From assembly GCA_963667925.1 (NCBI GenBank), contig OY764080.1:2641310-2705309 (forward strand): a DNA stretch of 64,000 bases, written 5' to 3'. Numbering within the stretch: the stretch's first letter is position 1; each line of letters begins with the position of its first letter. The notes beneath the pieces were generated by a model. It searched no databases. It worked only from the letters and a program-made list of their open reading frames with translations, and had not been told where the DNA came from. This DNA is from Chloroflexota bacterium (GTDB lineage Bacteria > Chloroflexota > UBA11872). Below are positions 1 through 64,000 of this stretch, piece after piece. Both the position numbers and the translations under genes were made by a program.

Positions 1-6
1 TTCCGC

Positions 7-1272
7 CTAGTGCATCAACCCCAACTCCCGATCCGCAACGTCCTGGTACTCGCTCAGCGACCCATCCACCACTTCCCGCAGCGTCACCGGCCGCCCCGCC
101 TCCGACGACTCATGCGCCGCCATCACCAGCGCCACCGCCGCCAGTCCAACCTCCGCGTCAACCTCAACCTTCCCGTCACCGTCGATCGCATCCAGCAACT
201 CCGCCATCTCAATCGCAATCAGCTTCAGATCCGCGTTGCTCCCCACGTTGCTGTGATCGTTGTCATACCGGGCCAACCGCTCCCCGCCAAAAAACCGCGC
301 CGTCCGGTCATCCAACCCAAAGTCCGGCGCCAGCCCCAGAACTTCATCGTCCGGCAACGCCTCCTTCGACCGCCCCAGGAACACCTCCAGCGGCGCCCCC
401 TGCCGCACTCCCGGCATATCCACCTGTCCCTCGCTCCCCCAAAACGTGAACCTCTCAAACCCCGGCCCCTGCGCCGCCTGCTCATACAACCACTGCCCCA
501 GCGCCCCATTCGCGTACTCGTACGTCGCCAGCAACACGTCCGGCGCGTCCGCCTGCTCGCTCTCCGGGTACTCGGCCGAATAGTGCTCATGAAACGGCTT
601 CACCTTCTCGTCCCGGTAAAACCGCAGCGGCTCCCGCAGCCGCACCTGCCCGTGAACCTTGTCGATGTCACCACCCAAATACAGGTGCAGATCCGCGTTA
701 TGCACCCCCGCCTCCAGCAGCGATCCACCCTGCACCCGCTTGAACTGCCATCCACCGGCCGTGGCCCCGCGACCGCCTCCGGCCGAGTAGTCCACCACCG
801 TCCGCAGCTCACCAATCCCGCCGGCGTCCAATACCGCCCGCAGCAATCGCGCAATCGGGTCCCGCCGGTAGTTCTCCGCCACCGACAGCACTCGCCCATT
901 GCGTTCCGCCGCGCTCTGCATCGCCCGGCAAGCCCGCACCCCCGGTGCCATCGGCTTCTCGCACAACACGTGCAACCCGGCCGCCGTCGCCGTCTCCACC
1001 ACCACGTGATGCGCCGCAGCCGCCACCACGACGTCGACGACGTCCAAATCCGGCGTCGCCGCAATCGCGTCCTCAATCGACGTAAAGCACGCCGGCCGCG
1101 TTCCCAGGATCTCCTCCGCCTCCCCCGCCAGGAACTCGGCCCGCTCAATTTCCCGGTCCACCACAGCCGCCAGCTCCAGCCGCCCCGGCTCAAAGTCCTC
1201 CAGCGTCCGATACGCCCGCATATGCCGCCGCCCCATGCCCCCGCACCCCGCCAACACCAGTCGTCGTTTCAT
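7..1272 (-). CDS. Gfo/Idh/MocA family NAD(P)-dependent oxidoreductase
   Basis: 421-aa ORF. N-terminal Rossmann motif LAGCGGMGRRH; family-typical length and composition; ATG at 1272. Confidence 0.8.
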   Translation of the reverse strand: MKRRLVLAGCGGMGRRHMRAYRTLEDFEPGRLELAAVVDREIERAEFLAGEAEEILGTRPACFTSIEDAIAATPDLDVVDVVVAAAAHHVVVETATAAGLHVLCEKPMAPGVRACRAMQSAAERNGRVLSVAENYRRDPIARLLRAVLDAGGIGELRTVVDYSAGGGRGATAGGWQFKRVQGGSLLEAGVHNADLHLYLGGDIDKVHGQVRLREPLRFYRDEKVKPFHEHYSAEYPESEQADAPDVLLATYEYANGALGQWLYEQAAQGPGFERFTFWGSEGQVDMPGVRQGAPLEVFLGRSKEALPDDEVLGLAPDFGLDDRTARFFGGERLARYDNDHSNVGSNADLKLIAIEMAELLDAIDGDGKVEVDAEVGLAAVALVMAAHESSEAGRPVTLREVVDGSLSEYQDVADRELGLMH

Positions 1273-1442
1273 CCGTCTCTCCCGCCATACCGACCACGGT
1301 GCAGATCACACCGTACCCGAACCACCGTTCGCGCAAACTTCGACCATTTGGAATACTCCGGGTCGTTGGATTCCGTTTTGCTTGTGCGCCGCTCTTCACC
1401 AACGTGGATTCGGTGTTCGCAAGCTCTCCAATAGGAGTGGGT

Positions 1443-3095
1443 ATGCCGAAGTCAGTGAGCCGCCGGAGTTTCGTACGAGCCTCGGCCGTTGGCGCCGTTG
1501 GCGTCGCCGGAGCCGCCGCCCTGGCAGCTTGTGGCGAGACTCAGGTCGTCACCAAGGAAGTCCCGGTTGAGGTCGAAAAGATCGTCACCCAGGTAGTCGA
1601 AAAGATTGTGACGCAGACCCAGGTCAAGGAAGTTCCGGTCGACCGCGTGGTCACCAGAGTGGTCCAGGAAGTCGTGACCCAGACCGAAGTCCAGCAAGTC
1701 GAGGTCGAGAAGATCGTCACCCAGGTCGTAGAGGTCGAGAAGGTCGTCGAGGTCGAAAAGATCGTGGAGGTCGAAGCCGCGCCGCAGGCCGTTCCAGTGG
1801 CGTTCGAGCACATCAGCGACCACACGTCCGGCCCGCGCGCCCAGTCCATGCAGTGGGCGCTTGAGCGCTACGCCCAGGTGGCGCCCCACGTCACCGTGGT
1901 GTTCACGCCCAACTCGGGCAATATCGGCGACACGATTCCCATCCGAATCGCCGCCGGCACCATGTCCGAGTCGGCCCTGCTGGACGGGTCCTTCATTTTC
2001 CTCTTCGGGCCCGACGGCGTGTTTCGGCCGATCAACGACATTCTGGCGAAGCACCCGGACTTTGACCCGGGGAACTACGTTTACCTCACTGACCAGTTCA
2101 CGGCCGACCTCGACGTCACGTGGCCCTATCGAACCGAGTGGGACACCAGCACGCCAATCTTCGGTATGCCGTACCAGCACGTGGCTGGCGGCATGGCCTG
2201 GAACATCGACATGTTCGAGGCCGCCGGAATCGACGCGCCCGAGGACAGTTGGACGTACGGCGGCGAGTTTCGCGAGACCGCCAGGCGCCTGACCGACCCC
2301 GAGACAGGAGACTTCGGCACCCTGGTGCTCGGCGGAAATGACATTCACATTTGGACGCCAATGGCCTACGGGATGGGCGCCAAGCAGCTGATCAGCCCCG
2401 ACGCCACCCACACGTCAATCTTCGACGACGGTGGCATTGACGGCCTCCAGCTAGCCGTTGACCTTGTGTTGCAGGATGAGGTTTCGCCGCCGGTCGAGGC
2501 CGCGCGCGAGCTTGCCGGCGAGTTCGGCAACCTCTTCCAGGCCGGCAAGGCCGGCATGTGGCCGCGCCGTGCGGACGGTACCGGCTACATGGTGGCATCC
2601 ATCAAGGACCGCTTCCGCTGGTCACTCGGCCCGCAGCCGAAGGGCGATGTCACCGGGACATCGGCCAACCACCGTCAGGACCAGCCGCACCTCATTACCG
2701 ATGCGGCGTTCAAGCGTGGCACGGAAGAGGCAGTTGTTGACTTCCTCGTCTACATGTCAGGTCCGGAAGTCCAGGCTCGTGTCGCCGTTGACCGCGGCTT
2801 CGCCCCGGTCAACTGGGAAGCAATGAGCACTCCCGCAGCCACGGCTCCACCGCCCCTGGGAATGGAGTGGCTGGAACACGCCCTGCGTAACTACGACGCT
2901 CGGCGCTGGCCCAAGTACCACCCCTCGTTCCTCGAGTGGCTGGCCTTCCGCGGCATGGTGCATCCCTGCTTCCTCGGCGACGAATCGCCCGAGGAATCCG
3001 CGGCCAACGCCGTGGCGCACGGAGACGGAGTCCTCGAGGCCGGCCTCGAAGGCTTCCAACGCGTGTCCGACTACTTCGGAGGCCCCACGGGCTAG
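1443..3095 (+). CDS. ABC transporter substrate-binding lipoprotein (family 1, sugar-type) with TAT signal and repetitive Val/Glu linker
   Basis: Likely start is ATG 1443 (MPKSVSRRSFVRAS...LAACGE), preceded by AGGAG at ~1431. TAT motif SRRSF followed by lipobox LAAC. Paralogous to the SBPs at 12246-13760 and 13925-15469. The ORF-track start at 1299 is probably too far upstream. Confidence 0.8.
   Translation: MPKSVSRRSFVRASAVGAVGVAGAAALAACGETQVVTKEVPVEVEKIVTQVVEKIVTQTQVKEVPVDRVVTRVVQEVVTQTEVQQVEVEKIVTQVVEVEKVVEVEKIVEVEAAPQAVPVAFEHISDHTSGPRAQSMQWALERYAQVAPHVTVVFTPNSGNIGDTIPIRIAAGTMSESALLDGSFIFLFGPDGVFRPINDILAKHPDFDPGNYVYLTDQFTADLDVTWPYRTEWDTSTPIFGMPYQHVAGGMAWNIDMFEAAGIDAPEDSWTYGGEFRETARRLTDPETGDFGTLVLGGNDIHIWTPMAYGMGAKQLISPDATHTSIFDDGGIDGLQLAVDLVLQDEVSPPVEAARELAGEFGNLFQAGKAGMWPRRADGTGYMVASIKDRFRWSLGPQPKGDVTGTSANHRQDQPHLITDAAFKRGTEEAVVDFLVYMSGPEVQARVAVDRGFAPVNWEAMSTPAATAPPPLGMEWLEHALRNYDARRWPKYHPSFLEWLAFRGMVHPCFLGDESPEESAANAVAHGDGVLEAGLEGFQRVSDYFGGPTG
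1560..1790 (+). repeat. Imperfect tandem DNA repeats encoding a [VEKIVTQVVE]n linker in the SBP
   Basis: Reiterated gtcgaaaagatcgtNacccaggt units; the protein shows VEKIVTQVVEKIVTQTQVKEV...VEVEKVVEVEKIVEVE. Confidence 0.6.
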
Positions 3096-3116
3096 CTCAA
3101 GCTCTCTGGCCAAAAC

Positions 3117-3149
3117 AACGGCGCGGGCGCCAATGGCGCCCGCGCCGTT
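3117..3149. terminator. Perfect 15-bp-stem hairpin; likely bidirectional terminator between the convergent SBP and lipoprotein genes
   Basis: aacggcgcgggcgcc-aat-ggcgcccgcgccgtt, followed by atgtttgg. Confidence 0.7.
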
Positions 3150-3217
3150 ATGTTTGGCCGCTCAAACCGGCGACAACGCTCAGCGTTCGCCAGCAGCCAT
3201 CCGCGCCGCCACGCCCA

Positions 3218-3526
3218 CTATCCCGGCGGCGGCGTCTTTACCTCTGCGTCTTTGAACTGCGACTGTAGCTTTGCTCGTTCTTCGTCAGAGATGTACCCGG
3301 AATCACTGGGCCGCGCGCCGGGAAACTTGTAGCCCCCGGCGAGTCCTTCCTTTTCGAGGGCAGGACGACTGCCGCAGCCAGCCACCGCTAGTGTCACCAT
3401 CCCAGCCGCGAGTACACCAAATACTCGGCGCCGGGCAACCAAGGCACTCACAAGCTTCGCTCCTTTGCGACCATGAACTCTCGCGCTCCAAGCCCTGCGC
3501 AATGATAAATCGTCGGCTATCACCAA
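3218..3526 (-). CDS. Small lipoprotein, hypothetical; possibly a distant relative of the 10.7-12.1 kb lipoprotein family
   Basis: Signal peptide with lipobox VAGCGS. The C-terminal SDEERAKLQSQFKDAEVK resembles the IQEQYQAKVKAE motif of the tandem family. The start codon within the ORF is uncertain. Confidence 0.45.
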   Translation of the reverse strand: MVIADDLSLRRAWSARVHGRKGAKLVSALVARRRVFGVLAAGMVTLAVAGCGSRPALEKEGLAGGYKFPGARPSDSGYISDEERAKLQSQFKDAEVKTPPPG

Positions 3527-3595
3527 CGCCGCAGGACCTGGGTCGCCGGCAGAATTCCGACGATTACGCCGTTCGGAATCCGGTTCAGCCCCAAT

Positions 3596-4966
3596 TTATG
3601 CGGGCAACCAGCGGTAGCTGTACAGGCTTGAGCTCTGAAGGTTGAATCGAAGCAGGACCTCACCGTCCGGCTGCGGCGGAACAACCGAACCGCCGCGCCA
3701 GTGCACCTCCACATCCACTGCGTTAAATGACGAGAACCGGCAATCCGCCGCTGAGAACCCTTCAACTCCCTCCCCCGTCGCCGACAGCACCTCAACCGAA
3801 GCCGCTCCGGTTTCAGCCCGGAGGTTCAACGTCAATCGTCGCGGCTCTCGCGCATCCAGGGGACCGCACACCATCGAACCGCCGAACATCTCGCCTTCCA
3901 TCGACACGAAACCGTCCCGCCGAATGGTCGCGATCCCAAACGCCCGCCGATGAAGATCCGCTGCCCCGTGGTGAGTGCACGCACCGGCATACCAGAATCG
4001 CAACCGGTCTCCCACCGGCTCCGGTGGTGTGCTCGCCAGCATGATCCAGTGCGAGTCCCACGCGCCCTCGCCGCCGAGCGGCATCACCGGCTTGCGGCCA
4101 GCCACCCGCCGCCAGCGCCTCGCGTCGTCGCTCCACGCCAACTGCACATCCAGCGTTTCCTCGGCCGTGTGATAGACCTCGATGAACCCCAGGTATCCCG
4201 GCCCATAGGCCGCCGGAAACATGCTGTAGAACTCCGTGTCGGCCGGATCGTCGTCATCCGGCCACAGCATCCGCCCGCGATGCGTCCACGCCAGCAGATC
4301 CGGGCTTTCCCATAGGTCCATGTCCCGCTTGAGTCCCTGCACTCCAGCCTGACGCTGCACGCTCAGGTACCGGTGTCGAGTCAGCAACATGCAGGTCTGC
4401 CGCCGCGGGTCCCACGCAAGCTGCATGCGGTCGCCCTGCGCGGGCAGCGTCGGCTCGACATCCAGCTTCCAATCCAAACCGTCGTCGGACACTCCCCGGT
4501 ACATTCCGCGACCGGTTGGCGTGCCGTCAGGATCGCGATGCACCTGGTAGGTCATCGCTTGATAGCGCGGTCCCGGAACGCGATCCAGCAGCGTCAACAG
4601 CGTCTGGGTCGATCCGTGCTCCCAGGGCAGGACAACGTTAGTGCGCGTGCCGTCCGGCAGGGCGTACACGTCAAGTTCCGGCTTTTCCCACGCCACGCCG
4701 TCCGACGAAATGGCCACGCATACGCCGTGAAACCTTGAACCAGCCGGGTGCGCCACATAGAGCATCTTGTAGTGATCGGCCTGCTCGTCATGAACAACTG
4801 AAATCCAGCCGCCTTGCCAGGCCGACTCCCAGGGCCGGTCGCCGACCAGAACAGGCTCAGACTCGCGGCGCAGCGTATTGACCCGGCGCCCAATCCCTTC
4901 CCGCGCCAGCACCTCGGCATCGTCGAAGAACAGATGAAGGTCATCATCAAGAAGATCGGGAATCAT
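3596..4966 (-). CDS. Glycoside-hydrolase-like beta-propeller protein (GH32/43/130-superfamily-like), paralog 1
   Basis: 456 aa. Asp/Trp-rich blades (WESAWQGGWISVV, SSDGVAWEKP, an RDP motif). Paralogous to the divergent downstream gene; weak RBS before ATG 4966. Confidence 0.55.
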   Translation of the reverse strand: MIPDLLDDDLHLFFDDAEVLAREGIGRRVNTLRRESEPVLVGDRPWESAWQGGWISVVHDEQADHYKMLYVAHPAGSRFHGVCVAISSDGVAWEKPELDVYALPDGTRTNVVLPWEHGSTQTLLTLLDRVPGPRYQAMTYQVHRDPDGTPTGRGMYRGVSDDGLDWKLDVEPTLPAQGDRMQLAWDPRRQTCMLLTRHRYLSVQRQAGVQGLKRDMDLWESPDLLAWTHRGRMLWPDDDDPADTEFYSMFPAAYGPGYLGFIEVYHTAEETLDVQLAWSDDARRWRRVAGRKPVMPLGGEGAWDSHWIMLASTPPEPVGDRLRFWYAGACTHHGAADLHRRAFGIATIRRDGFVSMEGEMFGGSMVCGPLDAREPRRLTLNLRAETGAASVEVLSATGEGVEGFSAADCRFSSFNAVDVEVHWRGGSVVPPQPDGEVLLRFNLQSSSLYSYRWLPA

Positions 4967-4990
4967 GGGAGTCGCCTTTCCCGCAGGCCG

Positions 4991-6622
4991 CGAGTGCTTG
5001 GCCGCCGCATCCTACCCAGAACGCCCAAGTCGCTTCGCGGCGTCCGACGACTGGACTCACAGCGTGGTCCCAACTCTCTTCCGGTACCATGCGCGCCAAC
5101 ACAGAGCAAGGCAACGAAGCGAAGGCGTCACATCGATACATCAGCCGGACAGCGCGACGGTTTCGTTCTCCTCGACGGAATCGAATCCACCTACCACCTT
5201 TCGCACCGAGCTTGCGAAGCCACGAAGCACCCAAACAACCCTGTCCTGCCACTAGGCGACCTCCACGAGTGGGACGCCACCCAGGCCCGCCCCTGGTCCT
5301 CGCCGACCGTGATCTGGGACGACGAGGATCGAGTCTTCAAGGCCTGGTACTCCGGCTCCGATGCGGCACCGGAAAAGTGGACCGCCATGGGCTACGCCAC
5401 CAGCCAGGACGGGGTCACGTGGGAGAAACCGCACTTACACCTGTTTGACTGGCGGGGATCCAGCGCAAACAACATCGTTGCCCTTGGCTACGGCCCGGTC
5501 CTCAAGGACAACGCAGAGCCAGACCCGGCCAAGCGCTACAAGATGTTCAAGCGCGGTCCTCGCCTGCGCACGGACGACGCCATCACCGCGCCGGTACCCG
5601 ACTACAAGGGATCTCGGGCCAACTACTCGCCCGACGGCATCCACTGGACCGAAGGGCCGAAGATCGATATCCCCGAGTGGGAAGGCCGCAGCCCCGACTG
5701 CGGAAACCTGATTCGGGACGACCAGGATCCAGACCCATCACGCCGCTTCAAGCTGATCTGGCAGGCCCGGACCCCCTTGAGTCGCCCTGACAAACCCTGG
5801 GGCCGAGCCAAGCTTCTCTGCTACGGCCCGGATATGGTGAACATCCGCAACGCGGATGAAAACCCGCTGCTAGACCCGGATGACGGGTTTGAGTATGAGA
5901 ATCATCACGTCTTGTATGCCCCCTACGGCGGCGCCTGGGTGATGGCGTACGAATACGGCTGGTACGTGCCCAATGGATACGGCATCTACGGCTCCTATTG
6001 CGCGGACATCCGATTGGCCGTCAGCCGCGACGGCCTGCGGTTCGACCGACTTGATGTGCCGCAGCCGGTCATTCCTCGGGGCCGCAACGATGAGTGGGAT
6101 GGCGGCCTGCTGGTCATCGCCGACAAGCCCGCGATCAAGGACGGAACCGTCCACCTGTTCTACGGCGGCAACGGCGAGGAATGGACCAGTTGGCCAGGCG
6201 AGAACACGCCGGCCGAATACCCGTTCGCAAGCACGGGCCAGATTCGCCTATCGCGGCTGGGTGTCGCCTCCCTTCGAGAGGACGGCTTCACCTGCCTGGA
6301 AACTCCGGACCGCGAAGTCCCCGGCTATGCCATCACGCAGACCATTGATCGCAGCGACCCCACAACCCAACTGACCGTCAACGTGAGCGACGTCCGGCAG
6401 AACCGCAGTTGGGTCGAAGTCGAGGTCCTGGACGCAACGACCGAACAACCGTTCGAAGGCTTCGGCCGCGCGGACTGTCGTGATCTGTGCACAGACGGCT
6501 GGCGAGAGCCGGTCAGTTGGCGCGGAGGTGGAATCGGCGACATTCCGGCCAACCAGTTCAAACTCCGTTTCTGGCTTTACGGCGCCGCCCGGCTCTACGC
6601 CTATGGGTTCGACGCGGCGTGA
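4991..6622 (+). CDS. Glycoside-hydrolase-like beta-propeller protein, paralog 2 (5' end uncertain)
   Basis: The ORF is open from 4814. The conserved core starts at ~5230 (PVLPLGDLHEWD...WYSGSDAAP...TSQDGVTWEKP) and aligns with paralog 1. The only canonical in-frame start outside the divergent gene is GTG 4991, so the true start may be non-canonical. Confidence 0.5.
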   Translation, partial: RVLGRRILPRTPKSLRGVRRLDSQRGPNSLPVPCAPTQSKATKRRRHIDTSAGQRDGFVLLDGIESTYHLSHRACEATKHPNNPVLPLGDLHEWDATQARPWSSPTVIWDDEDRVFKAWYSGSDAAPEKWTAMGYATSQDGVTWEKPHLHLFDWRGSSANNIVALGYGPVLKDNAEPDPAKRYKMFKRGPRLRTDDAITAPVPDYKGSRANYSPDGIHWTEGPKIDIPEWEGRSPDCGNLIRDDQDPDPSRRFKLIWQARTPLSRPDKPWGRAKLLCYGPDMVNIRNADENPLLDPDDGFEYENHHVLYAPYGGAWVMAYEYGWYVPNGYGIYGSYCADIRLAVSRDGLRFDRLDVPQPVIPRGRNDEWDGGLLVIADKPAIKDGTVHLFYGGNGEEWTSWPGENTPAEYPFASTGQIRLSRLGVASLREDGFTCLETPDREVPGYAITQTIDRSDPTTQLTVNVSDVRQNRSWVEVEVLDATTEQPFEGFGRADCRDLCTDGWREPVSWRGGGIGDIPANQFKLRFWLYGAARLYAYGFDAA

Positions 6623-6709
6623 CGCCTGCGTATTCCCGGAAGACCCGCCCAAGCAAGTCAATCACGCCAGCCCGGCTATCCACACGGGCATCGCACAAGG
6701 AGTCGTCAG

Positions 6710-7924
6710 ATCAAGATCACTGACGTCCAGCCCGTTCTAGTCACCGTCCCCGAACCATGGCAGCACGGCATTCGACCTTCGACCTACGGGCTCATTCGCG
6801 TGGAGACGGACGCCGGTATCACAGGCTACGGCGAGTCATACATCGCTTGGTACGCGCCGGAGGTCTTCCGGGCTCTGATCGAACACTTCGGCGCCGTGGT
6901 CGTCGGCGAAGACCCGTTCGACATTCACGCGCTCTGGCGAAAGATGCAGGTCAAGGCGCTGCGCTGGGCGCCGACGGGTCCAGCCATTTCGGCCCTCGGC
7001 GGCGTGGAAATCGCGCTGTGGGACATTCTTGGCAAGGCCCTGGACACGCCCGTCTACCAGCTACTTGGCGGTAAGGCCCACGACGAGCTGCGCTGCTACA
7101 CGAGCATTGCCAACGCGAACAAGCCCCAGGCCGAGCGCCTGGTCAATGAGGGCTACTCGGCCCTGAAGGTGGCCCACGTTGGCGAGATGCTTCAGGGTCG
7201 CCACATCAGCATTCCGGAACTGATTTCGCAGGAGCGCGCCAAGGTCGAGGCCATGCGCGAGGTGCTGGGCACCAGCGTCGATCTGATCCTGGACCCGGGC
7301 ATGCCCTTCAACCGCAAGCCGTGGCTGGCTGACACGGCGCTGCGCATAACCAGAGCCCTCGACGAATACCAGTTGCTCTGGATGGAGCAGCCGGTGCTCC
7401 AAACAAACATCGACGACTATGTTCGGATACGTCAACTCTGCGAGACCCCACTGGCCGCCGGCGAGAACGAAACCTTGCTTCACGGCTACAAGCCGTTTTT
7501 CGAGAAGCGCGCCATCGACATCGTGCAGCCGGACGTCACCTGGTGCGGTGGCATCAGCGAGGACATGAAAATCATGGCCGCGGCCGACGCGCACGACATG
7601 CGAGTGGTAACCCACAGTTTCAGTTCGGCCGTCGGTTTGGCGGCCAACTATCACGTGGGCTTCGCCAACCGGAATTGCTTCATGGTCCGATACCCCGAAA
7701 AGGACAACCCGTTCGCCAAGGCCATGATCGGCCAGGCCTTTAAATTTGACGACGGCTACATCTCACCCACCGGGGCGCCGGGGCTGGGCATCGAAATTCC
7801 AGACGACCTGATCGAGGCGTATCCCTTCGTACCCGACAGCGGCATCTCGCACGCCCGTTCACCGTTCCCACGTCCAACCGATCCGAAGTGGAGCCCCTCA
7901 AACCGGGACATCGCGTCGTGGTAA
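6710..7924 (+). CDS. Enolase-superfamily enzyme (mandelate racemase/muconate lactonizing family; D-galactonate-dehydratase-like)
   Basis: The ORF-track start (GTG 6800) is internal. A conserved N-terminal barrel-capping segment, IKITDVQPVLVTVPEPWQHGIRPSTYGLIRVETDAGITGYGE, lies in frame upstream with no ATG/GTG/TTG. AGGAG at 6698-6702 is followed 7 nt later by ATC 6710 (see findings). C-terminal TIM-barrel motifs are present. Confidence 0.75.
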   Translation: MKITDVQPVLVTVPEPWQHGIRPSTYGLIRVETDAGITGYGESYIAWYAPEVFRALIEHFGAVVVGEDPFDIHALWRKMQVKALRWAPTGPAISALGGVEIALWDILGKALDTPVYQLLGGKAHDELRCYTSIANANKPQAERLVNEGYSALKVAHVGEMLQGRHISIPELISQERAKVEAMREVLGTSVDLILDPGMPFNRKPWLADTALRITRALDEYQLLWMEQPVLQTNIDDYVRIRQLCETPLAAGENETLLHGYKPFFEKRAIDIVQPDVTWCGGISEDMKIMAAADAHDMRVVTHSFSSAVGLAANYHVGFANRNCFMVRYPEKDNPFAKAMIGQAFKFDDGYISPTGAPGLGIEIPDDLIEAYPFVPDSGISHARSPFPRPTDPKWSPSNRDIASW

Positions 7925-7958
7925 GCGGTCAATCGGAATCACCAGAAGGGCTTCTCAG

Positions 7959-8978
7959 ATGACCAAGATCTTGGTAACGGTTCCTGAACTCGAAGGCTCT
8001 GCTGACGCGATCGACGAGATCCGCAGTGTCTCGCCCGACCTTGAAATCGAGCAACGGACCTGTCGCTCAAATCCGGAACTCACTGAACTTCTCGGCGATG
8101 CCGAAATCCTTTACACCCTCTGGTTTCCCACCCGGCTTGATCCAAATGCCGGCCTCCGCTGGCTGCAGATGACCTCAACCGGCGTGGACAACAAGCTCTC
8201 GAATCCGGTATTCGATCCGGCGAACGGCGTAACCGTGTCCAGCGCCGCCGGCTGTCACGCCGTGCCGATCGGCGAATACTGCATCTTCGCCATGGGCCTG
8301 TTGGCACGGGGCCTGCTGGGTTTCTACCGCGACCAGCAGCAGAAGGTCCGCAACCGAGCGCACAGCACACTCACCGATCTCACGGGACTGACCGTTGGCA
8401 TCGTGGGTTACGGCCAGATCGGCCGGCACGTGGCCCGACTGTCGCAGGCGTTCAACATGCGAGTCCTGGCCAGCAAGCGCAATCCCGATGTGCGCGAGGT
8501 GAGCGGGATGGACTTTCCAAACGTCGGCGACCCCACGGCCGCGCTACCGGAGAAGATCTTTGGACCGGATGAATTGCCGGAACTGCTGGCCGATGCCGAC
8601 TTCATCGTCTCCACGGTGCCGCTTACCTCCGAGACTGCCGGTCTGTTTGGCGAATCAGCCTTCCAGGCCATGCGACGCGACGCCTATTTCATCAACGTGA
8701 GCCGTGGCGGCGTAGTCGATCACGACGCCCTGGTTCAGGCCCTACAGAGCGACGAGATTCGCGGCGCCTGCCTTGACGTCCTGCACACGGATCCCAATCC
8801 ACTGCCACCGGAGAATCCCCTCTGGGACCTGGACAACGTGCTCATCACCCCGCACGTGTCCGGCAATCGAAACGCCGCCTACATGCGGCGCGCCCAGGAT
8901 CTCTTCATCGAGAATCTGAAGCGCTACCTGGCCGGCGAATCGCTGTTGAATGTGGTGACGCGGGACAAGGGCTACTAG
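7959..8978 (+). CDS. D-isomer-specific 2-hydroxyacid dehydrogenase family protein (NAD-binding)
   Basis: GxGxxG motif VGIVGYGQIGRHVARL; 339 aa; family-typical C-terminal catalytic region. Confidence 0.8.
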   Translation: MTKILVTVPELEGSADAIDEIRSVSPDLEIEQRTCRSNPELTELLGDAEILYTLWFPTRLDPNAGLRWLQMTSTGVDNKLSNPVFDPANGVTVSSAAGCHAVPIGEYCIFAMGLLARGLLGFYRDQQQKVRNRAHSTLTDLTGLTVGIVGYGQIGRHVARLSQAFNMRVLASKRNPDVREVSGMDFPNVGDPTAALPEKIFGPDELPELLADADFIVSTVPLTSETAGLFGESAFQAMRRDAYFINVSRGGVVDHDALVQALQSDEIRGACLDVLHTDPNPLPPENPLWDLDNVLITPHVSGNRNAAYMRRAQDLFIENLKRYLAGESLLNVVTRDKGY

Positions 8979-10648
8979 CTCGGCAGCAGGTCCTCCGGCC
9001 AGTAATACTGGCCGTGGGCGCCGATGTGCGCCTGGCGACCCTCAGGGGCCAAGTCTCGCAGCCTCACGCGTCGCACCTGGCTGGCGCCGGGGCTGCCGTG
9101 CGCGAATTCGACAGCTTGAGCTTCACTCTCAATTGCGATTGTCTTGCCGTCTGCATCCGTGAAGGCATAGAGCACAGCATCCGGCCCGGCGATGAGCGGC
9201 GGTGCCGTCGTCGGCGCAGCCGTGGGCTGGTCCTCGAACGCGCTGGTGAGCTCTCGCGGCGCTTGGTGCGCTGCCAAGAACTCAAGCAGCTTGTTCTGAA
9301 GCCGTCGTGCCTCGTCCGGATGCGCGTCAACAACATTCCGCTCTTGCGACGGATCATCTTGCAGGTCGTAGAGTTCCGACACGTGACCCCGTGGCGACGC
9401 AATCAACTGCCACCGAGCGTCACTGACGGTCAGCGGTTCCGGCAGGTCCTCGCGCCCGACGAATCCATCGTGGTCAGCGCCTCCGATTTGCCCGCTCGTC
9501 AACAGTCCGGGCGGAAACCGGCCACTGAATGCTGTCTCACGGCCCCACTCGGTTTCCCCGTGAACGAGCGGCAATAGCGATTCACCATCGATCCCGTCCG
9601 GCGGTTCCAGGCCGAAGGCGTCCAGCACCGTCGCAAAGATGTCCACGTGCTGGCAGACCTCGCCGCGGTTCGTACCGGCGCCGACGCCTCCCGGGTGCCG
9701 GATGAACATCGGGCAGCGCACGTTCTGGTCGTACAAGCGTCCAAGCTGGCTGCCCGGCTTGCCTTGCAGGTCGTGATCGCCGAGTCCATGGCCGTGATCG
9801 GTGAGCCAGATCACCAGCGTGTCGTCGGCCAGGCCTAGTGCATCCAGCTTCTCGAACAGGTGGCCGAGCCAACGGTCGGTGTAGGTGCAAAGCGCGGCGT
9901 ACGAGGCGCGCACGTGTGCGCGTTCGTCGTCGGTCATATAGGTCCCACGCCCGTAGGCCGGGTAGATGAGCCAGTCGCCGTCGAAGCCCGGCGCCTCATA
10001 GCGCGCCTGATCCGCGGGCGGCGCATCGAACGGCTCGTGAGGGTCCCACATGTCGATGTAGAGGTAGAAATCCTGGTGAGCCGCGTTGCGTTCCAGCCAA
10101 TCCATGGACTCGAGAATCGACTTGCCAGCCATCCATTCGGCCTCATGCCGCCGATCCAGCACGTTTCGCAGGTAGGCCCTCACACCGCGATGGTTCTTGT
10201 GCTTGTGCGGAGCGCACGGTCGCCAGACCTGCCCGGGGTCGGTGCGCCAACTATCGCCATGCTGGCCACGCACCCGCTCCCAGCCCATGAAACCTCGCTG
10301 GAAGTTGTAGCCGGCGGCCGTAAGGCCCGGCGTATCGTGAATCAACATGCTCGGACGGCCAGCCGAATTCAGGATCTCCGCCAGCGTCAAATCCTCACGC
10401 TCCAACGGTTGCCAGGGACGAGTGGGAAACCCAAAGCGGCCGGTCCACAGGTCGTAGCGGGTGGGGATGGTCGGGTATGAGCCGGCGTAGAAACGGTCGA
10501 AGCGCACGGACTGGCGGGCGAGATCATCCAGGTTCGGTGTATGGATGCGCCCGTGGCCGGTGCCGGGATTGGCCCACGGGGCCTCCAGTCCGTAGGCGCC
10601 AACGTGGTCGCGACGAAACGTGTCGTTCATGATCGTGATCACATTCAT
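8975..10648 (-). CDS. Sulfatase-family (alkaline-phosphatase superfamily, PF00884-like) hydrolase with Thr in the nucleophile position
   Basis: Start is ATG 10648, with AAGGAGAG RBS 6 nt upstream (minus strand). TPNLDDLARQSVRF...SYPTIPTRYDLWTGRF aligns to the sulfatase CSPSRAALLTGRY signature with Cys replaced by Thr. No signal peptide. Confidence 0.75.
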   Translation of the reverse strand: MNVITIMNDTFRRDHVGAYGLEAPWANPGTGHGRIHTPNLDDLARQSVRFDRFYAGSYPTIPTRYDLWTGRFGFPTRPWQPLEREDLTLAEILNSAGRPSMLIHDTPGLTAAGYNFQRGFMGWERVRGQHGDSWRTDPGQVWRPCAPHKHKNHRGVRAYLRNVLDRRHEAEWMAGKSILESMDWLERNAAHQDFYLYIDMWDPHEPFDAPPADQARYEAPGFDGDWLIYPAYGRGTYMTDDERAHVRASYAALCTYTDRWLGHLFEKLDALGLADDTLVIWLTDHGHGLGDHDLQGKPGSQLGRLYDQNVRCPMFIRHPGGVGAGTNRGEVCQHVDIFATVLDAFGLEPPDGIDGESLLPLVHGETEWGRETAFSGRFPPGLLTSGQIGGADHDGFVGREDLPEPLTVSDARWQLIASPRGHVSELYDLQDDPSQERNVVDAHPDEARRLQNKLLEFLAAHQAPRELTSAFEDQPTAAPTTAPPLIAGPDAVLYAFTDADGKTIAIESEAQAVEFAHGSPGASQVRRVRLRDLAPEGRQAHIGAHGQYYWPEDLLPS

Positions 10649-10714
10649 AGCGACCTCTCCTTTTGGCCACACAAGGCCTCGCGGCGCGCGGTGGTTTCCC
10701 TGTAGACCAAGCGC

Positions 10715-10972
10715 TTATTTCTTTGCGCCGGCTTCCTGGCTGGACACCTTGGCCTGATACTGCTCCTGGAGTTTCATCAAGTCTTCGTGGGTGGCGGTCT
10801 TCCCACCACCGCCGGCTCTTGCGCCCCGCACTTCATTGATTGCCCGGTCGCCGCTGATCTTGTAGTCAAAGTCGCCGCCGCAGCCCGCGAGGAGTGCGCC
10901 GACCAGCGCGGCCAGAATCGCTACACGTCCAGTCAGGGCGCCACTGAGGCTTGGCTTTCTGTTCCCAGACAT
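10715..10972 (-). CDS. Small lipoprotein, tandem family member 1
   Basis: 85 aa. Signal peptide with lipobox LLAGC, then GGDFDYKISGDR ... HEDLMKLQEQYQAKV. Confidence 0.6.
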   Translation of the reverse strand: MSGNRKPSLSGALTGRVAILAALVGALLAGCGGDFDYKISGDRAINEVRGARAGGGGKTATHEDLMKLQEQYQAKVSSQEAGAKK

Positions 10973-10993
10973 GGCCGCCTACCCCCGATCGCC

Positions 10994-11254
10994 TTACTTC
11001 TTGCCAGCCTCCGCCTCAAGCTTAGCCTTGTATTGCTCCTGGATGCTCATGAGGTTCTCGTGCGACGCGGTTGACGCTCCGCTGAATTGCCCGGTGTTGG
11101 CACGAGTCTCGCCCTGAAGGCGGTCGCCGCTGGTCTTGTAGTCGAAATCACCTCCACAACTCGCGACGAGCGAGGCAATCACGGCCGCCGCAAGCAATGC
11201 CCCAACCCTACGAAGCCTGCGACGGACGTACGGCTGCACCTGGCGCATCGTCAC
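10994..11254 (-). CDS. Small lipoprotein, tandem family member 2
   Basis: 86 aa. LVASCGGDFDYKTSGDR ... SHENLMSIQEQYKAKLEAEAGKK. Confidence 0.6.
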   Translation of the reverse strand: MTMRQVQPYVRRRLRRVGALLAAAVIASLVASCGGDFDYKTSGDRLQGETRANTGQFSGASTASHENLMSIQEQYKAKLEAEAGKK

Positions 11255-11271
11255 AATGGCATCCCTTCCTC

Positions 11272-11553
11272 CTACCGCTGCCCAGTCTCGGCCTTCAGCT
11301 TGGCCTGGTACTGCTCCTGGATGCTCTTCATTTTCTCGTCGGAGGCCGTGGATGCTCCGCCCAGGCCAGCTGCGTCCGGGTTGTTGAACTCGCTGGGACC
11401 AACGTTCTCCTCGCTCGTCCGGTCACCGCTGGTCTTGAATTCGAAATCCCCGCCGCAGCCCGCCAGCAGCGAGGCGGCCACGAGCGCCAAGAGGGGCGCC
11501 CGACGAAGCCATCGCCAGAGGCGCTGCAGTGTGGCTGGCTGACGCACGATCAA
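11272..11553 (-). CDS. Small lipoprotein, tandem family member 3
   Basis: 93 aa. LLAGCGGDFEFKTSGDR ... SDEKMKSIQEQYQAKLKAETGQR. Confidence 0.6.
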   Translation of the reverse strand: MIVRQPATLQRLWRWLRRAPLLALVAASLLAGCGGDFEFKTSGDRTSEENVGPSEFNNPDAAGLGGASTASDEKMKSIQEQYQAKLKAETGQR

Positions 11554-11571
11554 ACGGCCCCCTAGTCTGAC

Positions 11572-11826
11572 CTACTTCTGCCCACTCTCGGCCTTCACTT
11601 TAGCCTGATACTGCTCCTGAATGCTTAGCAAATTTTCATGAGACGTTGTCGAGGCGCCGTCAAAGTCCGAAATCCCACCCCGATCTTCGCCGTCGATTCG
11701 GTCGCCGCTGGTCTTGTATTCGAAGTCCCCGCCGCAGCCTGCCAGCAACGAGCCGACGACGAGCGCCAAAAGGGGCGCGCCACGAAGACATCGCCAGAGG
11801 CGCTGCCACACGTGAGGTTGGCGCAT
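11572..11826 (-). CDS. Small lipoprotein, tandem family member 4
   Basis: 84 aa. LLAGCGGDFEYKTSGDRIDGEDRGG ... SHENLLSIQEQYQAKVKAESGQK. Confidence 0.6.
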   Translation of the reverse strand: MRQPHVWQRLWRCLRGAPLLALVVGSLLAGCGGDFEYKTSGDRIDGEDRGGISDFDGASTTSHENLLSIQEQYQAKVKAESGQK

Positions 11827-11850
11827 TACCCAACGCCTCCCATGTCGGAC

Positions 11851-12090
11851 TTACTTCTGGCCACTTTCGGCCTTCACCTTTGCTTGATACTGCTCCTGGA
11901 TACTCAACAGATTCTCGTGAGAAGTCGTCGAGGCGCCATCCCAGTCAGCAATCCCGCTCCGGTCTCCGCCGTCGATGCGGTCACCGCTGGTCTTGTATTC
12001 AAAGTCGCCACCACACGCCGCCAGCAGCCCGGCGAACAGTCCTACAGCCACCGCAGCACACCCTCGCCTGATTGACGAACTGCCAAGCAT
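11851..12090 (-). CDS. Small lipoprotein, tandem family member 5
   Basis: 79 aa. The mature region is near-identical to member 4 (CGGDFEYKTSGDRIDGGDRSG...SHENLLSIQEQYQAKVKAESGQK). Confidence 0.6.
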   Translation of the reverse strand: MLGSSSIRRGCAAVAVGLFAGLLAACGGDFEYKTSGDRIDGGDRSGIADWDGASTTSHENLLSIQEQYQAKVKAESGQK

Positions 12091-12176
12091 CTACCCCACC
12101 TACGGCTCGCGGCAACTGGCTCCGGCCCGATGCTGGACCGTTTCGAGGCTCCGCGATCCACATATCACCGTACAGC

Positions 12177-12209
12177 ATTCGGGCGCGGTCTTGCAGACCG
12201 CGCCCGAAT
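12177..12209. terminator. Hairpin attcgggcgcggtct-tgc-agaccgcgcccgaat downstream of SBP gene 12246-13760 (a copy of the 13854-13886 hairpin)
   Basis: 14-bp perfect stem; no clean U-tract on the minus strand, so it could also be a protein-binding palindrome. Confidence 0.5.
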
Positions 12210-12245
12210 GCTTGTACTCCGTTTTGGCGCTGACGACCTAACCGA

Positions 12246-13760
12246 CTAGGCCGTGCGCCCCCAGCGCTCGATACGCTGGTTCAGCAAGTCCAGGTCCTGC
12301 TGAAGGATGCGGTCACCCTCGGTTACGGCGTTTTCGATGGCCTCTTCCACCGATGCGTCGCCGGTCATGGCCGTGTGAGCAATCCCGCGCCAGGCCAACC
12401 ACTCCAGCTGGTTGGGGTGGTAGCCCTGCCAGGTCCGGAACTCGCCGCGCACGAAGGTGGCCAGCAGGTCCTGCCGCTCTGGCGGGGCCGCCAGGTTCTC
12501 CGGCGACTCCAGTGCGTCCCACCGGCAGGGCAGGAAACCACGGTCAATCGCGGCCCGCGCCTGCATCTCGGGGCCCGCCATCCAGACGAGGAAGTCTACG
12601 GCTGCCTCAACCACGCCCTGGCGTTGCGCCGAGTCGAGCACGTAGTGCCCCTGGTTGGTGCGGTGTACGGCCACCGTGCCAGTCACGTCACCCTTCGGCT
12701 GCGGCGCCAGCGACCAGCGGAAGCGGTCGCCGATGCCGATCACGGCGTTGCCCTTGGCGTCGCCGCGGCGCAACTCGGCCCCCACCTTGCCGGCCGTGAA
12801 GAGGTCGCCAAACTCACCCGCCAACTCGCGCTGCGCATCGGTCGGCGCCGAGACCTCGTGCTTGTGAATGAGGTCGACCCCGAACTTGAAGCCCTGATCG
12901 CCACCGTCGTCAAACTGACTGGTGTGCGTGCCGTCAGGCGAGATGAACTGCTTGCCACCGAAGCCCCAGGCAATCGGCGTCCAGAAGTGGATGTCGCCAC
13001 CACCTGAGATTCGGGTACCCCAGATTCCGTTGTCCGGGTCGGTGGACTGCTTGGCCGCCTCGAGCCACTCGTTGCTGTAGGTCCAATCGGCCGACGGCTC
13101 GGGCACGCCGTACTGTTCATACAGATCAATGTTGTAGTAGTGACCGCTCACGTTGCCCTGGTAGGGAAGGCCGAAGGCAGCACCCTGCCACGTGTCCACG
13201 AACGGGTAGTCGAGATCGTAGTTGACCGTGTAGGAGTCCGGCTCGAAAATCTGCTCGGCCCCATCAAAGGTGGGGTGTCGGTCCAGCACGTCGTTGATCT
13301 GGGTAAACGATTCCTGGTGGGCGCCGAAGAAGCTCCACTCGAGCAGAGCAGCGGCCGGCGCGCTACCCGCCGCGATGCGAATCGCGAACGTCTCGTAGAA
13401 CAGGTCGGCCTGCGGTGTGAACTTGATCCTGATATCGGGCCGTGCCTTCGCGAAGTTGGCGAGCGCCCAGGTGGTCGACTTGCCGCGCACGCCAGAGACG
13501 TGGTCGCTGATGAACTCGAACTCCACCGTCTTGGACTGAGGCGCCGCCATCGCCTGTGTGGCGACCTTCTCAGCAGCGACCGGAGCTTCCTTGGTCACCG
13601 CTTTGACGACTTCCTCTTGAACCGCCTGCGTGACGCTCTTCTCGACGGCCTCAGTCTCGCCACAAGCAGCCAACGTGGCCGCGCCCGCGGCGCCGATGCC
13701 AAGTGCCGAAGTCACCTTGAGGAATCGCCGTCTCGATATGTTCAGGATCATTTGCCTCAA
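12246..13760 (-). CDS. ABC transporter substrate-binding lipoprotein (TAT signal), paralog A
   Basis: 504 aa. SRRRFLK TAT motif plus lipobox LAAC. FEFISDHVSGVRGKSTTWALANF core is ~75% identical to the adjacent paralog. No permease genes adjacent. Confidence 0.8.
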   Translation of the reverse strand: MRQMILNISRRRFLKVTSALGIGAAGAATLAACGETEAVEKSVTQAVQEEVVKAVTKEAPVAAEKVATQAMAAPQSKTVEFEFISDHVSGVRGKSTTWALANFAKARPDIRIKFTPQADLFYETFAIRIAAGSAPAAALLEWSFFGAHQESFTQINDVLDRHPTFDGAEQIFEPDSYTVNYDLDYPFVDTWQGAAFGLPYQGNVSGHYYNIDLYEQYGVPEPSADWTYSNEWLEAAKQSTDPDNGIWGTRISGGGDIHFWTPIAWGFGGKQFISPDGTHTSQFDDGGDQGFKFGVDLIHKHEVSAPTDAQRELAGEFGDLFTAGKVGAELRRGDAKGNAVIGIGDRFRWSLAPQPKGDVTGTVAVHRTNQGHYVLDSAQRQGVVEAAVDFLVWMAGPEMQARAAIDRGFLPCRWDALESPENLAAPPERQDLLATFVRGEFRTWQGYHPNQLEWLAWRGIAHTAMTGDASVEEAIENAVTEGDRILQQDLDLLNQRIERWGRTA

Positions 13761-13853
13761 CCCTCCCTGCGTGTCAGACCGAATACGTAACAGCGCTTCG
13801 AGCTCAAACTATATAACAACGAATGAGGCCCAGCGAAGTTGCGTTATGACAGC

Positions 13854-13886
13854 ATTCGGGCGCGGTCTACAAGACCGCGCCCGAAT
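13854..13886. terminator. Hairpin attcgggcgcggtct-acaag-agaccgcgcccgaat downstream of SBP gene 13925-15469
   Basis: Perfect inverted repeat; its stem is identical to the copy at 12177-12209. Confidence 0.5.
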
Positions 13887-13924
13887 AGCCGTGCGCCGCG
13901 TAGGCGCTTACGACGAACGAATAA

Positions 13925-15469
13925 CTAAGCCGTACGTCCCCAGCGCTCGATGCGCTTGTTCAGCAAGTCCACGTCCTGACGAAGGATTCGGTCGCCTTCG
14001 TTCACGGCGCTCTCGATGGCCTCTTCAACCGACGCCTCGCCGGTCATGGCCAAGTGGGCTCGACCGCGCCAGGCCAACCACTCGCGCTGGTTGGGGTGGT
14101 ACCCCTGCCAGGTGCGGAACTCGCCGCGCACGAAGCTAACCAACAGATCTTGCCGCTCGGGTGGGGCCGCCAGGTTCTCCGGCGACTCCAGCGCGTCCCA
14201 GCGGCAGGGCAGGAAGCCACGGTCGGTGGCCGCGCGTGCCTGCATCTTGGGACCCGCCATCCAGACCAGGAAGTCCACGACTGGCTCAACCACGCCTTGT
14301 CGTCGCGCCGAGTCAATGACGTAGTGCCCCTGGTTGGTGCGGTGCACGGCCACGGTGCCGGTGACGTCACCCTTCGGCTGCGGCGCCAGCGCCCAGCGGA
14401 AGCGGTCGCCAATGCTGATCACCGCGTTGCCCTTGGCGTCACCGCGCCGCAACTCGGCGCCGATCTTGCCGGCCGAAAAAGCGTCGCCGAACTCGCCCGC
14501 CAGCTCGCGCTGTGCGTCCGTCGCCGGCGAGACGCCGTGCTTGTGGATGAGATCCACCGCGAACTGGAAGCCTTGGTCGCCGCCGTTGTCGAAGTGCTCG
14601 GTGTGGGTGCCGTCGGACGAAATGAACTGCTTGGCGCCGAAGCCCCAGCTAATCGGCGTCCAGTAGTGAATGTCGCCGCCGCCGCCGATCCGGGTGCCGT
14701 AAATCTCGTTGTCCGGGTCGGTCGCCTGCTTGGCGGCGTCCAGCCACTCGTTGCTGTACGTCCAGTCAGCGGACGGCTCGGGCACGCCGTACTGGTCGTA
14801 CAGGTCAATGTTGTAGTAGTGGCCGCTGACGTTGCCCTGATAGGGCAGACCGAAGGCGTGCCCCTGGAACGAGTCCACGAACGGCCAGGTCGTGTCGTAA
14901 TTGATCGTGTAGGAGTCGGGCTCGTAGATCAGGTCAGCCCCGTCGAAGTCGGCGTGGCGGTCCAGCACGTCGTTGATCTGGACGAACGAGTCTTGATGGG
15001 ATCCAAAGAATCCCCAACTCAACAAGGCCGCAGCCGGGGCGCTGCCCGCCGCGATGCGAATGCCGAACGAGTCGTCAAAGCCCCCGCCCTGCGGCGTGAA
15101 CTTGATCTTGATGTCCGGCCGTTCCGCCTGGAAGTTGGCCAAAGCCCAGGTGGTGGACTTGCCACGCACGCCCGAGACGTGGTCGCTGACGAATTCGAAC
15201 TCAACGGTCGTGCTGGCCGGCGTCATGGCGGGTGCCGCCGTGACCACCTTCTGGACGACGACCTCGACTTCCTTGGTCACCTCTTTGATGACTTCTTCTT
15301 CGACAATCTGCGTCACGATCTTCTCGACGACCTGCGTCTCACCGCAGGCTGCCAGCGTGGCCGCACCCGCGACGCCGACACCGAGCGCCGAACTCGCCTT
15401 TAGAAATCGCCGTCGTGTCAGATCTCGAGCCATCTGCCTCATCCTTCCCTCAGTACGCCAACCCGCCAA
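13925..15469 (-). CDS. ABC transporter substrate-binding lipoprotein (TAT signal), paralog B
   Basis: 514 aa. TRRRFLK plus LAAC lipobox; tandem duplicate of 12246-13760. Confidence 0.8.
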   Translation of the reverse strand: MAGWRTEGRMRQMARDLTRRRFLKASSALGVGVAGAATLAACGETQVVEKIVTQIVEEEVIKEVTKEVEVVVQKVVTAAPAMTPASTTVEFEFVSDHVSGVRGKSTTWALANFQAERPDIKIKFTPQGGGFDDSFGIRIAAGSAPAAALLSWGFFGSHQDSFVQINDVLDRHADFDGADLIYEPDSYTINYDTTWPFVDSFQGHAFGLPYQGNVSGHYYNIDLYDQYGVPEPSADWTYSNEWLDAAKQATDPDNEIYGTRIGGGGDIHYWTPISWGFGAKQFISSDGTHTEHFDNGGDQGFQFAVDLIHKHGVSPATDAQRELAGEFGDAFSAGKIGAELRRGDAKGNAVISIGDRFRWALAPQPKGDVTGTVAVHRTNQGHYVIDSARRQGVVEPVVDFLVWMAGPKMQARAATDRGFLPCRWDALESPENLAAPPERQDLLVSFVRGEFRTWQGYHPNQREWLAWRGRAHLAMTGEASVEEAIESAVNEGDRILRQDVDLLNKRIERWGRTA

Positions 15470-15613
15470 GGCGGGATCAACGGCGTAGTCTATACCAATG
15501 GCGAATATCTGCCCACCGACCTCGGCGGTGAAGCGGCTAAAGAGCGCCCCGGGTCAGCAGGTGCGACTGCCTGACCTGCCAGTCCCCGGCACGACCGGAC
15601 GGACGAATCGCCG

Positions 15614-16552
15614 CTACGACGTCTCGGCTAGCCGCATGCGGCTTCGTGCATCAAGGTAGGGCTCGCCAGCGGCCCGCACGTTCGGCGCGATCTCCGTCAC
15701 TGCGGAAAGGCCCACAATGCAGGTCGAGACCTCGGGATGCCCAAGCACGTACTTGATGGCCGTATCGGTCGGCGGTTCGTCGCGAAGATCGGCGAGGGCC
15801 TCCAGGCGCTCTGCCACAGCGGCGTCGGCAGCTACTCGTGCCGGGTCGTGAAAGTGCCGCCAGTCGCCGGCATACAGCGCCTGCCGTTGCTCCGAGGTCA
15901 GGATCAGGTTGCCGCTCGCGAACGGGCTGCGAGCCAAGACTCCGGCGCCTGACGCCGCCGCGACGGGGAAGAGCTCCTCGGCGGCCTGCGGACTGGCCGC
16001 GTTGAACGGCGTCTCCACGACCTGTGCACCCCAGCGCCTGACAGCCTCGGCGACGACTGACGGACTCGACGAGACTCCCCAGGCGCGGATCTCTCCTCGA
16101 TCCTGAAGGCGGCGGAGTTCGGCAAATGGCTCTTCGTGCATCACGACTTCCATGGGCGGATCATGAAGCAGGTAGACGTCTATGTAGTCAGTCTGAAGCC
16201 GTTGCCGCGAGAGTTCGCAGGCTCGGCGGATCGAGGTTGCCCGGTAATCCTGCGGCTGCTCGTCGAGCAGCATTTGGGCGCCATCGACGCCTGGAAGGTA
16301 TCCCGTCTTGGTAATGAACGTGACCTCGTCACGTCGATCTCGCAGAGCGTGACCGAGGATCACCTCACTGCGGCCGTTGCCGTAGGCTTCCGCGGTATCG
16401 AACGCGGTGATTCCAGCGTCGGCCACAGCCCGCACCAGGTCCACAGCCTCCGGTGCGGGCATCGGTCCCCAGGCCAGCCCACCGATTTCCCAGCATCCCA
16501 TGGTGAGGGCGCTGACTTGTATCCCTGTGGTGCCTAGCGGTCGACTATTCAC
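15614..16552 (-). CDS. Aldo/keto reductase
   Basis: 312 aa. AKR N-terminus (GTTGIQVSALTMGCWEIGG) and family-typical length. Confidence 0.85.
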   Translation of the reverse strand: MNSRPLGTTGIQVSALTMGCWEIGGLAWGPMPAPEAVDLVRAVADAGITAFDTAEAYGNGRSEVILGHALRDRRDEVTFITKTGYLPGVDGAQMLLDEQPQDYRATSIRRACELSRQRLQTDYIDVYLLHDPPMEVVMHEEPFAELRRLQDRGEIRAWGVSSSPSVVAEAVRRWGAQVVETPFNAASPQAAEELFPVAAASGAGVLARSPFASGNLILTSEQRQALYAGDWRHFHDPARVAADAAVAERLEALADLRDEPPTDTAIKYVLGHPEVSTCIVGLSAVTEIAPNVRAAGEPYLDARSRMRLAETS

Positions 16553-16570
16553 AGCGGTCTCCTTACAGAG

Positions 16571-17359
16571 TCACGCGACAAATCGCTCCACCCAACGCAT
16601 GAGGTCATCGCCGACGGATTGCCAGCCCGGTTCGAGATTCGGCATATGCCCGCGTCCTTGATAGAAGGTTGGGATCACGCGGTACCTCGAGGCAATTCGA
16701 CGCGTGACCCACGGGACGATTACGGGATCCTCATCGCCCGCACCGACGAAGACCGGACACCGGATCTGAGACGCCCTGACGATTGGCGGCCAAAACGCCA
16801 ACTGTCGAGCAAGGCGGCGTGGCTCCGGCACACGGCGAGCCGTCAAAAGGGTTCGCTGCTCCTCATTGAGATGTTCAAGAAAAGCGTCATCGGCAAACGG
16901 GTGCATTGGGTCGGATCTGAAAGGTCGGCCAAAGCAGTTGCGGATACCGGTCGTCAGAAGCGAAAGGCGAGGAATGACAGGTATGCCAAATGGCGGAGCA
17001 CTGGACAGAAGTATGAGACCGGCGGGATCGGTCATGGTGGCGGCGATCTGAGCAATCAGGCCACCCATGCTCTGCCCGACGAGTACCGGGGCGTCCAACT
17101 CGCGCACTGCCGCGGCTACGTCTTCCGCGTAGTCCTTAAGGCCCAAGCCTTCAAGCTGCCCATGATCCGATCCTGGCTGGTGATGCCTCAGCCACACCGC
17201 GTAAGACTCGTATCCCTGCGAGGCAAGATACGCGCCGAATTGCTCCCAGACGTGCGCACCCACCCAGATGCCGTGAATGGCCAATACTGTCTGAGGCGCC
17301 TTGAGATCGGTTGTTTGCCAGTGCAGCGCCCGAAGCGGACCGAGGTTGACCGTTCGCAT
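16571..17359 (-). CDS. Alpha/beta-fold hydrolase
   Basis: 262 aa. Nucleophile elbow GQSMGG, with HG oxyanion motif upstream. Confidence 0.75.
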   Translation of the reverse strand: MRTVNLGPLRALHWQTTDLKAPQTVLAIHGIWVGAHVWEQFGAYLASQGYESYAVWLRHHQPGSDHGQLEGLGLKDYAEDVAAAVRELDAPVLVGQSMGGLIAQIAATMTDPAGLILLSSAPPFGIPVIPRLSLLTTGIRNCFGRPFRSDPMHPFADDAFLEHLNEEQRTLLTARRVPEPRRLARQLAFWPPIVRASQIRCPVFVGAGDEDPVIVPWVTRRIASRYRVIPTFYQGRGHMPNLEPGWQSVGDDLMRWVERFVA

Positions 17360-17421
17360 CTGGTATATGTTACGGAGCGCTTCAGCGTTGGGGGCCTCGA
17401 CTGCCGGGCAATGTTTCAGCC

Positions 17422-18237
17422 GTGGTCCTCGATGAGGGCAGGGGCGAATTGACTAACCCGACTCCTATCCTCCAGGTGAGGGACGTCACGAAGGACTTTG
17501 GCGGCGTTCGAGCGGTGGATCGCTGCACCCTGGACGTGTCGCCGGGGACGATCACCGGGCTGATTGGTCCCAACGGCGCCGGAAAAACCACCCTCTTCAA
17601 TCTGGTATCCGGCTCCCTCACCCCGACTAGCGGGCGAATCCTCTTCGACGGAACAGCCATTAGTGGCCTGCAACCGCACCAGACATTCGCGCGTGGCCTG
17701 ATGCGCACCTTCCAGATTCCCAGGGAACTGCGACGCATGACCGTGCTGGAGAATCTGATGCTTGTGCCGGCTCAACAATCTGGCGAGCGCCTTTGGTCGA
17801 TCTGGCTTACACCCTGGAGGGTCGAGAGGCAGGAACGACGGATTCAGGCCCAGGCGCTGGACGTGCTGGAACTCGTGAATCTCGCCCACCTCGCGAATGA
17901 GTTGGCCGGCAATCTGTCGGGAGGCCAGAAGAAGCTTCTGGAGTTGGCTCGGACGCTGATGGCCGAGCCCAAGCTGGTATTGCTTGACGAACCTGGAGCC
18001 GGGATCAACCGCACGCTGCTCCGGGATCTCTCCGCCAACATCGTTCGTGCCAGCGTGGAGCGAAACGTGACGTTCTTCATCATCGAGCACGACATGCGCT
18101 TCGTAATGGCTATGTGCGATCCGGTAATCGTCATGGCCAACGGTGGCGTCATTGCCGAGGGCCCACCCGTCTCGGTCCAGCGAGATCCGAACGTACTCGA
18201 GGCCTACCTGAGCGGTCGCGTCAATGGCCCTGCTTGA
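17422..18237 (+). CDS. livG: Branched-chain amino acid ABC transporter ATP-binding protein (LivG-like)
   Basis: Walker A GPNGAGKTT; ABC signature LSGGQKK; LivG-type C-terminal extension. GTG start at 17422 (approximate). Confidence 0.8.
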   Translation: MVLDEGRGELTNPTPILQVRDVTKDFGGVRAVDRCTLDVSPGTITGLIGPNGAGKTTLFNLVSGSLTPTSGRILFDGTAISGLQPHQTFARGLMRTFQIPRELRRMTVLENLMLVPAQQSGERLWSIWLTPWRVERQERRIQAQALDVLELVNLAHLANELAGNLSGGQKKLLELARTLMAEPKLVLLDEPGAGINRTLLRDLSANIVRASVERNVTFFIIEHDMRFVMAMCDPVIVMANGGVIAEGPPVSVQRDPNVLEAYLSGRVNGPA

Positions 18238-18928
18238 GGCATCCAATGTTGTCGCCGGATACGGCGAGACTGAAATCCTGCACGGAGTTTCCATCGCGGT
18301 GAACACGGGCGAAGTCGTGACGATCATTGGACCCAACGGCTGCGGAAAGTCAACGCTTATGAAGGCGATCGTTGGGCTGGTGCGAGTCCGAGCCGGCTCC
18401 GTGCGCTTTCGCGGCGTGGACATTTCGGAGCACGGCCCCGAGCAGACGGTGCGGAGTGGGCTGTGCTACGTGCCACAGTCGGACAACGTCTTTCCGTCCA
18501 TGACGATTCGAGAAAACCTGGAAATGGGAGCCTTCGTGCGGGACGACGACTTTCGCGACCGAATTGATGAGATGTTTTATCTGTTTCCTGACCTGCGGCG
18601 CAGCGCACGCATGAGAGCAGGAAGGCTGTCTGGTGGTCAGCGTCAGATGCTGGCTATCGCCCGAGCATTGATGCTGGATCCTGTGCTGCTCCTCCTGGAC
18701 GAACCGTCCGCCGGTCTGGCGCCGGGTCTGGTGCACACGGTGTTCGAGCGTATTCGTGATATCAACGAAACCGGTATGTCGATACTGCTGGTAGAGCAAA
18801 ACGCCAGGGAATCACTGCGAATGTCCGACAGGGGCTACGTTCTTTCCGGTGGCGCCAATCAGCTTGAGGACAAAGGCCCGGCCCTGCTCGACAACCCCGA
18901 GGTCGGCCGCCTTTATCTTGGAGGCTAG
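18224..18928 (+). CDS. livF: Branched-chain amino acid ABC transporter ATP-binding protein (LivF-like)
   Basis: Walker A GPNGCGKST; signature LSGGQRQ; overlaps livG by 14 nt. Confidence 0.8.
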   Translation: MALLEASNVVAGYGETEILHGVSIAVNTGEVVTIIGPNGCGKSTLMKAIVGLVRVRAGSVRFRGVDISEHGPEQTVRSGLCYVPQSDNVFPSMTIRENLEMGAFVRDDDFRDRIDEMFYLFPDLRRSARMRAGRLSGGQRQMLAIARALMLDPVLLLLDEPSAGLAPGLVHTVFERIRDINETGMSILLVEQNARESLRMSDRGYVLSGGANQLEDKGPALLDNPEVGRLYLGG

Positions 18929-18938
18929 GACGGTACTC

Positions 18939-19994
18939 ATGCACCATGTGTCGCCACAGCCACAGAACCTGGCAGAGAGCCCGTCGAGTCGTTTGTGGCG
19001 ACTTGGCCTCACACTGTCACCAAACCGAATTGCCGCTTTGATCGTGGCTGGACTTGTGATATTGGGATTCTTGCCCTTCATCAAGTTAGGTCTCGTTGTC
19101 AACGGGCTCGTCTTTGGATCTGTCATCGCACTTGGGGCAATTGGTCTGACTTTGGTCTACGGCATTCTAAAGCTGGGGAACTTCGCTCACGGAGACTACA
19201 TGGCGTTTGGAGCCTATGTAGCCTTCTTCATCGTCGACGGTGTGCTCCCACGAATTGGAATTGAAGGCGCGGGACTTGGTCCATTTACGTTCGGTTTTCC
19301 AGTATTGATTGCCCTTCCGCTCTCGGCAATCGTTGTGGCACTGGGAGCTATCGCCCTCGATCTGGTGATCTACCGCAGACTGCGAGATCGAGGAGCGAGC
19401 ACCGCCATACTCATGATGGCGTCGTTGGGCGTGGCGATTGCCATTCGCGGGCTGGTCCAGCTGATTTGGTCCGGCGACACCCAACACTATCCGAGAGAGT
19501 CGCGACAGGTCTATCACTTGCCAATGGACGTTCGAATCCCTCCAGACGGCGTGTTTGTCGCGGTAGTGGCCGTCATCCTGGTAGTTGGAGTCTATGTGCT
19601 GCTTACCTACACGAAGATGGGCAAAGCCATGCGAGCGACCTCCGACAATCCGTCCCTGGCACTCGTGACTGGAATCAACACAAGGCATGTTGTCTGGTGG
19701 ACATGGGGAATTGGAGGCGCGCTCGCCGCCATCGCGGGCGTACTCCTTGCCGTTGTACAGGCGCAACTGCTTCCAATCATGGGGTGGAAGTTTCTGATAC
19801 CTCTGTTTGCCGCCGTCATCCTCGGCGGGATCGGCAATCCCCAAGGCGCCCTGATCGGAGCCCTGATTGTCGGGGTGAGTATGGAAGTATCAACGCAGTG
19901 GATCAATCCCAGCTATAAGCCGGCCGTCGCATTTGCCATCATGATCGGCGTGCTGTTAGCAAGGCCGCGCGGCATCTTCGGCGAATCACAATAG
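18939..19994 (+). CDS. livH: Branched-chain amino acid ABC transporter permease (LivH-like)
   Basis: Start is ATG 18939, after TGGAGG and just past the livF stop. Multi-TM protein with LivH-family motifs. Confidence 0.8.
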   Translation: MHHVSPQPQNLAESPSSRLWRLGLTLSPNRIAALIVAGLVILGFLPFIKLGLVVNGLVFGSVIALGAIGLTLVYGILKLGNFAHGDYMAFGAYVAFFIVDGVLPRIGIEGAGLGPFTFGFPVLIALPLSAIVVALGAIALDLVIYRRLRDRGASTAILMMASLGVAIAIRGLVQLIWSGDTQHYPRESRQVYHLPMDVRIPPDGVFVAVVAVILVVGVYVLLTYTKMGKAMRATSDNPSLALVTGINTRHVVWWTWGIGGALAAIAGVLLAVVQAQLLPIMGWKFLIPLFAAVILGGIGNPQGALIGALIVGVSMEVSTQWINPSYKPAVAFAIMIGVLLARPRGIFGESQ

Positions 19995-20006
19995 TGGATA
20001 GCTAGC

Positions 20007-21023
20007 ATGGATATCGGCGGAATCATCGACTATTTGATTGGCTTCGCCATCATGGCGATGATCTACGCGATCTTCACGTTGGGCCTAAATGTCCACTGGG
20101 GATACACCGGACTGTTCAATATCGGAATTGCCGGCTTCTTCGCGCTCGGCGCCTACACGGCCGCTCTATTAACGTCACCGCCGCCCGATCGCGAGCAGTT
20201 CGAAGACTTCATCTTCGGCGGCAACCTTGCGGAACGCGGCTTTCTTGACTTGGGAATTGATCTGTGGTTCTTCGTAGGAATCGCGGCAGCCTCCGCTGTT
20301 TGCGGAGTCGTCGCCTTAATTATCGGCACCATCACGTTGCGGCTGAACGACGACTACTTGTCGATTGCCACGCTGGGGATTGCGGAGAGCGTGCGCCTGT
20401 TTTTTCTGAATGAGAAGTGGGCCGCGAATGGTTCCAAAGGGCTTTATCGGATTCCCAAGTTCATGGGTGATCTCATTGCGCCCGAGAGCTATGACTATCT
20501 CTACGTGGTTGTCGTCCTGATCGTCCTGGGAGTCCTCCTCGTGGCAGTGCAGCGTGCCGTCAGATCCCCTTGGGGCCGCGTGCTACGAGCAATCCGCGAG
20601 GACGAAGTGACGACGGCTGCGAGCGGCAAGAACGTCTTTCACTTCAAGCTTCAGTCGTTCGTGTTTGGCGCCATGATCATGGGGATCGGTGGTGCGCTTT
20701 TCGCTCATCACGTCCGATTCTTGTCGCCGCTGACTTTCGATCCGCTCCTTGCCACCTTTGTCATCTGGGCAATGCTGATGGTGGGCGGCTCGGGTAACAA
20801 TTTTGGCGCGGTGCTCGGCGCCTTTGTGGTGTGGGGGGTCTGGGCCGGTACGCAGTTTCTTCCTGGCATCTTCTCCAATCCGAGTTTTCGCCTGCTCATG
20901 ATTGGCGTGCTGATCGTCGCCATCATGCTTCTCAAGCCCGGCGGGCTGCTGGGTGAGTGGCGGCGCATGGTTGTGCGCAGTCCAGCGCCGTCGGCCGCGG
21001 GAGACTCAGGCGAACCCGACTAG
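20007..21023 (+). CDS. livM: Branched-chain amino acid ABC transporter permease (LivM-like)
   Basis: 338 aa. NIGIAGFFALGAYTAA motif typical of LivM. Confidence 0.8.
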   Translation: MDIGGIIDYLIGFAIMAMIYAIFTLGLNVHWGYTGLFNIGIAGFFALGAYTAALLTSPPPDREQFEDFIFGGNLAERGFLDLGIDLWFFVGIAAASAVCGVVALIIGTITLRLNDDYLSIATLGIAESVRLFFLNEKWAANGSKGLYRIPKFMGDLIAPESYDYLYVVVVLIVLGVLLVAVQRAVRSPWGRVLRAIREDEVTTAASGKNVFHFKLQSFVFGAMIMGIGGALFAHHVRFLSPLTFDPLLATFVIWAMLMVGGSGNNFGAVLGAFVVWGVWAGTQFLPGIFSNPSFRLLMIGVLIVAIMLLKPGGLLGEWRRMVVRSPAPSAAGDSGEPD

Positions 21024-21074
21024 TCCGGGCAAGCGCGTTTTGAGCCTGCCGGGGGACGAGGGGGCTACCTGGGC

Positions 21075-21101
21075 AAGGGGCGGCCCAAATGGCCGCCCCT
21101 T
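21075..21101. terminator. Bidirectional hairpin terminator between livM and the convergent livK-like gene
   Basis: aaggggcggcc-caaat-ggccgcccctt: perfect 11-bp GC-rich stem. Confidence 0.7.
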
Positions 21102-21125
21102 GTGGTTGAGTGGAGTGGTTACGAG

Positions 21126-22559
21126 TTAGGGAAGTTCAAACCTCCCGGTAGACGTCACTGCGTCGTCTTCGACGGTCCAGACCTCGATTGGTCCGGACAC
21201 GTCGCCGTTCTCGTCAAAGTCCACAGGGCCGGAGGCGCCCTCGTAGTTGATGTCCTGACCGCTGGCGATCAGGGCCAGGGCCTTCTGGATGCCGGCCGCG
21301 CCGGGGCCAACGACTTCGCCTGGTGGGTTGGCTACCTCGCGCAGCGCGTCGCGGATGGCCACGGAATCGGTGGTGGTGCCGGCCCTGGCGGCCGCGAGCG
21401 CGATCAGCACGACGGCGTCGTACGTCTCGGCCAGATACGGTTCCTGCGGCGCTTCCACGCCGAAGGTGAGGGTGTAGGAGTTGTAGAACGCCTGGCGATC
21501 GGGGCTGTCGGGGGCTCCGGGCGCGGTGCCCAGGGTGCCGTCGAGCTTGCCGCCGCCGATGGCCTGGACCATGTCGTCGGACTTCACACCGTCCACGAAC
21601 AGGAATGTGTCCGCGTAGTCGCCTTCGAGGGCCTCGCGAAGGTAGATCTCCGCCTGGCCCGGATAGCTGACGGTGACCAGGACATCGGGGTTGCCCTCAG
21701 TGGCTTTCTCGAGTTCCGACGTGAACGTCGGCTGGCTGTCCTCGTGCGGTACTGACGCCGTGATCGACCCGCCCAGCTCAGTAAAGGTCTGAGTAAATCG
21801 CTCGGCCAAGCCCTGCCCGTAGGCGTTGTTGATGTACATGATCCCGGCGCTCCTGTAGCCCTGCTCCCAGGCCAGCCGACCGAGGACAACACCCTGCGCC
21901 GCGTCCGAAACTGTTGTTCGGAACAGGAAGTCGTCGTCTTCAAGCGCCGTGATGCTTGGGGCCGTGGACGAGTGCGAGATTTGCAGCGTCTGGTTTGGAG
22001 CCGTCACTGAGGTGGCTACCGGGATGGTCACACCGCTGGCCAACGCACCGACGATGGCTGCGACGCTTTCGACGTCTACCAGGGCACGGGCCGCGTCGAC
22101 GCCCTGCACGGGGTTGACGCCGGTGTCGCGGCTGATGATGACTACGGAGCCGCCCTGGATCCCGCCAGCGCGGTTGACGTGGCTGGCAGCGAGATCGGCG
22201 GCGTTGCCGTGGGACACACCGAAGTAGGACAGCGAACCGGTGAGGGCGTTGAGGTGCCCGATGATCAACGGTGGCAGCGTCTGCGCTTCCTGCATGACTT
22301 CGACGGTGACCTGCCGAATAACTTCGACCGGCTTTTCAACCTCTACAACGCGGACGACTTCCTGAACGACCGGCCGTTCGACTTCGACGGTGACCACACG
22401 TTCGACTTCAACCGTGACGGCCCTTTCGACTTCGACCGTACGTATCACCTCGTTCGGCGTGCTGTCGCTCTCGCCACAGACAGCCAGGACCACGGCGAAC
22501 GCGGTGATGAGTAGCACGAATGCGATTCTGAACTCTCGAGACATCAGATCCCTTTCCAC
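21126..22559 (-). CDS. Branched-chain amino acid ABC transporter substrate-binding lipoprotein (LivK-like) with VEVER repeat linker
   Basis: Signal peptide and lipobox LAVCGES, followed by VEVERAVTVEVERVVTVEVERPVV repeats; type-I periplasmic binding fold. Convergent with livGFHM. Confidence 0.75.
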   Translation of the reverse strand: MERDLMSREFRIAFVLLITAFAVVLAVCGESDSTPNEVIRTVEVERAVTVEVERVVTVEVERPVVQEVVRVVEVEKPVEVIRQVTVEVMQEAQTLPPLIIGHLNALTGSLSYFGVSHGNAADLAASHVNRAGGIQGGSVVIISRDTGVNPVQGVDAARALVDVESVAAIVGALASGVTIPVATSVTAPNQTLQISHSSTAPSITALEDDDFLFRTTVSDAAQGVVLGRLAWEQGYRSAGIMYINNAYGQGLAERFTQTFTELGGSITASVPHEDSQPTFTSELEKATEGNPDVLVTVSYPGQAEIYLREALEGDYADTFLFVDGVKSDDMVQAIGGGKLDGTLGTAPGAPDSPDRQAFYNSYTLTFGVEAPQEPYLAETYDAVVLIALAAARAGTTTDSVAIRDALREVANPPGEVVGPGAAGIQKALALIASGQDINYEGASGPVDFDENGDVSGPIEVWTVEDDAVTSTGRFELP

Positions 22560-22653
22560 GGCAGTTTCGCCAACGTGCGTGATTGCGAATCAGCCCCATC
22601 CACGATCAGCCGGACAGAATGTATTACGCGGCGATAGAGCACAAGCTCGGTAA

Positions 22654-23748
22654 TCATGCGCTCGCCGAGACTGCGGTGGCGGCATCGGCAGCGGCTGCCA
22701 GAATGTCTGCCGCTTCGTCGATCTGCGCGTCGCTGACTTGATGGTGCGTGACCAAGCGGAAGGTGTCTCCGCGAGCACCGCCAACACCGACGCCGTGCCT
22801 GGCGGCCTCCTCGGTGAAGACATCCAGGTCGAGCACGTCCGGATCCCAGGTCACGAAGATCAGGTTTGTGAAGACGGGCGAAACCAGACGCAGGCCGGGC
22901 AAGTCGTCGATGATGTCGCCAAGCTGTTTGGCTCGGCGGTGGTCGTCCGCGAGTCGCCCGGGGCTGTCGCGAAGGGCGATGAGGCCCGCGGCGGCCATTA
23001 CGCCGGCTTGCCGCATTCCGCCGCCGACGAGCTGACGGGTTCGGCGGGCGCGATCGATCAGGTCGCCGGATCCGACAATCATCGAGCCGAAGGGGGCGCC
23101 GAGGCCCTTGGACAGGCAGAACTGGACGGTGTCGGCGCCTTCAGCCAAGTCGGATACCGGAAGGTCCAGAGCGGCGGCGGCGTTGAAGATGCGGGCGCCG
23201 TCGATGTGGATTCGCAGACCGTGGCGCTGGGCCAGATCGGCGAGTTCGCGCATGACCTCGGGGCCCCAGGCCACGCCGCCGCGCCGGTTGTGGGTGTTTT
23301 CGGTCCAGATGATGGCGGGGTTGAGCGAGTGGGTGGTGACGGGTCCGACGTGGGGCTCGATGTCGGCTGGGGTGAGCCAGCCGGGGGTCTGGATGGGGAT
23401 GACGCTGCAGCCGGCCAATGCGGCGAAGCCGCCGGCCTCGGCGAGGGTGACGTGCGACTCGGGATCGACCAGGAGGGTGTCGCCGCGGCGCGAGAGGGTG
23501 AGCAGGCTGACGAGGTTGCCCATGGTGCCGCTGGTGACGAAGAGGGCGGCGTCCTTGCGGAAGAGTTGGGCGGCGAGGTCTTCGAGCTCGCGGACGGTGG
23601 GGTCTTCGCCGCCGAGGTCGTCGCCGACCACGGCCCGGGCCATGGCCTCACGCATCTCTTCGGTGGGCGTGGTTTGGGTGTCGCTGCGGAGTTCGATGCG
23701 AAACGGGGGCACGGGGGCCTCCGGCCAAGGGTGGCGAATGGGGGTCAT
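22654..23748 (-). CDS. ltaE: Low-specificity L-threonine aldolase (PLP-dependent, beta-eliminating-lyase family)
   Basis: Real start is ATG 23748 (MTPIRHPWPEAPVPPFRIELRSDTQTTPTEEMREAMA...). The 184 ORF-track codons upstream of it are a low-complexity artefact of the G-rich tract. Confidence 0.8.
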   Translation of the reverse strand: MTPIRHPWPEAPVPPFRIELRSDTQTTPTEEMREAMARAVVGDDLGGEDPTVRELEDLAAQLFRKDAALFVTSGTMGNLVSLLTLSRRGDTLLVDPESHVTLAEAGGFAALAGCSVIPIQTPGWLTPADIEPHVGPVTTHSLNPAIIWTENTHNRRGGVAWGPEVMRELADLAQRHGLRIHIDGARIFNAAAALDLPVSDLAEGADTVQFCLSKGLGAPFGSMIVGSGDLIDRARRTRQLVGGGMRQAGVMAAAGLIALRDSPGRLADDHRRAKQLGDIIDDLPGLRLVSPVFTNLIFVTWDPDVLDLDVFTEEAARHGVGVGGARGDTFRLVTHHQVSDAQIDEAADILAAAADAATAVSASA

Positions 23749-23816
23749 TCTAGTGGCTGGGGGACGGGGCGCGGGACGATGCGGCGGGGGTGGGAAATGG
23801 GGCTCTCGCGCGCAAT

Positions 23817-23840
23817 AAGAGTTTTTTCCAAAAAACTCTT
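23817..23840. other. Perfect AT-rich hairpin AAGAGTTTTTT-CC-AAAAAACTCTT embedded in the G-rich tract
   Basis: 11-bp perfect inverted repeat. A second imperfect hairpin, ggtgcggc...gctgcacc with an internal T5, lies immediately 3'. Confidence 0.6.
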
Positions 23841-24098
23841 GAGGTGCGGCGGGGGACTTTTTGGCTGCACCGGGGACGGGACGGGCCACGGGCTGTGACG
23901 GACGAATCGGGGGGTAGGTCGGGACGGCAGCGGGGCGCGGGTGGGCGAGGTTTTGGCGGGGTGGCGCGGCGCGGCGAGAGATAGCTTGGGCCGGATTTTT
24001 TGGGCGGGTTGGCGAGGGAGGTTGGGGTTGGGAGGGGGTGGCTAGACGGTGCCGGGGACGCTGAGGGCGTGGGCGTGGTGCGGGGGTGGGGCGGTGAA

Positions 24099-24206
24099 GG
24101 AAGGGGAGACGGAAGAGGGCAGAGAAGTGGAAGCGGAAGGGGAGAGGTGAGAGGGCAGAGGAGTGAGATCGGAAGGGGACAGGGAGGGAGCGAGGTACGA
24201 GAAGTT
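24099..24206 (+). repeat. ~36-bp imperfect tandem repeat, about 3 copies (ggaaggggagaNgNNagagggcagagNagtgNaNNc)
   Basis: Units at 24099-24134 and 24135-24170, plus a partial third from 24171. Confidence 0.6.
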
Positions 24207-24469
24207 CGAGGTGGGGGAGGAGGCGGTGGAGGAGCGGGGCGGTGGTGGACATGTGGGAGTGGTTGTGAGATATACTCAGATAGTGTACATTGTTTGACAA
24301 GGGAAGGCGAGGGGAAGGAGTGAGCTGAGAGGGGAGGTCGAGCGCCTGGCAGGCGGGGAGATCGGGGTGGCAGGTGGCGCTGGGGGCGTGGGTTGCTGCT
24401 GGGTCCCGGCCGCGGACGCCGGGATGACGGGGGCGGGGAGGGCGCGGGACGAGGGTTAGGGGCAGTTTG

Positions 24470-24523
24470 GGATGTGTTCAGTGGGTTGGGTGGATGTGTT
24501 CACTTTTGAGGGGGATGTGTCCA
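24470..24523 (+). promoter_or_regulatory. Three direct repeats GGATGTGT(T/C)CA spaced 22 and 21 bp apart (iteron-like candidate binding sites)
   Basis: Copies at 24470-24480, 24492-24502 and 24513-24523. The two-helical-turn spacing places them on one DNA face. They lie ~315 bp upstream of the 24838 gene. Confidence 0.45.
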
Positions 24524-24837
24524 GTGCTCGGCGGGCGCCAGGGATGGCGGGGGCTGGCAATGACGGCAGCGCAGGCAATGAAATCAGTGCATGCGTTGCT
24601 GGTGGTGCGGGCAACGCTGGATGGGGTGGCGGGGCGGCGGACTCAACGCCGGGCTGCGGGCAAACGCTCGGCACGGGTTGCGGCGGCTAGAATTGAGGCA
24701 GCATTAAAGGGGCGGCCCCGGTGCGTGCAGCGGGGACGGTTTGAAGTTCGGTCGGCGACTACGCCGTCACAACGAAGGGGCGCCCACATGCGACGACTGA
24801 TCCAGAGCCGAACAGGCACAGGCTTTCGGGGAACCCG

Positions 24838-25122
24838 ATGACGGCCGACCTGTCCGCGCTCGACATCGTGCGACGATTGACGGCGATTGAGGCCACGCTG
24901 CCGACGTTCGCGACCAAGGCCGACATTCACTCGCTGCGAGCGGATATCCAGGTGATGCGGTCGGAGTGGAAGGCTGACCTTGGCGAAATGAAGGCCGACC
25001 TGCACGCGCGGGAGGCGCGGCTGATCAAGTGGATTGCGGGGCTGGTGGTGGCCGGGGCGGCCGCCGCGGCTGGGGTTGCGATTGCGGTCAACCAGATTGT
25101 CGGGCCTGGGGTTGGGGGCTGA
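24838..25122 (+). CDS. Small coiled-coil protein with C-terminal transmembrane anchor (XhlA/DUF1640-like)
   Basis: 94 aa. N-terminal heptad-rich coiled coil (ADIHSLRADIQVMRSEWKADLGEMKADLHAREARLIKW), then hydrophobic IAGLVVAGAAAAAGVAIAV. Confidence 0.55.
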   Translation: MTADLSALDIVRRLTAIEATLPTFATKADIHSLRADIQVMRSEWKADLGEMKADLHAREARLIKWIAGLVVAGAAAAAGVAIAVNQIVGPGVGG

Positions 25123-25311
25123 TGGGGGCATTCGCAGGAAGCGGCGCGAACGAACGCGGAAGGCCTCAGAATGATTCAGCGCGGCGGGTCATAGGGCAGC
25201 AGAGGATGTCGGCGGTACACTTGACCATGGTCAGGAGGGTCACGGCTAGCAGACCCGCGGGATTCGTCCCCCTGGCCACGTTCTTTTCTCAGCGCCAGCC
25301 CTGAGGTAGCC

Positions 25312-26913
25312 GTGGGTACGGAGAACGCGGGCCGCGACTTTCCGGGCGAATACCGCCTTGACGTTGAAGACTTCGGGCCAATCGCCAAGGCCAGCGTGGA
25401 CCTGCGGCCGCTGACGGTTTTCATTGGACCGAGCAACACGGGCAAGTCGTATCTGGCGATACTGGTATATGCGTTACATCAATGTTTTGGCCAAGGGAAA
25501 AAACATCCATACGGAGACCGACTGCTGAGTTTGATCTTGGATTCTTTCATTGATTCAGGATTCAACGAAGAAACGGACAATATTCTTGAATACTTTAGCG
25601 ATTGGCTGTTGTGTCGGGGTAATAGGGAGTCACAAAGCAACCCACAAGACGATACGAATCTCGAGCTCGACTTCCCGATGCAAGTGGACTCGCGAATCCG
25701 AACCGTGTTTGAGCAAGTGGACGACTTTAGCAATTATATTACGAGCAGGATTTCTGGGTACTTCGGTTTTGGGGCTGAAGAAATCGATCTGCTGATACGA
25801 CGATCGAAGTATGTGTCGGATGCCAGAGTCGAATTATCTATTCCTCGGCTGGCCGGCGACGGGATCGTTGGATATAGCATTAGAATAAACGAAGAAGGGG
25901 TTAAATTTTCGGGAAAAATTGGCGGCGCTGAACCAGTCGTCAACGAAATCGAACGATCTGCGGCTCTTCATGACGCGCCATTGAATCTGAGACATCTCCA
26001 ACGGTTGGCGCGACAGGATGTCGACGACGATGAAGACCTGGTGTTCTCGCTTACGCGGTTCATGGACGCTGCGTTCAGGGAGTTGACTAGACCGATAAAT
26101 CGCAATGCCTATTACTTACCGGCCGATCGTACCGGTGCTATGCACACCCATAAGGCCGTAGTTAGAGCCTTCATCCAAAGTGCCCCATTCAGCACGGCGA
26201 GCCTGACTGCCGATAGTCCTCTCTTCTCAGGAGTATTGGGGGACTTTCTGAGTGAGCTGGTCGGGTTGGATCCCATTCGAACTCGCGTTCGGACAAAGTT
26301 CCGGCGTGTCCCTGCACGACTCAGCGGCAAGTTGGCGACGGATCTGGAGCATGACGTCCTCAAGGGCGCCATACGGCTGGAAGACGCAGGGAGCGGTTAT
26401 CCGACCTTCGAATATCGTCCGGATGGCTGGGATCGGTCCCTGTCGTTGGTGCAGGCGTCTTCCATGGTCGCCGAACTGGCACCGGTGGTGCTCTACTTGC
26501 GGCACCTTGTGCGATCGGACGACGTTCTCATCATCGAAGAGCCGGAGTCGAATCTGCATCCGGCCATGCAGGTTGAGTTCACGCGACAGCTTGCGGGGCT
26601 GGTGCGGGCTGGGATTCGGGTGATTGTGACCACGCACAGCGAGTGGGTGCTGCAAGAGTTGGCCAACCTGGTGCGCGTGTCGAAGCTTCCCGAATCCGCG
26701 CGAGAGGGAATTGCCGGGGGTGACGTGGCGCTTGATGCGAGCCAGGTCGGGGCCTGGTTCTTCAAGCCGGACTCGAACGGCGAGGGTTCCACGGTAAGCG
26801 AGATCGGTCTGGATGAAGAGTCCGGCCTTTACCCGACCGACTTCGAAGAGGTGGCCCGGGCGATGCACAACGATTGGGCCGAGATTTTCAGCCGGCTTGG
26901 AGAGGCTGAGTGA
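25312..26913 (+). CDS. ABC-type/OLD-like AAA ATPase (AAA_15/AAA_21-type; PtuA/AriA/GajA-like architecture)
   Basis: GTG start. N-terminal LTVFIGPSNTGKS Walker A; degenerate signature SLSLVQASS; Walker B DVLIIEEPESNLHP; H-loop VTTHS. The central ~0.65 kb of the gene is low-GC. Confidence 0.8.
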   Translation: MGTENAGRDFPGEYRLDVEDFGPIAKASVDLRPLTVFIGPSNTGKSYLAILVYALHQCFGQGKKHPYGDRLLSLILDSFIDSGFNEETDNILEYFSDWLLCRGNRESQSNPQDDTNLELDFPMQVDSRIRTVFEQVDDFSNYITSRISGYFGFGAEEIDLLIRRSKYVSDARVELSIPRLAGDGIVGYSIRINEEGVKFSGKIGGAEPVVNEIERSAALHDAPLNLRHLQRLARQDVDDDEDLVFSLTRFMDAAFRELTRPINRNAYYLPADRTGAMHTHKAVVRAFIQSAPFSTASLTADSPLFSGVLGDFLSELVGLDPIRTRVRTKFRRVPARLSGKLATDLEHDVLKGAIRLEDAGSGYPTFEYRPDGWDRSLSLVQASSMVAELAPVVLYLRHLVRSDDVLIIEEPESNLHPAMQVEFTRQLAGLVRAGIRVIVTTHSEWVLQELANLVRVSKLPESAREGIAGGDVALDASQVGAWFFKPDSNGEGSTVSEIGLDEESGLYPTDFEEVARAMHNDWAEIFSRLGEAE

Positions 26914-27383
26914 GCGGACTCGTTCAACGGGTCCGGGCGAACCTGGACGGCAGGTGCATCGCCACGCGGATTCGCAAACAGGGCTGCAGCGTGTCCCTGG
27001 ATGGCGCACCGGCTCCCCGCGTGATCGTCGACTTTGACAAACTGGGATCGCCGCTCGGGCCGTCAGATCAGCGGTGCGACTACCTGTTCGTGGCGGACGC
27101 CGCCGATCGTGACGGGTGGGTGGCGCCGCTGGAGTTGAAGCGCGGCAGGTTTCACGCCGGTGAGTTCGTCCGGCAACTACAGGCAGGCGCCACGGCAGCG
27201 GAGAAGCTGGTGCCTCGGAGTGCAAAGGTCAGGTTTCGGCCAATTGCTGTTGTTGGTGGCGGCATGACGAAGGAAGAGTGGAACAAATCGCGGCAGAAGC
27301 GGAACGCGGTGCGTTTTCGTGGCAAATACGAGCTTCTGCGATCTTTGTCGTCCGGCCAGAAGCTGGCCGACAAGCTTTGGTGA
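26910..27383 (+). CDS. Small protein with putative minimal PD-(D/E)xK nuclease motif, translationally coupled to the upstream ATPase
   Basis: GTG start overlaps the ATPase stop (GTGA). 157 aa. Beta-strand Asp residues (RVIVDFD, CDYLFVAD) followed by PLELK (E-x-K). Basic C-terminal tail. Confidence 0.6.
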   Translation: MSGLVQRVRANLDGRCIATRIRKQGCSVSLDGAPAPRVIVDFDKLGSPLGPSDQRCDYLFVADAADRDGWVAPLELKRGRFHAGEFVRQLQAGATAAEKLVPRSAKVRFRPIAVVGGGMTKEEWNKSRQKRNAVRFRGKYELLRSLSSGQKLADKLW

Positions 27384-27520
27384 GCCGGCCGCACGTCGGA
27401 CGTCGAGGACTTGAACATACTGCCCGCGATCCAGAATCCCAGGCTGGGTGCAGTCTGGGCCGTCAGGCAATAGGCGGTCGACAGTCGAGTTCCAAGCGTC
27501 GAAAACCCCAGGTGCCCCGC

Positions 27521-27916
27521 CTACGTCGAGGTCTTTTCGTGCCACCAGCTCGCTAGGGCTAGATCGTAAGCGTGCTCCACTTGCTGCGCATGGTCGTTTT
27601 CAGCCGCGAGCGGCAAGACGATGTCCGCGTGATACGGGTTCCCGGGTCGCGGCGTGTGGCCGACCGCGCGACCATTGGAAGTCGCCACATCTCGCGACAC
27701 AACCGCCCAACCCTCGAATGGACCTGTGCGGTTCACACTGTCGTCCTCGGCTGATCGATGCACGACGCCCATAGCAGCTTCTTCGAGACGATCCACCGAG
27801 ATATATCGCGGATTGGGGGCGTGCATGAAAACATCGTGCGGTGTGTTGTTTCTTCTAGCCTTTCCTGCACGTCGACTCGAATACACACGGCGGCCCAGCG
27901 GCGACGAATGCGACAT
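27521..27916 (-). CDS. Hypothetical protein (131 aa), third gene of the minus-strand hypothetical operon
   Basis: Start lies 8 nt downstream of the stop of the 27925-28575 gene; composition is protein-like; contains an R-x5-H motif (RPGNPYH). The call is weak. Confidence 0.35.
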   Translation of the reverse strand: MSHSSPLGRRVYSSRRAGKARRNNTPHDVFMHAPNPRYISVDRLEEAAMGVVHRSAEDDSVNRTGPFEGWAVVSRDVATSNGRAVGHTPRPGNPYHADIVLPLAAENDHAQQVEHAYDLALASWWHEKTST

Positions 27917-27924
27917 ATAGCCAG

Positions 27925-28575
27925 TCAGCGCTGGATGGATGCCGCGCGCTGCAAATCGCGCAAGGCATCACGAATGAACCCATCCACCCTGTTTGGAGCT
28001 AGATCGTAATGGGCGCGTCGATGCACGCCATCAATCGTGAGCAGAATGAGGGCGGACCCGTCCGAGCCAAAGAGTAAGAGGAGTCCTTTTCGGTACCCGC
28101 CGCTGACGTTGACTGCGACTTCGCGATTGGACGTTGAGTAGACGTCCGCCCGTTCGTCCAAGTCAAAGTATCGCCATAGACGGTACGCATTTGTCAGCGC
28201 CGTCTTTGACGGCGGCTCGTAATTCTCGTCTTCGGCTTCGATTAGGAGGTCGTTGGCGAACTGTTCGTAGCCAATCGTTGGTGCCATTGGCTCCGACAAC
28301 AGCGCCAAGAACAAGGGATCAAGTGAGGTTTCTGAACGGCGACTACTGCTGTAACTATCGGCCAAGGCAGCCGCATGAAACTCGTACGCCAGCAACGGCG
28401 ACGGCTCCGTGTCCTTGTGAAAGCGATTACATCGGACCAAATCAGCGACACCGCCCATGCCGTCAACCGACAGGACACTGCCAGACGACGAGTCAGCCAC
28501 AGCCTTCGTGACGAGAGCAAGGGCATCGTCCAATAAGTCCGCGCGCGAAGCCTGTCGCAGCTTATCAGTCGCCAT
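27925..28575 (-). CDS. Hypothetical protein (217 aa)
   Basis: Start at MATDKLRQ; overlaps the upstream gene's stop by 11 nt (operonic). No recognisable domain. Confidence 0.5.
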   Translation of the reverse strand: MATDKLRQASRADLLDDALALVTKAVADSSSGSVLSVDGMGGVADLVRCNRFHKDTEPSPLLAYEFHAAALADSYSSSRRSETSLDPLFLALLSEPMAPTIGYEQFANDLLIEAEDENYEPPSKTALTNAYRLWRYFDLDERADVYSTSNREVAVNVSGGYRKGLLLLFGSDGSALILLTIDGVHRRAHYDLAPNRVDGFIRDALRDLQRAASIQR

Positions 28576-29041
28576 CGCCCACCTGCTCGATTTCAGCACG
28601 GCGCTCGGCCAGGACGTGCTTCGCGACGTTAAGATAGCTGTCGTAGGTGCTCTCCAATTGGCGAGACAGATGAAGAGCATCGGCAGGACCAATAGCGATT
28701 CGAGCTATCGGCTTAATATCGGTCCCGGCTGTACGCAACGCCTCCATCGTTTTTTCGTCTTGTTTGGCTGCTTCAAGCAGGACCGGTGGCGGCACGGCAG
28801 CCATGGTTAGAAACAGCATATGATGGTCAGTGTCGTACTGAACAAGGAACGCATTGGCGTAGGCTACGGGCAACTCGTCAGCGGGCTTCCAGTTGATCGG
28901 GAGTTCCACGGACCCGATCTCAATGTTGTCGGGTTCACTCACGGCTGGCAGGCCAAGGTTGGCACGAAACTGGTCAGGGCATGCCGAACGGCGGGCGACG
29001 AGACATGGAAAACCCAGCAAGCCATCGTGTCTCTCCCGCAC
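28565..29041 (-). CDS. Hypothetical protein (158 aa)
   Basis: First gene after an AT-rich putative promoter region; no recognisable domain. Confidence 0.5.
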   Translation of the reverse strand: MRERHDGLLGFPCLVARRSACPDQFRANLGLPAVSEPDNIEIGSVELPINWKPADELPVAYANAFLVQYDTDHHMLFLTMAAVPPPVLLEAAKQDEKTMEALRTAGTDIKPIARIAIGPADALHLSRQLESTYDSYLNVAKHVLAERRAEIEQVGDGD

Positions 29042-29099
29042 GACTGCTACGACGCGGCTCTTGACTATACCATGCCACTGCGCTAAAGTAACGTGTGTC

Positions 29100-29200
29100 T
29101 CGCCCTTGCCCTGCCAACCGATCTGGCTTCCTTACATTAACTAGTACGTTACGTCAAGTTATAATTCACTAGTAGGCTCGTAATGTCCCCGAACACCGAT
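29100..29200. promoter_or_regulatory. AT-rich island with ACTAGT-containing imperfect palindromes (candidate promoter/operator for the minus-strand hypothetical operon)
   Basis: ttacattaactagtacgttacgtcaagttataattcactagtaggctcgtaatg: ~35% GC inside a ~67% GC genome; taactagtacgtta is a near-palindrome. Confidence 0.45.
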
Positions 29201-29314
29201 CCAGCGCCTTTCCGGTCTGGACGGTCCCACTCGTAGACGGAGCGCGGGCAGTCCGGGTCGAGCGCGCGACCGGCGAGTTTCAGGTCGTCGTCGGCTTTGG
29301 CGAACCAGGCTTGC

Positions 29315-29659
29315 TCAGGCCGCGCGTCGGTCGTAGAGGACCTCCGAGTCTTCCAGCATTCGGCTGAGCATGGAGTTGGGGTTGGGGCGGTAGGCGGTGA
29401 ACGTCTCGTAAGAGCGGATCAGCAGGTCCACGGGCAGCAGGAAGCGTTCGGCGATGGCGCGGCGGATGGGGTTGCCGCGCCGGGGCGGCTCGACGCCGGG
29501 GCGAAGCACCACCATCAGGTCCAGGTCGCTGTTTTCGTCTTCTTCGCCGCGGGCGCAGCTGCCGAAGAGGATGACTTGCTCGGGCTCGAAGCGCTCGACG
29601 ATGAGTTGGGTGATGGCTTCGATGGTTTCCCGGTTGAGGGGGTCTTCGACGACGCGCAT
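29315..29659 (-). CDS. Minimal nucleotidyltransferase (MNT) domain protein, no adjacent HEPN partner
   Basis: Real start is ATG 29659 (MRVVEDPLNRE...). NTase motif LFGSCARGEEDENSDLDLMVV. The ORF-track N-terminal extension is a Pro/Arg-rich artefact. Lies 5 nt downstream of the R-M gene stop. Confidence 0.75.
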   Translation of the reverse strand: MRVVEDPLNRETIEAITQLIVERFEPEQVILFGSCARGEEDENSDLDLMVVLRPGVEPPRRGNPIRRAIAERFLLPVDLLIRSYETFTAYRPNPNSMLSRMLEDSEVLYDRRAA

Positions 29660-29664
29660 CGGGG

Positions 29665-32600
29665 CTAGACCGCCACCCGAGATTCGGTGTCGCCGGCTGC
29701 CAGGGCGTTCATGTAGGCGAGGATTAGGGCTTTGGTGCGGTAGTGGCCGAATTGGGCTTTGTCGTGGCGTTGGATGATGGGGAAGGTGGAGAGGATGTAG
29801 GCGGCGTCTTCGCGGTCGAGGCCGTAGAGGTGGAAGTAGAGGGCGTCGAGGCGGGCTCGGAGGTGGCGGCGTTGTTCGGGGTCCCAGGGGAAGGGTGGGC
29901 CGTGGTGGCCGAGGTCGCGGGCGAAGGGGGCCATGTCGTGGGCCGTGTAGGTGAGGCGGAGGACGTGGTGGCGGACGAGGTCGGCGGCGGTGCGGTCGCC
30001 GAAGGGGCGGTGGTAGGCGTCGGGCGCGATCATGGGCAGCTGTTCGAGGATGTACCACGTGAAGTTGTTCCCGGGAACTTTCTGCCGTGCGATGTAGTCG
30101 AAAGCGAAGGAATTCAGGTTGGCGACTACTTGGCAGACGTCCATAGGCGGATCCTCGGACTCATCGAGGAGTGGCAGTAGGTTCAAGGAGTGTCCAGCTC
30201 CTACCTGTGGCATGACGGCGGCGATCATCGTTCGCGCATTGGTAACGGATGTGACGTTCTTGAATGTGATCATCCACTTGTGTGGCGAGCCCCAATGCCG
30301 GTCGTCGAGCTGCACAAAGTAGCGAGGTATGGGCAGGCGATCGAAGTCCTGTTTCTCAAGCGCACGGATCGTCTCTTGCTGCCCGGGTCTGAATAGATTC
30401 TGTTGGTTCGTTGTCGTGTCTGCTGCACGATGATCAAATGCCTGCACCATCTTGCCTTCGTACAACGGCAGATACTGATCCTTGCCGCGCTTCCAGCGAT
30501 TCCCTTTGACCGGATAGAACCCCTCGTCTTGCAGTTGAACCGCGGTGCGGAAGAGATGCGAGTCATTGGCCATGTGGAACATGTTTGCGTAGCGGACGGG
30601 CCAGGCGCGGTGTTCCTCGCCGGTTGATCGGTCCACCAGGACGGGGTGCTGCTGGTAGATGCGACGGGTGATGTCGGCGTCGCGGCGGGTGCGGAAGATG
30701 GGGGCGGTGCCGGTGTTGGGGTTGACGCGGGCGAAGTCGTCGGGCGTGAGGGTGAAAGCGCGGTCTGGATCGTTGATGGTGTTGGTGTCGGGCAGGAAGA
30801 AGCCGCAGCGGGTCTCGGGGATCGTGCGTTGGGGGCCGCCGACGATGAGGGCGCAGAACTTGAAGCGGGAGTCGATGTCGGGGAAGAACGGCGGCAAATC
30901 GGTGCCCAGGCGACGGTTCTCGAAGTCGTAGATGCCGGCGACGCGGCCGGTGGTGGAGACGGACTGGAAGAAGCGGGCGGCGGTGCGGTCGGCGTAGATG
31001 CCGGAGGGGGTGAGCAGGCCGACGAGGCCGTTGGGCTTGACGAGGCGGAGGGAGCGTTCGACGAAGAGGGAGTAGAGGTTGATGTCGCCGCCGCCGAGCA
31101 GGGGGTAGTGGCCGGAGGCGCGAATGACCTGGCCGAGGCGGTCGGCGCGGGCCTTGGCCTGGTCGAAGGATTCGGCCAGCGGGTCGCCCTGCTCGCGCAG
31201 GCGCTTGATGCCCTGGCGGCGGGCGGCGGCGGTGGGGGCGCGGGCGAGGTCGGGGTCGCGGGTGGCGAACCATTCGACTTCCTGGAGCTTGATGCGGTCC
31301 CAGGGGGGATTGCCGATGACGGCGTCGAAGCCGCCTTCGGGGGTCTGGTTTTGCCAGTGGCGCCAGACGCCGGGGAAGGCGGCTTCCCAATGCAAGAAGG
31401 ATTCTTTTTTGGCAATAGATTTGGATTGGTTTAGGAGGGTGGTGAAGGCGGGGTCTGTTGACTCGGGCTTGCGTTGGTTCGGGGTTGGTTGCGCGGAGGA
31501 CCCCTCACCGATTTCCGCCGAAGACGGCGGAATCCCTCGGCTGGCTCGGGACAGGTTCTGCCTCTCCCCTTGGAGAGGGGAAGATCCGTGCGGCTCCGCA
31601 GGGTGTGAATCCGCAGGGGGGTGCTGGTGGGTGGGATTACGAGCGGAAGACGGGCGGGTCTGAGACGCCGCCCCTACGAAAGAGGGAGAGGACGGCGACT
31701 CGGACAGGGTTGCAGGTGAGGGTGGTTCGACACGGGCCTTCGAGGGACTGCGGCCCGGCTCACCACGAACGGTTGGGTGGCGGTGGGTCAGGAGGGTGAA
31801 TGCTTGGGTGGGGTCCGCGCCCAGGGTCTCGGCCACCGGCGCCTCGAATGTTGCGCGTTGGCGGACGCGCATGCCGGCGGTGTGCCAGCGGAGGCCGGCG
31901 AGGGTGTCGAGGAAGCCGCGGAGGTCGGCGGTGGCGGATTCGACGGCGTGGAAGAGGGTCTCGGACTGGTGGACTTCGGTGACGTCGGCGTCGGAGAGCT
32001 GTTCGATCTGACGCATGCCGTGGGCGGCGTTTTCGACGCCCTGCAGGGCGCTGGTGACGAACATGGGCACCTTGAGGCGCTGTAGCTCGGTTTTGGCGTC
32101 GGCGATGCGGAGGCCGAGGAGGGAGTCGCCGCAGCGGAGGTGGTGGTCCAGGAAGGAGAGGGGCGCGCCGACGGTGAAGCTGTGGAGCCAGAGGGAGACC
32201 TTGGCGAGTTCGACGGTGAGGGGGTTCTTGTCGACGCCGTAGATGCAGCGCTTGAGGACGAGGCGGCGGATGATGGCCTGGTCGGTGAGTTGGGCCTGGT
32301 TGACGGTCCAGCCGGACTCGGCGGCGCGGTGCAGGATGGCGTCGCGGATGGCGGCGACGCGGTCCAGCAGGGGTGAGTGGTAGGGGTCGTCCGCGTCCAG
32401 CCAGTCGGCGAATGCGGGAGCGACTTCGACCAGGTCGGCGATGTAGTCGGTGAGGAAGTCGACGGCGCTGACGAGGAAGTGGCCGCTGCCCATGGCGGGG
32501 TCGAGCACCTTGAGATCGAGGACGGCCTGGGCGGGGTCCAGGCTGGCGAGCTCGGCGCGGCGTTCAGATTTGGGGCGGCGGTCGCCGCGGAGTTCGCCGG

Positions 32601-33990
32601 CCCTGGCCTCGAAGGCGTCCAGGCGTTCCTCGATGAGCGGCTTGAGGGTTTGGTCGACGATGAGGTCCACGAGGTCCTGCGGGGTGTAGAAGCTGCCGCT
32701 GTCCTTGCGGGCGTAGGGGTTGGGGCGGATCTCAATCTGACCTTCGGCATCCAGCCGCGGTTCTTGCTCCAGCAAGCGTTCGTAGAGGGAGCCGAGTTGC
32801 TGGACGGACATGTCGCGGTAGTTGACGTAGCTGGGCTGGCCGTCGGCCTGGGTGTGGCTGAGGTCGTAGACGACGTCGGCGATTACGTCATCGGGGAGGC
32901 GGACCTGGTTGAGCAGCGGGGCGGCGTGTTGGGCGAAGAGACCGCCGTTGTAGGGCGGGAGGCCGATGGAGCGGTCGCCGACGTCGATCAGGCGAAACAG
33001 GGTGGTGAGGTGGTCGTAGTAGCTGGAGGCGGCGGTGGAGAAGGTGTCGTTGCGGTCTTTGCGCCGGGCCACGTCGTCGCGGACGCGCTTGCGGAGGCCG
33101 TAGTCGTCGTAGGCGGCGTCGTTGACGGGCAGCAGGCCGCGGTCCTCGGCGTAGAGGACGAAGAGCAGGCGGTAGAGAAAGATGAGGGCGGCTTCGCGGA
33201 TTGCCGGCATGGGCTGGTCGGACTTGTCGGCCAGAGCCTGGAGGAGGCGGGGAAAGACGCGCTGGAAGACGACGCCGGCGAGGCTCTGGGCGACGCGCTG
33301 TTCGTAGCGGCGGCCCGCCGCCAATGCTGTTTCAAGAAACGCGGCAACTGCTCCTGGACGTCGTACGAAGGCGGAGCGGCGGAAGAGCAGGTGGAAGGTG
33401 CGGAGGGCGTCCTGGTCGTCGGCTTCCAGGAGGGCCTGGAGGTCGGCTTCGTAGTAGGCGGTGGCGCGGGGGCGGGTTTTCTGGTCGTAGAGCCGCCAGA
33501 CGGCGCCGTTGGTGAGGATGCCCCAGCGGAGGTCGCCATCGGTGACGGTCTCGGCCTCGCGGAGGTAGCGGAGGATCTGGGCGTGGGGCGAGGAGGCCTG
33601 GAGTCCCTTGCCGGAGCCGCGGGTGTCGAGGGGACGGCCGAAGCGCTTGAGCTCGGCGACGGCGAGGGCCTCAAGGAATGGGCTGGCCGTGGACCCGGTG
33701 GCGCGGGTCTTGGCCTGGGCGTCGGGGAAGAGCAGCAGGTCGGGGATGTTTTCGCCGCCGCTGGAGGTTTGCTGGGGGAGGTCGTGGGTCCAGCCGAGGA
33801 GTTGGAGCAGGGGGCGGATGAGGTCCTGCTCGGTCTGGGTTTCGTTGGGGTTGTGGTCGGCGGGGAAGTCCCGGAAGAGGCGGCGGGCTTCGTCACGGAA
33901 GGCGGTGAAGGCGGGGCGCTGGGATTGCCGCTCGGGGGTCTGGCGGATGCCGTCGGTGAGGAAGTATTCGGTGAAGAGGTGGCCGGGCAT
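29665..33990 (-). CDS. Type IIG restriction-modification enzyme: N-terminal PD-(D/E)xK endonuclease domain fused to gamma-class N6-adenine DNA methyltransferase (Eco57I/PglX-like), with in-frame low-complexity insertion
   Basis: 1441 aa. N-terminal ENIPDLLLFPD...LAVAELKRF (PD...ExK). GSFYTPQDLVDLIV (FYTP motif). VIGNPPWDRIKLQE (NPPW motif IV). No helicase or Walker motifs, so not Type I or ISP. A ~120-aa Pro/Ser-rich insert is encoded by repeat DNA at 31440-31800. Confidence 0.8.
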   Translation of the reverse strand: MPGHLFTEYFLTDGIRQTPERQSQRPAFTAFRDEARRLFRDFPADHNPNETQTEQDLIRPLLQLLGWTHDLPQQTSSGGENIPDLLLFPDAQAKTRATGSTASPFLEALAVAELKRFGRPLDTRGSGKGLQASSPHAQILRYLREAETVTDGDLRWGILTNGAVWRLYDQKTRPRATAYYEADLQALLEADDQDALRTFHLLFRRSAFVRRPGAVAAFLETALAAGRRYEQRVAQSLAGVVFQRVFPRLLQALADKSDQPMPAIREAALIFLYRLLFVLYAEDRGLLPVNDAAYDDYGLRKRVRDDVARRKDRNDTFSTAASSYYDHLTTLFRLIDVGDRSIGLPPYNGGLFAQHAAPLLNQVRLPDDVIADVVYDLSHTQADGQPSYVNYRDMSVQQLGSLYERLLEQEPRLDAEGQIEIRPNPYARKDSGSFYTPQDLVDLIVDQTLKPLIEERLDAFEARAGELRGDRRPKSERRAELASLDPAQAVLDLKVLDPAMGSGHFLVSAVDFLTDYIADLVEVAPAFADWLDADDPYHSPLLDRVAAIRDAILHRAAESGWTVNQAQLTDQAIIRRLVLKRCIYGVDKNPLTVELAKVSLWLHSFTVGAPLSFLDHHLRCGDSLLGLRIADAKTELQRLKVPMFVTSALQGVENAAHGMRQIEQLSDADVTEVHQSETLFHAVESATADLRGFLDTLAGLRWHTAGMRVRQRATFEAPVAETLGADPTQAFTLLTHRHPTVRGEPGRSPSKARVEPPSPATLSESPSSPSFVGAASQTRPSSARNPTHQHPPADSHPAEPHGSSPLQGERQNLSRASRGIPPSSAEIGEGSSAQPTPNQRKPESTDPAFTTLLNQSKSIAKKESFLHWEAAFPGVWRHWQNQTPEGGFDAVIGNPPWDRIKLQEVEWFATRDPDLARAPTAAARRQGIKRLREQGDPLAESFDQAKARADRLGQVIRASGHYPLLGGGDINLYSLFVERSLRLVKPNGLVGLLTPSGIYADRTAARFFQSVSTTGRVAGIYDFENRRLGTDLPPFFPDIDSRFKFCALIVGGPQRTIPETRCGFFLPDTNTINDPDRAFTLTPDDFARVNPNTGTAPIFRTRRDADITRRIYQQHPVLVDRSTGEEHRAWPVRYANMFHMANDSHLFRTAVQLQDEGFYPVKGNRWKRGKDQYLPLYEGKMVQAFDHRAADTTTNQQNLFRPGQQETIRALEKQDFDRLPIPRYFVQLDDRHWGSPHKWMITFKNVTSVTNARTMIAAVMPQVGAGHSLNLLPLLDESEDPPMDVCQVVANLNSFAFDYIARQKVPGNNFTWYILEQLPMIAPDAYHRPFGDRTAADLVRHHVLRLTYTAHDMAPFARDLGHHGPPFPWDPEQRRHLRARLDALYFHLYGLDREDAAYILSTFPIIQRHDKAQFGHYRTKALILAYMNALAAGDTESRVAV
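31440..31800. repeat. Composite GC-rich hairpin-repeat insertion (elements B + A) inside the R-M coding sequence, reading frame preserved
   Basis: Contains ggaagacgggcgggtctgagacgccgcccctacg (element B, also at 35315-35346) and ggttcgacacgggcc...ggctcaccacgaacgg (element A, also at 34075-34123), plus further small hairpins (ccgccgaagacggcgg). Confidence 0.7.
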
Positions 33991-33994
33991 TGGG

Positions 33995-34125
33995 GATGGG
34001 TGGTTTTGGGGTTGGGGGAGTATCGCGTGTTTGGGTTGGGTGGGGGTCGGGTGGGTTGGGTGGTGGGGGTTCGTGGTTCGACACGGGCCTGCGAAAGACT
34101 TCGGGGCGGCTCACCACGAACGGTA
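33995..34125. repeat. G-quadruplex-prone G-rich tract plus element A copy immediately upstream of the R-M gene start
   Basis: gggtggttttggggttggggg...gggttgggtgggggtcgggtgggttgggtggtggggg, then gtggttcgacacgggcctgcgaaagacttcggggcggctcaccacgaacgg. Confidence 0.65.
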
Positions 34126-34449
34126 TGCGATCCGACTTAGCGGCCAAGAACGAAAAAGGCACAAAGGTGACCTGATCGCGAGCCGTTCTGGTCAGGCTTC
34201 ACGCAGCGACCAGAGCACGGGCGGAAGTCGAGATTCCTCGGGGGACCTCGGCATGACAGAAGGGAGGCCTAGAGGCCGCCGAAGGATTGGACGCGGGATT
34301 TGAGGGTTAGGTAGAGGGTTTGGAGGGTGGGGGTGGGGACGCCGGATTGGTGGGCGCGGCGGAGGACGGCGCCGGCGGTGTAGTCGAGTTCGACGCGGCG
34401 CTGGTGGGCGAAGTCGACCTAGAGAGCGGTGGTGGCGGTGTGTTTGGCG

Positions 34450-34782
34450 TCATTCGGCGTACATCTCAGCGATGATGCGGCGCAGTTGGGATGCATTGTC
34501 GGCGGAGAGGCGATCGACGCGACGCCGAAGGCGCTGCTTGCTGATGGTGCGAATCTGGTCAACGGCGACCTCGGCGTCCTGTCCCGCGCAGCGCACCTGG
34601 AGGCGACCACGCCAGCGTGGGTGCAGGCTGGTGGTGAGCGGGCAGATGACTACGGTGTCGAGGAATCGGTTCATGGCATCGCGGCTGACGACCACGACCG
34701 GTCGGACCTTGCGAATCTCGCTACCGACGGTTGGGTTGAGATCGGCGATGTAGATGCCGTAGCGGCGGGGGAAGTCCGCCAT
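34450..34782 (-). CDS. mazF: MazF/PemK-family type II toxin endoribonuclease
   Basis: Start at MADFPRRYGIYIADLNPTVGSEIRKVRPVVVVS...VVICPLTT; overlaps the mazE stop. Confidence 0.8.
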   Translation of the reverse strand: MADFPRRYGIYIADLNPTVGSEIRKVRPVVVVSRDAMNRFLDTVVICPLTTSLHPRWRGRLQVRCAGQDAEVAVDQIRTISKQRLRRRVDRLSADNASQLRRIIAEMYAE

Positions 34783-35036
34783 TACTCCAGGCCGTCGGAC
34801 ATGGCGACGTCGAAATCGCTCCAATCCTCCGATTCGGCGGCCATGGCACGGGAGGTTTCCTCCCAGGACAGACGGTGCGCCTCTTTGCCGCGCAAGGCGA
34901 TGCCTTGTTCGAACTCCTCCAATATCAGCCGATCTCCCCAGCCGTACTTGTCCAACAGCTCCTTGGGGAGCCGGATGCCCCTGGAGTTGCCGATGGCGAT
35001 CAGCTTGACCTCTCTGGTGCGAGGCGACTGACTCAT
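34782..35036 (-). CDS. mazE: MazE/AbrB-fold antitoxin
   Basis: 84 aa. SpoVT/AbrB motif LIAIGNSRGIRLPKELL; acidic C-terminus. Confidence 0.8.
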   Translation of the reverse strand: MSQSPRTREVKLIAIGNSRGIRLPKELLDKYGWGDRLILEEFEQGIALRGKEAHRLSWEETSRAMAAESEDWSDFDVAMSDGLE

Positions 35037-35056
35037 TTCAAGCTCCTCGGCGTGCG

Positions 35057-35073
35057 CGCCCGTGGTGTAATTA
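35057..35073. promoter_or_regulatory. Palindromic operator candidate GTAATTA-TAG-TAATTAC upstream of mazE
   Basis: Perfect 7-bp arms in an AT-rich patch 21 bp upstream of the mazE start; consistent with MazE/MazEF autoregulation sites. Confidence 0.5.
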
Positions 35074-35199
35074 TAGTAATTACTACGACGTATCCACGTC
35101 TATGCCATCCTGGCTTCGCCTCGCTGGAAACCCTAACCGGGCCAGATTTTCCTTGATGGCGGCGTCCAGCCGGCGCGCTGCGGCTTGTTGGCGGCGCCA

Positions 35200-35400
35200 T
35201 TGGGTGGTGAGGCGGGTCCGGATGTGGGGGGCATGGCGCGTTTGGGTTGGCTGGGGGCGGTTGGAAACCGGGCCGTACGTGAGGGCGGTGGGAATGGCGG
35301 GGGCAGCACGACCGGAAGACGGGCGGGTCTCAGACCCGCCCCTACGTGAGACGGGAGCAGGGTTTGGGCGTTGACCGGGTGGGGGGGGCGTGACAGTATC
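35200..35400. repeat. G-rich tract plus element B copy upstream of ffs
   Basis: ...gggcggtgggaatggcgggggcagcacgaccggaagacgggcgggtctcagacccgcccctacgtgagacgggagcagggtttggg...gtgggggggg. The core hairpin gggcgggtct-c-agacccgccc is perfect. Confidence 0.65.
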
Positions 35401-35406
35401 GAAGTG

Positions 35407-35677
35407 AGGCCGTGCTAGGTGGGGAGCTAGCGGTGCCCTTGATCCGCAATCCGCTATAGCGGGCTGAATCCCCGCCCGAGGCCCGTCCGCAATGTGTCTG
35501 CCGCCGACGCTCGGTATTGAACGCCGGGCCTCGTGCGACGAAGGCCTTCCAACCCCGTCAGGTCCGAGAGGAAGCAGCGGTACGAAGCCCCCTTCGGGCG
35601 CCGCGAGTCCACCTGGCCGGAGCCGTAGCCCGACGGTAAGGCGTTGTTGGGCGGTTCGACGGCGGGTGCGCGGCCTC
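35407..35677 (+). ncRNA. ffs: Signal recognition particle RNA, long (Bacillus-type, with Alu domain) form
   Basis: 5' gaggccgtgctaggtggggagctagcggtgcccttgatccgcaatccgctatagcgggctgaatcccc closely parallels B. subtilis scRNA. Domain IV GTCAGGTCCGAGAGGAAGCAGC is at 35558-35578. The 3' gcgcggcctc pairs with the 5' end. Length ~271 nt. Ends approximate to +/-5 nt. Confidence 0.8.
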
Positions 35678-35686
35678 TATCTCTAT

Positions 35687-35704
35687 CATGACGCTGCCGT
35701 CATG
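35687..35704 (+). terminator. Hairpin catgacg-ctgc-cgtcatg between ffs and dnaX (possible ffs 3' processing or terminator stem)
   Basis: Perfect 7-bp stem directly after the SRP RNA; followed by GGGAGG RBS and GTG of dnaX. Confidence 0.45.
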
Positions 35705-35717
35705 CCGGGAGGATCCC

Positions 35718-37358
35718 GTGGCCGCGTCGCGTCCGCCGTCGTTTCAAGCTCTGTATAACCGCTACCGACCGCAGCGGTTTGACGCGCTGGTTGGCCAGGA
35801 GCACGTGGTGCGGACGCTGCAGAACGCGCTGGTGCATAACCGGCTGAGTCACGCGTACCTGTTTTCGGGCGAACGAGGCACGGGCAAGACGACGGCGGCG
35901 CGGTTGCTGGCGAAGGCGGTGAATTGCCTGGAAGGCATCCAGGCTGAGACTTGCGGCAGTTGCGATCACTGCCAGGCGGTTGCCAACGGCTCTTTTCTCG
36001 ACCTGATCGAGATGGACGCGGCCTCGCACCGGGGCATTGATGACATTCGCGAGATCCGGGAGCTGACGCAGTTTGCGCCGGGGGCGGGGCGTTACCGGGT
36101 GTACATCATCGACGAGGTCCATCAGCTCTCGGCGCCGGCGAAGGATGCGTTGCTGAAGACGCTGGAGGAGCCACCGCCGCAGACGCTGTTTGTGCTGGCG
36201 ACGACGGAGCCGCACCGGGTGCCGGCGACGATCCGGTCGCGGACGCAGCACCTGACGTTTCGTCGCATCGGCGTGCTGGAACTGACGGCGCAATTGCGGG
36301 AAATCGCCGAGACCGAGGGCGCCCAGATTGAGGAGGCCGCGTTGCACACGCTGGCTCGAAATGCGGGCGGCAGCGCCAGGGACGCCGTGAGCCTGCTGGA
36401 TCAAGCGCTGGCGTATAGCGATAACGCTGCTACATCTGAGGCCGTGAATTCGATGCTGGGGCTGACGGGGCGCGATGCGGTGATTCAACTGCTGGGGCAC
36501 CTGATGGACGGGGACGCGGCGGCCGGACTGCAGGCGATCGGTCAAGCCATCGAGGACGGGACCAGCCCGAATACGCTGCGGCAACAGATCATTGACATCT
36601 TGCGGGACATCCTGATTTTGAAGACCAGTCCGGAGACGACCGCCGTCGGGCACCTGACAGAGGATGAGGCGTTTGAGCTGTCGCGACGCACTGAGCGGTC
36701 GAGCCTGCGTGACATCGTGCGCACGCTGGAGGTGTTCGCGGAGCCGGACCCGCCGTCACGGACCGGCGTGGACGCGACGCTGGAACTGGAATTGGCGTTT
36801 GCGCGGGCGGTGCTGGCCATTACCGAGACTCTGGAGTCTCCGCCGACCGCGGCAGCGGCGCAGGGAACGCAGCCACCAGTCAGAGCGGCTGCGACAGCGA
36901 GTCAACCCGCCGCCGCGCCGGCCCCGGCGACCAAAGAGGCGGCTCGACCGCCCGAGCCGAAGCCGGTCAGCGTGGCAGCCGGCGAGATCTCCGCGGCCAC
37001 GATTGCGGCATGCAAGGACGAATGGGTAGCGGTGATCCGACAGGAGTCGCGCGAGATTGCGCCGTACGTTGGGGAAGCGGAAGTGCTCGACTATTCGGAC
37101 GGCACCGTGACCCTGGGATACCGAAGCCGCTTCCTGTTCGAACGCGTTCAGAAGCCCGATGCCCTGCGGCAGGTCGCACGGGCGCTGTCGCAGGTGCTGG
37201 GCAGTCCGGTTCAGATTCAGAACGAGCAGCGCGGCACAATGGCGCCAACCGCGCGCCCGACGACCAGACCGTCGACCGACGACGATCCAGTGGTACGCGT
37301 GGCGATGCGGGAGTACGGCGCCACACTCGTTTCCGACAACTCCGCAAAGGGAGGTTGA
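35718..37358 (+). CDS. dnaX: DNA polymerase III subunit gamma/tau
   Basis: GTG 35718 after GGGAGG. FQALYNRYRPQRFDALVGQEHV...GERGTGKTT (Walker A). The ORF-track ATG 35688 lies inside the ffs hairpin. Confidence 0.85.
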   Translation: MAASRPPSFQALYNRYRPQRFDALVGQEHVVRTLQNALVHNRLSHAYLFSGERGTGKTTAARLLAKAVNCLEGIQAETCGSCDHCQAVANGSFLDLIEMDAASHRGIDDIREIRELTQFAPGAGRYRVYIIDEVHQLSAPAKDALLKTLEEPPPQTLFVLATTEPHRVPATIRSRTQHLTFRRIGVLELTAQLREIAETEGAQIEEAALHTLARNAGGSARDAVSLLDQALAYSDNAATSEAVNSMLGLTGRDAVIQLLGHLMDGDAAAGLQAIGQAIEDGTSPNTLRQQIIDILRDILILKTSPETTAVGHLTEDEAFELSRRTERSSLRDIVRTLEVFAEPDPPSRTGVDATLELELAFARAVLAITETLESPPTAAAAQGTQPPVRAAATASQPAAAPAPATKEAARPPEPKPVSVAAGEISAATIAACKDEWVAVIRQESREIAPYVGEAEVLDYSDGTVTLGYRSRFLFERVQKPDALRQVARALSQVLGSPVQIQNEQRGTMAPTARPTTRPSTDDDPVVRVAMREYGATLVSDNSAKGG

Positions 37359-37361
37359 CGT

Positions 37362-37658
37362 ATGTCGATGAAGATGTTTCGACAGTTCCAGAAGCAGATG
37401 GAGAAGGTGCAGGAAGAGTTGAAGGCGATGACCGTTGAAGCGACGGCCGGCGGGGGCGCCGTCACGGTGGTCGCCACGGGGGATCAGCGCCTTGTCTCGA
37501 TTGATATCGACCGGGCGATCATTGATCCCGAAGACTCGGAGTTCCTGGAAGAGTTGATCCTGGTGGCCGTGAACGATGCCATGGAGCAGTCCCAGGAACT
37601 GGCCAAGAGCAAGCTGGGCGGGCTGACCGGCGGTCTGAAGATCCCGGGCCTGGGATAG
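37362..37658 (+). CDS. ybaB: YbaB/EbfC nucleoid-associated protein
   Basis: 98 aa. MSMKMFRQFQKQMEKVQEEL...; conserved dnaX-ybaB-recR order. Confidence 0.85.
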   Translation: MSMKMFRQFQKQMEKVQEELKAMTVEATAGGGAVTVVATGDQRLVSIDIDRAIIDPEDSEFLEELILVAVNDAMEQSQELAKSKLGGLTGGLKIPGLG

Positions 37659-37661
37659 CGC

Positions 37662-38264
37662 GTGGCGGACGCGCTGCCCCGCGCGGTGACGCGGCTGATC
37701 GAAGAGTTGTCGCGGCTGCCGACCGTGGGGCCGAAGACGGCGCAGCGGCTGGCCTTCTTTCTGCTGCGCGGGTCGGAGGGTCAGGCACGCACGCTGGGGA
37801 CGGCGATCGCGTCGCTGCATGACGGGATTCAGACCTGCGAGCGCTGTCGGAACTTCGCGGATGCGAACCCGTGCACGATTTGCCAAGACCCTTCCCGCAA
37901 TACCGCACTGATCTGCGTGGTTGAGGATCCGCTGGACCTGGTGGCGGTTGAGAATTCGGGCGGGTTCAACGGGCTGTACCACGTGCTGCACGGGGCGATT
38001 TCGCCGCTGGAGGGGATAGGGCCGGACGATTTGACCATCGATATGTTGGTCAGGCGGGCCGGGCGAGAGGGGATCGGCGAGATCGTGGTGGCAACGAATG
38101 CAACGATCGAGGGCGACGCGACGGCCATGGAGATCCGGCAGCGGTTGAACGACCTGGGCGTGCGCGTGACGCGGCTGGCGCGGGGACTCGCGACGGGCGG
38201 CGACATTGAGTACGTTGACGCGGCAACGATCGCGCAGGCGCTGGAGGGTCGTCGTGAACTCTGA
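37662..38264 (+). CDS. recR: Recombination protein RecR
   Basis: Helix-hairpin-helix LPTVGPKTAQRLAF; C4 zinc finger CERCRNF...CTIC; Toprim domain. Confidence 0.9.
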   Translation: MADALPRAVTRLIEELSRLPTVGPKTAQRLAFFLLRGSEGQARTLGTAIASLHDGIQTCERCRNFADANPCTICQDPSRNTALICVVEDPLDLVAVENSGGFNGLYHVLHGAISPLEGIGPDDLTIDMLVRRAGREGIGEIVVATNATIEGDATAMEIRQRLNDLGVRVTRLARGLATGGDIEYVDAATIAQALEGRREL

Positions 38265-38982
38265 ACCGACATCCCAAGCTGAAGCTTCCGCCGGCGGCGG
38301 ATCGACACGGCTCCGCTGGTTGGGTCACGCCACGTTTTTGGTTGCAAGTCCGGGCGGTGTGCAGCTGCTGCTGGATCCGTTCAACGTCGAACTCGGCTAC
38401 CCGGCGCCGGACTTGCCGCCAATCGACCTGGTTGGGATCAGCCACGAACATGCCGATCACAACAACGTGGCGTTGGCGCCGGGGGCTCCGAAGGTTGTGC
38501 GGGGGATTTCCGACAGCGGCTGGCATCCCGGCACGGTGTCAGTCGGCGACGTGACGCTGAGCATGATCGGCGGGGCGTATCACGACGAAGCGCAGGGTCA
38601 GCAGCGTGGACGCACGGCGTTCATGTCGGTTGAAGTCGACGGTCTACGGATTCTTCACCTTGGCGACCTGGGGCATCGGCTGGACACGAACCTGCTGGCC
38701 CAGTGCCGCGGGCACCAGGTGCTGTTGATTCCGGTTGGCGGCTTTTTCACGATCGACGGTGAGACCGCGGCGACGACGATGGACGAGATTGGACCGTCGA
38801 TCGCGATTCCGATGCACTACCGGACGTCGCGCTTACCGGGTCATCCCACGGCGCCGCTTGACGAGACGGGATTCCTGGTTGGCCGCGAGGTGCGGCGTCT
38901 CGCGGACAGCGAGATCGCGCTACGCGCCGCCGACCTCCCGGCAACACCTGAGGTCGTGGTGCCGGCTGTGCCGGGCGGCTAG
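38254..38982 (+). CDS. MBL-fold metallo-hydrolase
   Basis: GTG 38254 after GGAGGG. HEHADH metal motif; LRWLGHATFLV beta-lactamase fold N-terminus. Confidence 0.7.
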   Translation: MNSEPTSQAEASAGGGSTRLRWLGHATFLVASPGGVQLLLDPFNVELGYPAPDLPPIDLVGISHEHADHNNVALAPGAPKVVRGISDSGWHPGTVSVGDVTLSMIGGAYHDEAQGQQRGRTAFMSVEVDGLRILHLGDLGHRLDTNLLAQCRGHQVLLIPVGGFFTIDGETAATTMDEIGPSIAIPMHYRTSRLPGHPTAPLDETGFLVGREVRRLADSEIALRAADLPATPEVVVPAVPGG

Positions 38983-39533
38983 CTTCCCGGTCGACGCGGG
39001 GGCGGGCAGGTGACTTCGGCGTCACTCGTCAGGTCGTCGAAGTGGGCCTCGCGGACGTTGCCGACTTCGACGGAGGTGATTCTGGCCGACACGCGGACGG
39101 GTTCCTCGTCGAGGCAGCGAAGCGCCGACTCCCACCGCAGCGTGACGCCGGCTCGCAGGCGTTCGGGAACCCAGGTCAGCGTCTTGGTTTCGCGAGCACG
39201 GCCGCCGACTTCCCGGCCGCCCTCGTTGGTGATCTTGGCGCGGGTGGTTGGACTGTAGTCCCTGTCCGATCCGGCGTTTTCCGCGATCGTCAGGGAGGAT
39301 TCGACCAGGACGTCGGTTTGACCGAGGTTGGTCGCCAGCAGAATCACGTTGGTGCGGCTGGGGCCGACTTCCTCTGTCTGAATCTCGAATTTGAGCTCTG
39401 GGGCGGGCGCAGGTGTGGCGAGGGACTCGGCGGTCCCGTTGCAGTCAGCGGCTGCCAGCGCCATCGGCAGGATGAGCATGAGGGCCGCCACGGACGCCAA
39501 GCGCCGACGTACGGCAGAGATTCGCAGGTTCAT
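38979..39533 (-). CDS. Secreted/lipoprotein hypothetical
   Basis: Signal peptide LMLILPMALAAADC; no recognisable domain. Confidence 0.5.
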   Translation of the reverse strand: MNLRISAVRRRLASVAALMLILPMALAAADCNGTAESLATPAPAPELKFEIQTEEVGPSRTNVILLATNLGQTDVLVESSLTIAENAGSDRDYSPTTRAKITNEGGREVGGRARETKTLTWVPERLRAGVTLRWESALRCLDEEPVRVSARITSVEVGNVREAHFDDLTSDAEVTCPPPRRPGS

Positions 39534-39553
39534 GACGTAGAGCTTAGTGCAGA

Positions 39554-40747
39554 ATGCGACGGTGTAGAGGATTCGCTCGCCGCAGCGTCAGCGCAACAGG
39601 GACCCACAGCATCGAACGCCCGCTCACCATCACGCTGCTGTTCCTCCGGCTGGGGCTCACCGCATTCGGCGGCCCGGCGGCCCACATTGCCATGATGCGA
39701 CACGAGTTTGTGACGCGTCGCGCCTGGCTGACCGACCGCCGATTCCTGGATCTGTTGGGGGTGACGAATCTGATACCGGGCCCCAATTCCACGGAGATGG
39801 CGATCCACCTGGGCCGAGAGCGGGCCGGATGGAAAGGGCTGCTGGGCGCCGGGGTCGCGTTCATCGCTCCGGCCGCGGTGATGGTATCGGTGCTGGCGTG
39901 GATTTATGTCGAGTTCGGATCGACGCCGGCGGTGACCTGGGTGCTCTACGGCGTCAAGCCGGTGGTGATCGCGATTGTGGCGCAGGCCATCTGGGGACTG
40001 GGACGGGTGATCGTGCAGCGCTGGCAATCCGGACTCCTGGCGGGCGGGGTGATTGTGCTCGGCCTCCTGGGCGTGAATGAGCTGCTGCTGCTATTCGGCG
40101 GCGGGGCGGTGGGGGCCATTCTTCAACGCCCGCGATGGCTGACGGGTCACTTTACTGGGGTGCTGTTTGCGCCGCTCGCCAGCGTGGGGGCGGTCGCCGC
40201 CGCGCCTGCGTCGTTCAGCCTGCTGGGCATGGGCCTGCTCTTCCTGAAGATTGGCGCCGTTCTCTACGGCAGCGGGTATGTGCTGCTGGCCTTTCTGCGC
40301 GGCGACTTTGTGGAGCGCATGGGGTGGATCACGGAAACACAACTGCTGGATGCCGTGGCGATTGGGCAAGTCACGCCGGGGCCCGTGTTCACGACGGCAA
40401 CGTTTATTGGATTTCTGCTGGCCGGGGTGCCAGGCGCCGTGGTGGCGACCATCGCGATTTTCCTGCCCTCGTTCGTGTTCGTGGCAGCGGTGCACCCATT
40501 GGTGGAGCGACTGCGGTCCTCCAAGGTGACTGCACCGATTCTTGACGCGGTCAACGCGGCCGCCGTGGGCCTGATGACCGTGGTGCTGGTGTTGTTGGGA
40601 CGCTCGGCGCTGGTCGACGTACCGACAATTTTGGCGGCGCTGGTGGCACTGGCCGTTCTGATTTTCACCAAGGTCAACTCGCTTTGGCTGATACTCGCGG
40701 GCGCGGCCCTGGGAGCCGCTGTGCAGGGGCTGGGTTTCGCGGCGTAG
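39554..40747 (+). CDS. chrA: Chromate transporter ChrA (CHR family, two-domain)
   Basis: LGLTAFGGPAAHIAMM...LIPGPNSTEMA in the N-terminal half, with a repeated homologous C-terminal half (VTPGPVFTTATFIG). Confidence 0.8.
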   Translation: MRRCRGFARRSVSATGTHSIERPLTITLLFLRLGLTAFGGPAAHIAMMRHEFVTRRAWLTDRRFLDLLGVTNLIPGPNSTEMAIHLGRERAGWKGLLGAGVAFIAPAAVMVSVLAWIYVEFGSTPAVTWVLYGVKPVVIAIVAQAIWGLGRVIVQRWQSGLLAGGVIVLGLLGVNELLLLFGGGAVGAILQRPRWLTGHFTGVLFAPLASVGAVAAAPASFSLLGMGLLFLKIGAVLYGSGYVLLAFLRGDFVERMGWITETQLLDAVAIGQVTPGPVFTTATFIGFLLAGVPGAVVATIAIFLPSFVFVAAVHPLVERLRSSKVTAPILDAVNAAAVGLMTVVLVLLGRSALVDVPTILAALVALAVLIFTKVNSLWLILAGAALGAAVQGLGFAA

Positions 40748-40919
40748 CGCAGACGCGTGTTCGCGACGGCGGATGCCCAGGCCGGGACTTCAGGTTGTGA
40801 TGCGGCCACTTTGCGACGGCGAAACTAGGCGAGCCCTTCAGTTTCCGCGCATACTGTAACGAGCGTGGACGAGGCACCCGGGGTCGGCACCGGGCGCCCT
40901 ATCGGGCGGTGGAGACCCA

Positions 40920-42203
40920 GTGGCAAGCGCACCGTCCGAGACCGGATCGTCAGTCAGCCTCGAGCGTCCGGCCATCGTGATCCTGCTGGGCGTCTTGCTG
41001 GTCGCCGCCATGGTTACGACGTCGCCGATTGCCTATTGGCTGCTCTATGCGTTGGGCGGCCTGGTAACCCTCTCGTACGTCTGGACTCGCAACGCCGCCC
41101 GGTCATTGGCGCTGCGTCGACGACTTCGCGGGCATCAGATCACGGTTGGCGACGAAGTCCAGGAAGATTTCGAACTAGTCAATACAAGCCGCCTGCCGAT
41201 TCTGCTGGTGGAAGTGGATGACCATTCGGAATTGCCGGGGTACCAGGCGTCGGTCGCCGAGAGCCTGGGTCCTCGACAGCGAAAGCGCTGGATCTCACGC
41301 GGTGTGGCGGCGCGCCGCGGGCTCTACGGTCTCGGACCGACCGACCTGCGCGTTGGGGACCCGTTCGGGATCTTCTCCTCCGAGCGTCGAATCGACGTTC
41401 GCACCACGGTTGTGGTGTATCCCCCGATATCAATCATGGCGGATGTCGAAATCCCCGCCGGGTCGATGGTGGGAACGTCTCGTTCGTCAATCCGCACGCA
41501 CCAGGTCACCTCAGACGCGGGCGGCTTGCGGGAGTTTCAACCGGGCGATCCACTGAAGCGGATCCACTGGCTTTCCAGCGCCCGGCGCTCGCAGCTGCTG
41601 GTCAAGGAATTCGATCTGGAGCCGACGGCCAATCTCTGGATAGCTCTTGACCTGCATCGGGACGTACAGGCCGGCCACGGCGACGAGTCCACCGAGGAGT
41701 ACGGAGTCAAGATCGTGTCGTCGTTGGCCCACCAATTCGTGCGAGACAACAAAGCGGTCGGCTTTGTCGCACTGAGCCGCCAGGGACGGCACCTGATCGA
41801 GCCCCAGAAGGGGCTCAAACAGTTGTGGCGCATCCTGGAAACGCTGGCGGTCATACAGGCCACCGGCACGGCGCCCTTTCACGAGTTTCTTTCGGCCAGC
41901 GCGGCAGGGCTTGGCCGGGGCACGAGCCTGGTGGCAATCACCCCTTCCGCCGATGCGCGCTGGCTCACCAGCCTGACCCAACTCGGCCACCGCGCGGTTT
42001 ACCCACTGGCGGTGGCTATCGACGCATCGACGTTCGGGCCGAGCGAATCGAATGCCGGCCTGCGGCAGACGGCAGGCGCGGCGGGGATCGGATTTGTTGG
42101 CGTCGATCAGGGAATGCGCTTCGAACTGCTCAGGGCCGACGGGCAGAACTTCGCAGAGTTTGATCGCAGCCAGCGGCGCCCCGTCACGTTGGCGCCGGCG
42201 TGA
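40920..42203 (+). CDS. DUF58 domain protein (MoxR-associated family)
   Basis: N-terminal TM segments; conserved GDPLKRIHWLSSARRSQLLVKEF motif. Confidence 0.75.
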   Translation: MASAPSETGSSVSLERPAIVILLGVLLVAAMVTTSPIAYWLLYALGGLVTLSYVWTRNAARSLALRRRLRGHQITVGDEVQEDFELVNTSRLPILLVEVDDHSELPGYQASVAESLGPRQRKRWISRGVAARRGLYGLGPTDLRVGDPFGIFSSERRIDVRTTVVVYPPISIMADVEIPAGSMVGTSRSSIRTHQVTSDAGGLREFQPGDPLKRIHWLSSARRSQLLVKEFDLEPTANLWIALDLHRDVQAGHGDESTEEYGVKIVSSLAHQFVRDNKAVGFVALSRQGRHLIEPQKGLKQLWRILETLAVIQATGTAPFHEFLSASAAGLGRGTSLVAITPSADARWLTSLTQLGHRAVYPLAVAIDASTFGPSESNAGLRQTAGAAGIGFVGVDQGMRFELLRADGQNFAEFDRSQRRPVTLAPA

Positions 42204-42210
42204 GGATCCT

Positions 42211-44631
42211 GTGACGGCAACCGCTGCCAGTCGCCCACGACCACTGGCTCGCGCCCTGCAACTCCCGCGCACAGCATGGCTGCCGCTGATCCTGGTCGGG
42301 ACGGCAACGCTGGCGCCGCTTGTCAGCATCCACACGGTTGGCTGGGCTCCCGGGACCGAGGTGCTGCTACTGGTCGCCGCCGTGGCGATCGCCTTTGGAT
42401 TCGCACTGTCCCGCAGTTCATTGTCGTCGCGGTCAATCGTCGTTATCGGGATGGTGAGCGATCTCGCCGTGGCGTACGTCGTGGCCTCGGAAGCGTTTCC
42501 CGGTCCGCTCGACGCCGTGCGCAACTTCGTTCTCCTGTTTGGGGACACGGTGGAGTGGGTGCAGTTGCGCCAGGCCGGAAACCTTGTGCGGGAGCAGCCG
42601 CTGGCTACGGCCGTGGGCGAGAGCGCCGGGCTGTTTCAGGATCTCTTCTTTCGCCTCGAATCGTGGTTTCAGGCCGCATTCGCCTTCCAGGTCAGCCGCG
42701 ACAACGTGGTGTTTCTGTTCTGGATGACCATGGCCGCCTGGGGCATGGGTTTCACGGCGGCCTGGGCGGCCTTTCGACTTCGCAACGCCTATTTGGCAAT
42801 CGCACCGGGCACGCTGGCGATTGCCGTGAACATCACCTACATCGGTCCAGACTGGCCGCCGTTCGCCATCTTCCTGATCGCAGCATTGGCCCTGACCGTG
42901 CACACGCGGCTGGCCTCGCTAGAAGCCCGGTGGGAAGACACGAGAACCGACTTCTCCGAGGAGCTTGGCCCCACCGTGCTGATCGTGAGCGCACTGCTCA
43001 TCACTGCTGTTGTGTTCCTGGCGCTGATCCTTCCGCGAGCTGGAGGAAACCCCCTGGCCGAGGCCTTCTGGACGTATATGGGCGATGGATGGGGCAATGT
43101 TGAAGCCGGTATTCAGCGCGTGTTTGGAGGTGTCACCAATCCTTCGGGCTCCACCCTTGCCGGGCGCGAAACGCTGGCGCTCTCCGGACCGGAACCGTTC
43201 GCGCGCAAGGAGACGTTAATCATCGAGAGCACTGTGCCGTCGTACTGGCGGGGGCAGACCTTCGATACCTATACCGGCCAGGGCTGGCGCAGCACGATGC
43301 GGATGCTGGAAGGGCGCCGAGCCAACGAACCTCTCACAGAGAGCATTAACCTCCGCTCCCGCCTGGCGTCGCGGTCCAACATCGAGATTCTGGACTCGAA
43401 TTCAGCCATCCTGTTCGCGCCGGGTGACGCTTTGCGCCTTAATCGCCCGTATCAGATTCAGGTGGCCGAGCGTGAGGTGGCCGTGGATGACTACGCATCA
43501 ATCCGTGCCACGCGACGCGTTGGGCAACGCCTGGTGTATTCCGTGGACTCAACGCTGGCCGCCGCGACGAGCCAACAGTTGCGGGAAGCGCCAACCACCT
43601 ACCCGGCCTGGATCGAACGCTACCGCGAACTGCCAGAACTGCCGCCGCGCGTCCTTGAGTTTGCCGCGCGATTGGCCGATACGGGCGACACCGCGCTTGA
43701 CCGCGCGCGCGCCGCAGAGTTTTTCATGCGCCGGTTTCCATTTGCCCAAGACACGGAGCCATTGCCGCCGGACCGGGACGCGACCGACTACTTCCTTTTT
43801 GACCTTCGCCGCGGGCACTCGACGCTGATCGCGTCCACCATGGCGGTGCTGGTGAGAGCCATGGGGATTCCGGCCCGCGTGGCGGCTGGCTATGCGGAGG
43901 GGGTATTTGACCCGGTAACTCAACGATTCATCGTTAACCCGAGCGACGCCCACACGTGGGTGGAGGTGTACTTCCCCACGTACGGATGGGTGCTCTTTGA
44001 ACCGTCAGGTTTCAGAGCGCCTGAAGTTCGTGGTGGGGCTGCCGAAGGCGCGGAAGGAGGCGGCACTCTCAACCCGGACGCCGCCGACCTTTCGATGGTT
44101 GATGAGTTCCTAGACGATCTCGACGAGTTGGACTCGGGGAACTTCCAGCCGCTGGCGCCGACCGCCGACTTGAATCCGGTTCAAGAGTTCCTGGGAAACC
44201 TCGGCGGAGCGATTCTGGCGCTGGTTGTGACTGGAGCCGCAATCATCTCGCTTGCCGTGCTCTACTTGCTTGGCTCGCTGGTGCGCGACCTGCTTCAGAA
44301 CCCGCGTTCAGCAGTAAGCCGTCGATACGAGCGCATGGTCAAGTGGGCAGCTCGGGCCGGGTACAATAGGAACCAGGGGTTTACTCCAGCGGAACTTGGC
44401 CGGCAGTTGGCTGCCGAGCTTTTTCCGACGCCCGCCATGGAAGCACCCACCGGCCGGGCAGCCCCGCCCGAAGTTGTTGCGGAGACGTATGTTCGTGCCA
44501 CGTACGGCCGCCGGCAGATTTCACGCTCGGAGCGACGGATGGTTGATAAGGCCTGGCGGCGCGTGCGGCTGAGGCTTGCGATTCGCATGATCAGGCGACC
44601 CTTGCGTCGGCCCAGTTTTTCTCGGGCCTGA
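42211..44631 (+). CDS. Transglutaminase-like membrane protein (DUF3488/TGase domain)
   Basis: GTG 42211. Multi-TM N-terminus; transglutaminase core IPARVAAGYAEG...DAHTWVEVYFPTYGWVLFEPS. Confidence 0.75.
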   Translation: MTATAASRPRPLARALQLPRTAWLPLILVGTATLAPLVSIHTVGWAPGTEVLLLVAAVAIAFGFALSRSSLSSRSIVVIGMVSDLAVAYVVASEAFPGPLDAVRNFVLLFGDTVEWVQLRQAGNLVREQPLATAVGESAGLFQDLFFRLESWFQAAFAFQVSRDNVVFLFWMTMAAWGMGFTAAWAAFRLRNAYLAIAPGTLAIAVNITYIGPDWPPFAIFLIAALALTVHTRLASLEARWEDTRTDFSEELGPTVLIVSALLITAVVFLALILPRAGGNPLAEAFWTYMGDGWGNVEAGIQRVFGGVTNPSGSTLAGRETLALSGPEPFARKETLIIESTVPSYWRGQTFDTYTGQGWRSTMRMLEGRRANEPLTESINLRSRLASRSNIEILDSNSAILFAPGDALRLNRPYQIQVAEREVAVDDYASIRATRRVGQRLVYSVDSTLAAATSQQLREAPTTYPAWIERYRELPELPPRVLEFAARLADTGDTALDRARAAEFFMRRFPFAQDTEPLPPDRDATDYFLFDLRRGHSTLIASTMAVLVRAMGIPARVAAGYAEGVFDPVTQRFIVNPSDAHTWVEVYFPTYGWVLFEPSGFRAPEVRGGAAEGAEGGGTLNPDAADLSMVDEFLDDLDELDSGNFQPLAPTADLNPVQEFLGNLGGAILALVVTGAAIISLAVLYLLGSLVRDLLQNPRSAVSRRYERMVKWAARAGYNRNQGFTPAELGRQLAAELFPTPAMEAPTGRAAPPEVVAETYVRATYGRRQISRSERRMVDKAWRRVRLRLAIRMIRRPLRRPSFSRA

Positions 44632-44634
44632 GCC

Positions 44635-44919
44635 ATGGACCTGGCAGGCGTTCGCGATATCGCGGTGGTGGTGCTGGCGGCAGTTGCCCTGGTTGCCACA
44701 CTTGTGCTGCTGATCACCGGAATGCTGGTCTGGCGTTTATTGGCGGCGATCAGAACGGACGTCGCACCAATCATCCAGTCGGCTCGCGAGACCGTGGACA
44801 CGGTCCGAGACACCACGGAACTGGTGAGCGACGCCGTGAAGGACGGCACCAGTTCCACCTCGGGTGCGCTGAAGAAATTTCGTGGGGTTCTGCAGTTGGC
44901 GCTCCGCTGGTGGAGATGA
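44635..44919 (+). CDS. Small membrane protein (DUF948-like)
   Basis: 94 aa; single N-terminal TM then helical region. Confidence 0.5.
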   Translation: MDLAGVRDIAVVVLAAVALVATLVLLITGMLVWRLLAAIRTDVAPIIQSARETVDTVRDTTELVSDAVKDGTSSTSGALKKFRGVLQLALRWWR

Positions 44920-45168
44920 GTGGACTCGACAATGAGCTGGATAATCATCGGCGCCGCCGTTGGGTTCTTCGTCGGGGGCGCCGTGGGGACCGTTCTGGCG
45001 CCCCAGCGCGCACAGAGAGTTCTGGACGGACTACCGGAACGGTTTAGCGCGATCCGCAGCTCGGCCCAGCGGGCAGCCAGCGAGGCGGAGGCGAGCGTTC
45101 GTCGCCGCTCCGAGCGCCCACGCAGGCGCCGGCGGCGGCGGAGCCGAAGACGCCGCGGGCGGGGCTAG
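44920..45168 (+). CDS. Small membrane protein (YtxH-like) with Arg-rich tail
   Basis: 82 aa; GAAVGFFVGGAVG glycine-zipper TM. Confidence 0.5.
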   Translation: MDSTMSWIIIGAAVGFFVGGAVGTVLAPQRAQRVLDGLPERFSAIRSSAQRAASEAEASVRRRSERPRRRRRRRSRRRRGRG

Positions 45169-45482
45169 TGGAGATCGCACGCGACATCGCGATCATCGTC
45201 CTAGTCATCCAGGGGTTGATTATTGGGCTGGCGGCGTTCGTGGCCGGGGTGCTGGGAGCCATCGCCATCGTGGAGGCCACCGTGAACGTACGGCGCGGAC
45301 TGCGGCGGACCGCCGTAAAGATGGAGCGGGCAAACAAGCGCGTGGACTCGATTGTCGAGACGCGCGTTCTGCCGCCGATTATCCAATACCACCGCGGACG
45401 GGCGGCGGCGCGATCCACGCTGGAGCAGGCGCGGCGGGCGTTGGACGATCTGAAACGGACTGCCGGGGTCGGCGGATCCTAG
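45168..45482 (+). CDS. Small membrane protein (DUF948-like)
   Basis: 104 aa; TM then coiled region; adjacent paralog context. Confidence 0.5.
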   Translation: MEIARDIAIIVLVIQGLIIGLAAFVAGVLGAIAIVEATVNVRRGLRRTAVKMERANKRVDSIVETRVLPPIIQYHRGRAAARSTLEQARRALDDLKRTAGVGGS

Positions 45483-45507
45483 CCGCCAATCCGGCCGTGG
45501 GCGTTGC

Positions 45508-46047
45508 TCACACGCTGTTGAGTTCGTCTCGCAGCGCTCTGAGTTGCCGGTAGCCGGCGACGAGGTCATCAAACGAGTAGCGCGTGTTCAAGCCGCTGGG
45601 ACTCGGAACCAGGAACACCACTGACACTCCCAGGGGCCGACTCTGACGTCCCGGCCTGGGCCGCGGGGTGGACGCAAGGCCCTCGCCGTACCTGAGGTAG
45701 TCGCGATAGCCGGCGATACCCTGGAAGCAGACGATGCGGGGCTGGAAGCGCCTGATCTTGACCTTGAGCACCGGCGCCCAGCGGCGGTAGTCGGCGGCGT
45801 TAAGGTCCTTCGTCGTGCGAGTCGGGCGCTTGACGACGTCGGTAAGTCCAATGCCGAACTCCAAGACCCGGGCGTCGGTTTCAGGCCTTAAGGGCTCGCC
45901 GAACAGTCCGGCCCGGTTGGCGGCATTCCAGAAGCGGTTGCCGGGGCCGGCGTAGTAGTGCCCAGCCCGAACTGAGGAGGCGCCGGGATTGATGCCGACC
46001 ATCACGATGTCGAGCCCGGGCTCAAGGTAGTCAGGCAGTGTGGTCAC
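45508..46047 (-). CDS. mug: G/U mismatch-specific uracil-DNA glycosylase (Mug/TDG family)
   Basis: GINPGASSVRAGHYYAGPGNRFW active-site motif (GINPG). Confidence 0.8.
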   Translation of the reverse strand: MTTLPDYLEPGLDIVMVGINPGASSVRAGHYYAGPGNRFWNAANRAGLFGEPLRPETDARVLEFGIGLTDVVKRPTRTTKDLNAADYRRWAPVLKVKIRRFQPRIVCFQGIAGYRDYLRYGEGLASTPRPRPGRQSRPLGVSVVFLVPSPSGLNTRYSFDDLVAGYRQLRALRDELNSV

Positions 46048-46146
46048 AGACTCAAGCGCATTCGCCGGTCGAGCTTTGACACGCCGTTTGCGGCATCACG
46101 GCAAAACTCCGCACACTTTTTTCAGATCGCCATTGAACCAAACGGA

Positions 46147-46749
46147 TTGCAAATCACCGAGACATCTCGGGATCGCGTGACAGTCGCCGCAGCAGCGGCG
46201 GGCGCGGCGTCTGATGTTCACTTGCCGGCGGTCATTTCCGCCGACGACATTTCACAGCGCGTTGGTGAGCTTGGCAGGGAAATCTCGGCGGCATACGCGG
46301 GCCGAGAGCCCGTTTTGGTGCTGGTGCTGCACGGGGCGTTCATCTTCGCCGCCGATCTGAGCCGCACGCTCGCCACTGCGTACCAGGTGGAATCGCTGGC
46401 GCTCGCTTCGTACGACGGTCGAGAGTCGAGCGGTCAGGTCCAAGTGGTCAAGGATCTGGGTTGCGACATCGCCGGGCGGGATGTGCTGATTGTGGAGGAC
46501 ATCGTGGATACCGGCCGTACAGTGGCGGCCGCGCTGGCGTTGCTGGAATCCCGCAGTCCGCGTTCGATCGAGGTGGTGACGCTGCTGGACAAGCCCTCGC
46601 GCCGCGTGATGGAGGCCAACCCGCGCTGGGTCGGGTTCGAGATCGAGGACATATTCGTGGTTGGCTACGGGCTCGACCTGGATGGGCGCTTTCGCGGGTT
46701 GCCGTATATTGCCAACGCCGACGCCTTGGATTCGAAAGGCAATCGATAA
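46147..46749 (+). CDS. hpt: Hypoxanthine phosphoribosyltransferase
   Basis: PRPP-binding motif VLIVEDIVDTGRT; 200 aa. Confidence 0.85.
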   Translation: MQITETSRDRVTVAAAAAGAASDVHLPAVISADDISQRVGELGREISAAYAGREPVLVLVLHGAFIFAADLSRTLATAYQVESLALASYDGRESSGQVQVVKDLGCDIAGRDVLIVEDIVDTGRTVAAALALLESRSPRSIEVVTLLDKPSRRVMEANPRWVGFEIEDIFVVGYGLDLDGRFRGLPYIANADALDSKGNR

Positions 46750-46753
46750 CCCA

Positions 46754-47530
46754 ATGCCCCTGGTCACCGTCGATAACCACCGCGTGTCGCTGGACGTGCG
46801 AGGCAGTGGGAGCACCACGGTCCTGTTCATCCACGGCGTTGGTCCGGGTGGCGCTGCCTGGGACCTTGTCACCCAGGGTTTGGCGGACGCGTGCCGCGCG
46901 TTTGTGCTCGACTTTCCCGGTTTCGGCAAGAGTGAACGCGGGAATGCGACAGGCTCCGTGGACGACGCGGCAACGCTGGTGCACCGCGTGTTGCATGCGC
47001 AGGGATATACCGAGGCGCTGCCGATCGTGGGACACGCCTATGGTGGGCTGGTGGCGCTGGCATTTGCCGCACGCTTTCCGAGTCATGTGTCCAAACTGGC
47101 GCTGATTTCGACTGCCGGATTCGACAGCAGTCCCGCAACCACCCTGGAGCGACGGGACAGGATCAGCGAGGCTGGATGGGACGCCGACACAGCCGACGAC
47201 TGGCTTCGCGCAGGTCTTGTGGAGGACCTGGCCGAGGCGCATTTTGCCGACATGCGCGACGACGCGGCGGCGGTGGACGGGGACGTGATCTCCAACTGTT
47301 TCACCAGCAGCGCTCGACGCGTTTTGCTGGAGGAAGCTTGCGCGATTGAGGCGCCCACGCTGCTGGTGCGTGGATCCGACGATCCGCTTGTGCGCGACAC
47401 GGACGTGCAGATCCTGGCAGCACGACTGGCCGGCGCCGAGGTGATTTCCACGCCGGGCGTCGGGCATTGGCCGAGCCTGGAAGCGCCTGACGAATTGCGC
47501 GCTGAACTGGTGCGGTTCCTCGGGCTCTGA
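46754..47530 (+). CDS. Alpha/beta-fold hydrolase
   Basis: ATG 46754 (MPLVTVDNHRV...). HGVGPGG oxyanion region and GHAYGG nucleophile elbow. Confidence 0.7.
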   Translation: MPLVTVDNHRVSLDVRGSGSTTVLFIHGVGPGGAAWDLVTQGLADACRAFVLDFPGFGKSERGNATGSVDDAATLVHRVLHAQGYTEALPIVGHAYGGLVALAFAARFPSHVSKLALISTAGFDSSPATTLERRDRISEAGWDADTADDWLRAGLVEDLAEAHFADMRDDAAAVDGDVISNCFTSSARRVLLEEACAIEAPTLLVRGSDDPLVRDTDVQILAARLAGAEVISTPGVGHWPSLEAPDELRAELVRFLGL

Positions 47531-47590
47531 CCACGGAGAGGTAGTGCTAGCCTTCGCGCTGATGCGGGCACCACACGACGGACCCTGGGT

Positions 47591-48415
47591 ATGAAATTCG
47601 TTCGTTACGCCACCGAATCCGGGCCGGCCCTTGGCTCTCTCAAGGAGTCGGGCGCGATTTACGCCGTCAGCGGCGACATGTTTGGCGACTACGAGGTTGG
47701 GGCGAAGGTCGGCACGGTGGACGACCTGGACCTGCTGGCGCCGGTGGATCCCGGGAACGTGATCGCCGTGGGGGCCAACTACCTGGCGCACATCCTGGAA
47801 GGCCACGACGAAGACGCCATTCCGAAGTTTCCCATGCTCTTCATGAAGCCCACTTCGGCCATCACCGGTCCTGGCGCCCCCATCGTGCTGCCGGACCCGG
47901 CGAAGTTCACCCAGTCAATGAACGACCCAGACCTTCAGAAGGACCCGTTCGGCGAGGTGCACTACGAGGCCGAGCTGGTGGCGGTAATGGGGAAGACGTG
48001 CCGAAACGTGTCGGAGGACGAGGCGCTGGATTACGTGCTGGGCTATAGCTGCGGCAACGACGTCAGCGCACGAGGCTTGCAGTTCAAAGAAATGGCCACC
48101 GGCGTGCTGCTAATGGGCAAGGGCATGGACACGTTTGCGCCGCTGGGGCCGTGCATCGCCACCGACCTGGATCCGACCAACCTGGAGATCATGGCCCGGC
48201 TGAATGGCGAGACTAAGCAGCACAGCAACACGGACGACCTGCTGTTCGGCGTGGCCGCCCTGGTTGCCTACGCCTCGCAGGGCATCACACTCAGTCCCGG
48301 CGACTGCATCTACACGGGCACGTGCGCGGGGCCGTCGGCGCTCTCGCCGGGCGACGTGATCGAGATTGAAGTGGAAGGCGTGGGCGTGCTGAGCAACCCG
48401 GTGGTGGCCGCCTAG
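47591..48415 (+). CDS. Fumarylacetoacetate hydrolase (FAH) family protein
   Basis: ELVAVMGK...GYSCGNDVSARGLQ FAH-fold motifs; 274 aa. Confidence 0.8.
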   Translation: MKFVRYATESGPALGSLKESGAIYAVSGDMFGDYEVGAKVGTVDDLDLLAPVDPGNVIAVGANYLAHILEGHDEDAIPKFPMLFMKPTSAITGPGAPIVLPDPAKFTQSMNDPDLQKDPFGEVHYEAELVAVMGKTCRNVSEDEALDYVLGYSCGNDVSARGLQFKEMATGVLLMGKGMDTFAPLGPCIATDLDPTNLEIMARLNGETKQHSNTDDLLFGVAALVAYASQGITLSPGDCIYTGTCAGPSALSPGDVIEIEVEGVGVLSNPVVAA

Positions 48416-48436
48416 CGCGCCACCGGTGCCAGCGGC

Positions 48437-49702
48437 ATGATCCGCAGCTTTGATCTGCCCTACGGCGATGAGACGCTGGCCGTCGGCACGGCCGGCGTTG
48501 ACGTGACGGGGGTCTACACGCCCCGACCGACGCCGCCGGCGCTCGCGCCCGAGGCCCTCATCCGGGAGGCGCTGGACAACCCAATCGGGTCTGAATCGTT
48601 GCGCCAGGCGGCGCGCGGCAAGGCCAGCGCTCTCGTCCTGATTGACGACATCACGCGGGAGACGCCGGCGAACCTGCTGCTGCCGCCGATCCTGGACGAC
48701 CTGGAAGCGGCGGGAATCGCGGCGGACGACATCCTGGTGATGATCGCCCTGGGCACGCACCGGCCGATGACTGACGGCGAGATTCGACACAAGGTTGGAG
48801 ACGAGGTGCTGGCGCGGGTGCGGGTGACGCAGCACGACCACCGCACGGCGCCCCTGCGTGACCTGGGGGTGACGCCGAGCGGGACGCCGATCGAGGTGAA
48901 CGAGCACCTGTTCGAGGCCGACATCGTGATTGGGACCGGCGCCGTGGTGCCGCACCACATTGCGGGGTTTTCGGCGGGCGCCAAGATCGTGCAGCCGGGA
49001 GTCTCGGGCGCCGCCACGACAGCCGCCACGCACATGTTCAGCGCCCGGGCGCGGACGCCGCTGCTGGGCCAGGTCGACACGCCGGTGCGCGCCGAGATGG
49101 AGTTGATTGCCGAGCGCTGCGGTATGCGGCAGGTGCTGAACGTGACCCTCAATGCCGACGGACGGATCGTGACCGCTCGCTTTGGCGCGACGCGGCCTAC
49201 CTTTCGACGGGCCGTCGAAGACGCCCGGCGCATTTACGGCGTTCGCGCACCGGCCGGGCTGGACGCGGTGGTGGCCGGGTCGCATCCGTGCGACATCGAG
49301 TTCTGGCAGGCCCACAAGAGCCTGTATCCGGCGATGCTGATGGTGCGGCCCGGCGGGACGATCATCGTGGTGACGCCCTGCCCGGAAGGGGTGGCCGTGA
49401 CGCATCCCGACATGCTCGACTACACGGCGCAGCCGGCGGACGAGTTGTTGCGACGCTACGAGGGCAACGAGATCGACGACCGCGTGGGCGCCTCACTGGC
49501 CGTGGCCTGGGCCAGGGTTCGGGAATATGCGCGCGTGGTGCTGGTCTCGGACGGCATTGCGCCGCACGAGGCGAAGGCACTGGGGTTCGATACGGCGCCG
49601 GACGTGGAAACGGCGCTTTCGGCCCTGGCGCGGACAAGCGATTCCGTGCCGCAGGTTGGGGTGTTGACCCACGCACCGGACACGCTGCCGCTGGTGGCCT
49701 GA
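48437..49702 (+). CDS. LarA-family (nickel-pincer-nucleotide-dependent 2-hydroxyacid racemase/epimerase-like) protein
   Basis: DUF2088 N-domain with LIDDITRETP motif; ~420 aa as LarA. Confidence 0.7.
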   Translation: MIRSFDLPYGDETLAVGTAGVDVTGVYTPRPTPPALAPEALIREALDNPIGSESLRQAARGKASALVLIDDITRETPANLLLPPILDDLEAAGIAADDILVMIALGTHRPMTDGEIRHKVGDEVLARVRVTQHDHRTAPLRDLGVTPSGTPIEVNEHLFEADIVIGTGAVVPHHIAGFSAGAKIVQPGVSGAATTAATHMFSARARTPLLGQVDTPVRAEMELIAERCGMRQVLNVTLNADGRIVTARFGATRPTFRRAVEDARRIYGVRAPAGLDAVVAGSHPCDIEFWQAHKSLYPAMLMVRPGGTIIVVTPCPEGVAVTHPDMLDYTAQPADELLRRYEGNEIDDRVGASLAVAWARVREYARVVLVSDGIAPHEAKALGFDTAPDVETALSALARTSDSVPQVGVLTHAPDTLPLVA

Positions 49703-49705
49703 CCA

Positions 49706-50932
49706 ATGGAGCGTTGGGCCGTCATCGCCGACGACCTGACGGGGGCGCTGGACACCGCGCTGCAATTCCGGAAAGCCGGCCATCAGACTTTTGCGTCGAC
49801 CCGCCCTGGTGTCTGGCCGTCGCACGGAACAGTCGTTGCCCTGAGCACGGAAACCAGGCACGTTCCGGCCGCCGATGCCGCCGCGAGCGTGACGGCAGCG
49901 TTTCGCACGCTGAAACGTGAACCGTTGGCGCGGACCTATAAGAAGACTGACTCGCTGCTGCGCGGGAACATTGGGGCCGAGTTGCGGGCGCTGTGCGACA
50001 TCGCCGGCGCCGGGCCGCTGGTGTTTGCGCCGGCCTATCCGACCGGCGGACGGACGACGATCGATGGGATCCATCGGCTGGACGGAGTTCCCGTAGCCGA
50101 GGCTGCCGCGGGGCGCGATCCGCTAACTCCGGTTCGGGAGTCGCACATTCCCACGCTCCTGCGGGACAGCGGGCTGAGGGCCGAGGGTGTTTCGCTCGGT
50201 GTTGTCCGGGGAGATCAGGACGGGCTCGTGGCAGAGCTGGAACGGGCAGGCCGGACCGGCATTGACATCCTGGCGCCGGACGTTGAGAACGACGACGACC
50301 TGAACAACATAGCGTCAGCCGTTCGTGCGTCGGCCGTTGGACGCGTTAGCGCGGGTTCCGCCGGGCTCGCTGAATACCTGGCGGGGCCCAATCGAGCTTT
50401 GGGCAAACCCAGCTACCTTGCCCAAGCGGCATTCGTGGCGGCCGTGGTGGGCACGCCGAGCGCTCATACCAAGACACAGGTCGAGCGAGCGCTGGCCGCA
50501 GGCTCTGCACATCGCATCCGAATCCGACGCCGCGAAGATATTCAGGCCGCATTACAGGAGACGTGCCGGGTCCAGGTGACCGACCGCTTGTTGATCTTCG
50601 ACACGACGATTGACGGATCAGCGCCCCGGCGAGAAGAACGACGGGAGCAACTTCGCCTTGTCGGCGAGCTCTGCAGCGCCCTGGTGGGCGCCGCCGATCA
50701 GCCGGGGCTGATTCTCACCGGAGGGGATACCGCACGCGCCGCACTGGACGCGCTGGAAGTGGATGCGATCGAGGTTCTCGGGGAAATCGAGTGGGGCGTG
50801 CCTGGCGGGCATGCGCTGCGCGGTACACGCCGGGTGGCGTCGATCGTCACCAAGGGCGGGAACATGGGAGGCCTGGATGCGCTGATGACCGCCTTCAGGC
50901 GCCTATGCTCCAAGGTGAGACAGGCAGCATGA
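49706..50932 (+). CDS. Four-carbon acid sugar kinase (DUF1537; OtnK/DtnK family)
   Basis: N-terminal WAVIADDLTGALDTALQF motif, typical of DUF1537 kinases. Confidence 0.8.
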   Translation: MERWAVIADDLTGALDTALQFRKAGHQTFASTRPGVWPSHGTVVALSTETRHVPAADAAASVTAAFRTLKREPLARTYKKTDSLLRGNIGAELRALCDIAGAGPLVFAPAYPTGGRTTIDGIHRLDGVPVAEAAAGRDPLTPVRESHIPTLLRDSGLRAEGVSLGVVRGDQDGLVAELERAGRTGIDILAPDVENDDDLNNIASAVRASAVGRVSAGSAGLAEYLAGPNRALGKPSYLAQAAFVAAVVGTPSAHTKTQVERALAAGSAHRIRIRRREDIQAALQETCRVQVTDRLLIFDTTIDGSAPRREERREQLRLVGELCSALVGAADQPGLILTGGDTARAALDALEVDAIEVLGEIEWGVPGGHALRGTRRVASIVTKGGNMGGLDALMTAFRRLCSKVRQAA

Positions 50933-50984
50933 CGTCACGGTTTGCTAACGAGCGCCCAATGACGCGTCACACGTCACTGAGGTT

Positions 50985-52007
50985 TTGATGTCCGCCGACC
51001 CGCGTCCGCTGATTGCCGTGACCATGGGCGACCCGGCCGGCGTCGGACCGGAAATCACGGCGAAGGCCCTGGTAAATCCGAAGATCCGTACCGCCTGTCG
51101 CGCCGTGGTGATCGGTGACTTGCGGACGATGGAACGGGCGGCCGGTGCAGTGGGGATCGACGTCGCTGCCGTGGACGCGGATGCGTTGGACCGCGGAGGT
51201 GATGAGATCCAGATCTATGACCCGTGGGGACGCGATCTGAGCGAGGCGCCCGTGGGGATGGTGGACGCCAGAGCCGGGGCGGCCGCGGCGGAGGCGGTGA
51301 TCGCGGCGACGAAGCTCGCGCTGGACGGCCGAGTGGCGGCCATCGTTACCGCTCCGATCAACAAGGCCGCCATCAACGCCGCCGGGTACCACTACGCGGG
51401 ACACACGGAGTTGCTGGCCGACCTGACGGACTCACCGGGCGCGCGCATGTTGCTGGTTGCGCCGGGGCTCCGGGTCATCCACAACAGCACTCACGTATCG
51501 CTGCGGGAGGCGATTGACCGGGTGACGCGGGAGAATGTGCGACATGTGATTGGGCTGCTGGATGCAACGCTGCGGATGATGGCCATTCCGGAGCCGCGAA
51601 TCGCCGTTTGCGGGCTCAACCCGCATGCGGGGGAGGGGGGCCTGTTCGGTCACGAGGACGATGCGTTCATTCGGCCGGCCATCGAGGATGCGCGCAACGA
51701 CGGTATCGACACGTACGGACCCGAGCCGGGCGACACGGTCTTCAACAGGGCGCGAACCGGGACGTTCGACGGGGTGGTGGCGATGTATCACGACCAGGGG
51801 CACGTGGCGGTGAAGGTGGCCGGGTTCTTTGACGGCATCAACGTGTCTGTCGGTCTACCCATCATTCGCACCAGCGTGGATCACGGCACGGCCTTCGACA
51901 TTGCCGGGCAAGGCGTGGCGCGGGCGGATAGTATGGAGATGGCCATCGAAATCGCCGCCACCATGGCCGTCAGCGACGGACGCCCGGCGGCCCCGGAGAC
52001 TGCCTAA
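50985..52007 (+). CDS. pdxA: 4-hydroxythreonine-4-phosphate dehydrogenase PdxA family (PdxA2-type 4-phospho-threonate/erythronate dehydrogenase)
   Basis: GDPAGVGPEI, HTELLA and NPHAGEGG motifs. Confidence 0.85.
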   Translation: MMSADPRPLIAVTMGDPAGVGPEITAKALVNPKIRTACRAVVIGDLRTMERAAGAVGIDVAAVDADALDRGGDEIQIYDPWGRDLSEAPVGMVDARAGAAAAEAVIAATKLALDGRVAAIVTAPINKAAINAAGYHYAGHTELLADLTDSPGARMLLVAPGLRVIHNSTHVSLREAIDRVTRENVRHVIGLLDATLRMMAIPEPRIAVCGLNPHAGEGGLFGHEDDAFIRPAIEDARNDGIDTYGPEPGDTVFNRARTGTFDGVVAMYHDQGHVAVKVAGFFDGINVSVGLPIIRTSVDHGTAFDIAGQGVARADSMEMAIEIAATMAVSDGRPAAPETA

Positions 52008-52011
52008 CCCA

Positions 52012-52233
52012 ATGAATGCCCCTCTGCAGCTAGCCCAACTGGCGCTATCCGTGATTGTGATTGCCGCGGTTCTGATCCAGTTGCGGAATACGGGGATGGG
52101 CTCGGCGCTGGGCGGGAGCGATAGCTCGTTCTTTCACGCCCGGCGTGGCGTCGACCGGCTGACATTCAACTTTACGATCGGCGCGTCAACGCTGTTCTTC
52201 CTCGTTTCCATCCTGGCGGCCGTTCTCCAGTAA
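52012..52233 (+). CDS. secG: Preprotein translocase subunit SecG
   Basis: ATG 52012; 73 aa; two TM segments with a GGSDSSFF...RRG loop, typical of SecG. Confidence 0.7.
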   Translation: MNAPLQLAQLALSVIVIAAVLIQLRNTGMGSALGGSDSSFFHARRGVDRLTFNFTIGASTLFFLVSILAAVLQ

Positions 52234-53061
52234 TTCGTCGCGTACGAGCGATGCGTCGCACAGCAGGGCATACGAACAGCGGCGACAGACCGAAGGATCC
52301 TCGGCTCGATTGGGCGCTCGCCAGAACGGATCGAAGCGGGCCGCCTCAATGCCAACAACGATTTCAGTTGCTCGGGCCGCAAAGTGTTCCAGGTCCTCGC
52401 GGCCATACGTCCCATGCAGCTGCTGGACGAATGGGGGGTCTTCGCGAACCAGCACGTCAACGCGGACTTGAGGTATGAAGAACGGCGCCGGCAGGTTGCC
52501 GGGACGAATCCGCGTTCCCGCCCGGAAGACTCCGTAGCCGATCGCGTAGCACTGTAGTTGGAGATCCCGTTCGGGATACGACTCGGGGTAGGCCCGCCAC
52601 GAGGTCTTGTGGTCGATCACCACGCCGTTTCGGTCGATGAGGTCGACGGTGCCCACGAGCTGGACGTGGACACCTGGAATGTCGAATCTGAAACGATGCT
52701 CAACCAGGTGCGGAATGACGCTGGGAGCGACTTCGGTCAGGTAGAGCTTCAGAACCGCATGGCCGGACGCGTAGGCCTGCTCGAACTCGTCACCCGATGG
52801 TCCTGATGCAGACCCGGGCGGAAGGCGGGCGTCCCAAACGTCGTCGAAGATCTCGGCGGCCTCGACCAAATCCAGGTCATAGCCGCCGCGGCGTTTCTCC
52901 AGAAAGTTGCGCTCCAGGGCGGCGTGGACCGCCTGGCCGACAAGTGACGCCGGCGAGTCTGTGGTGGGTACTCGCTCGACGTAGCGCATCCGATACTGGA
53001 GCGGGCAGGTGTCGTAGGTGCGTAGCTGGGTGGGGGAGATCGACCTGAGTTGCCGTTGCAT
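52186..53061 (-). CDS. PD-(D/E)xK nuclease family protein with C-terminal Cys cluster (Cas4/RecB-like, not CRISPR-associated)
   Basis: QLRTYDTCPLQYRMRYV N-terminal Cys; central nuclease motifs; C-terminal CRRCSYALLC (3 Cys) = Cas4/AddB-type Fe-S arrangement. Start chosen at internal Met 53061 to avoid overlap. Confidence 0.65.
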   Translation of the reverse strand: MQRQLRSISPTQLRTYDTCPLQYRMRYVERVPTTDSPASLVGQAVHAALERNFLEKRRGGYDLDLVEAAEIFDDVWDARLPPGSASGPSGDEFEQAYASGHAVLKLYLTEVAPSVIPHLVEHRFRFDIPGVHVQLVGTVDLIDRNGVVIDHKTSWRAYPESYPERDLQLQCYAIGYGVFRAGTRIRPGNLPAPFFIPQVRVDVLVREDPPFVQQLHGTYGREDLEHFAARATEIVVGIEAARFDPFWRAPNRAEDPSVCRRCSYALLCDASLVRDELLENGRQDGNEEEQR

Positions 53062-53106
53062 GCGCGATCCGACGCTGCCTGACGTCGCAGCAAGCCTAGA
53101 CGCCGG

Positions 53107-54189
53107 GTGGTCGCCGCGCTTGGGGAACTCGGCCATGCACGAAGCGGCGACCGGATCGTGACTGAGATTCCCGAGGCCTCAGTCGTCATCGTCACCTGGA
53201 ATGGGTTGGGCCATCTGCGGCGCTGCCTGCCGGCACTGCACGCGCAGACCGGGGTTAGATTCGAGACCGTCGTGGTCGACAACGGCAGTACGGACGGCAC
53301 GGCGGAGTGGATTTCCCGGGAGTATCCGCAGATCGTGCTGGAGCGCCTGGACTCGAATCAGGGGTTTGCCGCGGCAAACAACATTGGGTTTGGACTGGCG
53401 CGGGCGGACCTGGTTGCAACCCTCAACAACGATGCGGTCCCCGATCCAGATTGGTTGCAATCGCTGGTTCAGGCCGCGCATGAGCACCCGGAGGCGGGGT
53501 CGTTCGGCAGCCGGATCGTGCTGGACCGGGATCCGAACATCATCGACTCCGCCGGCGTGGTGACGGACGTGCTGGGCATCGCGTGGGACCGGCACAACGC
53601 GGAACCGGTGGGCGTCGATGCCGGCGGGGAGGTCTTCGGCGTGTGCGCCGGGGCCGCGCTGTATCGGAAGTCGTTGCTGGACGAGACCGGTGGATTCGAC
53701 CCGGCGTTTTTTGCCTACCTGGAGGACGTGGACCTGGCCTGGCGCGCCCGCTGGCTGGGCTGGACCGCGCGTTACATCCCGGAAGCACGCGTGGTGCATG
53801 CGCACTCGGCTACGGGGACGGAAGAGTCGCCGTTTAAGACGTTTCACCTGGGTCGTAACAAGGTCTGGACGATTGCAAAAAACCACCCAGGTCGAGCGCT
53901 CTTGATCTACGGTCCGCTGCTCGTCGCGTACGACGTGGCCTCACTGCCGATTACTGTGGCGCGTCAACGCAACCCGGCGGCGCTGCGCGGGCGGCTGGCC
54001 GGCCTGCGCTCACTCGGTCCGGTGCTGAGGCAGCGGAAGCAGGTGGCGGCTCGCCGCCGAGTCGGCTGGGATGAGATTCGGCCCTTTGTGGCCGGGCCGT
54101 CGTGGCCGTGGGACGTGTGGCGCCGCCAGCAGCGGCTTCGGCACGCGGTGGCAGCCGATCGCTCGCCGACCAGGCCGGAGGCTCGCTGA
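53107..54189 (+). CDS. Glycosyltransferase family 2
   Basis: SVVIVTWNGLGHLRRCLPAL...VVDNGSTDGT GT-A fold N-terminus. Confidence 0.75.
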   Translation: MVAALGELGHARSGDRIVTEIPEASVVIVTWNGLGHLRRCLPALHAQTGVRFETVVVDNGSTDGTAEWISREYPQIVLERLDSNQGFAAANNIGFGLARADLVATLNNDAVPDPDWLQSLVQAAHEHPEAGSFGSRIVLDRDPNIIDSAGVVTDVLGIAWDRHNAEPVGVDAGGEVFGVCAGAALYRKSLLDETGGFDPAFFAYLEDVDLAWRARWLGWTARYIPEARVVHAHSATGTEESPFKTFHLGRNKVWTIAKNHPGRALLIYGPLLVAYDVASLPITVARQRNPAALRGRLAGLRSLGPVLRQRKQVAARRRVGWDEIRPFVAGPSWPWDVWRRQQRLRHAVAADRSPTRPEAR

Positions 54190-54203
54190 TAGACTCGCCT
54201 CAC

Positions 54204-54280
54204 CGGGGCGTGGCGCAGGCTGGTAGCGCACCTGACTGGGGGTCAGGAGGTCGCCGGTTCAAATCCGGCCGCCCCGACCA
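54204..54280 (+). tRNA. tRNA-Pro (anticodon GGG)
   Basis: Manual fold. Acceptor CGGGGCG/CGCCCCG; D-stem GCGC/GCGC; anticodon stem CCTGA/TCAGG; loop CTGGGGG; T-arm GCCGG-TTCAAAT-CCGGC; discriminator A; encoded CCA. 77 nt. Confidence 0.85.
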
Positions 54281-54355
54281 GCATCCGAACCTGTTAGGCG
54301 ATGGACACGTCACACCAAGCCTGTCGTGCGCTATCCGAAATGGTTCGGTTTGAGC

Positions 54356-55681
54356 CTAGGCGGCTGTGCTCCAACTCGCGATAAAGTCGTCCAGGCCAAA
54401 GTCGGCGGGCATGTGTTCCTGCGCGTAGCGGGTCGGTTTGCTCGAGAGACCGGGCACGAAGTGCTCGGTCTGCATTTGGAGCCTGGCGTCCAACGGTGCA
54501 AAGCGCTGTCCGAGCAGCTTCGTTTCAGCGGCGGTGAAGCGCCGGGCCAGCGACTCGAGGTTGCTGATGCTGAAGGCTTGCTCGCCTACGGCTGAGGCGC
54601 GCTCGCGTTCAGGTAGATTCGCGATTTCCGGGCGCTTCAGTGTGCCGATGCGGCGAGCGAGCTTTGACAGCAGGACCACGCAGACCATCCGGCCGGTGTC
54701 GCCTGGATGCAGCAGGGTCAGAGCCTGGCGGAATGCTTGCGGGTCCTGGTCGAGGATCGCGCGGTAGAACACTTCAATCCGATCGTCCTCGCGTTCAGCC
54801 AGCTCGATGAACCGATTGAAGACCGCTTGTCCTTGCTTTGACAGGTGCTTGACGAAACCCGGCTCCCAGAGGAAGCGGGAGCCGTAGGGATACAGCGGGC
54901 CACCGAACGAGGTGTATCGGAGATGGATGATGCGACGCAGCCTGGCGCTGTAGTTGCTGGGCCAGTGCAGGATGGTGTTGACGTACATCACGCCGTCGCC
55001 GGCCTCGAGACAGACCTGCTTACAGTTCGACAGCTTTGCGCGGGGGTCGTGCAATAGCTCCCGGTTCTCCCGCGCCGTGTTCAGGCGCCGATGACTGCCG
55101 GGGACGACCCACAGCACATCGTCGTCGTACAGCGGGATGTTCCACTGCACGGAGCCCGGACCGTTGGCCAGCATCTCCGCCTGGAGACCTGCCAGAGGCG
55201 CGTTGTTGGTTGGCCCGTGACTTACATCGCGATGCCACAGATCCGGTCCGTAGGCGGTCTCGGGGTTGCACAGGAGAATCATCTGCTTCAGGCCCACGTC
55301 GGGTGTGCCGAGCGCTTGCCGGCTTACGCCGAGCGTGTTTTCGTGGAGACAGAACTCCACGGCATTGGCCGTCGCCGCGTCTATGACGGTCTGAAAGGCG
55401 AGGCGCGGCTGCTTGGCCACGTAGGCGAAACAGCCCGGGTCGTCGCGATCGCGCGCCCAGCGTTCCTGCTGCCGGTCGACCAGGGTCTCGAAGCTGGCGC
55501 GTAACTCGTCCAGCCGTTCGGGTGGAACGACGTTCTTCAGAATCACGAAGCCGTCGTGGAGGAATTGCCCGGGATCGATCTGGATGGGCTGTGCTCCGCG
55601 GGCGGGGACGGGCAAGTCTAGCCCGGACATGCGGCCTCGAAGTGTTAGCTGTCGTGCTGCGCCGGTTGAGGCGGGGGCCAA
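54356..55681 (-). CDS. Phytanoyl-CoA dioxygenase (PhyH) family Fe(II)/2-oxoglutarate oxygenase-like protein
   Basis: 441 aa. HRD...H facial-triad-like motifs (LWHRDVSH, HWPSNYSARLRRIIHLRY). The start may be the internal Met at ~55630. Confidence 0.55.
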   Translation of the reverse strand: MAPASTGAARQLTLRGRMSGLDLPVPARGAQPIQIDPGQFLHDGFVILKNVVPPERLDELRASFETLVDRQQERWARDRDDPGCFAYVAKQPRLAFQTVIDAATANAVEFCLHENTLGVSRQALGTPDVGLKQMILLCNPETAYGPDLWHRDVSHGPTNNAPLAGLQAEMLANGPGSVQWNIPLYDDDVLWVVPGSHRRLNTARENRELLHDPRAKLSNCKQVCLEAGDGVMYVNTILHWPSNYSARLRRIIHLRYTSFGGPLYPYGSRFLWEPGFVKHLSKQGQAVFNRFIELAEREDDRIEVFYRAILDQDPQAFRQALTLLHPGDTGRMVCVVLLSKLARRIGTLKRPEIANLPERERASAVGEQAFSISNLESLARRFTAAETKLLGQRFAPLDARLQMQTEHFVPGLSSKPTRYAQEHMPADFGLDDFIASWSTAA

Positions 55682-55849
55682 AGGGCCGTGAACTTTCGAC
55701 CCGCCCCATCCAGAGTCTGTTCCACTCTTGGTCCACGTCTTGTCGCGAACGGACTCGATCTGACGGGATGGCGCACGCAGCGCGGACTTCGGAATCAGGT
55801 TCGGCAGGTAAGGACCACAGCGTGGCAGGGCGTCCTGTGGGGGTTTGGG

Positions 55850-55899
55850 TCAGACTGGGAGTCTGGAGGACGCCGGTTCAAATCTGGCTGCCCCGACCA
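55850..55899 (+). pseudogene. Partial 3' copy (anticodon arm to CCA) of tRNA-Pro(GGG); candidate attR-like direct repeat
   Basis: tcaga-ctgggag-tctgg-aggac-gccggttcaaatctggc-tgccccg-a-cca matches the tRNA-Pro 3' half (~85% identity). The 5' half does not fold. Confidence 0.6.
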
Positions 55900-55958
55900 G
55901 CGGACTCTTGAGGAGTTCGCGGCAGTATTCGTCCGTAGTGCGGACGCAGACCGCCTTG

Positions 55959-56660
55959 CTAGATCGCGGCTGATTCGACCGAGTCTCCCAAACGTGCGGG
56001 AAGAAAGCTCAGCGCGTAGTCGATATCCGACTCTCGGGCATCGTTTTCGAGCGTCCGCCGGAGAGCGTCGGCCAGGGCCCGCTCGCCGATTTCCAGAAGT
56101 TGACCGGGAAGCTCGGGGCGTGAGAGCGGATACACACGGTTGCTCAACAGCGTGGCTCTTGCCAACTGAGAAAGAGCGTAGCGAAGTTCCTCATTCGCCG
56201 CGTCGCAATCTCCGAGGTCAAACAAGGCGCGTGCGTCAACAAACCTGTCGCGCGCACGCGACAGGTTTACCGCAGGATCGGGCCACGGAATACCACCGAG
56301 GAGCGAGTCCTTTAGCCGGTCCCAATGCTCCTGACCATGAAGCACGCGTCCGAAGCGAATCGCCCACTGCACAAAGTCGTCGCCGCGCAAAGCCCGGGCT
56401 CGCACGTCATTGCGCGTCAGCCGAGTGACCTGGACACCGATGGGCGCGTGCGGCGGCGCGCTGTTCGCGACAACCAGGAGGTCCAGATCGCTCTCGGCAT
56501 GATCGCGGCCTCGAGCCGCGGAACCGATCACGATAACCGCGGTCTTATTGTCGCGGGTTCGAGCCCAGGTGAGGATCACGTCGAGGTACTCATGACTCAA
56601 TCGGTCAAGCATCTGTCGATCCACGAGCTCCATTGATGAGACGCTTGACTTCCTCGACAT
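55959..56660 (-). CDS. Nucleotidyltransferase domain protein
   Basis: GSAARGRDHAESDLDLLVV polymerase-beta-type NTase motif; 233 aa with helical C-terminal domain. Confidence 0.6.
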   Translation of the reverse strand: MSRKSSVSSMELVDRQMLDRLSHEYLDVILTWARTRDNKTAVIVIGSAARGRDHAESDLDLLVVANSAPPHAPIGVQVTRLTRNDVRARALRGDDFVQWAIRFGRVLHGQEHWDRLKDSLLGGIPWPDPAVNLSRARDRFVDARALFDLGDCDAANEELRYALSQLARATLLSNRVYPLSRPELPGQLLEIGERALADALRRTLENDARESDIDYALSFLPARLGDSVESAAI

Positions 56661-57000
56661 AGGTCTCGAGAGCTATCGAAACGTCTTCGGGATCCAGCCG
56701 AATATCCTGCCGCACTTCGCCGTACGCTTCGCTCTTTCGAACCTCGTTGAGATCCCTTAGGAGTTCAGCTACGTCAGGCAGCCCGTGCTCAGCATGGAGC
56801 AGTCGTGCGACGCCAGCTTTGCTGGAATGCGTTCGCTTCCAGGGAATGCCCAGGCGATCGGCCCCAGCAATAACAGCATTCTCAAGTGCGTACAGGCCGT
56901 ACATCGACAGATCCGACCAGTCGGCAGGCTCCAAAGCCGCCGTCTGAACCCTCGCAAGTTGCCGCTGCGCCAGATCGAGTCTGTCAGGATTCCGCGCCAT
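56605..57000 (-). CDS. Small helical protein upstream of and overlapping the NTase gene (HEPN/NTase-substrate-binding-like partner, putative)
   Basis: 131 aa, all-alpha composition. 56-nt overlap with the NTase gene suggests a two-gene module. No clear Rx4-6H motif. Confidence 0.4.
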   Translation of the reverse strand: MARNPDRLDLAQRQLARVQTAALEPADWSDLSMYGLYALENAVIAGADRLGIPWKRTHSSKAGVARLLHAEHGLPDVAELLRDLNEVRKSEAYGEVRQDIRLDPEDVSIALETYVEEVKRLINGARGSTDA

Positions 57001-57063
57001 AACTTCAGTCTATCCACGTCTCGGTTGTCGCTCGGCTTGGATGCACGGCCCAGCAAGCAGTCG

Positions 57064-58227
57064 TCAACCGTATGTTCGTCCCTTCCAGCCGCCGCCGACG
57101 CCAGCGTAGTGGCGGCGTGCCGAGTCCAGGGTCATGGCGACGTAGATGACGGCGGACAGCGGCAGCGTGACAGCCCGCAGCGGGGAGCCGCCGTACCAGC
57201 GTGTCATCGGTAGGTAGCTGTAGGTCATCAGCGTCCATCCGAGGATTCCGGTCGCCAGGGCTGCCGCCGTTGCGCCAGTGTTGACTCCAATCGCGAGACC
57301 TGCGCCACCGGCTACCACCGCGACTAGTGGCGCGGCGAAGGCCAGCAGCAGCGCGACGACGGTGCCGACGAGTCGTATGGGCGAGTAGGCGAGCTGGGTG
57401 TAGGCGGTGCGCGCCACAACGTGCCAGACGCCGGATAGGCCGGCGTAACCACGCTCGCTCCGCACGTCGCGGCTAAGCCCCAGCCAGATCCGGCCTCCGG
57501 CCTGCTTGATACGGGCGGCCAGGGCGCAGTCGTCGATGATCTGGTCGCGGATCGATTCCAGGCCACCGATCCGTTCGAGCATGTGCCTGCGTACCAGCAC
57601 GCAGCCCCCCGCGGCCGCCGCCGTTCCGCGGTTGGGATCGTTCGACCAACGGAAGGGGTAGAGCAGTCCAAAGAAGTACACAAAGGCCGGGACCAGCAGA
57701 CGCTCGAACGGCGTGACTGCACGCAGGTGCGCCATCACGGACGCGAGGTCCAGGTCGCGGTGTTGGGCCATGCCCACCAGGCGCCGGAGGAGGTCGGGGG
57801 GATGGGCAATGTCAGCGTCCGTCAGGAGGATGTACTCGCACTCGCGGGCCAGATTGGATGTCGCGCCGGTGTGCATGGCCCAGACCTTGCCGGCCCAACC
57901 GTGCGGAAGCGGAGGCGCCGTGACTACATAGGCGTCGCGAGCGTCTGAGCGTGCACCGAGACCAAGCGCAACGTCCGGCGTGCCGTCGGTGCTGGAGTCG
58001 TCCACCACGACAATCCGCAAGCAGCCCGGATAGTCCTGCCTGAGCAGCGTGGGAAGCGTTGACGGGAGAACTTGCGCCTCGTTGCGCGCCGGCACGATGA
58101 CGGTCACCAATGGCCACCGGGTTGGCGAGGTGTTGGGTGACGATGCCGGCAGTTGCACATCGGTGCGCCAGAACCATCCACGACCGACCAGCAACCAGAC
58201 CCAGGCGCCGGCAGCGGCAGCCGCCAT
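57064..58227 (-). CDS. Membrane glycosyltransferase family 2
   Basis: N-terminal TM; VTVIVPARNEAQVLPSTLPTL...VVVDDSSTDGT; C-terminal TM helices. Confidence 0.75.
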   Translation of the reverse strand: MAAAAAGAWVWLLVGRGWFWRTDVQLPASSPNTSPTRWPLVTVIVPARNEAQVLPSTLPTLLRQDYPGCLRIVVVDDSSTDGTPDVALGLGARSDARDAYVVTAPPLPHGWAGKVWAMHTGATSNLARECEYILLTDADIAHPPDLLRRLVGMAQHRDLDLASVMAHLRAVTPFERLLVPAFVYFFGLLYPFRWSNDPNRGTAAAAGGCVLVRRHMLERIGGLESIRDQIIDDCALAARIKQAGGRIWLGLSRDVRSERGYAGLSGVWHVVARTAYTQLAYSPIRLVGTVVALLLAFAAPLVAVVAGGAGLAIGVNTGATAAALATGILGWTLMTYSYLPMTRWYGGSPLRAVTLPLSAVIYVAMTLDSARRHYAGVGGGWKGRTYG

Positions 58228-58284
58228 TCCGGTGACGACCGTCAGCCAGATGTCGATCTGCGCTCGCCCTTCGACGCGGCGCGC

Positions 58285-60798
58285 TTAGTCCGCGCGGGTG
58301 ATCCAGAAACGCAACGCGCGATCGTCGCCGACCGTGGCAAGGAGTGCGCCATCGGGGCTGTAGGCGAGCGCTCGGATCCAATCGATGTGCGCGTCGATGA
58401 TCCTGCCGAGTTTCAGGCTACCCGTGGGATCGCGCAGGTGTGCTCGCTGATAGGAGCCAATGGCAAGTTCGCCGCCCTCTGTCCCGTAAGAAAGCGACGT
58501 GATGAGCCCCGCCTCCGGCTCGATTTCCCTCAGCAGATTGTTGGAGCCACTCTCAAGAATCTTGACAGTCCTACCGTCCGCCAAAGCCATCTCGTCGACC
58601 TGCGGATCGAAGCGGATTGCGCGTATCCAGTCGTCCAACCCCGTGAGCCTCAATCGCTCGACGCCCGACACAGCATCCAGCAACAAGACTTCGCGATACG
58701 TGCCAACCGCGGCGATGTCCGCACTCTTAGTCGCCAGCGACGTGACGGGAACGGAAGACGCGGCAACGGCCCAGCGCTCGGCGCCCGTGCCGGGGTCCAG
58801 ACTTCGCACGACGCCGCGTGCATCACCGGCCAGAAGGTAGCCGTCGGATGCAAACGACAGTGCGGTCACGCTGTCCGGCACGATCGGCGCTTCCGCCAGC
58901 AGAGCCCCGTGGTCCGCGGCCCACAGTCGTACGCGGCCGTCGTCGGCGCCCGTGGCCACGATCAGCCCATCCGGTGAGTACGCCACGGCCTGCGCCGGTC
59001 GGTCGTGGGCGGCGATGGAAACGCGCATCGACCCATCGGTTCCAACAATCACGAGCGAACCGTCGTTCAAAGCGGCCGCCACCGACGTGCCGTGGGGACT
59101 GTACGCCAGCGCATTGACAGGCGCGGGTAACGAGGATTCAGCCGCCAGTTCCGAAAGGGCCGTCTGCCATACGCCGACATCGCCATCCCAACTTCCTGAA
59201 ATCAGGAGGTCGCCATCCGGGCTGAAGCTGAGGCCCTGGACGTCACCTGTATGGCCCGTGAGGCTGTAGAGGCGTTTTGCGGTTGCGACATCCCAAACCC
59301 CTACCGTCCCATCGCTTGAGGCAGTGGCGAGGCGACGCCCGTCGGGGCTGAACGCCACCTCCCACACGGAGTCGCTATGGCCCGCGAGCTTCGCCAGGGC
59401 CGACCCATCGCTCGTATCCCACATAACGGCTGTGTGGTCATCGGCGCCGGTGACAATGCGCGAGCCGTCGGGGCTGATGGCCAGGGAGAGAACGGCGCGC
59501 GAGTGTTGCTCGACCAGCTCCATTAGGCGCTCGCCCGTTGCCAGATCCCAGATGTCCGCTCGGGCCCAGCCGGTTGTAATCAGGCGGCTTCCGTCCGGGG
59601 AAAAGCCGACACCATTTGACCAGGCGTCGATGTCATCGAACTTGGCTACGTGTTCTCCGGTCGCCACGTCCCAGATGTGGGCCGCGCCGTAGGTGGTGGC
59701 CGCCACCTTCGTTCCGTCAGGGCTGAAAGCAACGCTGGTAAACCAAGGCTCGTCGGCTTCGAGCACCTGAAGCTGCTCACCGGTGTGGACGTCCCACAGT
59801 CGAACCGTGTCGTCCTCGGATGCACTGGCAACGAGCGAGCCATCCGGCGAATAGGCAACCTCATAAATACCGTCGAAGTGGCCCTCGAGTTCGTGGATCG
59901 CCGTCAGGGTCGCGCGGTCCCAGATGACAACGCGACGGTCATAGCCACCGGTAGCGAACGTGTCGCCCAAGGGATCGAAGGCCACGGTGGTCACCAGCGG
60001 ACTATGGGCATCGAACAGCGGACGTGGAATGCGCGGCGGCGCAAGAGGCACTGTGTTTGGCGCCGGAATCATCCCGGCCTGCTTGAAGTGATCGCCGGCT
60101 GGGGCCAGCTGAACCTGGCCGTCGCGAAGGCGCAGCACGGCTCGCTGGGTCCGGAGCACGCCGCCGTTCGGTGCCGACAGATATCCCAGGGGCAGACCGA
60201 ATCGAGCCAGCGCAGCTGGAGCGGCTCGCCAGAAGTCCGTGATTTCCGCGGCGGCAGTCAGCGCCGCCAATCGAGCGAGAGGGCCGGACTCGCCTGGCAA
60301 ATCCGTACCTGGTGGTACGCCCTTGAAGTCAAGAAGCCAGCGATCATGTCCGGCTGTGGATAACAGGTCGTAGATGTTGGCAGGACGAACTTCACCGTCC
60401 GGACCTGCCTGAAGTATGGCCCGCTGAAAGGCCTGGTAGATGAACGGCGCTTCGTGCCAGGGCTGCGAAATCGGATAGCCCAGGAGCTCGTGACCGCCCA
60501 GTTGCTCGTAGGCCGTCCAAAACTGAGCGCCGGGCGCGTCCACGACCGGGAAGCCAAGACCTCCTCCGCCGCCGGTCTGGGTGTAAAAGAAGCCTTGATG
60601 GAGAGGGAAGCTGGCCGGACCGGCCGCGGCCCCGGTTGCCGGAAGCGCAAGCAGCGCCAATCCAATGAGAGCTGCCAAGGCAACCCGACGATGCGTTCCC
60701 GCCGCTGGTGGCCTGATCAGCCGTCGCGCCAACCGCCGGAACTGTTTGAGCATTACAGCAGGGCCCGGAAGCTGCCGCGCGTCATTTTCTGTCGCCAC
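58285..60798 (-). CDS. Secreted WD40-repeat protein (multi-propeller)
   Basis: 837 aa. Signal-like N-terminus; >14 WD repeats with SPDG/WD motifs (AFSPDGSRL...WDL). Confidence 0.8.
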   Translation of the reverse strand: MATENDARQLPGPAVMLKQFRRLARRLIRPPAAGTHRRVALAALIGLALLALPATGAAAGPASFPLHQGFFYTQTGGGGGLGFPVVDAPGAQFWTAYEQLGGHELLGYPISQPWHEAPFIYQAFQRAILQAGPDGEVRPANIYDLLSTAGHDRWLLDFKGVPPGTDLPGESGPLARLAALTAAAEITDFWRAAPAALARFGLPLGYLSAPNGGVLRTQRAVLRLRDGQVQLAPAGDHFKQAGMIPAPNTVPLAPPRIPRPLFDAHSPLVTTVAFDPLGDTFATGGYDRRVVIWDRATLTAIHELEGHFDGIYEVAYSPDGSLVASASEDDTVRLWDVHTGEQLQVLEADEPWFTSVAFSPDGTKVAATTYGAAHIWDVATGEHVAKFDDIDAWSNGVGFSPDGSRLITTGWARADIWDLATGERLMELVEQHSRAVLSLAISPDGSRIVTGADDHTAVMWDTSDGSALAKLAGHSDSVWEVAFSPDGRRLATASSDGTVGVWDVATAKRLYSLTGHTGDVQGLSFSPDGDLLISGSWDGDVGVWQTALSELAAESSLPAPVNALAYSPHGTSVAAALNDGSLVIVGTDGSMRVSIAAHDRPAQAVAYSPDGLIVATGADDGRVRLWAADHGALLAEAPIVPDSVTALSFASDGYLLAGDARGVVRSLDPGTGAERWAVAASSVPVTSLATKSADIAAVGTYREVLLLDAVSGVERLRLTGLDDWIRAIRFDPQVDEMALADGRTVKILESGSNNLLREIEPEAGLITSLSYGTEGGELAIGSYQRAHLRDPTGSLKLGRIIDAHIDWIRALAYSPDGALLATVGDDRALRFWITRAD

Positions 60799-60800
60799 TG

Positions 60801-61706
60801 CTAGCCATGCCGAAGGGCTGCGTGCAGAGCCGGAGCGAGTTTCGGCTGTTGGAATTCATAGCCAATGTCAAGGAGCTTCCGCGGGATGACTCTCTGGCTG
60901 GATAGCAGCGCTTCGCGCGCAAAACCGCCAAGTGCCGCCCGAAGGATCGGTGCGGGTATCGCAAGTATCGCCGGACGTCCCAGCACGTGAGCCATCGCCT
61001 TCACAAATTCGCGATTGGTCACGGTCTCCGGCGCCGCCACCACGATGGGCCCGCTCAGCGTCTCCCGCGCAAGCGCCAAACGAATAGCGTCGACCACATC
61101 CGCCAGATCAACCCAGGGCCAGTACTGCCGGCCAGACCCAAACCAACTCCCAAGCCCCAGCACCACGGGCAGTCGCATACGCGCCACGACGGGCGATCGG
61201 GCATCGATTACTGGCGCCAATCGAGCAATCGCAACTCGAATCCCCGCCTCGGCAGCGGGCCGGGTTGCGGCTTCCCATTCGACGGACACACCGGGGAGGA
61301 ATCCCTGTCCCGGGGAACTCTTCTCGTCCAATACTTCGTCGCCGCGGTCACCGTAATAGCCAGTCGCGCCAGCGGTGACGAAAACGTGGGGCTTCCGCGA
61401 CAGACCCGCGATGGCGCGCGCCAGCATGTCAGTACCGCGCACGCGACTCTCGCGGATTCGCCGGCGCTTGTCGGCGGTCCAGCGAAGCGCGCTGATCGAC
61501 TCGCCGGCCAGATGCACCACAGCATCCATGCCTTCCAGCCCGGAATTGTCGATGTCCCCGGTCTGCGGGTCCCAGCGGATGTCGCCGGGCTGCACGGTTT
61601 TGGTGGCTGGCCGCACCAGTCGAACGACTTCGTGACCGTCAGCGTGCAGGTTCGCGACGAGCGCCGCTCCGACCAGCCCGGTCGAGCCGCTGACGGCGAC
61701 GCGCAT
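60801..61706 (-). CDS. TIGR01777/YfcH-family NAD-dependent epimerase-like protein (SDR39U1-like)
   Basis: MRVAVSGSTGLVGAALVANL Rossmann N-terminus; DUF1731 C-terminal region. Confidence 0.8.
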   Translation of the reverse strand: MRVAVSGSTGLVGAALVANLHADGHEVVRLVRPATKTVQPGDIRWDPQTGDIDNSGLEGMDAVVHLAGESISALRWTADKRRRIRESRVRGTDMLARAIAGLSRKPHVFVTAGATGYYGDRGDEVLDEKSSPGQGFLPGVSVEWEAATRPAAEAGIRVAIARLAPVIDARSPVVARMRLPVVLGLGSWFGSGRQYWPWVDLADVVDAIRLALARETLSGPIVVAAPETVTNREFVKAMAHVLGRPAILAIPAPILRAALGGFAREALLSSQRVIPRKLLDIGYEFQQPKLAPALHAALRHG

Positions 61707-61722
61707 TTATGTCAACTCACGC

Positions 61723-62661
61723 TTAGCCGGTTCGAGCGCCTTCGTCATACACGTGCGCCGGCGGTCGCCGCAGATCCCAGATGAGGCCTGTCCAGCTCAA
61801 CATGGTTAGCAGGTAGTGAGTCACGTCGATCTCCCACCAGAAGAACCCGTTCCGCTCGGAGCCCGGATAGCGGTGATGATTGTTGTGCCAACCCTCCCCC
61901 AGCGTGATCAGCGCCAGGATGAGATTGTTCCGGCTGGTGTCCTTGGTAGGAAAACGACGGCTGCCCCACATGTGCGCTCCGGAGTTGATCAGGTAGGTGG
62001 TGTGGAACAGCATGACGGTGCTGACCAAGAAGCACCAAACAAACACTTGGCCCCACGTCACACCCGTGGACCCAAAAGCTCGCTCGAGCCAAACTCCCAG
62101 CGCAATGGTCCCGCCCGCGTAGAGCAGCGTGCTGCCGAAGTACCACCGGTCAAGCCAGCGGAGTTCGGGGAACCGGACCAGGTCCTTGACCTCTTCCCAG
62201 CGCGTGTCGTCGCGGTTGTAGGCCAGCAGCCAGCCGATGTGCGCCCACCAGAATCCGCCCTTGAGCGGTGAGTGCACATCCTTTTCCTCGTCGGAGTGCC
62301 GGTGATGAAAGCGATGGTGGCCCGCCCACCACAAAGGCCCCTTTTGGATCCCCAACGTGCCCAGTAACGCCATGACCGCCTGAAAAACCCGCGTGGTCTG
62401 GAAGGTCCGGTGAGAAAAATAGCGGTGATAGAACCCGGTAATGAAAAAGACGCGCATCCAGTAGAACCCGAGGCAGGCCACCACGGCCGGCCAACTCACT
62501 CCAACTAGGAACGCGGCGAGCACGCCGAGGTGCAGGGCAATAAAGCCCCAGTTGTGCCGTATGGCCTGCCAGACCGTATACCGCTGCTCAACGCGTGTCG
62601 GCAGCGTGATCTCTTCCGGCTTCAGGTCCCCCGGCGAAGCCTCAAGGCTTGTGTCCGTCAC
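61723..62661 (-). CDS. Acyl-CoA (stearoyl-CoA delta-9-type) fatty acid desaturase
   Basis: Histidine boxes HRYFSHR, HHRFHHRHSD, HNNHHRYP; four TM segments. Confidence 0.85.
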   Translation of the reverse strand: MTDTSLEASPGDLKPEEITLPTRVEQRYTVWQAIRHNWGFIALHLGVLAAFLVGVSWPAVVACLGFYWMRVFFITGFYHRYFSHRTFQTTRVFQAVMALLGTLGIQKGPLWWAGHHRFHHRHSDEEKDVHSPLKGGFWWAHIGWLLAYNRDDTRWEEVKDLVRFPELRWLDRWYFGSTLLYAGGTIALGVWLERAFGSTGVTWGQVFVWCFLVSTVMLFHTTYLINSGAHMWGSRRFPTKDTSRNNLILALITLGEGWHNNHHRYPGSERNGFFWWEIDVTHYLLTMLSWTGLIWDLRRPPAHVYDEGARTG

Positions 62662-62846
62662 CAGCCAACCATCTCCCTACATGCAGAACCGCTCGCGCGG
62701 CGGCCAAGATACGTCCAAATCGAGGATGCGCAAAGCGCGGGCGGCTCGCAACCCCGCCTCAGAGGGTCACCCGCGAACAAGCAACCATCGAAGCGGGGCA
62801 CGCCGAATTATCCGGAAGCCATGCACCCGGCACGCAGCGTTAGAGC

Positions 62847-63968
62847 TTACGCGCCGGCGCGCGCTGCCGAGTTCGGTGAATCGGCTCGCTCGATCAGCAC
62901 CTGAACGTCGCGCACGGCCTTCGTCTCAAAACTCGCGGCGCAGGACGCGAGATAGAAGTCCCACATGCGAATGAACCGGTCGTCGAATCCGAGCGATCGC
63001 ACTCGCGCTTCGGCCCGCCAGAACCGACGTCGCCATTCGTCCAGGGTCCGCACGTAGTGCGGACCGATCTCCTCGATGGCCCGCACCGCCAGGGCCTGCC
63101 CACCGCGCCGCACCGATTGCCGAATCTCGACCACCGCCGGCAGAACGCCGCCGGGAAAGATGTACTTGCTGATCCAGCCCGAGGCGCGCATCCCGGAGAC
63201 GGCATCGCGGTCCTGGATGCCAATCGTTTGCAGCAGCATGGCCCCGCCGGGTCGCAGGACGCGCTCGCACGTCGCAAAAAACTCGTCCCAATACTCCCGG
63301 CCAACGGCTTCGAACATCTCAATCGACACGACCTTGTCGAATGTCCCCTCAACATCGCGGTAGTCCGAGTAGACGATTCGTACCCAGTCATCCAGCCCGG
63401 CGGCAGCGACCCGCTGGCTGGCCAGCCGGTGCTGCTCACGCGAGACCGTAATGCCGACGACCTGGCAACCAGTGGTCTGCGCGGCGTGCATGGCGAACCC
63501 GCCCCACCCGCAGCCGACTTCCAGAACCCGATCGCCCGGCCCGAGATCCAGCTTGCGGCAGACCAGGTCGAACTTCGCCTGCTGGGCTGCGCCCAGGTCC
63601 TCGCAGCCGTCCCAGATCGCGCAGGAGTACGCCAACGACTCATCCAGGAATAACCTGAAGAACTCATTCCCTAGGTCGTAATGTGCGTGGATGTTTTGCT
63701 CGCTACCCGAGCGCGTATTAGGTCTGAGCGTGTGGCGCCACAAGTCGAGCCCGCGTCGAGGCAGTGACAGGGCAGCATCAAACCGAACCCGGCGCGCATT
63801 GGCCAAGGCTCCGCGAAGCAAGGCACGAAGGTCCGGGCTGGACCAAAGCCCATCCATGTAGGCCTCACCGGCGCCGGTCGACCCTCCAACCAGAATCCGA
63901 GTAAAGGCGTGGTCGTGGTGGACATCGATCCGTGCCACGTCGCCACTCGATGCGTCGCCGAACGCCAT
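62847..63968 (-). CDS. cfa: Cyclopropane-fatty-acyl-phospholipid synthase family SAM-dependent methyltransferase
   Basis: VLEVGCGWGGFAMHAA SAM-binding motif; CFA-synthase-typical length and C-terminal region. Confidence 0.85.
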   Translation of the reverse strand: MAFGDASSGDVARIDVHHDHAFTRILVGGSTGAGEAYMDGLWSSPDLRALLRGALANARRVRFDAALSLPRRGLDLWRHTLRPNTRSGSEQNIHAHYDLGNEFFRLFLDESLAYSCAIWDGCEDLGAAQQAKFDLVCRKLDLGPGDRVLEVGCGWGGFAMHAAQTTGCQVVGITVSREQHRLASQRVAAAGLDDWVRIVYSDYRDVEGTFDKVVSIEMFEAVGREYWDEFFATCERVLRPGGAMLLQTIGIQDRDAVSGMRASGWISKYIFPGGVLPAVVEIRQSVRRGGQALAVRAIEEIGPHYVRTLDEWRRRFWRAEARVRSLGFDDRFIRMWDFYLASCAASFETKAVRDVQVLIERADSPNSAARAGA

Positions 63969-64000
63969 CTCGGTTCCGTCCGGCAGGCGCGCCTCAAGCC

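Follow-up and report, generated by a model that had tools for sequence, protein, structure and literature searches.

Five small lipoprotein genes on the minus strand of a 64,000-nt window (the whole stretch of DNA analysed) from a Chloroflexota bacterium form an old, stably inherited and strongly conserved tandem array. The proteins that they encode constitute, as judged from their sequences, a new and undescribed family of micro-lipoproteins. Taken as a whole, the explanation developed here, that of an old tandem array of an undescribed, genus-confined family with an inferred tethered-ligand function, is assigned a probability of roughly 0.55. In kind, the locus is ordinary: it is a tandem array of lipoprotein genes specific to one lineage and does not represent a new type of system, with no link as yet to host interaction, defence or transport.

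The five co-oriented open reading frames occupy positions 10715-12090 and encode precursors of 79-93 aa, all of which are predicted lipoproteins. Their limits reproduce exactly the five consecutive minus-strand genes of a first-pass annotation of the window, and the spacers, put there at ~20 nt, measure 17-24 nt. Each of these spacers contains a GGAGG/GGGGG-type ribosome-binding site (a Shine-Dalgarno-like G-run). In the order of transcription, the array and its immediate surroundings contain the following features.

12246-13760, minus strand: SBP1, the upstream neighbour, a Tat-type lipoprotein solute-binding protein (PF13416; synteny in 11/11 loci)
12175-12211, minus strand: 16-bp GC-rich hairpin without a U-tract, between SBP1 and gene 1 (near-invariant in 10 species)
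11851-12090, minus strand: gene 1, 79 aa, subtype A (...ADWDG variant) with an A-type signal peptide (open reading frame, lipobox)
11572-11826, minus strand: gene 2, 84 aa, subtype-A mature part (...SDFDG variant) behind a B-type 5' region and signal peptide (sliding nucleotide identity)
11698-11733, minus strand: conserved motif-coding segment in gene 2, GGDFEYKTSGDR, whose equivalent lies directly after the Cys codon in every copy
11272-11553, minus strand: gene 3, 93 aa, subtype B (open reading frame, alignment, subtype B clade 100/100)
10994-11254, minus strand: gene 4, 86 aa, subtype-D mature part behind a C-type signal peptide (comparison with five-subtype arrays)
10715-10972, minus strand: gene 5, 85 aa, subtype E, with a Gly-rich linker and a ...GAKK end (clade support 90/85)
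8975-10648, minus strand: sulfatase-fold enzyme, the downstream neighbour, without a signal peptide (PF00884; synteny in 11/11 loci)

Orthologues support GTG 11547 and ATG 11248 as the probable starts of genes 3 and 4, respectively. Orthologues of gene 1, in which the codon for the predicted lipidated Cys is located at 12015-12013, stand first in the array in 10 related genomes. Because ~98 homologue clusters exist and dN/dS indicates purifying selection, these reading frames are not chance.

The signal peptide and lipobox assigned to each gene in the first-pass annotation are borne out: 5/5 copies start with a positively charged n-region, followed by a hydrophobic core and L-(L/V)-A-(G/A/S)-C, and all of them also show the n-region, h-region and lipobox ([LVI][ASTVI][GAS]C) of bacterial lipoprotein signals. 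At residues 22-33 of the five copies and ~90 homologues lies the lipobox L-(L/V)-(A/T)-(G/A/S)-C, whose Cys never varies. The processing enzymes for lipoproteins are encoded in the same genome, with two copies of Lgt (PF01790, 183 and 149 bits) and LspA (PF01252, 94 bits), and the array products should be signal peptidase II-type precursors with a predicted lipid-modified Cys anchor. Omp85/BamA was not found in the source genome, a single 3.55-Mb contig. Since Lgt and LspA are present and Omp85 is not, the mature peptides should sit on the outer face of the sole (cytoplasmic) membrane. In the alignment of the five copies, 23 columns never vary; they include CGGDF, K, SGDR and QEQY.AK and cluster after the Cys (CGGDF.(Y/F)K.SGDR) and near the C-terminus (QEQY.AK); the conserved N-terminal mature motif and C-terminal helix described earlier are thus present in all five copies. 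Each mature peptide (~54-61 aa) consists of a near-invariant 12-residue juxtamembrane motif, GGDF(D/E)(Y/F)K(T/I)SGDR, a subtype-specific linker of 14-22 residues, and a single polar C-terminal helix of ~19 residues, S-H-E-x-L-x-x-(I/L)-Q-E-Q-Y-(Q/K)-A-K. The linker of gene 3 carries an 8-residue insertion, NNPDAAGL.

A profile search, which the first-pass annotation had proposed, yielded no described domain in Pfam, NCBIfam, PHROGs, PADLOC or PDB sequences. Scans of the array proteins against the first four collections gave nothing above threshold, and the sub-threshold matches (MltD lipid attachment motif, LptM and TrbK) are confined to the signal peptide. The TrbK entry-exclusion lipoprotein (TIGR04359) was rejected on this basis: the score of 15.6 bits lies below the cut-off of 23, and only residues 17-34, which correspond to the signal peptide, are aligned. 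When PDB sequences were compared with a profile of 87 mature sequences, the best E value was 0.67, as expected by chance. When 1.84 billion protein cluster representatives were searched exhaustively with this profile, only 14 matches at E <= 0.001 were obtained, of which 2 are long proteins matched via a repeated 17-residue stretch. The ~98 homologue clusters (64-115 aa) were retrieved by a word-indexed search and are all labelled "hypothetical"; those with a named source come from Chloroflexi/Chloroflexota MAGs, except for one MAG labelled Gammaproteobacteria. A feature search of the ESM Atlas led to unnamed small-protein clusters, and the nearest named proteins, Rz1 and RzoQ at 0.83, were set aside as a generic lipoprotein resemblance. 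No description of the array family was found in the literature.

The distribution of the family is narrow. Its profile matches 20 of the 23 species of one Chloroflexota genus, which is represented by sponge and marine MAGs, and matches none of the other genomes searched (0/13 for other genera of the same taxonomic family, 0/19 for the sister family and 0/5 for other families of the class). When 185,579 species genomes were scanned for the pattern, 17 loci were recovered, all from Chloroflexota MAGs, and the RNA and DNA runs in which the locus occurs carry the label sponge or marine metagenome. The family is absent from three genome-reduced congeners (2.0-2.1 Mb), which marks it as accessory and not as a core envelope component; this loss suggests an accessory, niche-linked role.

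Comparison of array composition across related genomes, as the first-pass annotation had also proposed, confirms the tandem array of paralogous lipoprotein genes. Mature parts extracted from 12 genomes fall into five subtypes that are arranged in the fixed order A-B-C-D-E, with the full set present in G006, G009, G021 and G001. The source genome (G000) carries A, A', B, D and E and has no C. Mature subtype C is also absent from G016, G020 and G010, G004 is without B, D is replaced by A in G012, and the first copy of G013 is frameshifted. Subtype A comprises two old variants, ...ADWDG and ...SDFDG, both of which also occur in other species (G012, P0017, P0029). In a maximum-likelihood tree, copies group by subtype and not by genome, with support values of 100/100 for B, 96/87 for C, 90/85 for E and 98/98 for A and B together. 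Mapping of the subtype labels onto this tree requires four changes, the minimum possible, and 0/200 shuffles performed as well.

The selective regime of each subtype was assessed from Nei-Gojobori estimates of dN/dS between orthologues, with the following overall values.

Subtype A: dN/dS 0.047, dS 0.84
Subtype B: dN/dS 0.088, dS 0.24
Subtype C: dN/dS about 0.8, dS 0.07 (very few substitutions)
Subtype D: dN/dS 0.085, dS 0.67
Subtype E: dN/dS 0.131, dS 0.57

Across the motif-coding segment, the ratio is 0.00-0.09. The most constrained part of the peptide in A, B, D and E is the stretch of 13 residues that follows the anchor (0.00-0.04); in these subtypes, the helix gives 0.03-0.14 and the middle segment 0.14-0.18. 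The dN/dS test of the array suggested in the first-pass annotation therefore returns purifying selection, with no excess of non-synonymous change in the middle of these four subtypes. The middle segment had been described as diversifying; given its low ratio between orthologues and the clustering of copies by subtype, it is instead subtype-specific. Because each is kept by purifying selection, the subtypes are non-redundant. In subtype C, the middle-segment ratio exceeds 1 from very few changes, and the overall ratio of ~0.8 together with the loss of this subtype in several species indicates that constraint is unequal among the subtypes.

Genes 1 and 2 encode mature parts that are identical at 50/54 positions, and the full precursors are just 72% identical because the signal peptides differ. 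A recent duplication had been proposed for these near-identical copies, a view that does not survive comparison of their codons: 24/34 synonymous sites differ (dS saturated) as opposed to 5/128 non-synonymous sites (dN 0.04). Genes 1 and 2 are an old pair held near-identical by selection. In sliding comparisons, gene 2 shares 83-93% nucleotide identity with gene 3 through the upstream region and signal peptide and, from the motif-coding segment onward, 76-93% identity with gene 1; the switch falls inside the segment that encodes GGDFEYKTSGDR. In the nucleotide alignment, this segment is the most identical stretch among all five units. The mosaic structure of gene 2 is the expected product of an unequal B x A crossover that adds a unit. 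When its signal peptide and mature part are compared with the arrays of G006, G009, G021 and G001, gene 4 emerges as a second mosaic, in which a C-type signal peptide precedes a D-type mature part. This arrangement, which is common to G016, G020 and G010, is the product of a reciprocal, deletion-type crossover that removes the C mature module. In G012, an A-type mature part follows a D-type signal peptide. The copy number and composition of the array change through unequal crossing-over or gene conversion within the motif-coding segment, and recombination at this site swaps signal peptides and gains or loses mature modules. Since signal peptides are removed, the sole lasting effect of such recombination is on which mature modules are present and at what dose.

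The surroundings of the array are conserved as well. In 11/11 loci, the gene order is aldo-keto reductase, SBP2, SBP1, the array and the sulfatase-fold gene, with converging 2-hydroxyacid dehydrogenase and enolase-superfamily genes beyond the sulfatase-fold gene. Array-less species either lack the whole locus (G005, G008, G019 and G018) or, in the case of G015, end at a contig break right after SBP2, so the phyletic pattern does not separate the array from its neighbours. The sulfatase-fold gene lies 66 nt past gene 5, no terminator-like site was found between the two, and this gene is probably co-transcribed with the array. A scan of 10500-12400 for promoter and terminator consensus sequences found nothing. 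The hairpin on the other side of the array (12175-12211) is almost constant across ten species while its flanks vary, and the 160-nt region that surrounds it has a predicted fold of -76.5 kcal/mol (z = -4.3); a search of Rfam returned no family for it and nothing real. The hairpin is a probable mRNA 3'-end, stabiliser or partial terminator element, one that probably marks or stabilises the 3' end of an abundant SBP transcript and allows some read-through. Contigs from four sponge/marine RNA libraries cover parts of genes 1, 3, 4 and 5 at a word depth of 2-7; depth in these libraries is 40-65 for SBP2, ~16 for SBP1 and 0-7 for the array, and one contig bridges SBP1 and gene 1. These data are assembled, unstranded contigs of relatives at 88-95% identity, with low depth and possible DNA carry-over. 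They fit modest-level transcription of the array and, being unstranded and open to DNA carry-over, are not proof of it.

Outside the array, divergent single-copy relatives are found on short metagenome contigs (P0100 and P0103), and a separate locus in four congeners, absent from the source genome, encodes the relative C-EAS-DDFDFRGSGDR ... EKIQEGYAK. The neighbours of P0103 are a tRNA synthetase (PF00579) and a histidine-biosynthesis gene, PhyH lies by the G004 copy, and a dual-specificity phosphatase lies by the L006 gene. As these housekeeping genes are unrelated to one another, context gives no functional clue. A genome-wide motif scan retrieved only six proteins, the five array members and a 68-aa lipoprotein at genome position 681350, which has only the motif CGGEFEFKPSG in common with them (hhalign 91.7% over 12 columns). 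The small lipoprotein at 3218-3526 of the window, put forward in the first-pass annotation as a possible distant sixth member, was not confirmed as such: comparison with a mature-only array profile gave an hhalign probability of 16-30% over 14-16 columns. This alignment covers only the helix start, S-x-E-x4-(L/I)-Q-x-Q-(Y/F), and is not significant without the signal peptides; the value of 95.6% for full precursors stems from the signal peptide. A genome HMM search with the array family profile did not retrieve this protein. It appears to belong to a second genus-restricted micro-lipoprotein family, whose members have twin-arginine-like signal peptides and include a tandem pair at genome positions 326453-326932. 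In both the source genome and G018, the 3218-3526 lipoprotein adjoins an SBP gene.

The structure of the mature peptide was predicted with AlphaFold2 from an 87-sequence alignment. In the model, residues 1-32 are without regular structure (pLDDT 56-63), residues 33-51 are predicted as a helix (pLDDT 82-88), and the mean pLDDT is 68.9. A single run of complex prediction for mature A, B, D and E gave a score of 0.01, a value that counts neither for nor against a complex. The helix is hydrophilic and weakly amphipathic, with muH of 0.14-0.26 and a negative mean hydrophobicity, which speaks against a helix lying in the membrane plane, a pore-forming peptide or a classical coiled coil. With a spacing of roughly one turn, its invariant Q, Y and K might together make up a binding face. 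The absence of a hydrophobic core, combined with constraint over the whole length that is strongest beside the anchor, suggests tethered ligand or adaptor peptides; the lipid anchor and the several non-redundant subtypes count in the same direction and make peptides that fold on binding the best explanation. In the proposed mechanism, lipid-tethered ligands or adaptor peptides would fold on binding to a conserved extracytoplasmic partner near the membrane surface. This is the most likely function, although as an inference it is put forward tentatively. Candidate partners would be the loops of membrane proteins, the lipoprotein SBPs encoded next to the array, the array paralogues or a component of the wall. 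In a more specific version, A-E would be a matched set of intrinsically disordered lipid-tethered ligands, found in this genus of sponge symbionts alone and each with its own extracytoplasmic receptor (an orphan solute-binding protein, a transporter in the membrane or a surface factor of the sponge host), and the motif would be a common docking or sorting signal, also carried by the unrelated 681350 micro-lipoprotein and of a kind undescribed for monoderm bacteria. This version is considered unlikely.

Other explanations draw on the same observations. The five subtypes might be subunits of a hetero-oligomeric envelope complex that is assembled via the C-terminal helices, as their fixed set and order, the purifying selection on each paralogue and the one conserved helix in each, with its invariant Q-x-x-Y-x-x-K face, would allow. 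However, this helix is short (19 residues) and polar with muH of only 0.14-0.26, and the loss or replacement of subtypes (C in G000, G016, G020 and G010, B in G004 and D by A in G012) is ill-suited to an obligate stoichiometric complex, which leaves the proposal rather doubtful. A role as accessory or docking factors for the neighbouring orphan lipoproteins SBP1 and SBP2 is suggested by the position of the array directly downstream of SBP1 in 11/11 loci, by the RNA-library contig that spans SBP1 and gene 1, and by the separate small lipoprotein at 3218-3526 that is also found beside an SBP gene in the source genome and G018. This adjacency carries little weight, however, because the whole 15-kb locus is syntenic; moreover, the conserved hairpin separates SBP1 from the array, and neither the divergent family members nor the second small-lipoprotein pair is found beside SBP genes. 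We know of no precedent for such SBP factors, and the role is regarded as quite unlikely. Very unlikely is the view of the first-pass annotation that the array encodes surface-exposed, diversifying proteins whose middle evolves fast and which serve as adhesins, receptor masks, immunity proteins or scavengers. Tandem paralogues with differing middle segments are indeed present, and in a monoderm envelope of host-associated organisms the peptides could be exposed, but the middles of orthologues are conserved (dN/dS ~0.15), copies group by subtype across species and are not more alike within genomes, and the sole elevated ratio, that of subtype C, stems from a handful of changes. With no PADLOC or PHROG matches, nothing was found in favour of the adhesin, receptor-masking, immunity or scavenger roles.

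Known small lipoproteins offer two further comparisons. Lpp of Enterobacteria, the Braun lipoprotein, is like the array peptides very small and helical and usually has a basic last residue. Mature Lpp has 58 aa, so a wall tether to peptidoglycan via a C-terminal lysine is brought to mind by the similar size of the mature peptides (54-61 aa), the N-terminal lipid anchor, the helix and the C-terminal K in most copies. Against such a tether, no Pfam LPP match was found, the short, polar helix lacks the heptad pattern of a coiled coil, and the family is dispensable in three congeners. Nor is the last position constant: K, R, P, T, G, Q and S all occur there, with R, P, T, G or Q in divergent members, in subtype B and in part of the E copies. 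In addition, the juxtamembrane motif has no counterpart in Lpp, and the source organism, in which Omp85 was not found, has no outer membrane to tether. Identity with Lpp was rejected on its profile, coiled coil, conserved C-terminal Lys and diderm setting, and an Lpp-like function is highly improbable. The ecnAB locus is a tandem of paralogous small helical lipoproteins, and its products, EcnA and EcnB, resemble those of the array in that adjacent paralogous genes encode tiny helical lipoproteins. The entericidins are amphipathic, membrane-active peptides of ~25 aa that form a toxin/antidote pair. A comparable toxin/antidote set that acts on the membrane would account for the tandem paralogous small lipoproteins with a helix; even so, no match to PF08085 was found at E <= 1, the hydrophobic moment of the hydrophilic helix is low, and five conserved subtypes are a misfit to two-component logic. 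Entericidin identity was rejected for want of both the profile match and an amphipathic, membrane-active helix, and little credence is given to this kind of activity. The closest parallel in arrangement is the lpl tandem cluster of S. aureus, located on the nuSa-alpha island, in which DUF576 genes encode folded Lpl proteins of ~260 aa (PMC4470592, PMC5187369). Both loci are lineage-restricted sets of tandem lipoprotein paralogues in a host-associated monoderm bacterium, and the variation in lpl copy number between strains is a further likeness. In contrast to Lpl, the array peptides have one helix and no globular domain, and their subtypes are orthologous and conserved across species. DUF576 membership was rejected because there is no sequence relation (no Pfam match) and the mature length is 54-61 aa instead of a ~260 aa domain.

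Small proteins, above all small lipoproteins, are systematically missed or left "hypothetical" in the annotation of MAGs. Here, a complete family can be defined, with its subtypes, motif, evolutionary dynamics and setting, in dominant uncultured sponge symbionts. The array also provides a clean natural case in which signal peptide and mature part are shuffled against each other by unequal crossing-over at a conserved coding motif. Finally, strong constraint without a globular fold points to a conserved binding partner at the cell surface, which synthetic peptides could be used to find.

The sulfatase-fold gene downstream of the micro-lipoprotein array lacks a signal peptide. Its orthologues, at 75–100% identity, are confined to genomes in which the array locus is present as well; in other genera the gene is represented only by paralogues of approximately 40% identity. 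Upstream of the array, each solute-binding-protein (SBP) gene is followed by a 16-bp GC hairpin that is nearly invariant and has no U-tract; across the ten species compared, it is more conserved than the surrounding intergenic DNA. The features concerned are:

Window 8975–10648, minus strand: sulfatase-fold gene
Window 12175–12211, minus strand: 16-bp GC hairpin 3′ of the SBP gene
Window about 13790–13900: equivalent hairpin site after SBP2
L037 (G013:C6), about 6599: frameshifted first array gene of congener G013
G004:C1:2925690–2925890 and equivalents in congeners G013, G006 and G009 (L058–L061): distant array-family branch
Window 3218–3526, minus strand: second lipoprotein family, member
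G000 (the window's genome):C1:326453–326932 (L075:2454–2933), plus strand: second family, tandem pair
G000:C1:1892753–1893163, minus strand: second family, further locus
G000:C1:681350–681556 (L006:1477–1683), plus strand: 68-aa lipoprotein

In G013, the first array gene is frameshifted directly past its CGGDFDYK motif and reads on into the frame of the next gene; it is likely a pseudogene or an assembly error. The distant branch, single-copy and of the pattern C-EAS-DDFDFRGSGDR ... EKIQEGYAK, adjoins a PhyH-type dioxygenase gene and is absent from the window's genome.

The gene at 3218–3526, proposed in the first-pass annotation as a possible sixth array member, belongs to a second, genus-restricted family of 74–80 aa lipoproteins (20 of 23 congeners; none of the 17 genomes searched from other genera), one tandem pair being among its members. 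These proteins have twin-arginine-like signal peptides (S-R-R-x-V-L-K) and a G-G-Y-x-F-P-x-x-R motif; their helix has the pattern S-x-E-E-R-x-K-L-Q.

Finally, what the 68-aa lipoprotein has in common with the array family is limited to its juxtamembrane motif, CGGEFEFKPSG. Because this lipoprotein is conserved in most congeners, array-less ones among them, the motif may predate the array or may represent a separate functional signal.

Follow-up and report, generated by a model that had tools for sequence, protein, structure and literature searches.

Two overlapping genes occupy positions 25312 to 27383 of the window, as we call the whole 64,000-nucleotide stretch of Chloroflexota DNA (contig OY764080.1, assembly GCA_963667925.1) analysed here. 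Gene A encodes a 533-residue ATPase and gene B a protein of 157 residues, and both are made from one message, with the GTG start codon of the second gene lying on the TGA stop codon of the first. What is more, Shine-Dalgarno-like sites precede both starts, namely GAGG at 25303-25306 for gene A and GGAGAGG at 26899-26905 for gene B. A scan of the locus for sigma-70 promoters found nothing, and the only terminator-like site, approximately 440 nt downstream of the pair, is no better than chance. The features needed below are listed here, where WonAB is a system of the Vibrio cholerae WASA-1 prophage (Nat Microbiol 2025, PMC12137116), PD-T4-4 a system of E. coli ECOR58 recovered in a functional phage-defence selection (Vassallo et al. 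2022, PMC9519451), and PDC-M47 an untested and unannotated candidate in PADLOC-DB (cassette CAS_00156, FAM_00005>>FAM_02059; Payne et al. 2024 preprint).

25312..26913, + strand: gene A, GTG start; 533-aa OLD-type ABC ATPase (WonA / PD-T4-4_A / PDC-M47A-like), predicted sensor/activator subunit
25426..25449, + strand: Walker A, GPSNTGKS, residues 39-46 with Lys45; from motif search, invariant in 45 homologues
25489..26391, + strand: hypervariable low-GC insert, residues ~60-360, delimited by GC content and identity; proposed specificity/sensor region
26113..26130, + strand: YLPADR, residues 268-273 with Arg273; by alignment the counterpart of the WonA P-A-x-R-S motif that carries R182
26443..26463, + strand: degenerate ABC signature SLVQASS, residues 378-384; S383 and S384 invariant
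26530..26547, + strand: Walker B, IIEEPE, residues 407-412 with E409/E410; aligns with IEEPE of WonA
26629..26640, + strand: H-loop, TTHS, residues 440-443 with His442; aligns with TTHS of WonA
26644..26910, + strand: C-terminal extension, residues 445-533, from alignment with the extensions of WonA and PD-T4-4_A; predicted nuclease-docking surface
26910..26913, + strand: GTGA overlap, gene B GTG on gene A TGA, read from the sequence; translational coupling
26910..27383, + strand: gene B, GTG start; 157-aa PD-(D/E)xK-fold protein (WonB / PD-T4-4_B / PDC-M47B-like), predicted nuclease effector
27027..27038, + strand: VDFD, residues 40-43, with Asp41 and Asp43 invariant; at or just past the C-terminal end of beta-1
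27072..27089, + strand: RCDYLF, residues 55-60, with Cys56-Asp57 invariant; the "PD" position, at the start of beta-2
27132..27140, + strand: E75-L-K77, the (D/E)xK motif on beta-3; aligns with the invariant ELK(G) of WonB
27174..27176, + strand: invariant Gln89, in the helix after beta-3, 12 residues past Lys77
29315..29659: MNT, PDC-S09-like

The initial annotation had placed two overlapping reading frames at these positions and had read them as translationally coupled, and both statements hold. Namely, of 60 loci examined, 50 retain the 4-nt NTGA overlap and 4 more overlap by 1 nt, which brings coupling to 54 of the 60. An ATPase homologue stands directly upstream of the small gene at every one of the 58 evaluable loci, spread over at least 8 phyla, and the two genes are the only recurrent ones in their neighbourhoods. 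The small protein itself has 1,322 representatives at 50% identity (E<=1e-3). In the window neither gene is interrupted, and no catalytic residue is missing. The pair is, in other words, a self-contained module that moves as a unit through very different neighbourhoods, often as cargo of Hma systems. Decayed and IS-disrupted copies also exist, one copy is frameshifted, and some copies are surrounded by housekeeping genes.

Turning to the ATPase, the Walker A, signature, Walker B and H-loop motifs that had been quoted for it were all recovered by motif search. Within YLPADR, residues L269, P270, A271 and R273 are invariant among homologues, and the signature aligns with ASSGQQ of WonA and with SSS of PD-T4-4_A. 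We take the IEEPE of WonA to be the motif that holds the mutated E300, and its TTHS would be the one that holds the mutated H333. Pfam assigns the protein to AAA_15 (9.5e-19) and AAA_21 (3.9e-11); the same scan, taken to E<=1, contains no TOPRIM, no HNH and no DUF3696, the last having been suggested earlier for the C-terminus, and the rest of its output is DUF2813 and a chance match to DUF7833. In structure comparison, the ABC head lies nearest SMC, PtuA, Rad50, GajA and OLD. Pfam, the PADLOC models and the fold comparison uphold, therefore, the earlier description of an OLD/ABC-type AAA_15/21 ATPase with no fused effector. As for the C-terminal extension, the PD-T4-4_A model reaches into it as far as residue 526. 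[quoted passage not shown]

The small protein had been proposed to carry a D...E-x-K arrangement compatible with a restriction-endonuclease fold. The arrangement is real and is conserved in 39 homologues, far beyond chance: D41, D43, C56, D57, E75 and Q89 are invariant and K77 is nearly so. The fold is equally borne out, as the AlphaFold model is confident (pLDDT 91) and its structural matches are PD-(D/E)xK nucleases only. Each of the motifs has its equivalent in the two validated relatives. In particular, VDFD is matched by VDGC in WonB and by FTLD in PD-T4-4_B, the Cys-Asp dyad is common to all three proteins (KCDFLF in WonB, SCDLVI in PD-T4-4_B), and the spacing from the lysine to the invariant glutamine is 12 here, 12 in PD-T4-4_B (K108-Q120) and 10 in WonB (K72-Q82). 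The ELK(G) of WonB is presumably the motif that holds its mutated K71. The cysteines around the catalytic dyad form a cluster that might add a metal- or redox-dependent feature, one not described for WonB; in the window protein the nearly invariant Cys148 is replaced by Ser, which could weaken the putative metal site. Pfam, NCBIfam and PHROGs have no family for the small protein, a search of PDB sequences gave one chance match (a calcium-channel subunit) for the single sequence and none for the profile, and a Foldseek search of the viral BFVD models gave weak generic PD-(D/E)xK matches only, such as UL24 and Mrr.

What do these two proteins resemble most closely? The best PADLOC matches of the ATPase are PD-T4-4_A (1e-34, 118.6 bits) and PDC-M47A (7.2e-28), the former in two stretches, of which the better comprises residues 374-526 at the C-terminal end, with the insert left unmatched. 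For comparison, a true PD-T4-4_A scores 3e-123 on the same model. BLASTP gives 1.7e-23 to a PD-T4-4-like ATPase, with the C-terminal extension aligned, and approximately 2e-9 to WonA. For the family of the small protein, hhalign reports a probability of 94.4% with WonB (E 8.9e-8) and of 77.6% with PD-T4-4_B (E 1.9e-5), over 77-109 columns centred on the catalytic core and with the four motifs in register. Forty column-shuffled profiles, and reversed ones, reached at most 1.1% probability; against unrelated PD-(D/E)xK families the control is an indirect one, namely the PADLOC library. What is more, a partner protein from a Vibrio phage bridges the WonB and PD-T4-4_B families. Judged at the level of sequence, then, both proteins are detectably homologous to components of validated systems.

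The detection models tell a complementary story. The initial annotation had proposed a run of PADLOC, and this was productive for the ATPase, through PD-T4-4_A and PDC-M47A, and empty for its partner: the window small protein matches no PADLOC partner model at E<=1, PDC-M47B and PD-T4-4_B included, and it likewise matches neither NERD nor HEC-02B. Among its relatives, 22 of 39 members in one set and 47 of 137 in another match PDC-M47B, weakly (best 1.7e-7), whereas the PD-T4-4_B models match none of the 39 (E<=1) or of the 137 (E<=1e-3), and no other PADLOC nuclease model matches either set below E=1e-3. That the window partner finds no partner model marks a divergent clade and, with family matches to PDC-M47B no stronger than 1.7e-7, current tools would not call the system. 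Two further assignments were considered and rejected, namely membership of MADS, for which there is only a weak match of the ATPase to MAD3 (8e-5; the cutoff is 420 bits) and no MADS gene nearby, and a relationship to Shedu, for which the SduA match is only 0.022 over 19 residues.

The most variable part of the pair is the ATPase insert, which makes up about half of the protein, matches nothing known and is modelled at low to medium confidence. Its GC content is 0.44-0.55, as compared with approximately 0.62-0.66 in the flanks. Mean pairwise identity is 35% in the insert, 77% in the N-terminus and 68% in the C-terminus, and among relatives with C-terminal cores 86-100% identical the insert falls to 12-50%. 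ATPases of the L003/L004 type agree with the window type at 86-87% over the C-terminal half (90-100% over residues 401-533), and the accompanying nucleases at 88-90%. One can tentatively read these some 300 residues as an exchangeable specificity cassette in a large, previously unmodelled WonAB-like clade, a possibility to which we give clearly less than even odds. On this tentative reading, the insert would be swapped by recombination between otherwise near-identical operons, the nuclease gene sometimes being swapped too, and the clade would comprise 271 to 1,322 clusters at 50% identity from many phyla, concentrated in marine, possibly sponge-associated, MAGs. If true, it would provide a natural system for studying how the sensors of ABC-ATPase immunity diversify their recognition. 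The mosaic build of the ATPase, with conserved ATP-binding ends and predicted docking tail around a hypervariable, low-GC, recombining insert, is also a testable lead on how specificity changes.

As the initial annotation had stated, the pair sits in a defence-rich setting: in the window it adjoins a Type IIG/DrmMI-like enzyme and the PDC-S09-like MNT, and elsewhere it is embedded in Hma systems. Could it be, then, that the pair is not autonomous but is an accessory or dependent part of a methyltransferase-based system, be it Hma or the Type IIG enzyme here, serving for instance as a reserve effector to be triggered once the methylation-based system is inhibited? Hma genes surround the pair at 13 of 59 genome loci, and at L002 and L062 as well, often with the pair flanked directly by HmaA and HmaB (each matched at E=0); in the window, and likewise in all close relatives among the Chloroflexota, a Type IIG enzyme and an MNT lie beside it, the MNT of the relatives being recognised by DNA-level similarity only; and functional synergy between embedded systems has been discussed (Payne et al. 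2024 preprint). However, at approximately 40 of the 59 loci there is neither Hma nor Type IIG and the immediate neighbours are otherwise unrelated, and the Type IIG gene of the window is convergent to the pair and not co-transcribed with it. The loci L004 and L009 have the liv genes found upstream in the window, and L009 carries the pair with no Type IIG enzyme, so the Chloroflexota association is most simply explained by shared ancestry of one locus. Moreover, WonAB, PD-T4-4 and HEC-02 function alone when cloned, and embedded cassettes were read as independent systems by the same authors (Payne et al. 2024 preprint). We consider non-autonomy, therefore, unlikely. As Hma genes accompany the pair at those 13 of 59 loci only and are absent from the window, the pair is embedded cargo and not a core component of Hma. 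A functional link to three unannotated minus-strand ORFs at 27521-29041 was also considered and dropped, as these ORFs are absent from all related loci.

The toxicity of overproduced WonB, which is high (PMC12137116), raises the question of whether the pair might be a toxin-antitoxin or addiction module, in which a nuclease toxin is held in check by the ATPase and which mainly stabilises its carrier element or island. The patchy, mobile distribution of the pair would agree with this, as would the Pfam label of AAA_21, "putative AbiEii toxin, Type IV TA system". That said, the toxicity of WonB requires WonA together with its ATPase activity, which rules out simple sequestration in WonAB (PMC12137116), and tblastn with the small protein gave zero matches in 72,556 plasmids and 50,697 phage records, a result one would not expect of an addiction module. 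The size of the ATPase and its hypervariable insert also suit a sensor better than an antitoxin, and we regard such a module as very unlikely. It is even harder to see in the pair a housekeeping unit of DNA repair or recombination, that is, a structure-specific nuclease working with an ABC ATPase like RecF, RecN or SbcC. The pair occurs sporadically and keeps no repair genes as constant neighbours; it is embedded in defence systems; decayed and IS-disrupted copies are present; housekeeping enzymes do not typically have an insert that, like this one, is hypervariable, recombines and is poor in GC; and the best sequence-level matches of the ATPase are all defence ATPases. All of this makes a repair function extremely improbable.

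It is our belief, held at a probability of roughly 0.8, that these two genes make up an anti-phage module of the WonAB / PD-T4-4 / PDC-M47 kind. By analogy with WonAB, two copies of the ATPase would pair head to head and form composite ATP sites, its large insert, the variable residues ~60-360, would sense a phage-derived cue, and the 157-aa nuclease would rest on the C-terminal extensions of the dimer. The binding and hydrolysis of ATP would then license the nuclease (D57/E75/K77, with D41/D43 and Q89), which would cut a nucleic-acid target and stop the infection, probably by abortive infection. As regards this target, in WonAB the genomic DNA stays intact and translation stops (PMC12137116), which points to rRNA or tRNA; the same substrates may apply here, and a DNA target is also possible.

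The initial annotation had held that a tiny PD-(D/E)xK partner is without counterpart among the known systems of such ATPases, and in this it was mistaken, as PD-T4-4, HEC-02 and WonAB are already validated. Since both proteins are homologous to components of PD-T4-4 and WonAB, the pair is best seen as a divergent member of that group and not as an undescribed architecture. Its value is practical, in annotation and model building, and no new category of immunity is opened. In particular, PADLOC-DB 2.0 is blind to the partner protein of a widespread two-gene module, so that such systems are missed, above all in uncultured marine lineages, Chloroflexota among them. With this clade added, PD-T4-4, PDC-M47 and WonAB would be joined as one superfamily with the nuclease core D / C-D / (D/E)-x-K / Q.

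The comparison with known systems is clearest where the effector is of another type. Septu pairs PtuA with an HNH protein, PARIS pairs AriA with the TOPRIM protein AriB (DUF4435), and Gabija and OLD carry a fused TOPRIM; here the effector is of the PD-(D/E)xK type instead, and Pfam finds no HNH or TOPRIM domain, fused or adjacent, in either protein. HEC-02, an Hma-embedded ABC ATPase with a NERD nuclease that has been validated with both genes required (Payne et al. 2024 preprint), shares the plan of an ABC ATPase with a separate restriction-fold partner. The ATPase matches HEC-02A weakly (7.9e-14) and only around Walker B and the H-loop, and the small protein has no NERD domain.

WonAB is closer in plan. 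The operon family "OLD-ABC ATPase + novel REase fold", first described in a 2020 survey of ABC ATPases and present in 0.96% of bacterial genomes, both as cited in PMC12137116, acts in the case of WonAB by abortive infection through a block of translation, and defence depends on both genes as well as on the ATPase motifs and the nuclease lysine, and is lost in the R182A mutant of WonA (PMC12137116). Here as there, two genes form the operon, one for an OLD-type ABC ATPase and one for a PD-(D/E)xK protein that measures about 145-170 aa, and the features of that family are found here, namely the ATPase motif set and a small, separate, variant PD-(D/E)xK partner homologous to WonB. The ATPases share P-A-x-R (IPAGRS/IPASRS in WonA), the ASS signature, IEEPE, TTHS and the C-terminal extension; the nucleases are of similar size, share the motif order V-D-x-x / (K/R)-C-D-(F/Y)-L / E-L-K / Q and place the catalytic lysine at K71 in WonB and K77 here. 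That said, the BLASTP relation to WonA is distant and limited to the core motifs, and in the ATPase here the stretch from Walker A to Walker B is longer by about 100 residues (K45-E410, as against K34-E300 in WonA), which form a hypervariable insert. The cysteines differ as well, being C16/C26/C56/C148 in the small-protein family and, in WonB, an N-terminal pair (in most), the Cys of V-D-G-C (in most) and that of the invariant C-D. The signature motifs of the small-protein family, PLELK, DFDKPGSP and QLQAGA, do not occur among the WonAB/Novel-REase matches in the portion of Supplementary Tables 4 and 5 of the same work that the analysis covered (PMC12137116).

PD-T4-4, reported to form higher-order complexes, is the best PADLOC match of the ATPase and agrees with the pair in gene order (A then B), in tight spacing, and in a PD-(D/E)xK partner with the motif order D / C-D / (D/E)-L-K / Q. 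A bona fide PD-T4-4 pair (L064) even cross-matches the PDC-M47 models, just as the pair described here and its relatives do. However, PD-T4-4_B is linked to the small protein at the profile-profile level only and exceeds it in length by about 40 residues, being extended at the N-terminus and carrying an insertion that separates the first motif from the second, and PD-T4-4_A, at about 460 aa, has little of the long insert of the window ATPase. With PDC-M47, finally, the pair is connected by the match of the ATPase to PDC-M47A, by the matches of the small-protein family to PDC-M47B, the one PADLOC partner model that this family does reach, and by the habit of lying embedded in multi-gene defence systems. 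Sequence comparison would thus place the pair as a sister clade of PDC-M47 outside the current models, that is, as a distant and so far unmodelled branch of an already described anti-phage family and not as a new type of system.

The two genes under discussion, together with the two features within them to which we return below, are the following:

25312..26913, plus strand: ATPase gene, GTG start, 533 aa
25489-26391, plus strand: hypervariable low-GC segment (ATPase residues ~60-360), GC 0.44-0.55 vs flanks ~0.62-0.66
26910..27383, plus strand: small ORF, GTG start, 157 aa
27351-27353: small-protein residue 148, Ser where the alignment has a nearly invariant Cys148

The sequence agrees exactly with the initial annotation on both ORFs, their coordinates and the GTGA overlap, in which the start GTG of the small ORF shares bases with the TGA of the ATPase gene, and Shine-Dalgarno-like GAGG (ATPase) and GGAGAGG (small ORF) stretches lie 4-5 nt before the respective starts. 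A motif search of the ATPase finds Walker A GPSNTGKS (K45), a conserved YLPADR (R273), Walker B IIEEPE and H-loop TTHS, along with a degenerate signature, SLVQASS. The protein had also been described as carrying no fused TOPRIM or HNH domain, and this holds: the Pfam scan returns AAA_15 (9.5e-19) and AAA_21, and no TOPRIM, HNH or DUF3696, the last having been suggested as a check on the C-terminus. The AF2 model (pLDDT 73, pTM 0.79) has an ABC head whose nearest structures are SMC, PtuA, Rad50, retron ATPases, GajA and OLD, while the sole match in a PDB profile search is an OLD-family nuclease.

Judging by its predicted structure and its conservation, the small ORF encodes a genuine, conserved protein of the PD-(D/E)xK fold. 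No family in Pfam, NCBIfam or PHROGs matches it, and its close homologues, more than 150 proteins of ~157 aa, include none that is named. An exhaustive profile search at E<=1e-3 gave 1,322 representatives (50% identity level), 271 of them with E<=1e-30, and nearly all of the best 150 are stand-alone proteins of ~155 aa. Across 39 diverse members, C26, D41, D43, C56, D57, E75, Q89, G93 and P111 are invariant, and C16, K77 and C148 nearly so, Ser148 being common to the window protein and the two aligned members nearest to it. The pattern of conserved cysteines (C16, C26, C56, C148) suggests a metal site. WonB and PD-T4-4_B, the nucleases of two validated ABC-ATPase pairs, share the invariant Cys-Asp dyad beside the catalytic Asp.

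When one genome was scanned for each species, 59 loci emerged, all in MAGs; the lineages represented are Chloroflexota, Latescibacterota, Alpha- and Gammaproteobacteria, Gemmatimonadota, Acidobacteriota, Thermodesulfobacteriota and Nitrospinota. Wherever the upstream sequence is long enough (58 loci), the small gene begins where an ATPase homologue (38-88% identical) ends, one copy (L061) being fragmentary and another (L013) split by an insertion; the NTGA overlap is retained in 50 of 60 loci, and another 4 have a 1-nt overlap. When all flanking ORFs were clustered, only the ATPase and the small gene recurred, the adjoining genes ranging from defence genes to LpxC, NAD synthase and FtsZ. The pair is a self-contained, mobile module. 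One copy (L063, 8500-8924), amid glycogen-metabolism genes, is decayed, its nuclease gene being frameshifted into two pieces 3' of an intact ATPase.

In 13 of the 59 loci, and in two further ones (L002 and L062), an Hma (helicase-methylase-ATPase) system surrounds the pair; HmaA and HmaB, which typically flank it, are both matched by PADLOC with E=0. Payne et al. (preprint, 10.1101/2024.01.29.577857) described this arrangement as an "embedded cassette" and showed that the embedded genes are usually a defence system in their own right, ABC ATPases with a TOPRIM, NERD or PIN partner being the most frequent. In the Latescibacterota locus L013, one 432-aa ORF family splits both the ATPase gene and HmaB (7434-9120 and 13222-14902), and it appears that two copies of one inserted element disrupted the embedded module and the host system. 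The surroundings of the pair in the window are different in content:

22654-24300, minus strand: threonine-aldolase-like ORF, 548 aa, Pfam domain only at residues 203-484
24838-25122, plus strand: 94-aa ORF just upstream of the ATPase, without family match
27521-29041, minus strand: three ORFs of 131, 255 and 158 aa (the latter two overlapping), between the pair and the nucleotidyltransferase
29315-29659, minus strand: nucleotidyltransferase, 114 aa, Pfam NTP_transf_2/Polbeta, PADLOC PDC-S09-like (9.5e-12)
29665-33990, minus strand: Type IIG/DrmMI-like enzyme, 1,441 aa

Here, as in the Chloroflexota relatives L003-L008, the pair adjoins the convergent Type IIG/DrmMI-like enzyme and then the PDC-S09-like nucleotidyltransferase. 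Since the upstream liv genes are common to the window, L004 and L009, and L009 lacks the Type IIG enzyme beside its pair, the association seems to reflect common descent of a single locus rather than a functional requirement. The nucleotidyltransferase starts 6 nt past the stop of the Type IIG enzyme, and no HEPN partner is recognisable after it; in L001 and L021 an NTP_transf_2 gene likewise directly follows HmaB. The three minus-strand ORFs, matched by neither Pfam nor PADLOC, recur in none of the related loci; their GC (0.55-0.60) is below that of the surroundings, and they may be a separate insertion or non-coding. The 94-aa ORF, kept in position in Chloroflexota loci L003-L005 (64-79% identity) but not in other phyla, is probably a lineage-specific flanking gene outside the module. 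Further upstream, around 23800-24600, GC skew is very strong (up to +0.67) and both strands carry ORFs that are G-rich and Pro/Arg/Gly-rich; the long Pro-rich N-terminus of the threonine-aldolase-like ORF is probably an over-extended start call, because the Pfam domain is so confined.

By its alignments, the ATPase is a mosaic. Namely, the GC dip of the insert (44-55% vs ~62-66%) recurs in eight aligned homologues (L003-L009 and L021), and relatives with 86-100% identity in the nuclease and in the ATPase parts beside the insert share only 12-50% within it. Mean pairwise identity over 44 loci is 77% at the Walker A end, 35% in the insert, 68% in the C-terminal half and 47% in the nuclease; likewise, for the window against L003/L004, and for L020 against L027/L031/L049, C-terminal halves of 86-95% identity accompany inserts of 30-45%. 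This mosaicism indicates recombinational exchange, suggesting that the insert is an exchangeable cassette, and fits the published variation of related systems in "Insert 1/2" (10.1101/2024.01.29.577857; PMC12137116). The nuclease gene, too, seems to have been exchanged within the operon, as pointed to by L027 and L031 (ATPases 98-99%, nucleases 70% identical) and by L005 and the window (ATPase 83-98% over its three regions, 88% overall; nuclease 67%).

How might such a pair work? In WonAB, both genes are needed for defence, which is abolished by WonA K34A, R182A, E300A and H333A and by WonB K71A; the C-terminal extensions of WonA, when dimerised, are the predicted binding site of WonB, whose degradation is Lon-dependent, and infection is aborted independently of lysis, translation being blocked and genomic DNA left intact (PMC12137116). 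WonB toxicity depends on WonA and its ATPase activity (PMC12137116), so WonAB is not a simple toxin-antitoxin pair. Equivalents of all these residues are present in the window (ATPase K45, R273, E409/E410, H442; nuclease D57, E75, K77). Given this tested template and these residues, we propose that an ATPase dimer would serve as the sensor and license a docked nuclease in an ATP-dependent manner. Homology, motif conservation and coupling of the genes are shown, while complex formation, sensing by the insert, an abortive outcome and the substrate would follow by analogy.

The initial annotation read the locus as a candidate undescribed defence pair; its structural and functional part was largely right and its claim to novelty wrong, as OLD-type ABC ATPases with small PD-(D/E)xK partners are already known and validated. 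The top PADLOC models for the ATPase are PD-T4-4_A (1e-34, extending into the C-terminal extension) and PDC-M47A (7e-28), with NsnB, AriA, HEC-02A, Old, GajA and PtuA weaker. PD-T4-4, from E. coli, has been validated and carries the annotation "ATPase, nuclease", its partner being described as PD-(D/E)xK, and PDC-M47 is a candidate that the cassette table lists as FAM_00005>>FAM_02059 with a count of 66. The window small protein matches no PADLOC partner model, and its family matches PDC-M47B weakly (22/39 and 47/137 members, best 1.7e-7) and no other PADLOC nuclease model below 1e-3 in either set; as PADLOC holds many PD-(D/E)xK models, this is an indirect control of specificity. An authentic PD-T4-4 pair from an E. 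coli plasmid (A 3e-123, B 1e-43) matches PDC-M47A (6e-92) and PDC-M47B (2e-5) as well, and PD-T4-4 and PDC-M47 are therefore sisters.

For profile-profile comparison, alignments were built of PD-T4-4_B and of WonB, the latter from the supplement of PMC12137116. The small-protein family matches WonB with 94.4% probability (E 8.9e-8, 77 columns) and PD-T4-4_B with 77.6% (E 1.9e-5, 109 columns), the two matching each other with 72% (E 3.4e-5, 59 columns). Forty column-shuffled controls, and reversed controls as well, stayed at <=1.1% probability and scores <=18, where the real alignments score 51.5 and 38.7. The V-D-F-D, R-C-D-Y-L-F, E-L-K and Q motifs of the family align in register with both nucleases, and its K-to-Q spacing, 12, is identical to that of PD-T4-4_B. 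A partner from a Vibrio phage links PD-T4-4_B (98.5%) with the family (82.7%). In Vibrio phage 1.202.O (L066, Peduoviridae, P2-like; 2020-4051), a PD-T4-4-type pair (469-aa ATPase and 209-aa partner, 8-nt overlap) lies between the repressor and integrase genes, near the position of defence cargo such as old in P2-like phages. For the ATPase, BLASTP E-values are 1.7e-23 to a PD-T4-4-like ATPase and ~2e-9 to WonA, and signature, Walker B, H-loop and C-terminal extension align. The PD-T4-4 effector is listed as an HNH nuclease in a 2026 preprint (10.64898/2026.07.10.737580) and as PD-(D/E)xK elsewhere (PMC10952713, 10.1101/2025.07.10.664194, PMC12137116); our alignment of 21 homologues, with D55, C88-D89, K108 (in a (D/E)-L-K-S motif) and Q120 invariant, supports the latter. 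The value of the window pair lies in annotation and in a lead on how such sensors diversify, and the locus is a divergent member, not covered by current models, of the known family of OLD-type ABC ATPases with PD-(D/E)xK partners.

Follow-up and report, generated by a model that had tools for sequence, protein, structure and literature searches.

What does it mean when a long R-M gene reads straight through DNA built from the same repeats as the intergenic regions around it? The case described here lies in a window of 64,000 nt from a Chloroflexota bacterium (UBA11872; GCA_963667925.1, contig OY764080.1, positions 2,641,310-2,705,309 of the forward strand). The window contains a Type IIG-like R-M gene of 1441 aa (29665..33990, minus strand), and an earlier note had remarked that its ORF runs without interruption through repeat DNA. 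This is the case: the ORF is open throughout, and its product matches Eco57I. As a whole, the best explanation, to which we give a probability of about 0.8, is that a REP array was copied into the gene, with the frame kept and the enzyme retained.

The host gene and the segment inside it

Along the chain, the R-M gene encodes a putative N-terminal PD..ExK nuclease motif, a putative helical spacer, an N6-adenine methyltransferase of the gamma class and a TRD at the C terminus. In Pfam, the protein matches Eco57I (72 bits, cutoff 25) and N6_Mtase (29 bits), both above cutoff; matches to HSDR_N (21.1, cutoff 25.1), MmeI_hel (21.7, cutoff 27) and MmeI_Mtase are below it. The search for homologues returned 5047 sequences. 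Invariant among the R-M homologues are P83, D84, E113 and K115, DPAMGSGHF (497-505) and NPPW (894-897), and the E113-x-K115 spacing completes the P83-D84 motif as a candidate N-terminal PD-(D/E)xK nuclease. The top Foldseek matches of the structure model are PglX/BrxX, CamA and M.TaqI; Pfam, the invariant motifs and the fold thus all place the protein in the gamma class of N6-adenine methyltransferases with motifs I and IV. A search of the PDB with the protein sequence gave no match to any solved structure. The neighborhood order recR-ybaB-dnaX-MazF-R-M is shared with L121, which carries the syntenic orthologue. Several genomes have two R-M paralogues, and decayed R-M fragments are present in the related genome L044.

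The repeat-derived array is in frame and ~340 nt long (31447..31797, minus strand, aa ~732-848); there is no alignment to L121 between 31802 and 31416. It had been placed past the methyltransferase core and ahead of the C-terminal region, but it is actually inside the methyltransferase domain, with motif I (VLDPAMGSGHFLV; 32470..32508, minus strand, aa 495-507) and motif III (GDSL, aa 621-624) to its 5' side in the gene and motif IV (NPPW; 31300..31311, minus strand, aa 894-897) to its 3' side. In the structure model, which is only moderate (mean pLDDT 66), a helical subdomain of ~160 aa between motifs III and IV holds the array. Depending on the choice of anchors, the added segment comprises ~100-114 aa, similar in size to the ~360 bp and ~120 aa first proposed but somewhat smaller; between the same anchors, the window has 145 aa versus 45-52 aa in insert-less homologues. 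As the note had described, the encoded peptide is rich in Pro (18%), Ser (18%) and Ala (10%); it contains no Cys, and TVRGEPGR and SSAEIGEGSSAQPTPNQR are among the array-encoded peptides. Residues 740-841 have pLDDT <50 and no secondary structure and sit between two helices, and the segment, presumed disordered from the start, is likewise predicted by the model to be disordered and to loop out of the fold.

The base composition of the segment differs from that of the gene around it. GC at the three codon positions is 67/68/67 in the insert versus 73/43/92 in the 300 codons upstream, and five independent arrays are equally flat, with flanks of ~72/42/90. Because GC is flat by codon position, the array DNA is non-coding in origin. 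The insert itself can be read without a stop in two of its six frames. When four longer arrays are taken as DNA, the 1233-nt array of one relative is open in the gene frame only (0 stops, with 5, 15, 3, 9 and 3 in the other five frames), and the other three have one extra open frame. RNA folding of the whole insert is not significant relative to shuffles (z = -1.3), no tandem repeats occur in 31300-31900, no promoter-like or terminator-like sites were found, and the insert contains no Pfam domain. In Rfam, positions 31000-36000 yield the SRP RNA and a sub-threshold whalefall-1 match inside element C only, with no family for elements A, B or C and no intron.

Repeat families in the array

As read by the gene, the order of the array is A - B - spacer - C. 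The insert had been described as built of elements A and B; both are present, but they make up only about one-third of it, and the remainder includes a third family, C, which is the largest, and a 52-nt spacer. The claim that A and B also occur in nearby intergenic DNA is confirmed by the matches given below: in the window, A and B each occur twice and C once.

Element A has its gene copy at 31708..31777 (plus strand), with the core GGTTCGACACGGGCC...GGCTCACCACGAACGG, and is read as TVRGEPGRSPSKARVEP. The intergenic copy (34058..34124, plus strand) is just upstream of the R-M gene start and has an intact 9-bp outer stem, the left arm of which has degenerated in the gene copy. Positions 31707-31773 and 34058-34124 are 81% identical over 67 nt and 88% identical over the 52-nt core, and both exact flank words of the element occur at these two sites only in the window; at least two matches to GGCTCACCACGAACGG were reached in 0/100 shuffles, and GGTTCGACACGGGCC reached this level in 8/100. 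The core of element A is found in many phyla, outside R-M genes. Within arrays the element always has one orientation and frame, a pattern equally compatible with inheritance through duplication inside the gene family and with repeated insertion. A literature search on the motif returned nothing relevant. A long-ORF screen for in-frame copies (129 copies in other genomes) was uninformative because GC-rich DNA yields long spurious ORFs; only L027 was plausible, and it had no Pfam hit.

The gene copy of element B (31637..31686, plus strand) is read as SFVGAASQTRPSSAR. Its reverse complement has the form GTAG-GGGCGGCGTC-TCA-GACCCGCCC-GTC; the reverse complement of 31652-31678 is GTAGGGGCGGCGTCTCAGACCCGCCC, with an unpaired GTAG at the palindrome end. 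This tag is kept in six of seven aligned copies from other loci and is not shown by elements A and C. The intergenic copy, just upstream of the SRP RNA gene (35299..35346, plus strand), is a perfect palindrome with a 9-bp stem, and the stem is bulged in the gene copy; the inverted repeat (I17) of the element has 15/15 complementary positions. Identity between 31630-31673 and 35299-35342 is 80% (92% over 40 nt), and the core pattern has three matches, a count reached by 0/100 shuffles. The units had been called hairpin repeats. This holds for intergenic B, which folds (z = -2.7), but the gene copies of A and B are degenerate, with z from -0.6 to +0.6.

In a pile-up over ~0.9 Mb of fetched loci, B was hit 26 times and C 14-20 times. 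One locus of a related MAG, L068, has at least six copies of B in 1.2 kb and a RAYT-like gene flanked by B copies. The gene is interrupted; it matches NCBIfam REP_Tyr_transpos with E = 1.2e-19 and 70.6 bits (cutoff 80) and Pfam Y1_Tnp with 22.8 against a cutoff of 23, scores reached by the joined sequence alone, since the two halves scanned apart gave no Pfam hit. No RAYT gene was seen within the 64-kb window. Because it combines the GTAG tag with a stem-loop, and because a RAYT-like gene occurs with B copies in L068, element B is classed from sequence as a GTAG-tagged REP.

Element C (31482..31584, plus strand) is a two-hairpin unit (TTCCGCCGAAGACGGCGGAA + CCTCTCC-CCTT-GGAGAGG) read as SSPLQGERQNLSRASRGIPPSSAEIGEGSS. 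It carries a 24-nt internal extra segment; a copy in L092 matches it at 88% (103 nt) and one in L122 at 97% (90 nt). Between C and B lies the G-rich spacer X (31585..31636, plus strand, 52 nt), which has few matches elsewhere: 1-6 hits in the pile-up, where the named elements have 14-60. The blocks C-X-B and B-A are found again as composites in intergenic DNA, B-A at six other loci, and L121 has an intergenic B-X-C block with a similar spacer that is missing at the orthologous site of the window. Aligning the array with the empty site reveals no target-site duplication and no terminal inverted repeats at the array ends. With no duplication at the junctions, and with an A unit at one end and a C unit at the other, the array does not have the features that define a MITE.

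Variation, recombination and constraint at the loop

The orthologue in L121 has 14 loop residues versus ~114 in the window. Among the 120 best homologues, 83 have 40-59 aa between the anchors, and the other 37 have loops of 70-440 aa with differing arrays; these 37 are all full-length ORFs, in a protein database of called ORFs only, where frame-broken variants could be under-sampled. The alignment with homologues that the note had called for therefore gives a mixed answer as to uniqueness, the insert being absent from 83/120 but matched by other arrays in 37/120. An equivalent linker of non-repeat DNA in unrelated taxa, which would have spoken against insertion, is not what was found; most homologues have only a short loop. 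Since the insert is absent from L121 and from 83/120 of the best homologues, it appears to be the derived state and the short loop the ancestral one. The array of one relative encodes up to 411 aa, the distant homologues P0056, P0072 and P0093 have other repeat types in the same loop, and no such inserts occur at other positions in 83 aligned homologues, except for one 22-aa case. Arrays of very different length all keep the gene frame. By these comparisons the loop is a site unusually variable between related strains. Several of the related Chloroflexota MAGs bear names typical of sponge-metagenome bins.

The same place coincides with a step in relatedness to L121. Identity is 94% up to 31802 and 74.5% past the insert; in finer steps it falls from 97-100% (to ~32130) through 85-98% (to 31831) to 56-78% past the array, and the N half has a dS of 0.17, aa 850-1050 one of 1.12. 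These steps put a recombination junction at approximately 31802..31890, and the array loop thus appears also to mark the junction at which N- and C-terminal halves recombine in the gene family. That the site is a recombinogenic hotspot, as had been suggested, holds to this extent; the repeats need not be the cause, because L121 as junction partner has no array. The further suggestion of TRD shuffling by way of the array gains no support from position. A TRD-like hypervariable cassette (aa 1191-1300; 30091..30420, minus strand) is 24-72% identical among homologues that are otherwise 75-97% identical in most segments, and 30123-30425 has no DNA match to L121 or L122; exchange of the cassette is independent of the array and uses separate boundaries ~1 kb away. 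On/off switching is equally unsupported: tandem repeats are lacking, the neighbors scanned showed no recombinase gene, no promoter-like or terminator-like sites were found, and all variant arrays keep the frame.

Comparison of array-bearing genes gives dN/dS values of 0.12-0.13 for aa 850-1050, directly past the array, 0.23-0.25 for the N half and ~0.5 for the insert. Since the catalytic motifs are invariant and dN/dS just downstream is so low, the idea that the insertion inactivates the enzyme has no support, and the enzyme is most probably still functional. The other proposal, of a REP/MITE-like element inserted without a frame break and tolerated as a linker, agrees well with the data: the segment is absent in L121, its GC is flat, its units recur in intergenic DNA of relatives, and element B can be assigned to the REPs. 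An in-frame insertion that is missing from the orthologue and keeps the frame of a host gene whose flanking parts are under purifying selection is the pattern expected of RPE-like elements (see below).

Weighing the explanations

In the preferred explanation, small non-coding palindromic repeats of the families B (a GTAG-tagged REP), A (a longer hairpin element) and C (a two-hairpin element) would have been copied into a short permissive loop of the R-M gene, within the helical subdomain that separates motif III of the methyltransferase from motif IV. Because the array adds a whole number of codons and no stop in frame, the ribosome would read through the array, and translation would yield a Pro/Ser-rich segment of ~110 aa. 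Within the surrounding Chloroflexota clade, the array would then gain, lose and duplicate whole elements, and only variants with an open frame would survive. A RAYT-type transposase may have mobilized the array, or repeat arrays may have recombined with one another.

One could instead regard the array as a recombination hub, with homology among arrays promoting exchange between R-M paralogues or alleles and so driving the shuffling of catalytic/TRD halves against nuclease halves. The sharp junction of the window with L121 lies at the array, the gene family is mosaic segment by segment, P0033 and P0034 pair an array with a right flank typical of insert-less genes, and several genomes have two paralogues. 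But neither L121 nor the other genes with the divergent M2 allele, P0040 and P0044, have an array, the breakpoints of the TRD-like cassette are separate, and a loop at a domain boundary is where a junction is expected with or without repeats; we therefore regard the hub as unlikely. It is very unlikely that the gene is inactive or decaying, with a frame open by chance in GC-rich DNA poor in stops. The two open frames of six do make openness alone weak evidence, paralogues in the same genome could relax constraint, and the insert dN/dS of ~0.5 and the decay of R-M fragments in L044 point the same way; against this stand the strong constraint directly 3' of the array, the invariance of all motifs, the full-length ORFs of 37/37 expanded-loop homologues, and the 1233-nt array that is open in the gene frame only (the other three long arrays having one further frame).

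Two more readings have next to no probability. According to one, the enzyme evolved the segment long ago as a low-complexity linker, and the intergenic look-alikes are derived from this segment or coincidental. Peptide modules do keep order and frame in many homologues, but the codon-position GC signature is absent, the segment is missing from the syntenic orthologue and most of the family, the core of element A occurs in many phyla outside R-M genes, and B copies stand on both sides of a RAYT-like gene. According to the other, the insert is an intron or intein that is spliced out, or two genes lie here with a spacer open by chance. Although the insert parts motifs I-III from IV and its RNA can form hairpins, the folding is not significant (as above), the insert has no Pfam domain, no Rfam intron, no Cys and no His-Asn at its C-terminal end, and promoter-like or terminator-like sites were not found; moreover, insert-less homologues are single-chain, both halves belong to one Rossmann fold, and the frame is conserved across very different array lengths. 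Intein, intron and split gene were accordingly rejected for want of a domain and of Cys and on account of the single-chain homologues.

The array could also serve as an evolvability device, either a hypervariable, recombination-prone hinge amid the methyltransferase domain, by which lineages could quickly re-pair nuclease/N-lobe halves with catalytic/TRD halves, or a disordered loop that is itself selected, for example to evade anti-restriction proteins binding such enzymes. This is speculative and rather improbable; if either version were true, a defense gene would contain a domesticated selfish repeat. If the coincidence with the junction were causal, REP arrays would be tied to the modular evolution of defense genes. 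On the preferred explanation of a REP array copied in and tolerated, the locus would be a natural example of selfish non-coding DNA absorbed by an enzyme loop under purifying selection. Many low-complexity 'linkers' in MAG proteins may likewise be translated REP arrays, which is a concern for annotation, and flat GC by codon position would be a simple diagnostic of them. For protein engineering, the loop suggests where, between motifs III and IV, members of a large Type IIG family without a structure could accept insertions.

Comparison with known systems

The protein shares with MmeI-type Type IIG/IIL enzymes and BREX PglX the single chain of methyltransferase and modular, swappable TRD, with a putative nuclease motif and a putative helical spacer ahead of them. 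Even with the array subtracted it has ~1340 aa, far more than MmeI, and it differs from MmeI and PglX in the ~160-aa helical subdomain between motifs III and IV within which the array lies. As for the repeats, BIMEs of E. coli are clusters of REPs and other short conserved motifs in recurring orders; they are extragenic, with one REP family in alternating orientation. The array described here is intragenic and has several families, but its composites C-X-B and B-A recur as BIME orders do.

Rickettsia palindromic elements (RPE; Ogata et al. 2000), in the accounts given by PMC10969869 and PMC3733652, are selfish elements that land in frame in coding sequences, where they add a translated peptide at sites considered compatible with how the host protein folds and works. 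The array would work like an RPE. The likeness is meant functionally, since host phylum and unit structure differ: RPEs are, in those accounts, single units of ~100-150 bp in an obligate intracellular alphaproteobacterium, whereas here a mosaic Chloroflexota array varies between lineages.

The closest comparison is with GTAG/CGTC-tagged REPs, short GC-rich stem-loops with an unpaired GTAG tag that are mostly intergenic (Di Nocera et al. 2013, BMC Genomics 14:522, PMC3733652). They associate with RAYT transposases and are reported in Chloroflexi; some lie inside genes, singly, as dimers or in clusters, and keep the frame (PMC3733652). Element B fits this description, as does the in-frame clustering, so that in-frame intragenic REPs are already described and the locus is a further case. 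It differs in several respects. The clusters in that paper encode 43-82 aa, versus ~110 aa here and up to 411 aa in the relative; the host here is an R-M gene, whereas the paper emphasizes replication and repair genes (PMC3733652). The array here mixes at least three repeat families, and one and the same loop appears to have been hit or remodeled repeatedly across a clade.

An in-frame repeat insert within the methyltransferase domain

The restriction-modification (R-M) gene (29665-33990, minus strand) encodes 1441 aa, stop-free throughout, and its product is 100% identical to one database protein found in the homologue search. Pfam matches above threshold are Eco57I (72 bits, cutoff 25) and N6_Mtase; HSDR_N, MmeI_hel and MmeI_Mtase are sub-threshold.

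The earlier note's claim of a repeat-derived insert read in frame is borne out by this open frame and by matches to nearby intergenic DNA: element A in the gene (31707-31773) is 81% identical over 67 nt to 34058-34124, and element B (31630-31673) is 80% identical to 35299-35342. In the window, the exact core words of A and B are restricted to these copies; no window shuffle equalled the observed count for the A right-hand word or the B core, and 8 of 100 did so for the A left-hand word. Both units proposed in that note are real, but they make up only about one-third of the insert, the overlooked remainder being a third repeat family, C (31482-31584), and a 52-nt spacer, X. Nor do the units within the gene behave as the hairpins described there: these copies are degenerate and fold no better than shuffles, whereas the palindrome of the intergenic B copy is perfect (folding z = -2.7).

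The insert had also been placed between the methyltransferase core and the C-terminal region. It lies instead inside the methyltransferase domain: upstream of it are motif I (DPAMGSGHF, aa 497-505), GDSL (aa 621-624) and the IYGVDKN strand, and downstream, at window 31300-31311, is NPPW (aa 894-897). In an AlphaFold2 model of aa 440-1180 (mean pLDDT 66), aa 740-841 have pLDDT <50 and no secondary structure; they are flanked by helices at aa 727-735 and 847-863, the latter followed by the NPPW strand. The closest structural matches are PglX/BrxX, CamA and M.TaqI.

The repeat families and their distribution

On the complementary strand, element B has the sequence GTAG-GGGCGGGTC-loop-GACCCGCCC-GTC, a stem-loop whose GTAG tag is unpaired. 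These features define the GTAG REP superfamily, which is known from Chloroflexi and associated with RAYTs, the REP-associated tyrosine transposases (PMC3733652), and by its sequence element B fits that definition. The perfect B-type palindrome (35306-35346) lies ~65 nt ahead of a bacterial large SRP RNA (35410-35673, plus strand, 148 bits), itself directly upstream of dnaX (35688-37358, plus strand). In a related Chloroflexota MAG, a RAYT-like transposase gene (L068, 4400-5510) is bordered by B copies; it matches the NCBIfam 'REP-associated tyrosine transposase' model with E = 1.2e-19 and 70.6 bits, just below the cutoff of 80. The gene is broken by two further B copies and has a TGA at 4844-4846; the locus resembles a REPtron that its own REPs have invaded.

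Element A combines a variable inner hairpin with an outer stem (CCGTTCGTGGT/ACCACGAACGG). The core pattern of A occurs in >118 stretches among species-representative genomes, mostly of Chloroflexota or Dehalococcoidia, with a minority in Methylococcaceae, Nitrospira, Xanthomonadales and Tectomicrobia. The outer stem is conserved across distant phyla (loci L002-L118, e.g. L006, L016, L020, L075 and L115); the inner hairpin differs between lineages, and tandem forms occur in some. Element A matched no Rfam family, and its motif was not found in the literature. Within C, a weak Rfam match to whalefall-1 (31530-31578, minus strand; 19.9 bits, gathering score 37, E = 0.11) is probably due to chance.

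Beyond R-M genes the units form composites in fixed order. B-A blocks occur at six such loci, and a B-X-C block is intergenic in the syntenic orthologous locus L121 (11545-11789), where a further small element (CGTCATCCCGGCG...CCGGGACCCAG) borders it in two copies. The orthologous window site near 24405 has no block, a difference that reflects recent gain or loss between ~94%-identical genomes. In the window, the A/B/C families are confined to the R-M insert and three other places: 23.8-24.4 kb, 34.05-34.13 kb and 35.31-35.35 kb. An otherwise ordinary protein-like 561-aa ORF in another genome (L027, 2916-4598, minus strand; no Pfam match) carries an A-derived peptide, TQPVRGEPGRRLRLPESNH, near its C-terminus and could represent another in-frame insertion, this time in an unrelated gene.

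Origin of the insert and state of the gene

The window and L121 share the gene order recR-ybaB-dnaX-MazF-R-M, and their DNA is 94% identical from window 38870 down to 31802, the exact edge of the insert; the site spans 386 nt in the window and 86 nt in L121. Loop length was measured between the TLGADP and FLHWE anchors in the best 120 of 5047 homologues, and is 40-59 aa in 83 of them and 70-440 aa in the other 37. GC by codon position is flat in the insert (67.5/68.4/66.7), compared with 73/43/92 in the 300 codons upstream and 71/50/93 in the short loop of L121. It is equally flat in the arrays of four other genes. By these comparisons the insert is derived and its DNA non-coding in origin, and it appears simply to be read through. 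Together with the GTAG tag of B, these observations support the first reading in the earlier note, a REP-like in-frame insertion.

Inactivation of the enzyme, one outcome offered under that reading, is not supported. P83-D84, E113-x-K115, DPAMGSGHF and NPPW show no variation across 42 aligned homologues, the window protein among them. Comparison of the window gene with two further array-bearing genes gives a dN/dS of 0.12-0.13 directly past the array (aa 850-1050), 0.23-0.25 in the N-terminal half and ~0.5 in alignable array parts. Every expanded loop seen sits in a full-length ORF; in the largest array (L123, 1233 nt) the gene frame has 0 stops and the other five have 5, 15, 3, 9 and 3. By these measures the gene still looks functional.

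Among 83 aligned homologues, no other position in the protein collects inserts of this kind, save one 22-aa case, and in distant homologues (P0056, P0072 and P0093) the same loop holds other repeat types. The loop is therefore a permissive, repeatedly hit site. The recurring array modules are TVRGEPGRSPSxARVEP (from A), VGAASxTRPSS (from B), SSPLQGERQIRASSAEIGEGSS (from C), SPLPVGEGQGEG, SSPVGVPLVGT and VRGEPGGRTRRPVSNH, and the arrays of close relatives differ by whole elements or higher-order duplications. Array A copies always have one orientation and frame, even though five of six A frames are open (sequence inspected by eye); this points to a small number of founding events followed by duplication, deletion and recombination inside the family, in preference to many independent insertions.

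Recombination, genomic setting and known systems

The second reading, a recombinogenic hotspot that could mediate target-recognition (TRD) shuffling or on/off switching, has only partial support. A junction does coincide with the array: identity with L121 is 97-100% to ~32130, 85-98% from there to the array and 56-78% past it, and dS rises from 0.17 to 1.12 across it. However, L121, the partner, has no array, so that a causal role for the array is only a possibility. Segment-wise identities indicate that the entire R-M family is mosaic, with at least two allele groups at aa 850-1050. The hypervariable TRD-like cassette (aa 1191-1300, 30091-30420) is swapped separately from the array; it is 24-72% identical among homologues that are 75-97% identical over most other segments, and has no DNA match in L121 or L122. 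As for switching, neither tandem repeats nor promoter- or terminator-like sites were found in the insert. Intein, intron and split-gene readings were rejected; the Rfam search gave no intron or other RNA family at the insert.

L121, though syntenic elsewhere, lacks ~4.7 kb downstream of the R-M gene (24849-29535), and L122 shares part of this segment. Its genes encode an AAA_15/AAA_21 ATPase (25312-26913), a partner of 157 aa and an NTP_transf_2 protein (29315-29668). The R-M gene is therefore in a variable defence-type island, with REP-like sites at the bounds. A MazF/PemK toxin gene and its small upstream partner (34450-34824 and 34786-35037, both minus strand) lie between the R-M gene and the SRP RNA, and the pair is also present in L121. 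In relatives, R-M homologues neighbor mobile or defence genes (L123 782-1720; L124 8011-9558 and 2240-2990; L122 9356-10064), namely an IS110 transposase gene, a reverse-transcriptase gene of the group II intron type, and NTP_transf_2/HEPN pairs. One related genome with two intact paralogues also has homologue fragments (L044 937-4649; aa 1-211 and 1336-1441 only) that look like a decayed copy.

In-frame intragenic repeat insertion as such is already known, from REPs, including clusters encoding 43-82 aa (PMC3733652), and from the palindromic RPEs of Rickettsia (PMC10969869, PMC3733652). The window array is a new example of like kind, distinguished by its size, mosaic make-up and variability between lineages, by having a defence enzyme gene as host and by coinciding with a recombination junction.
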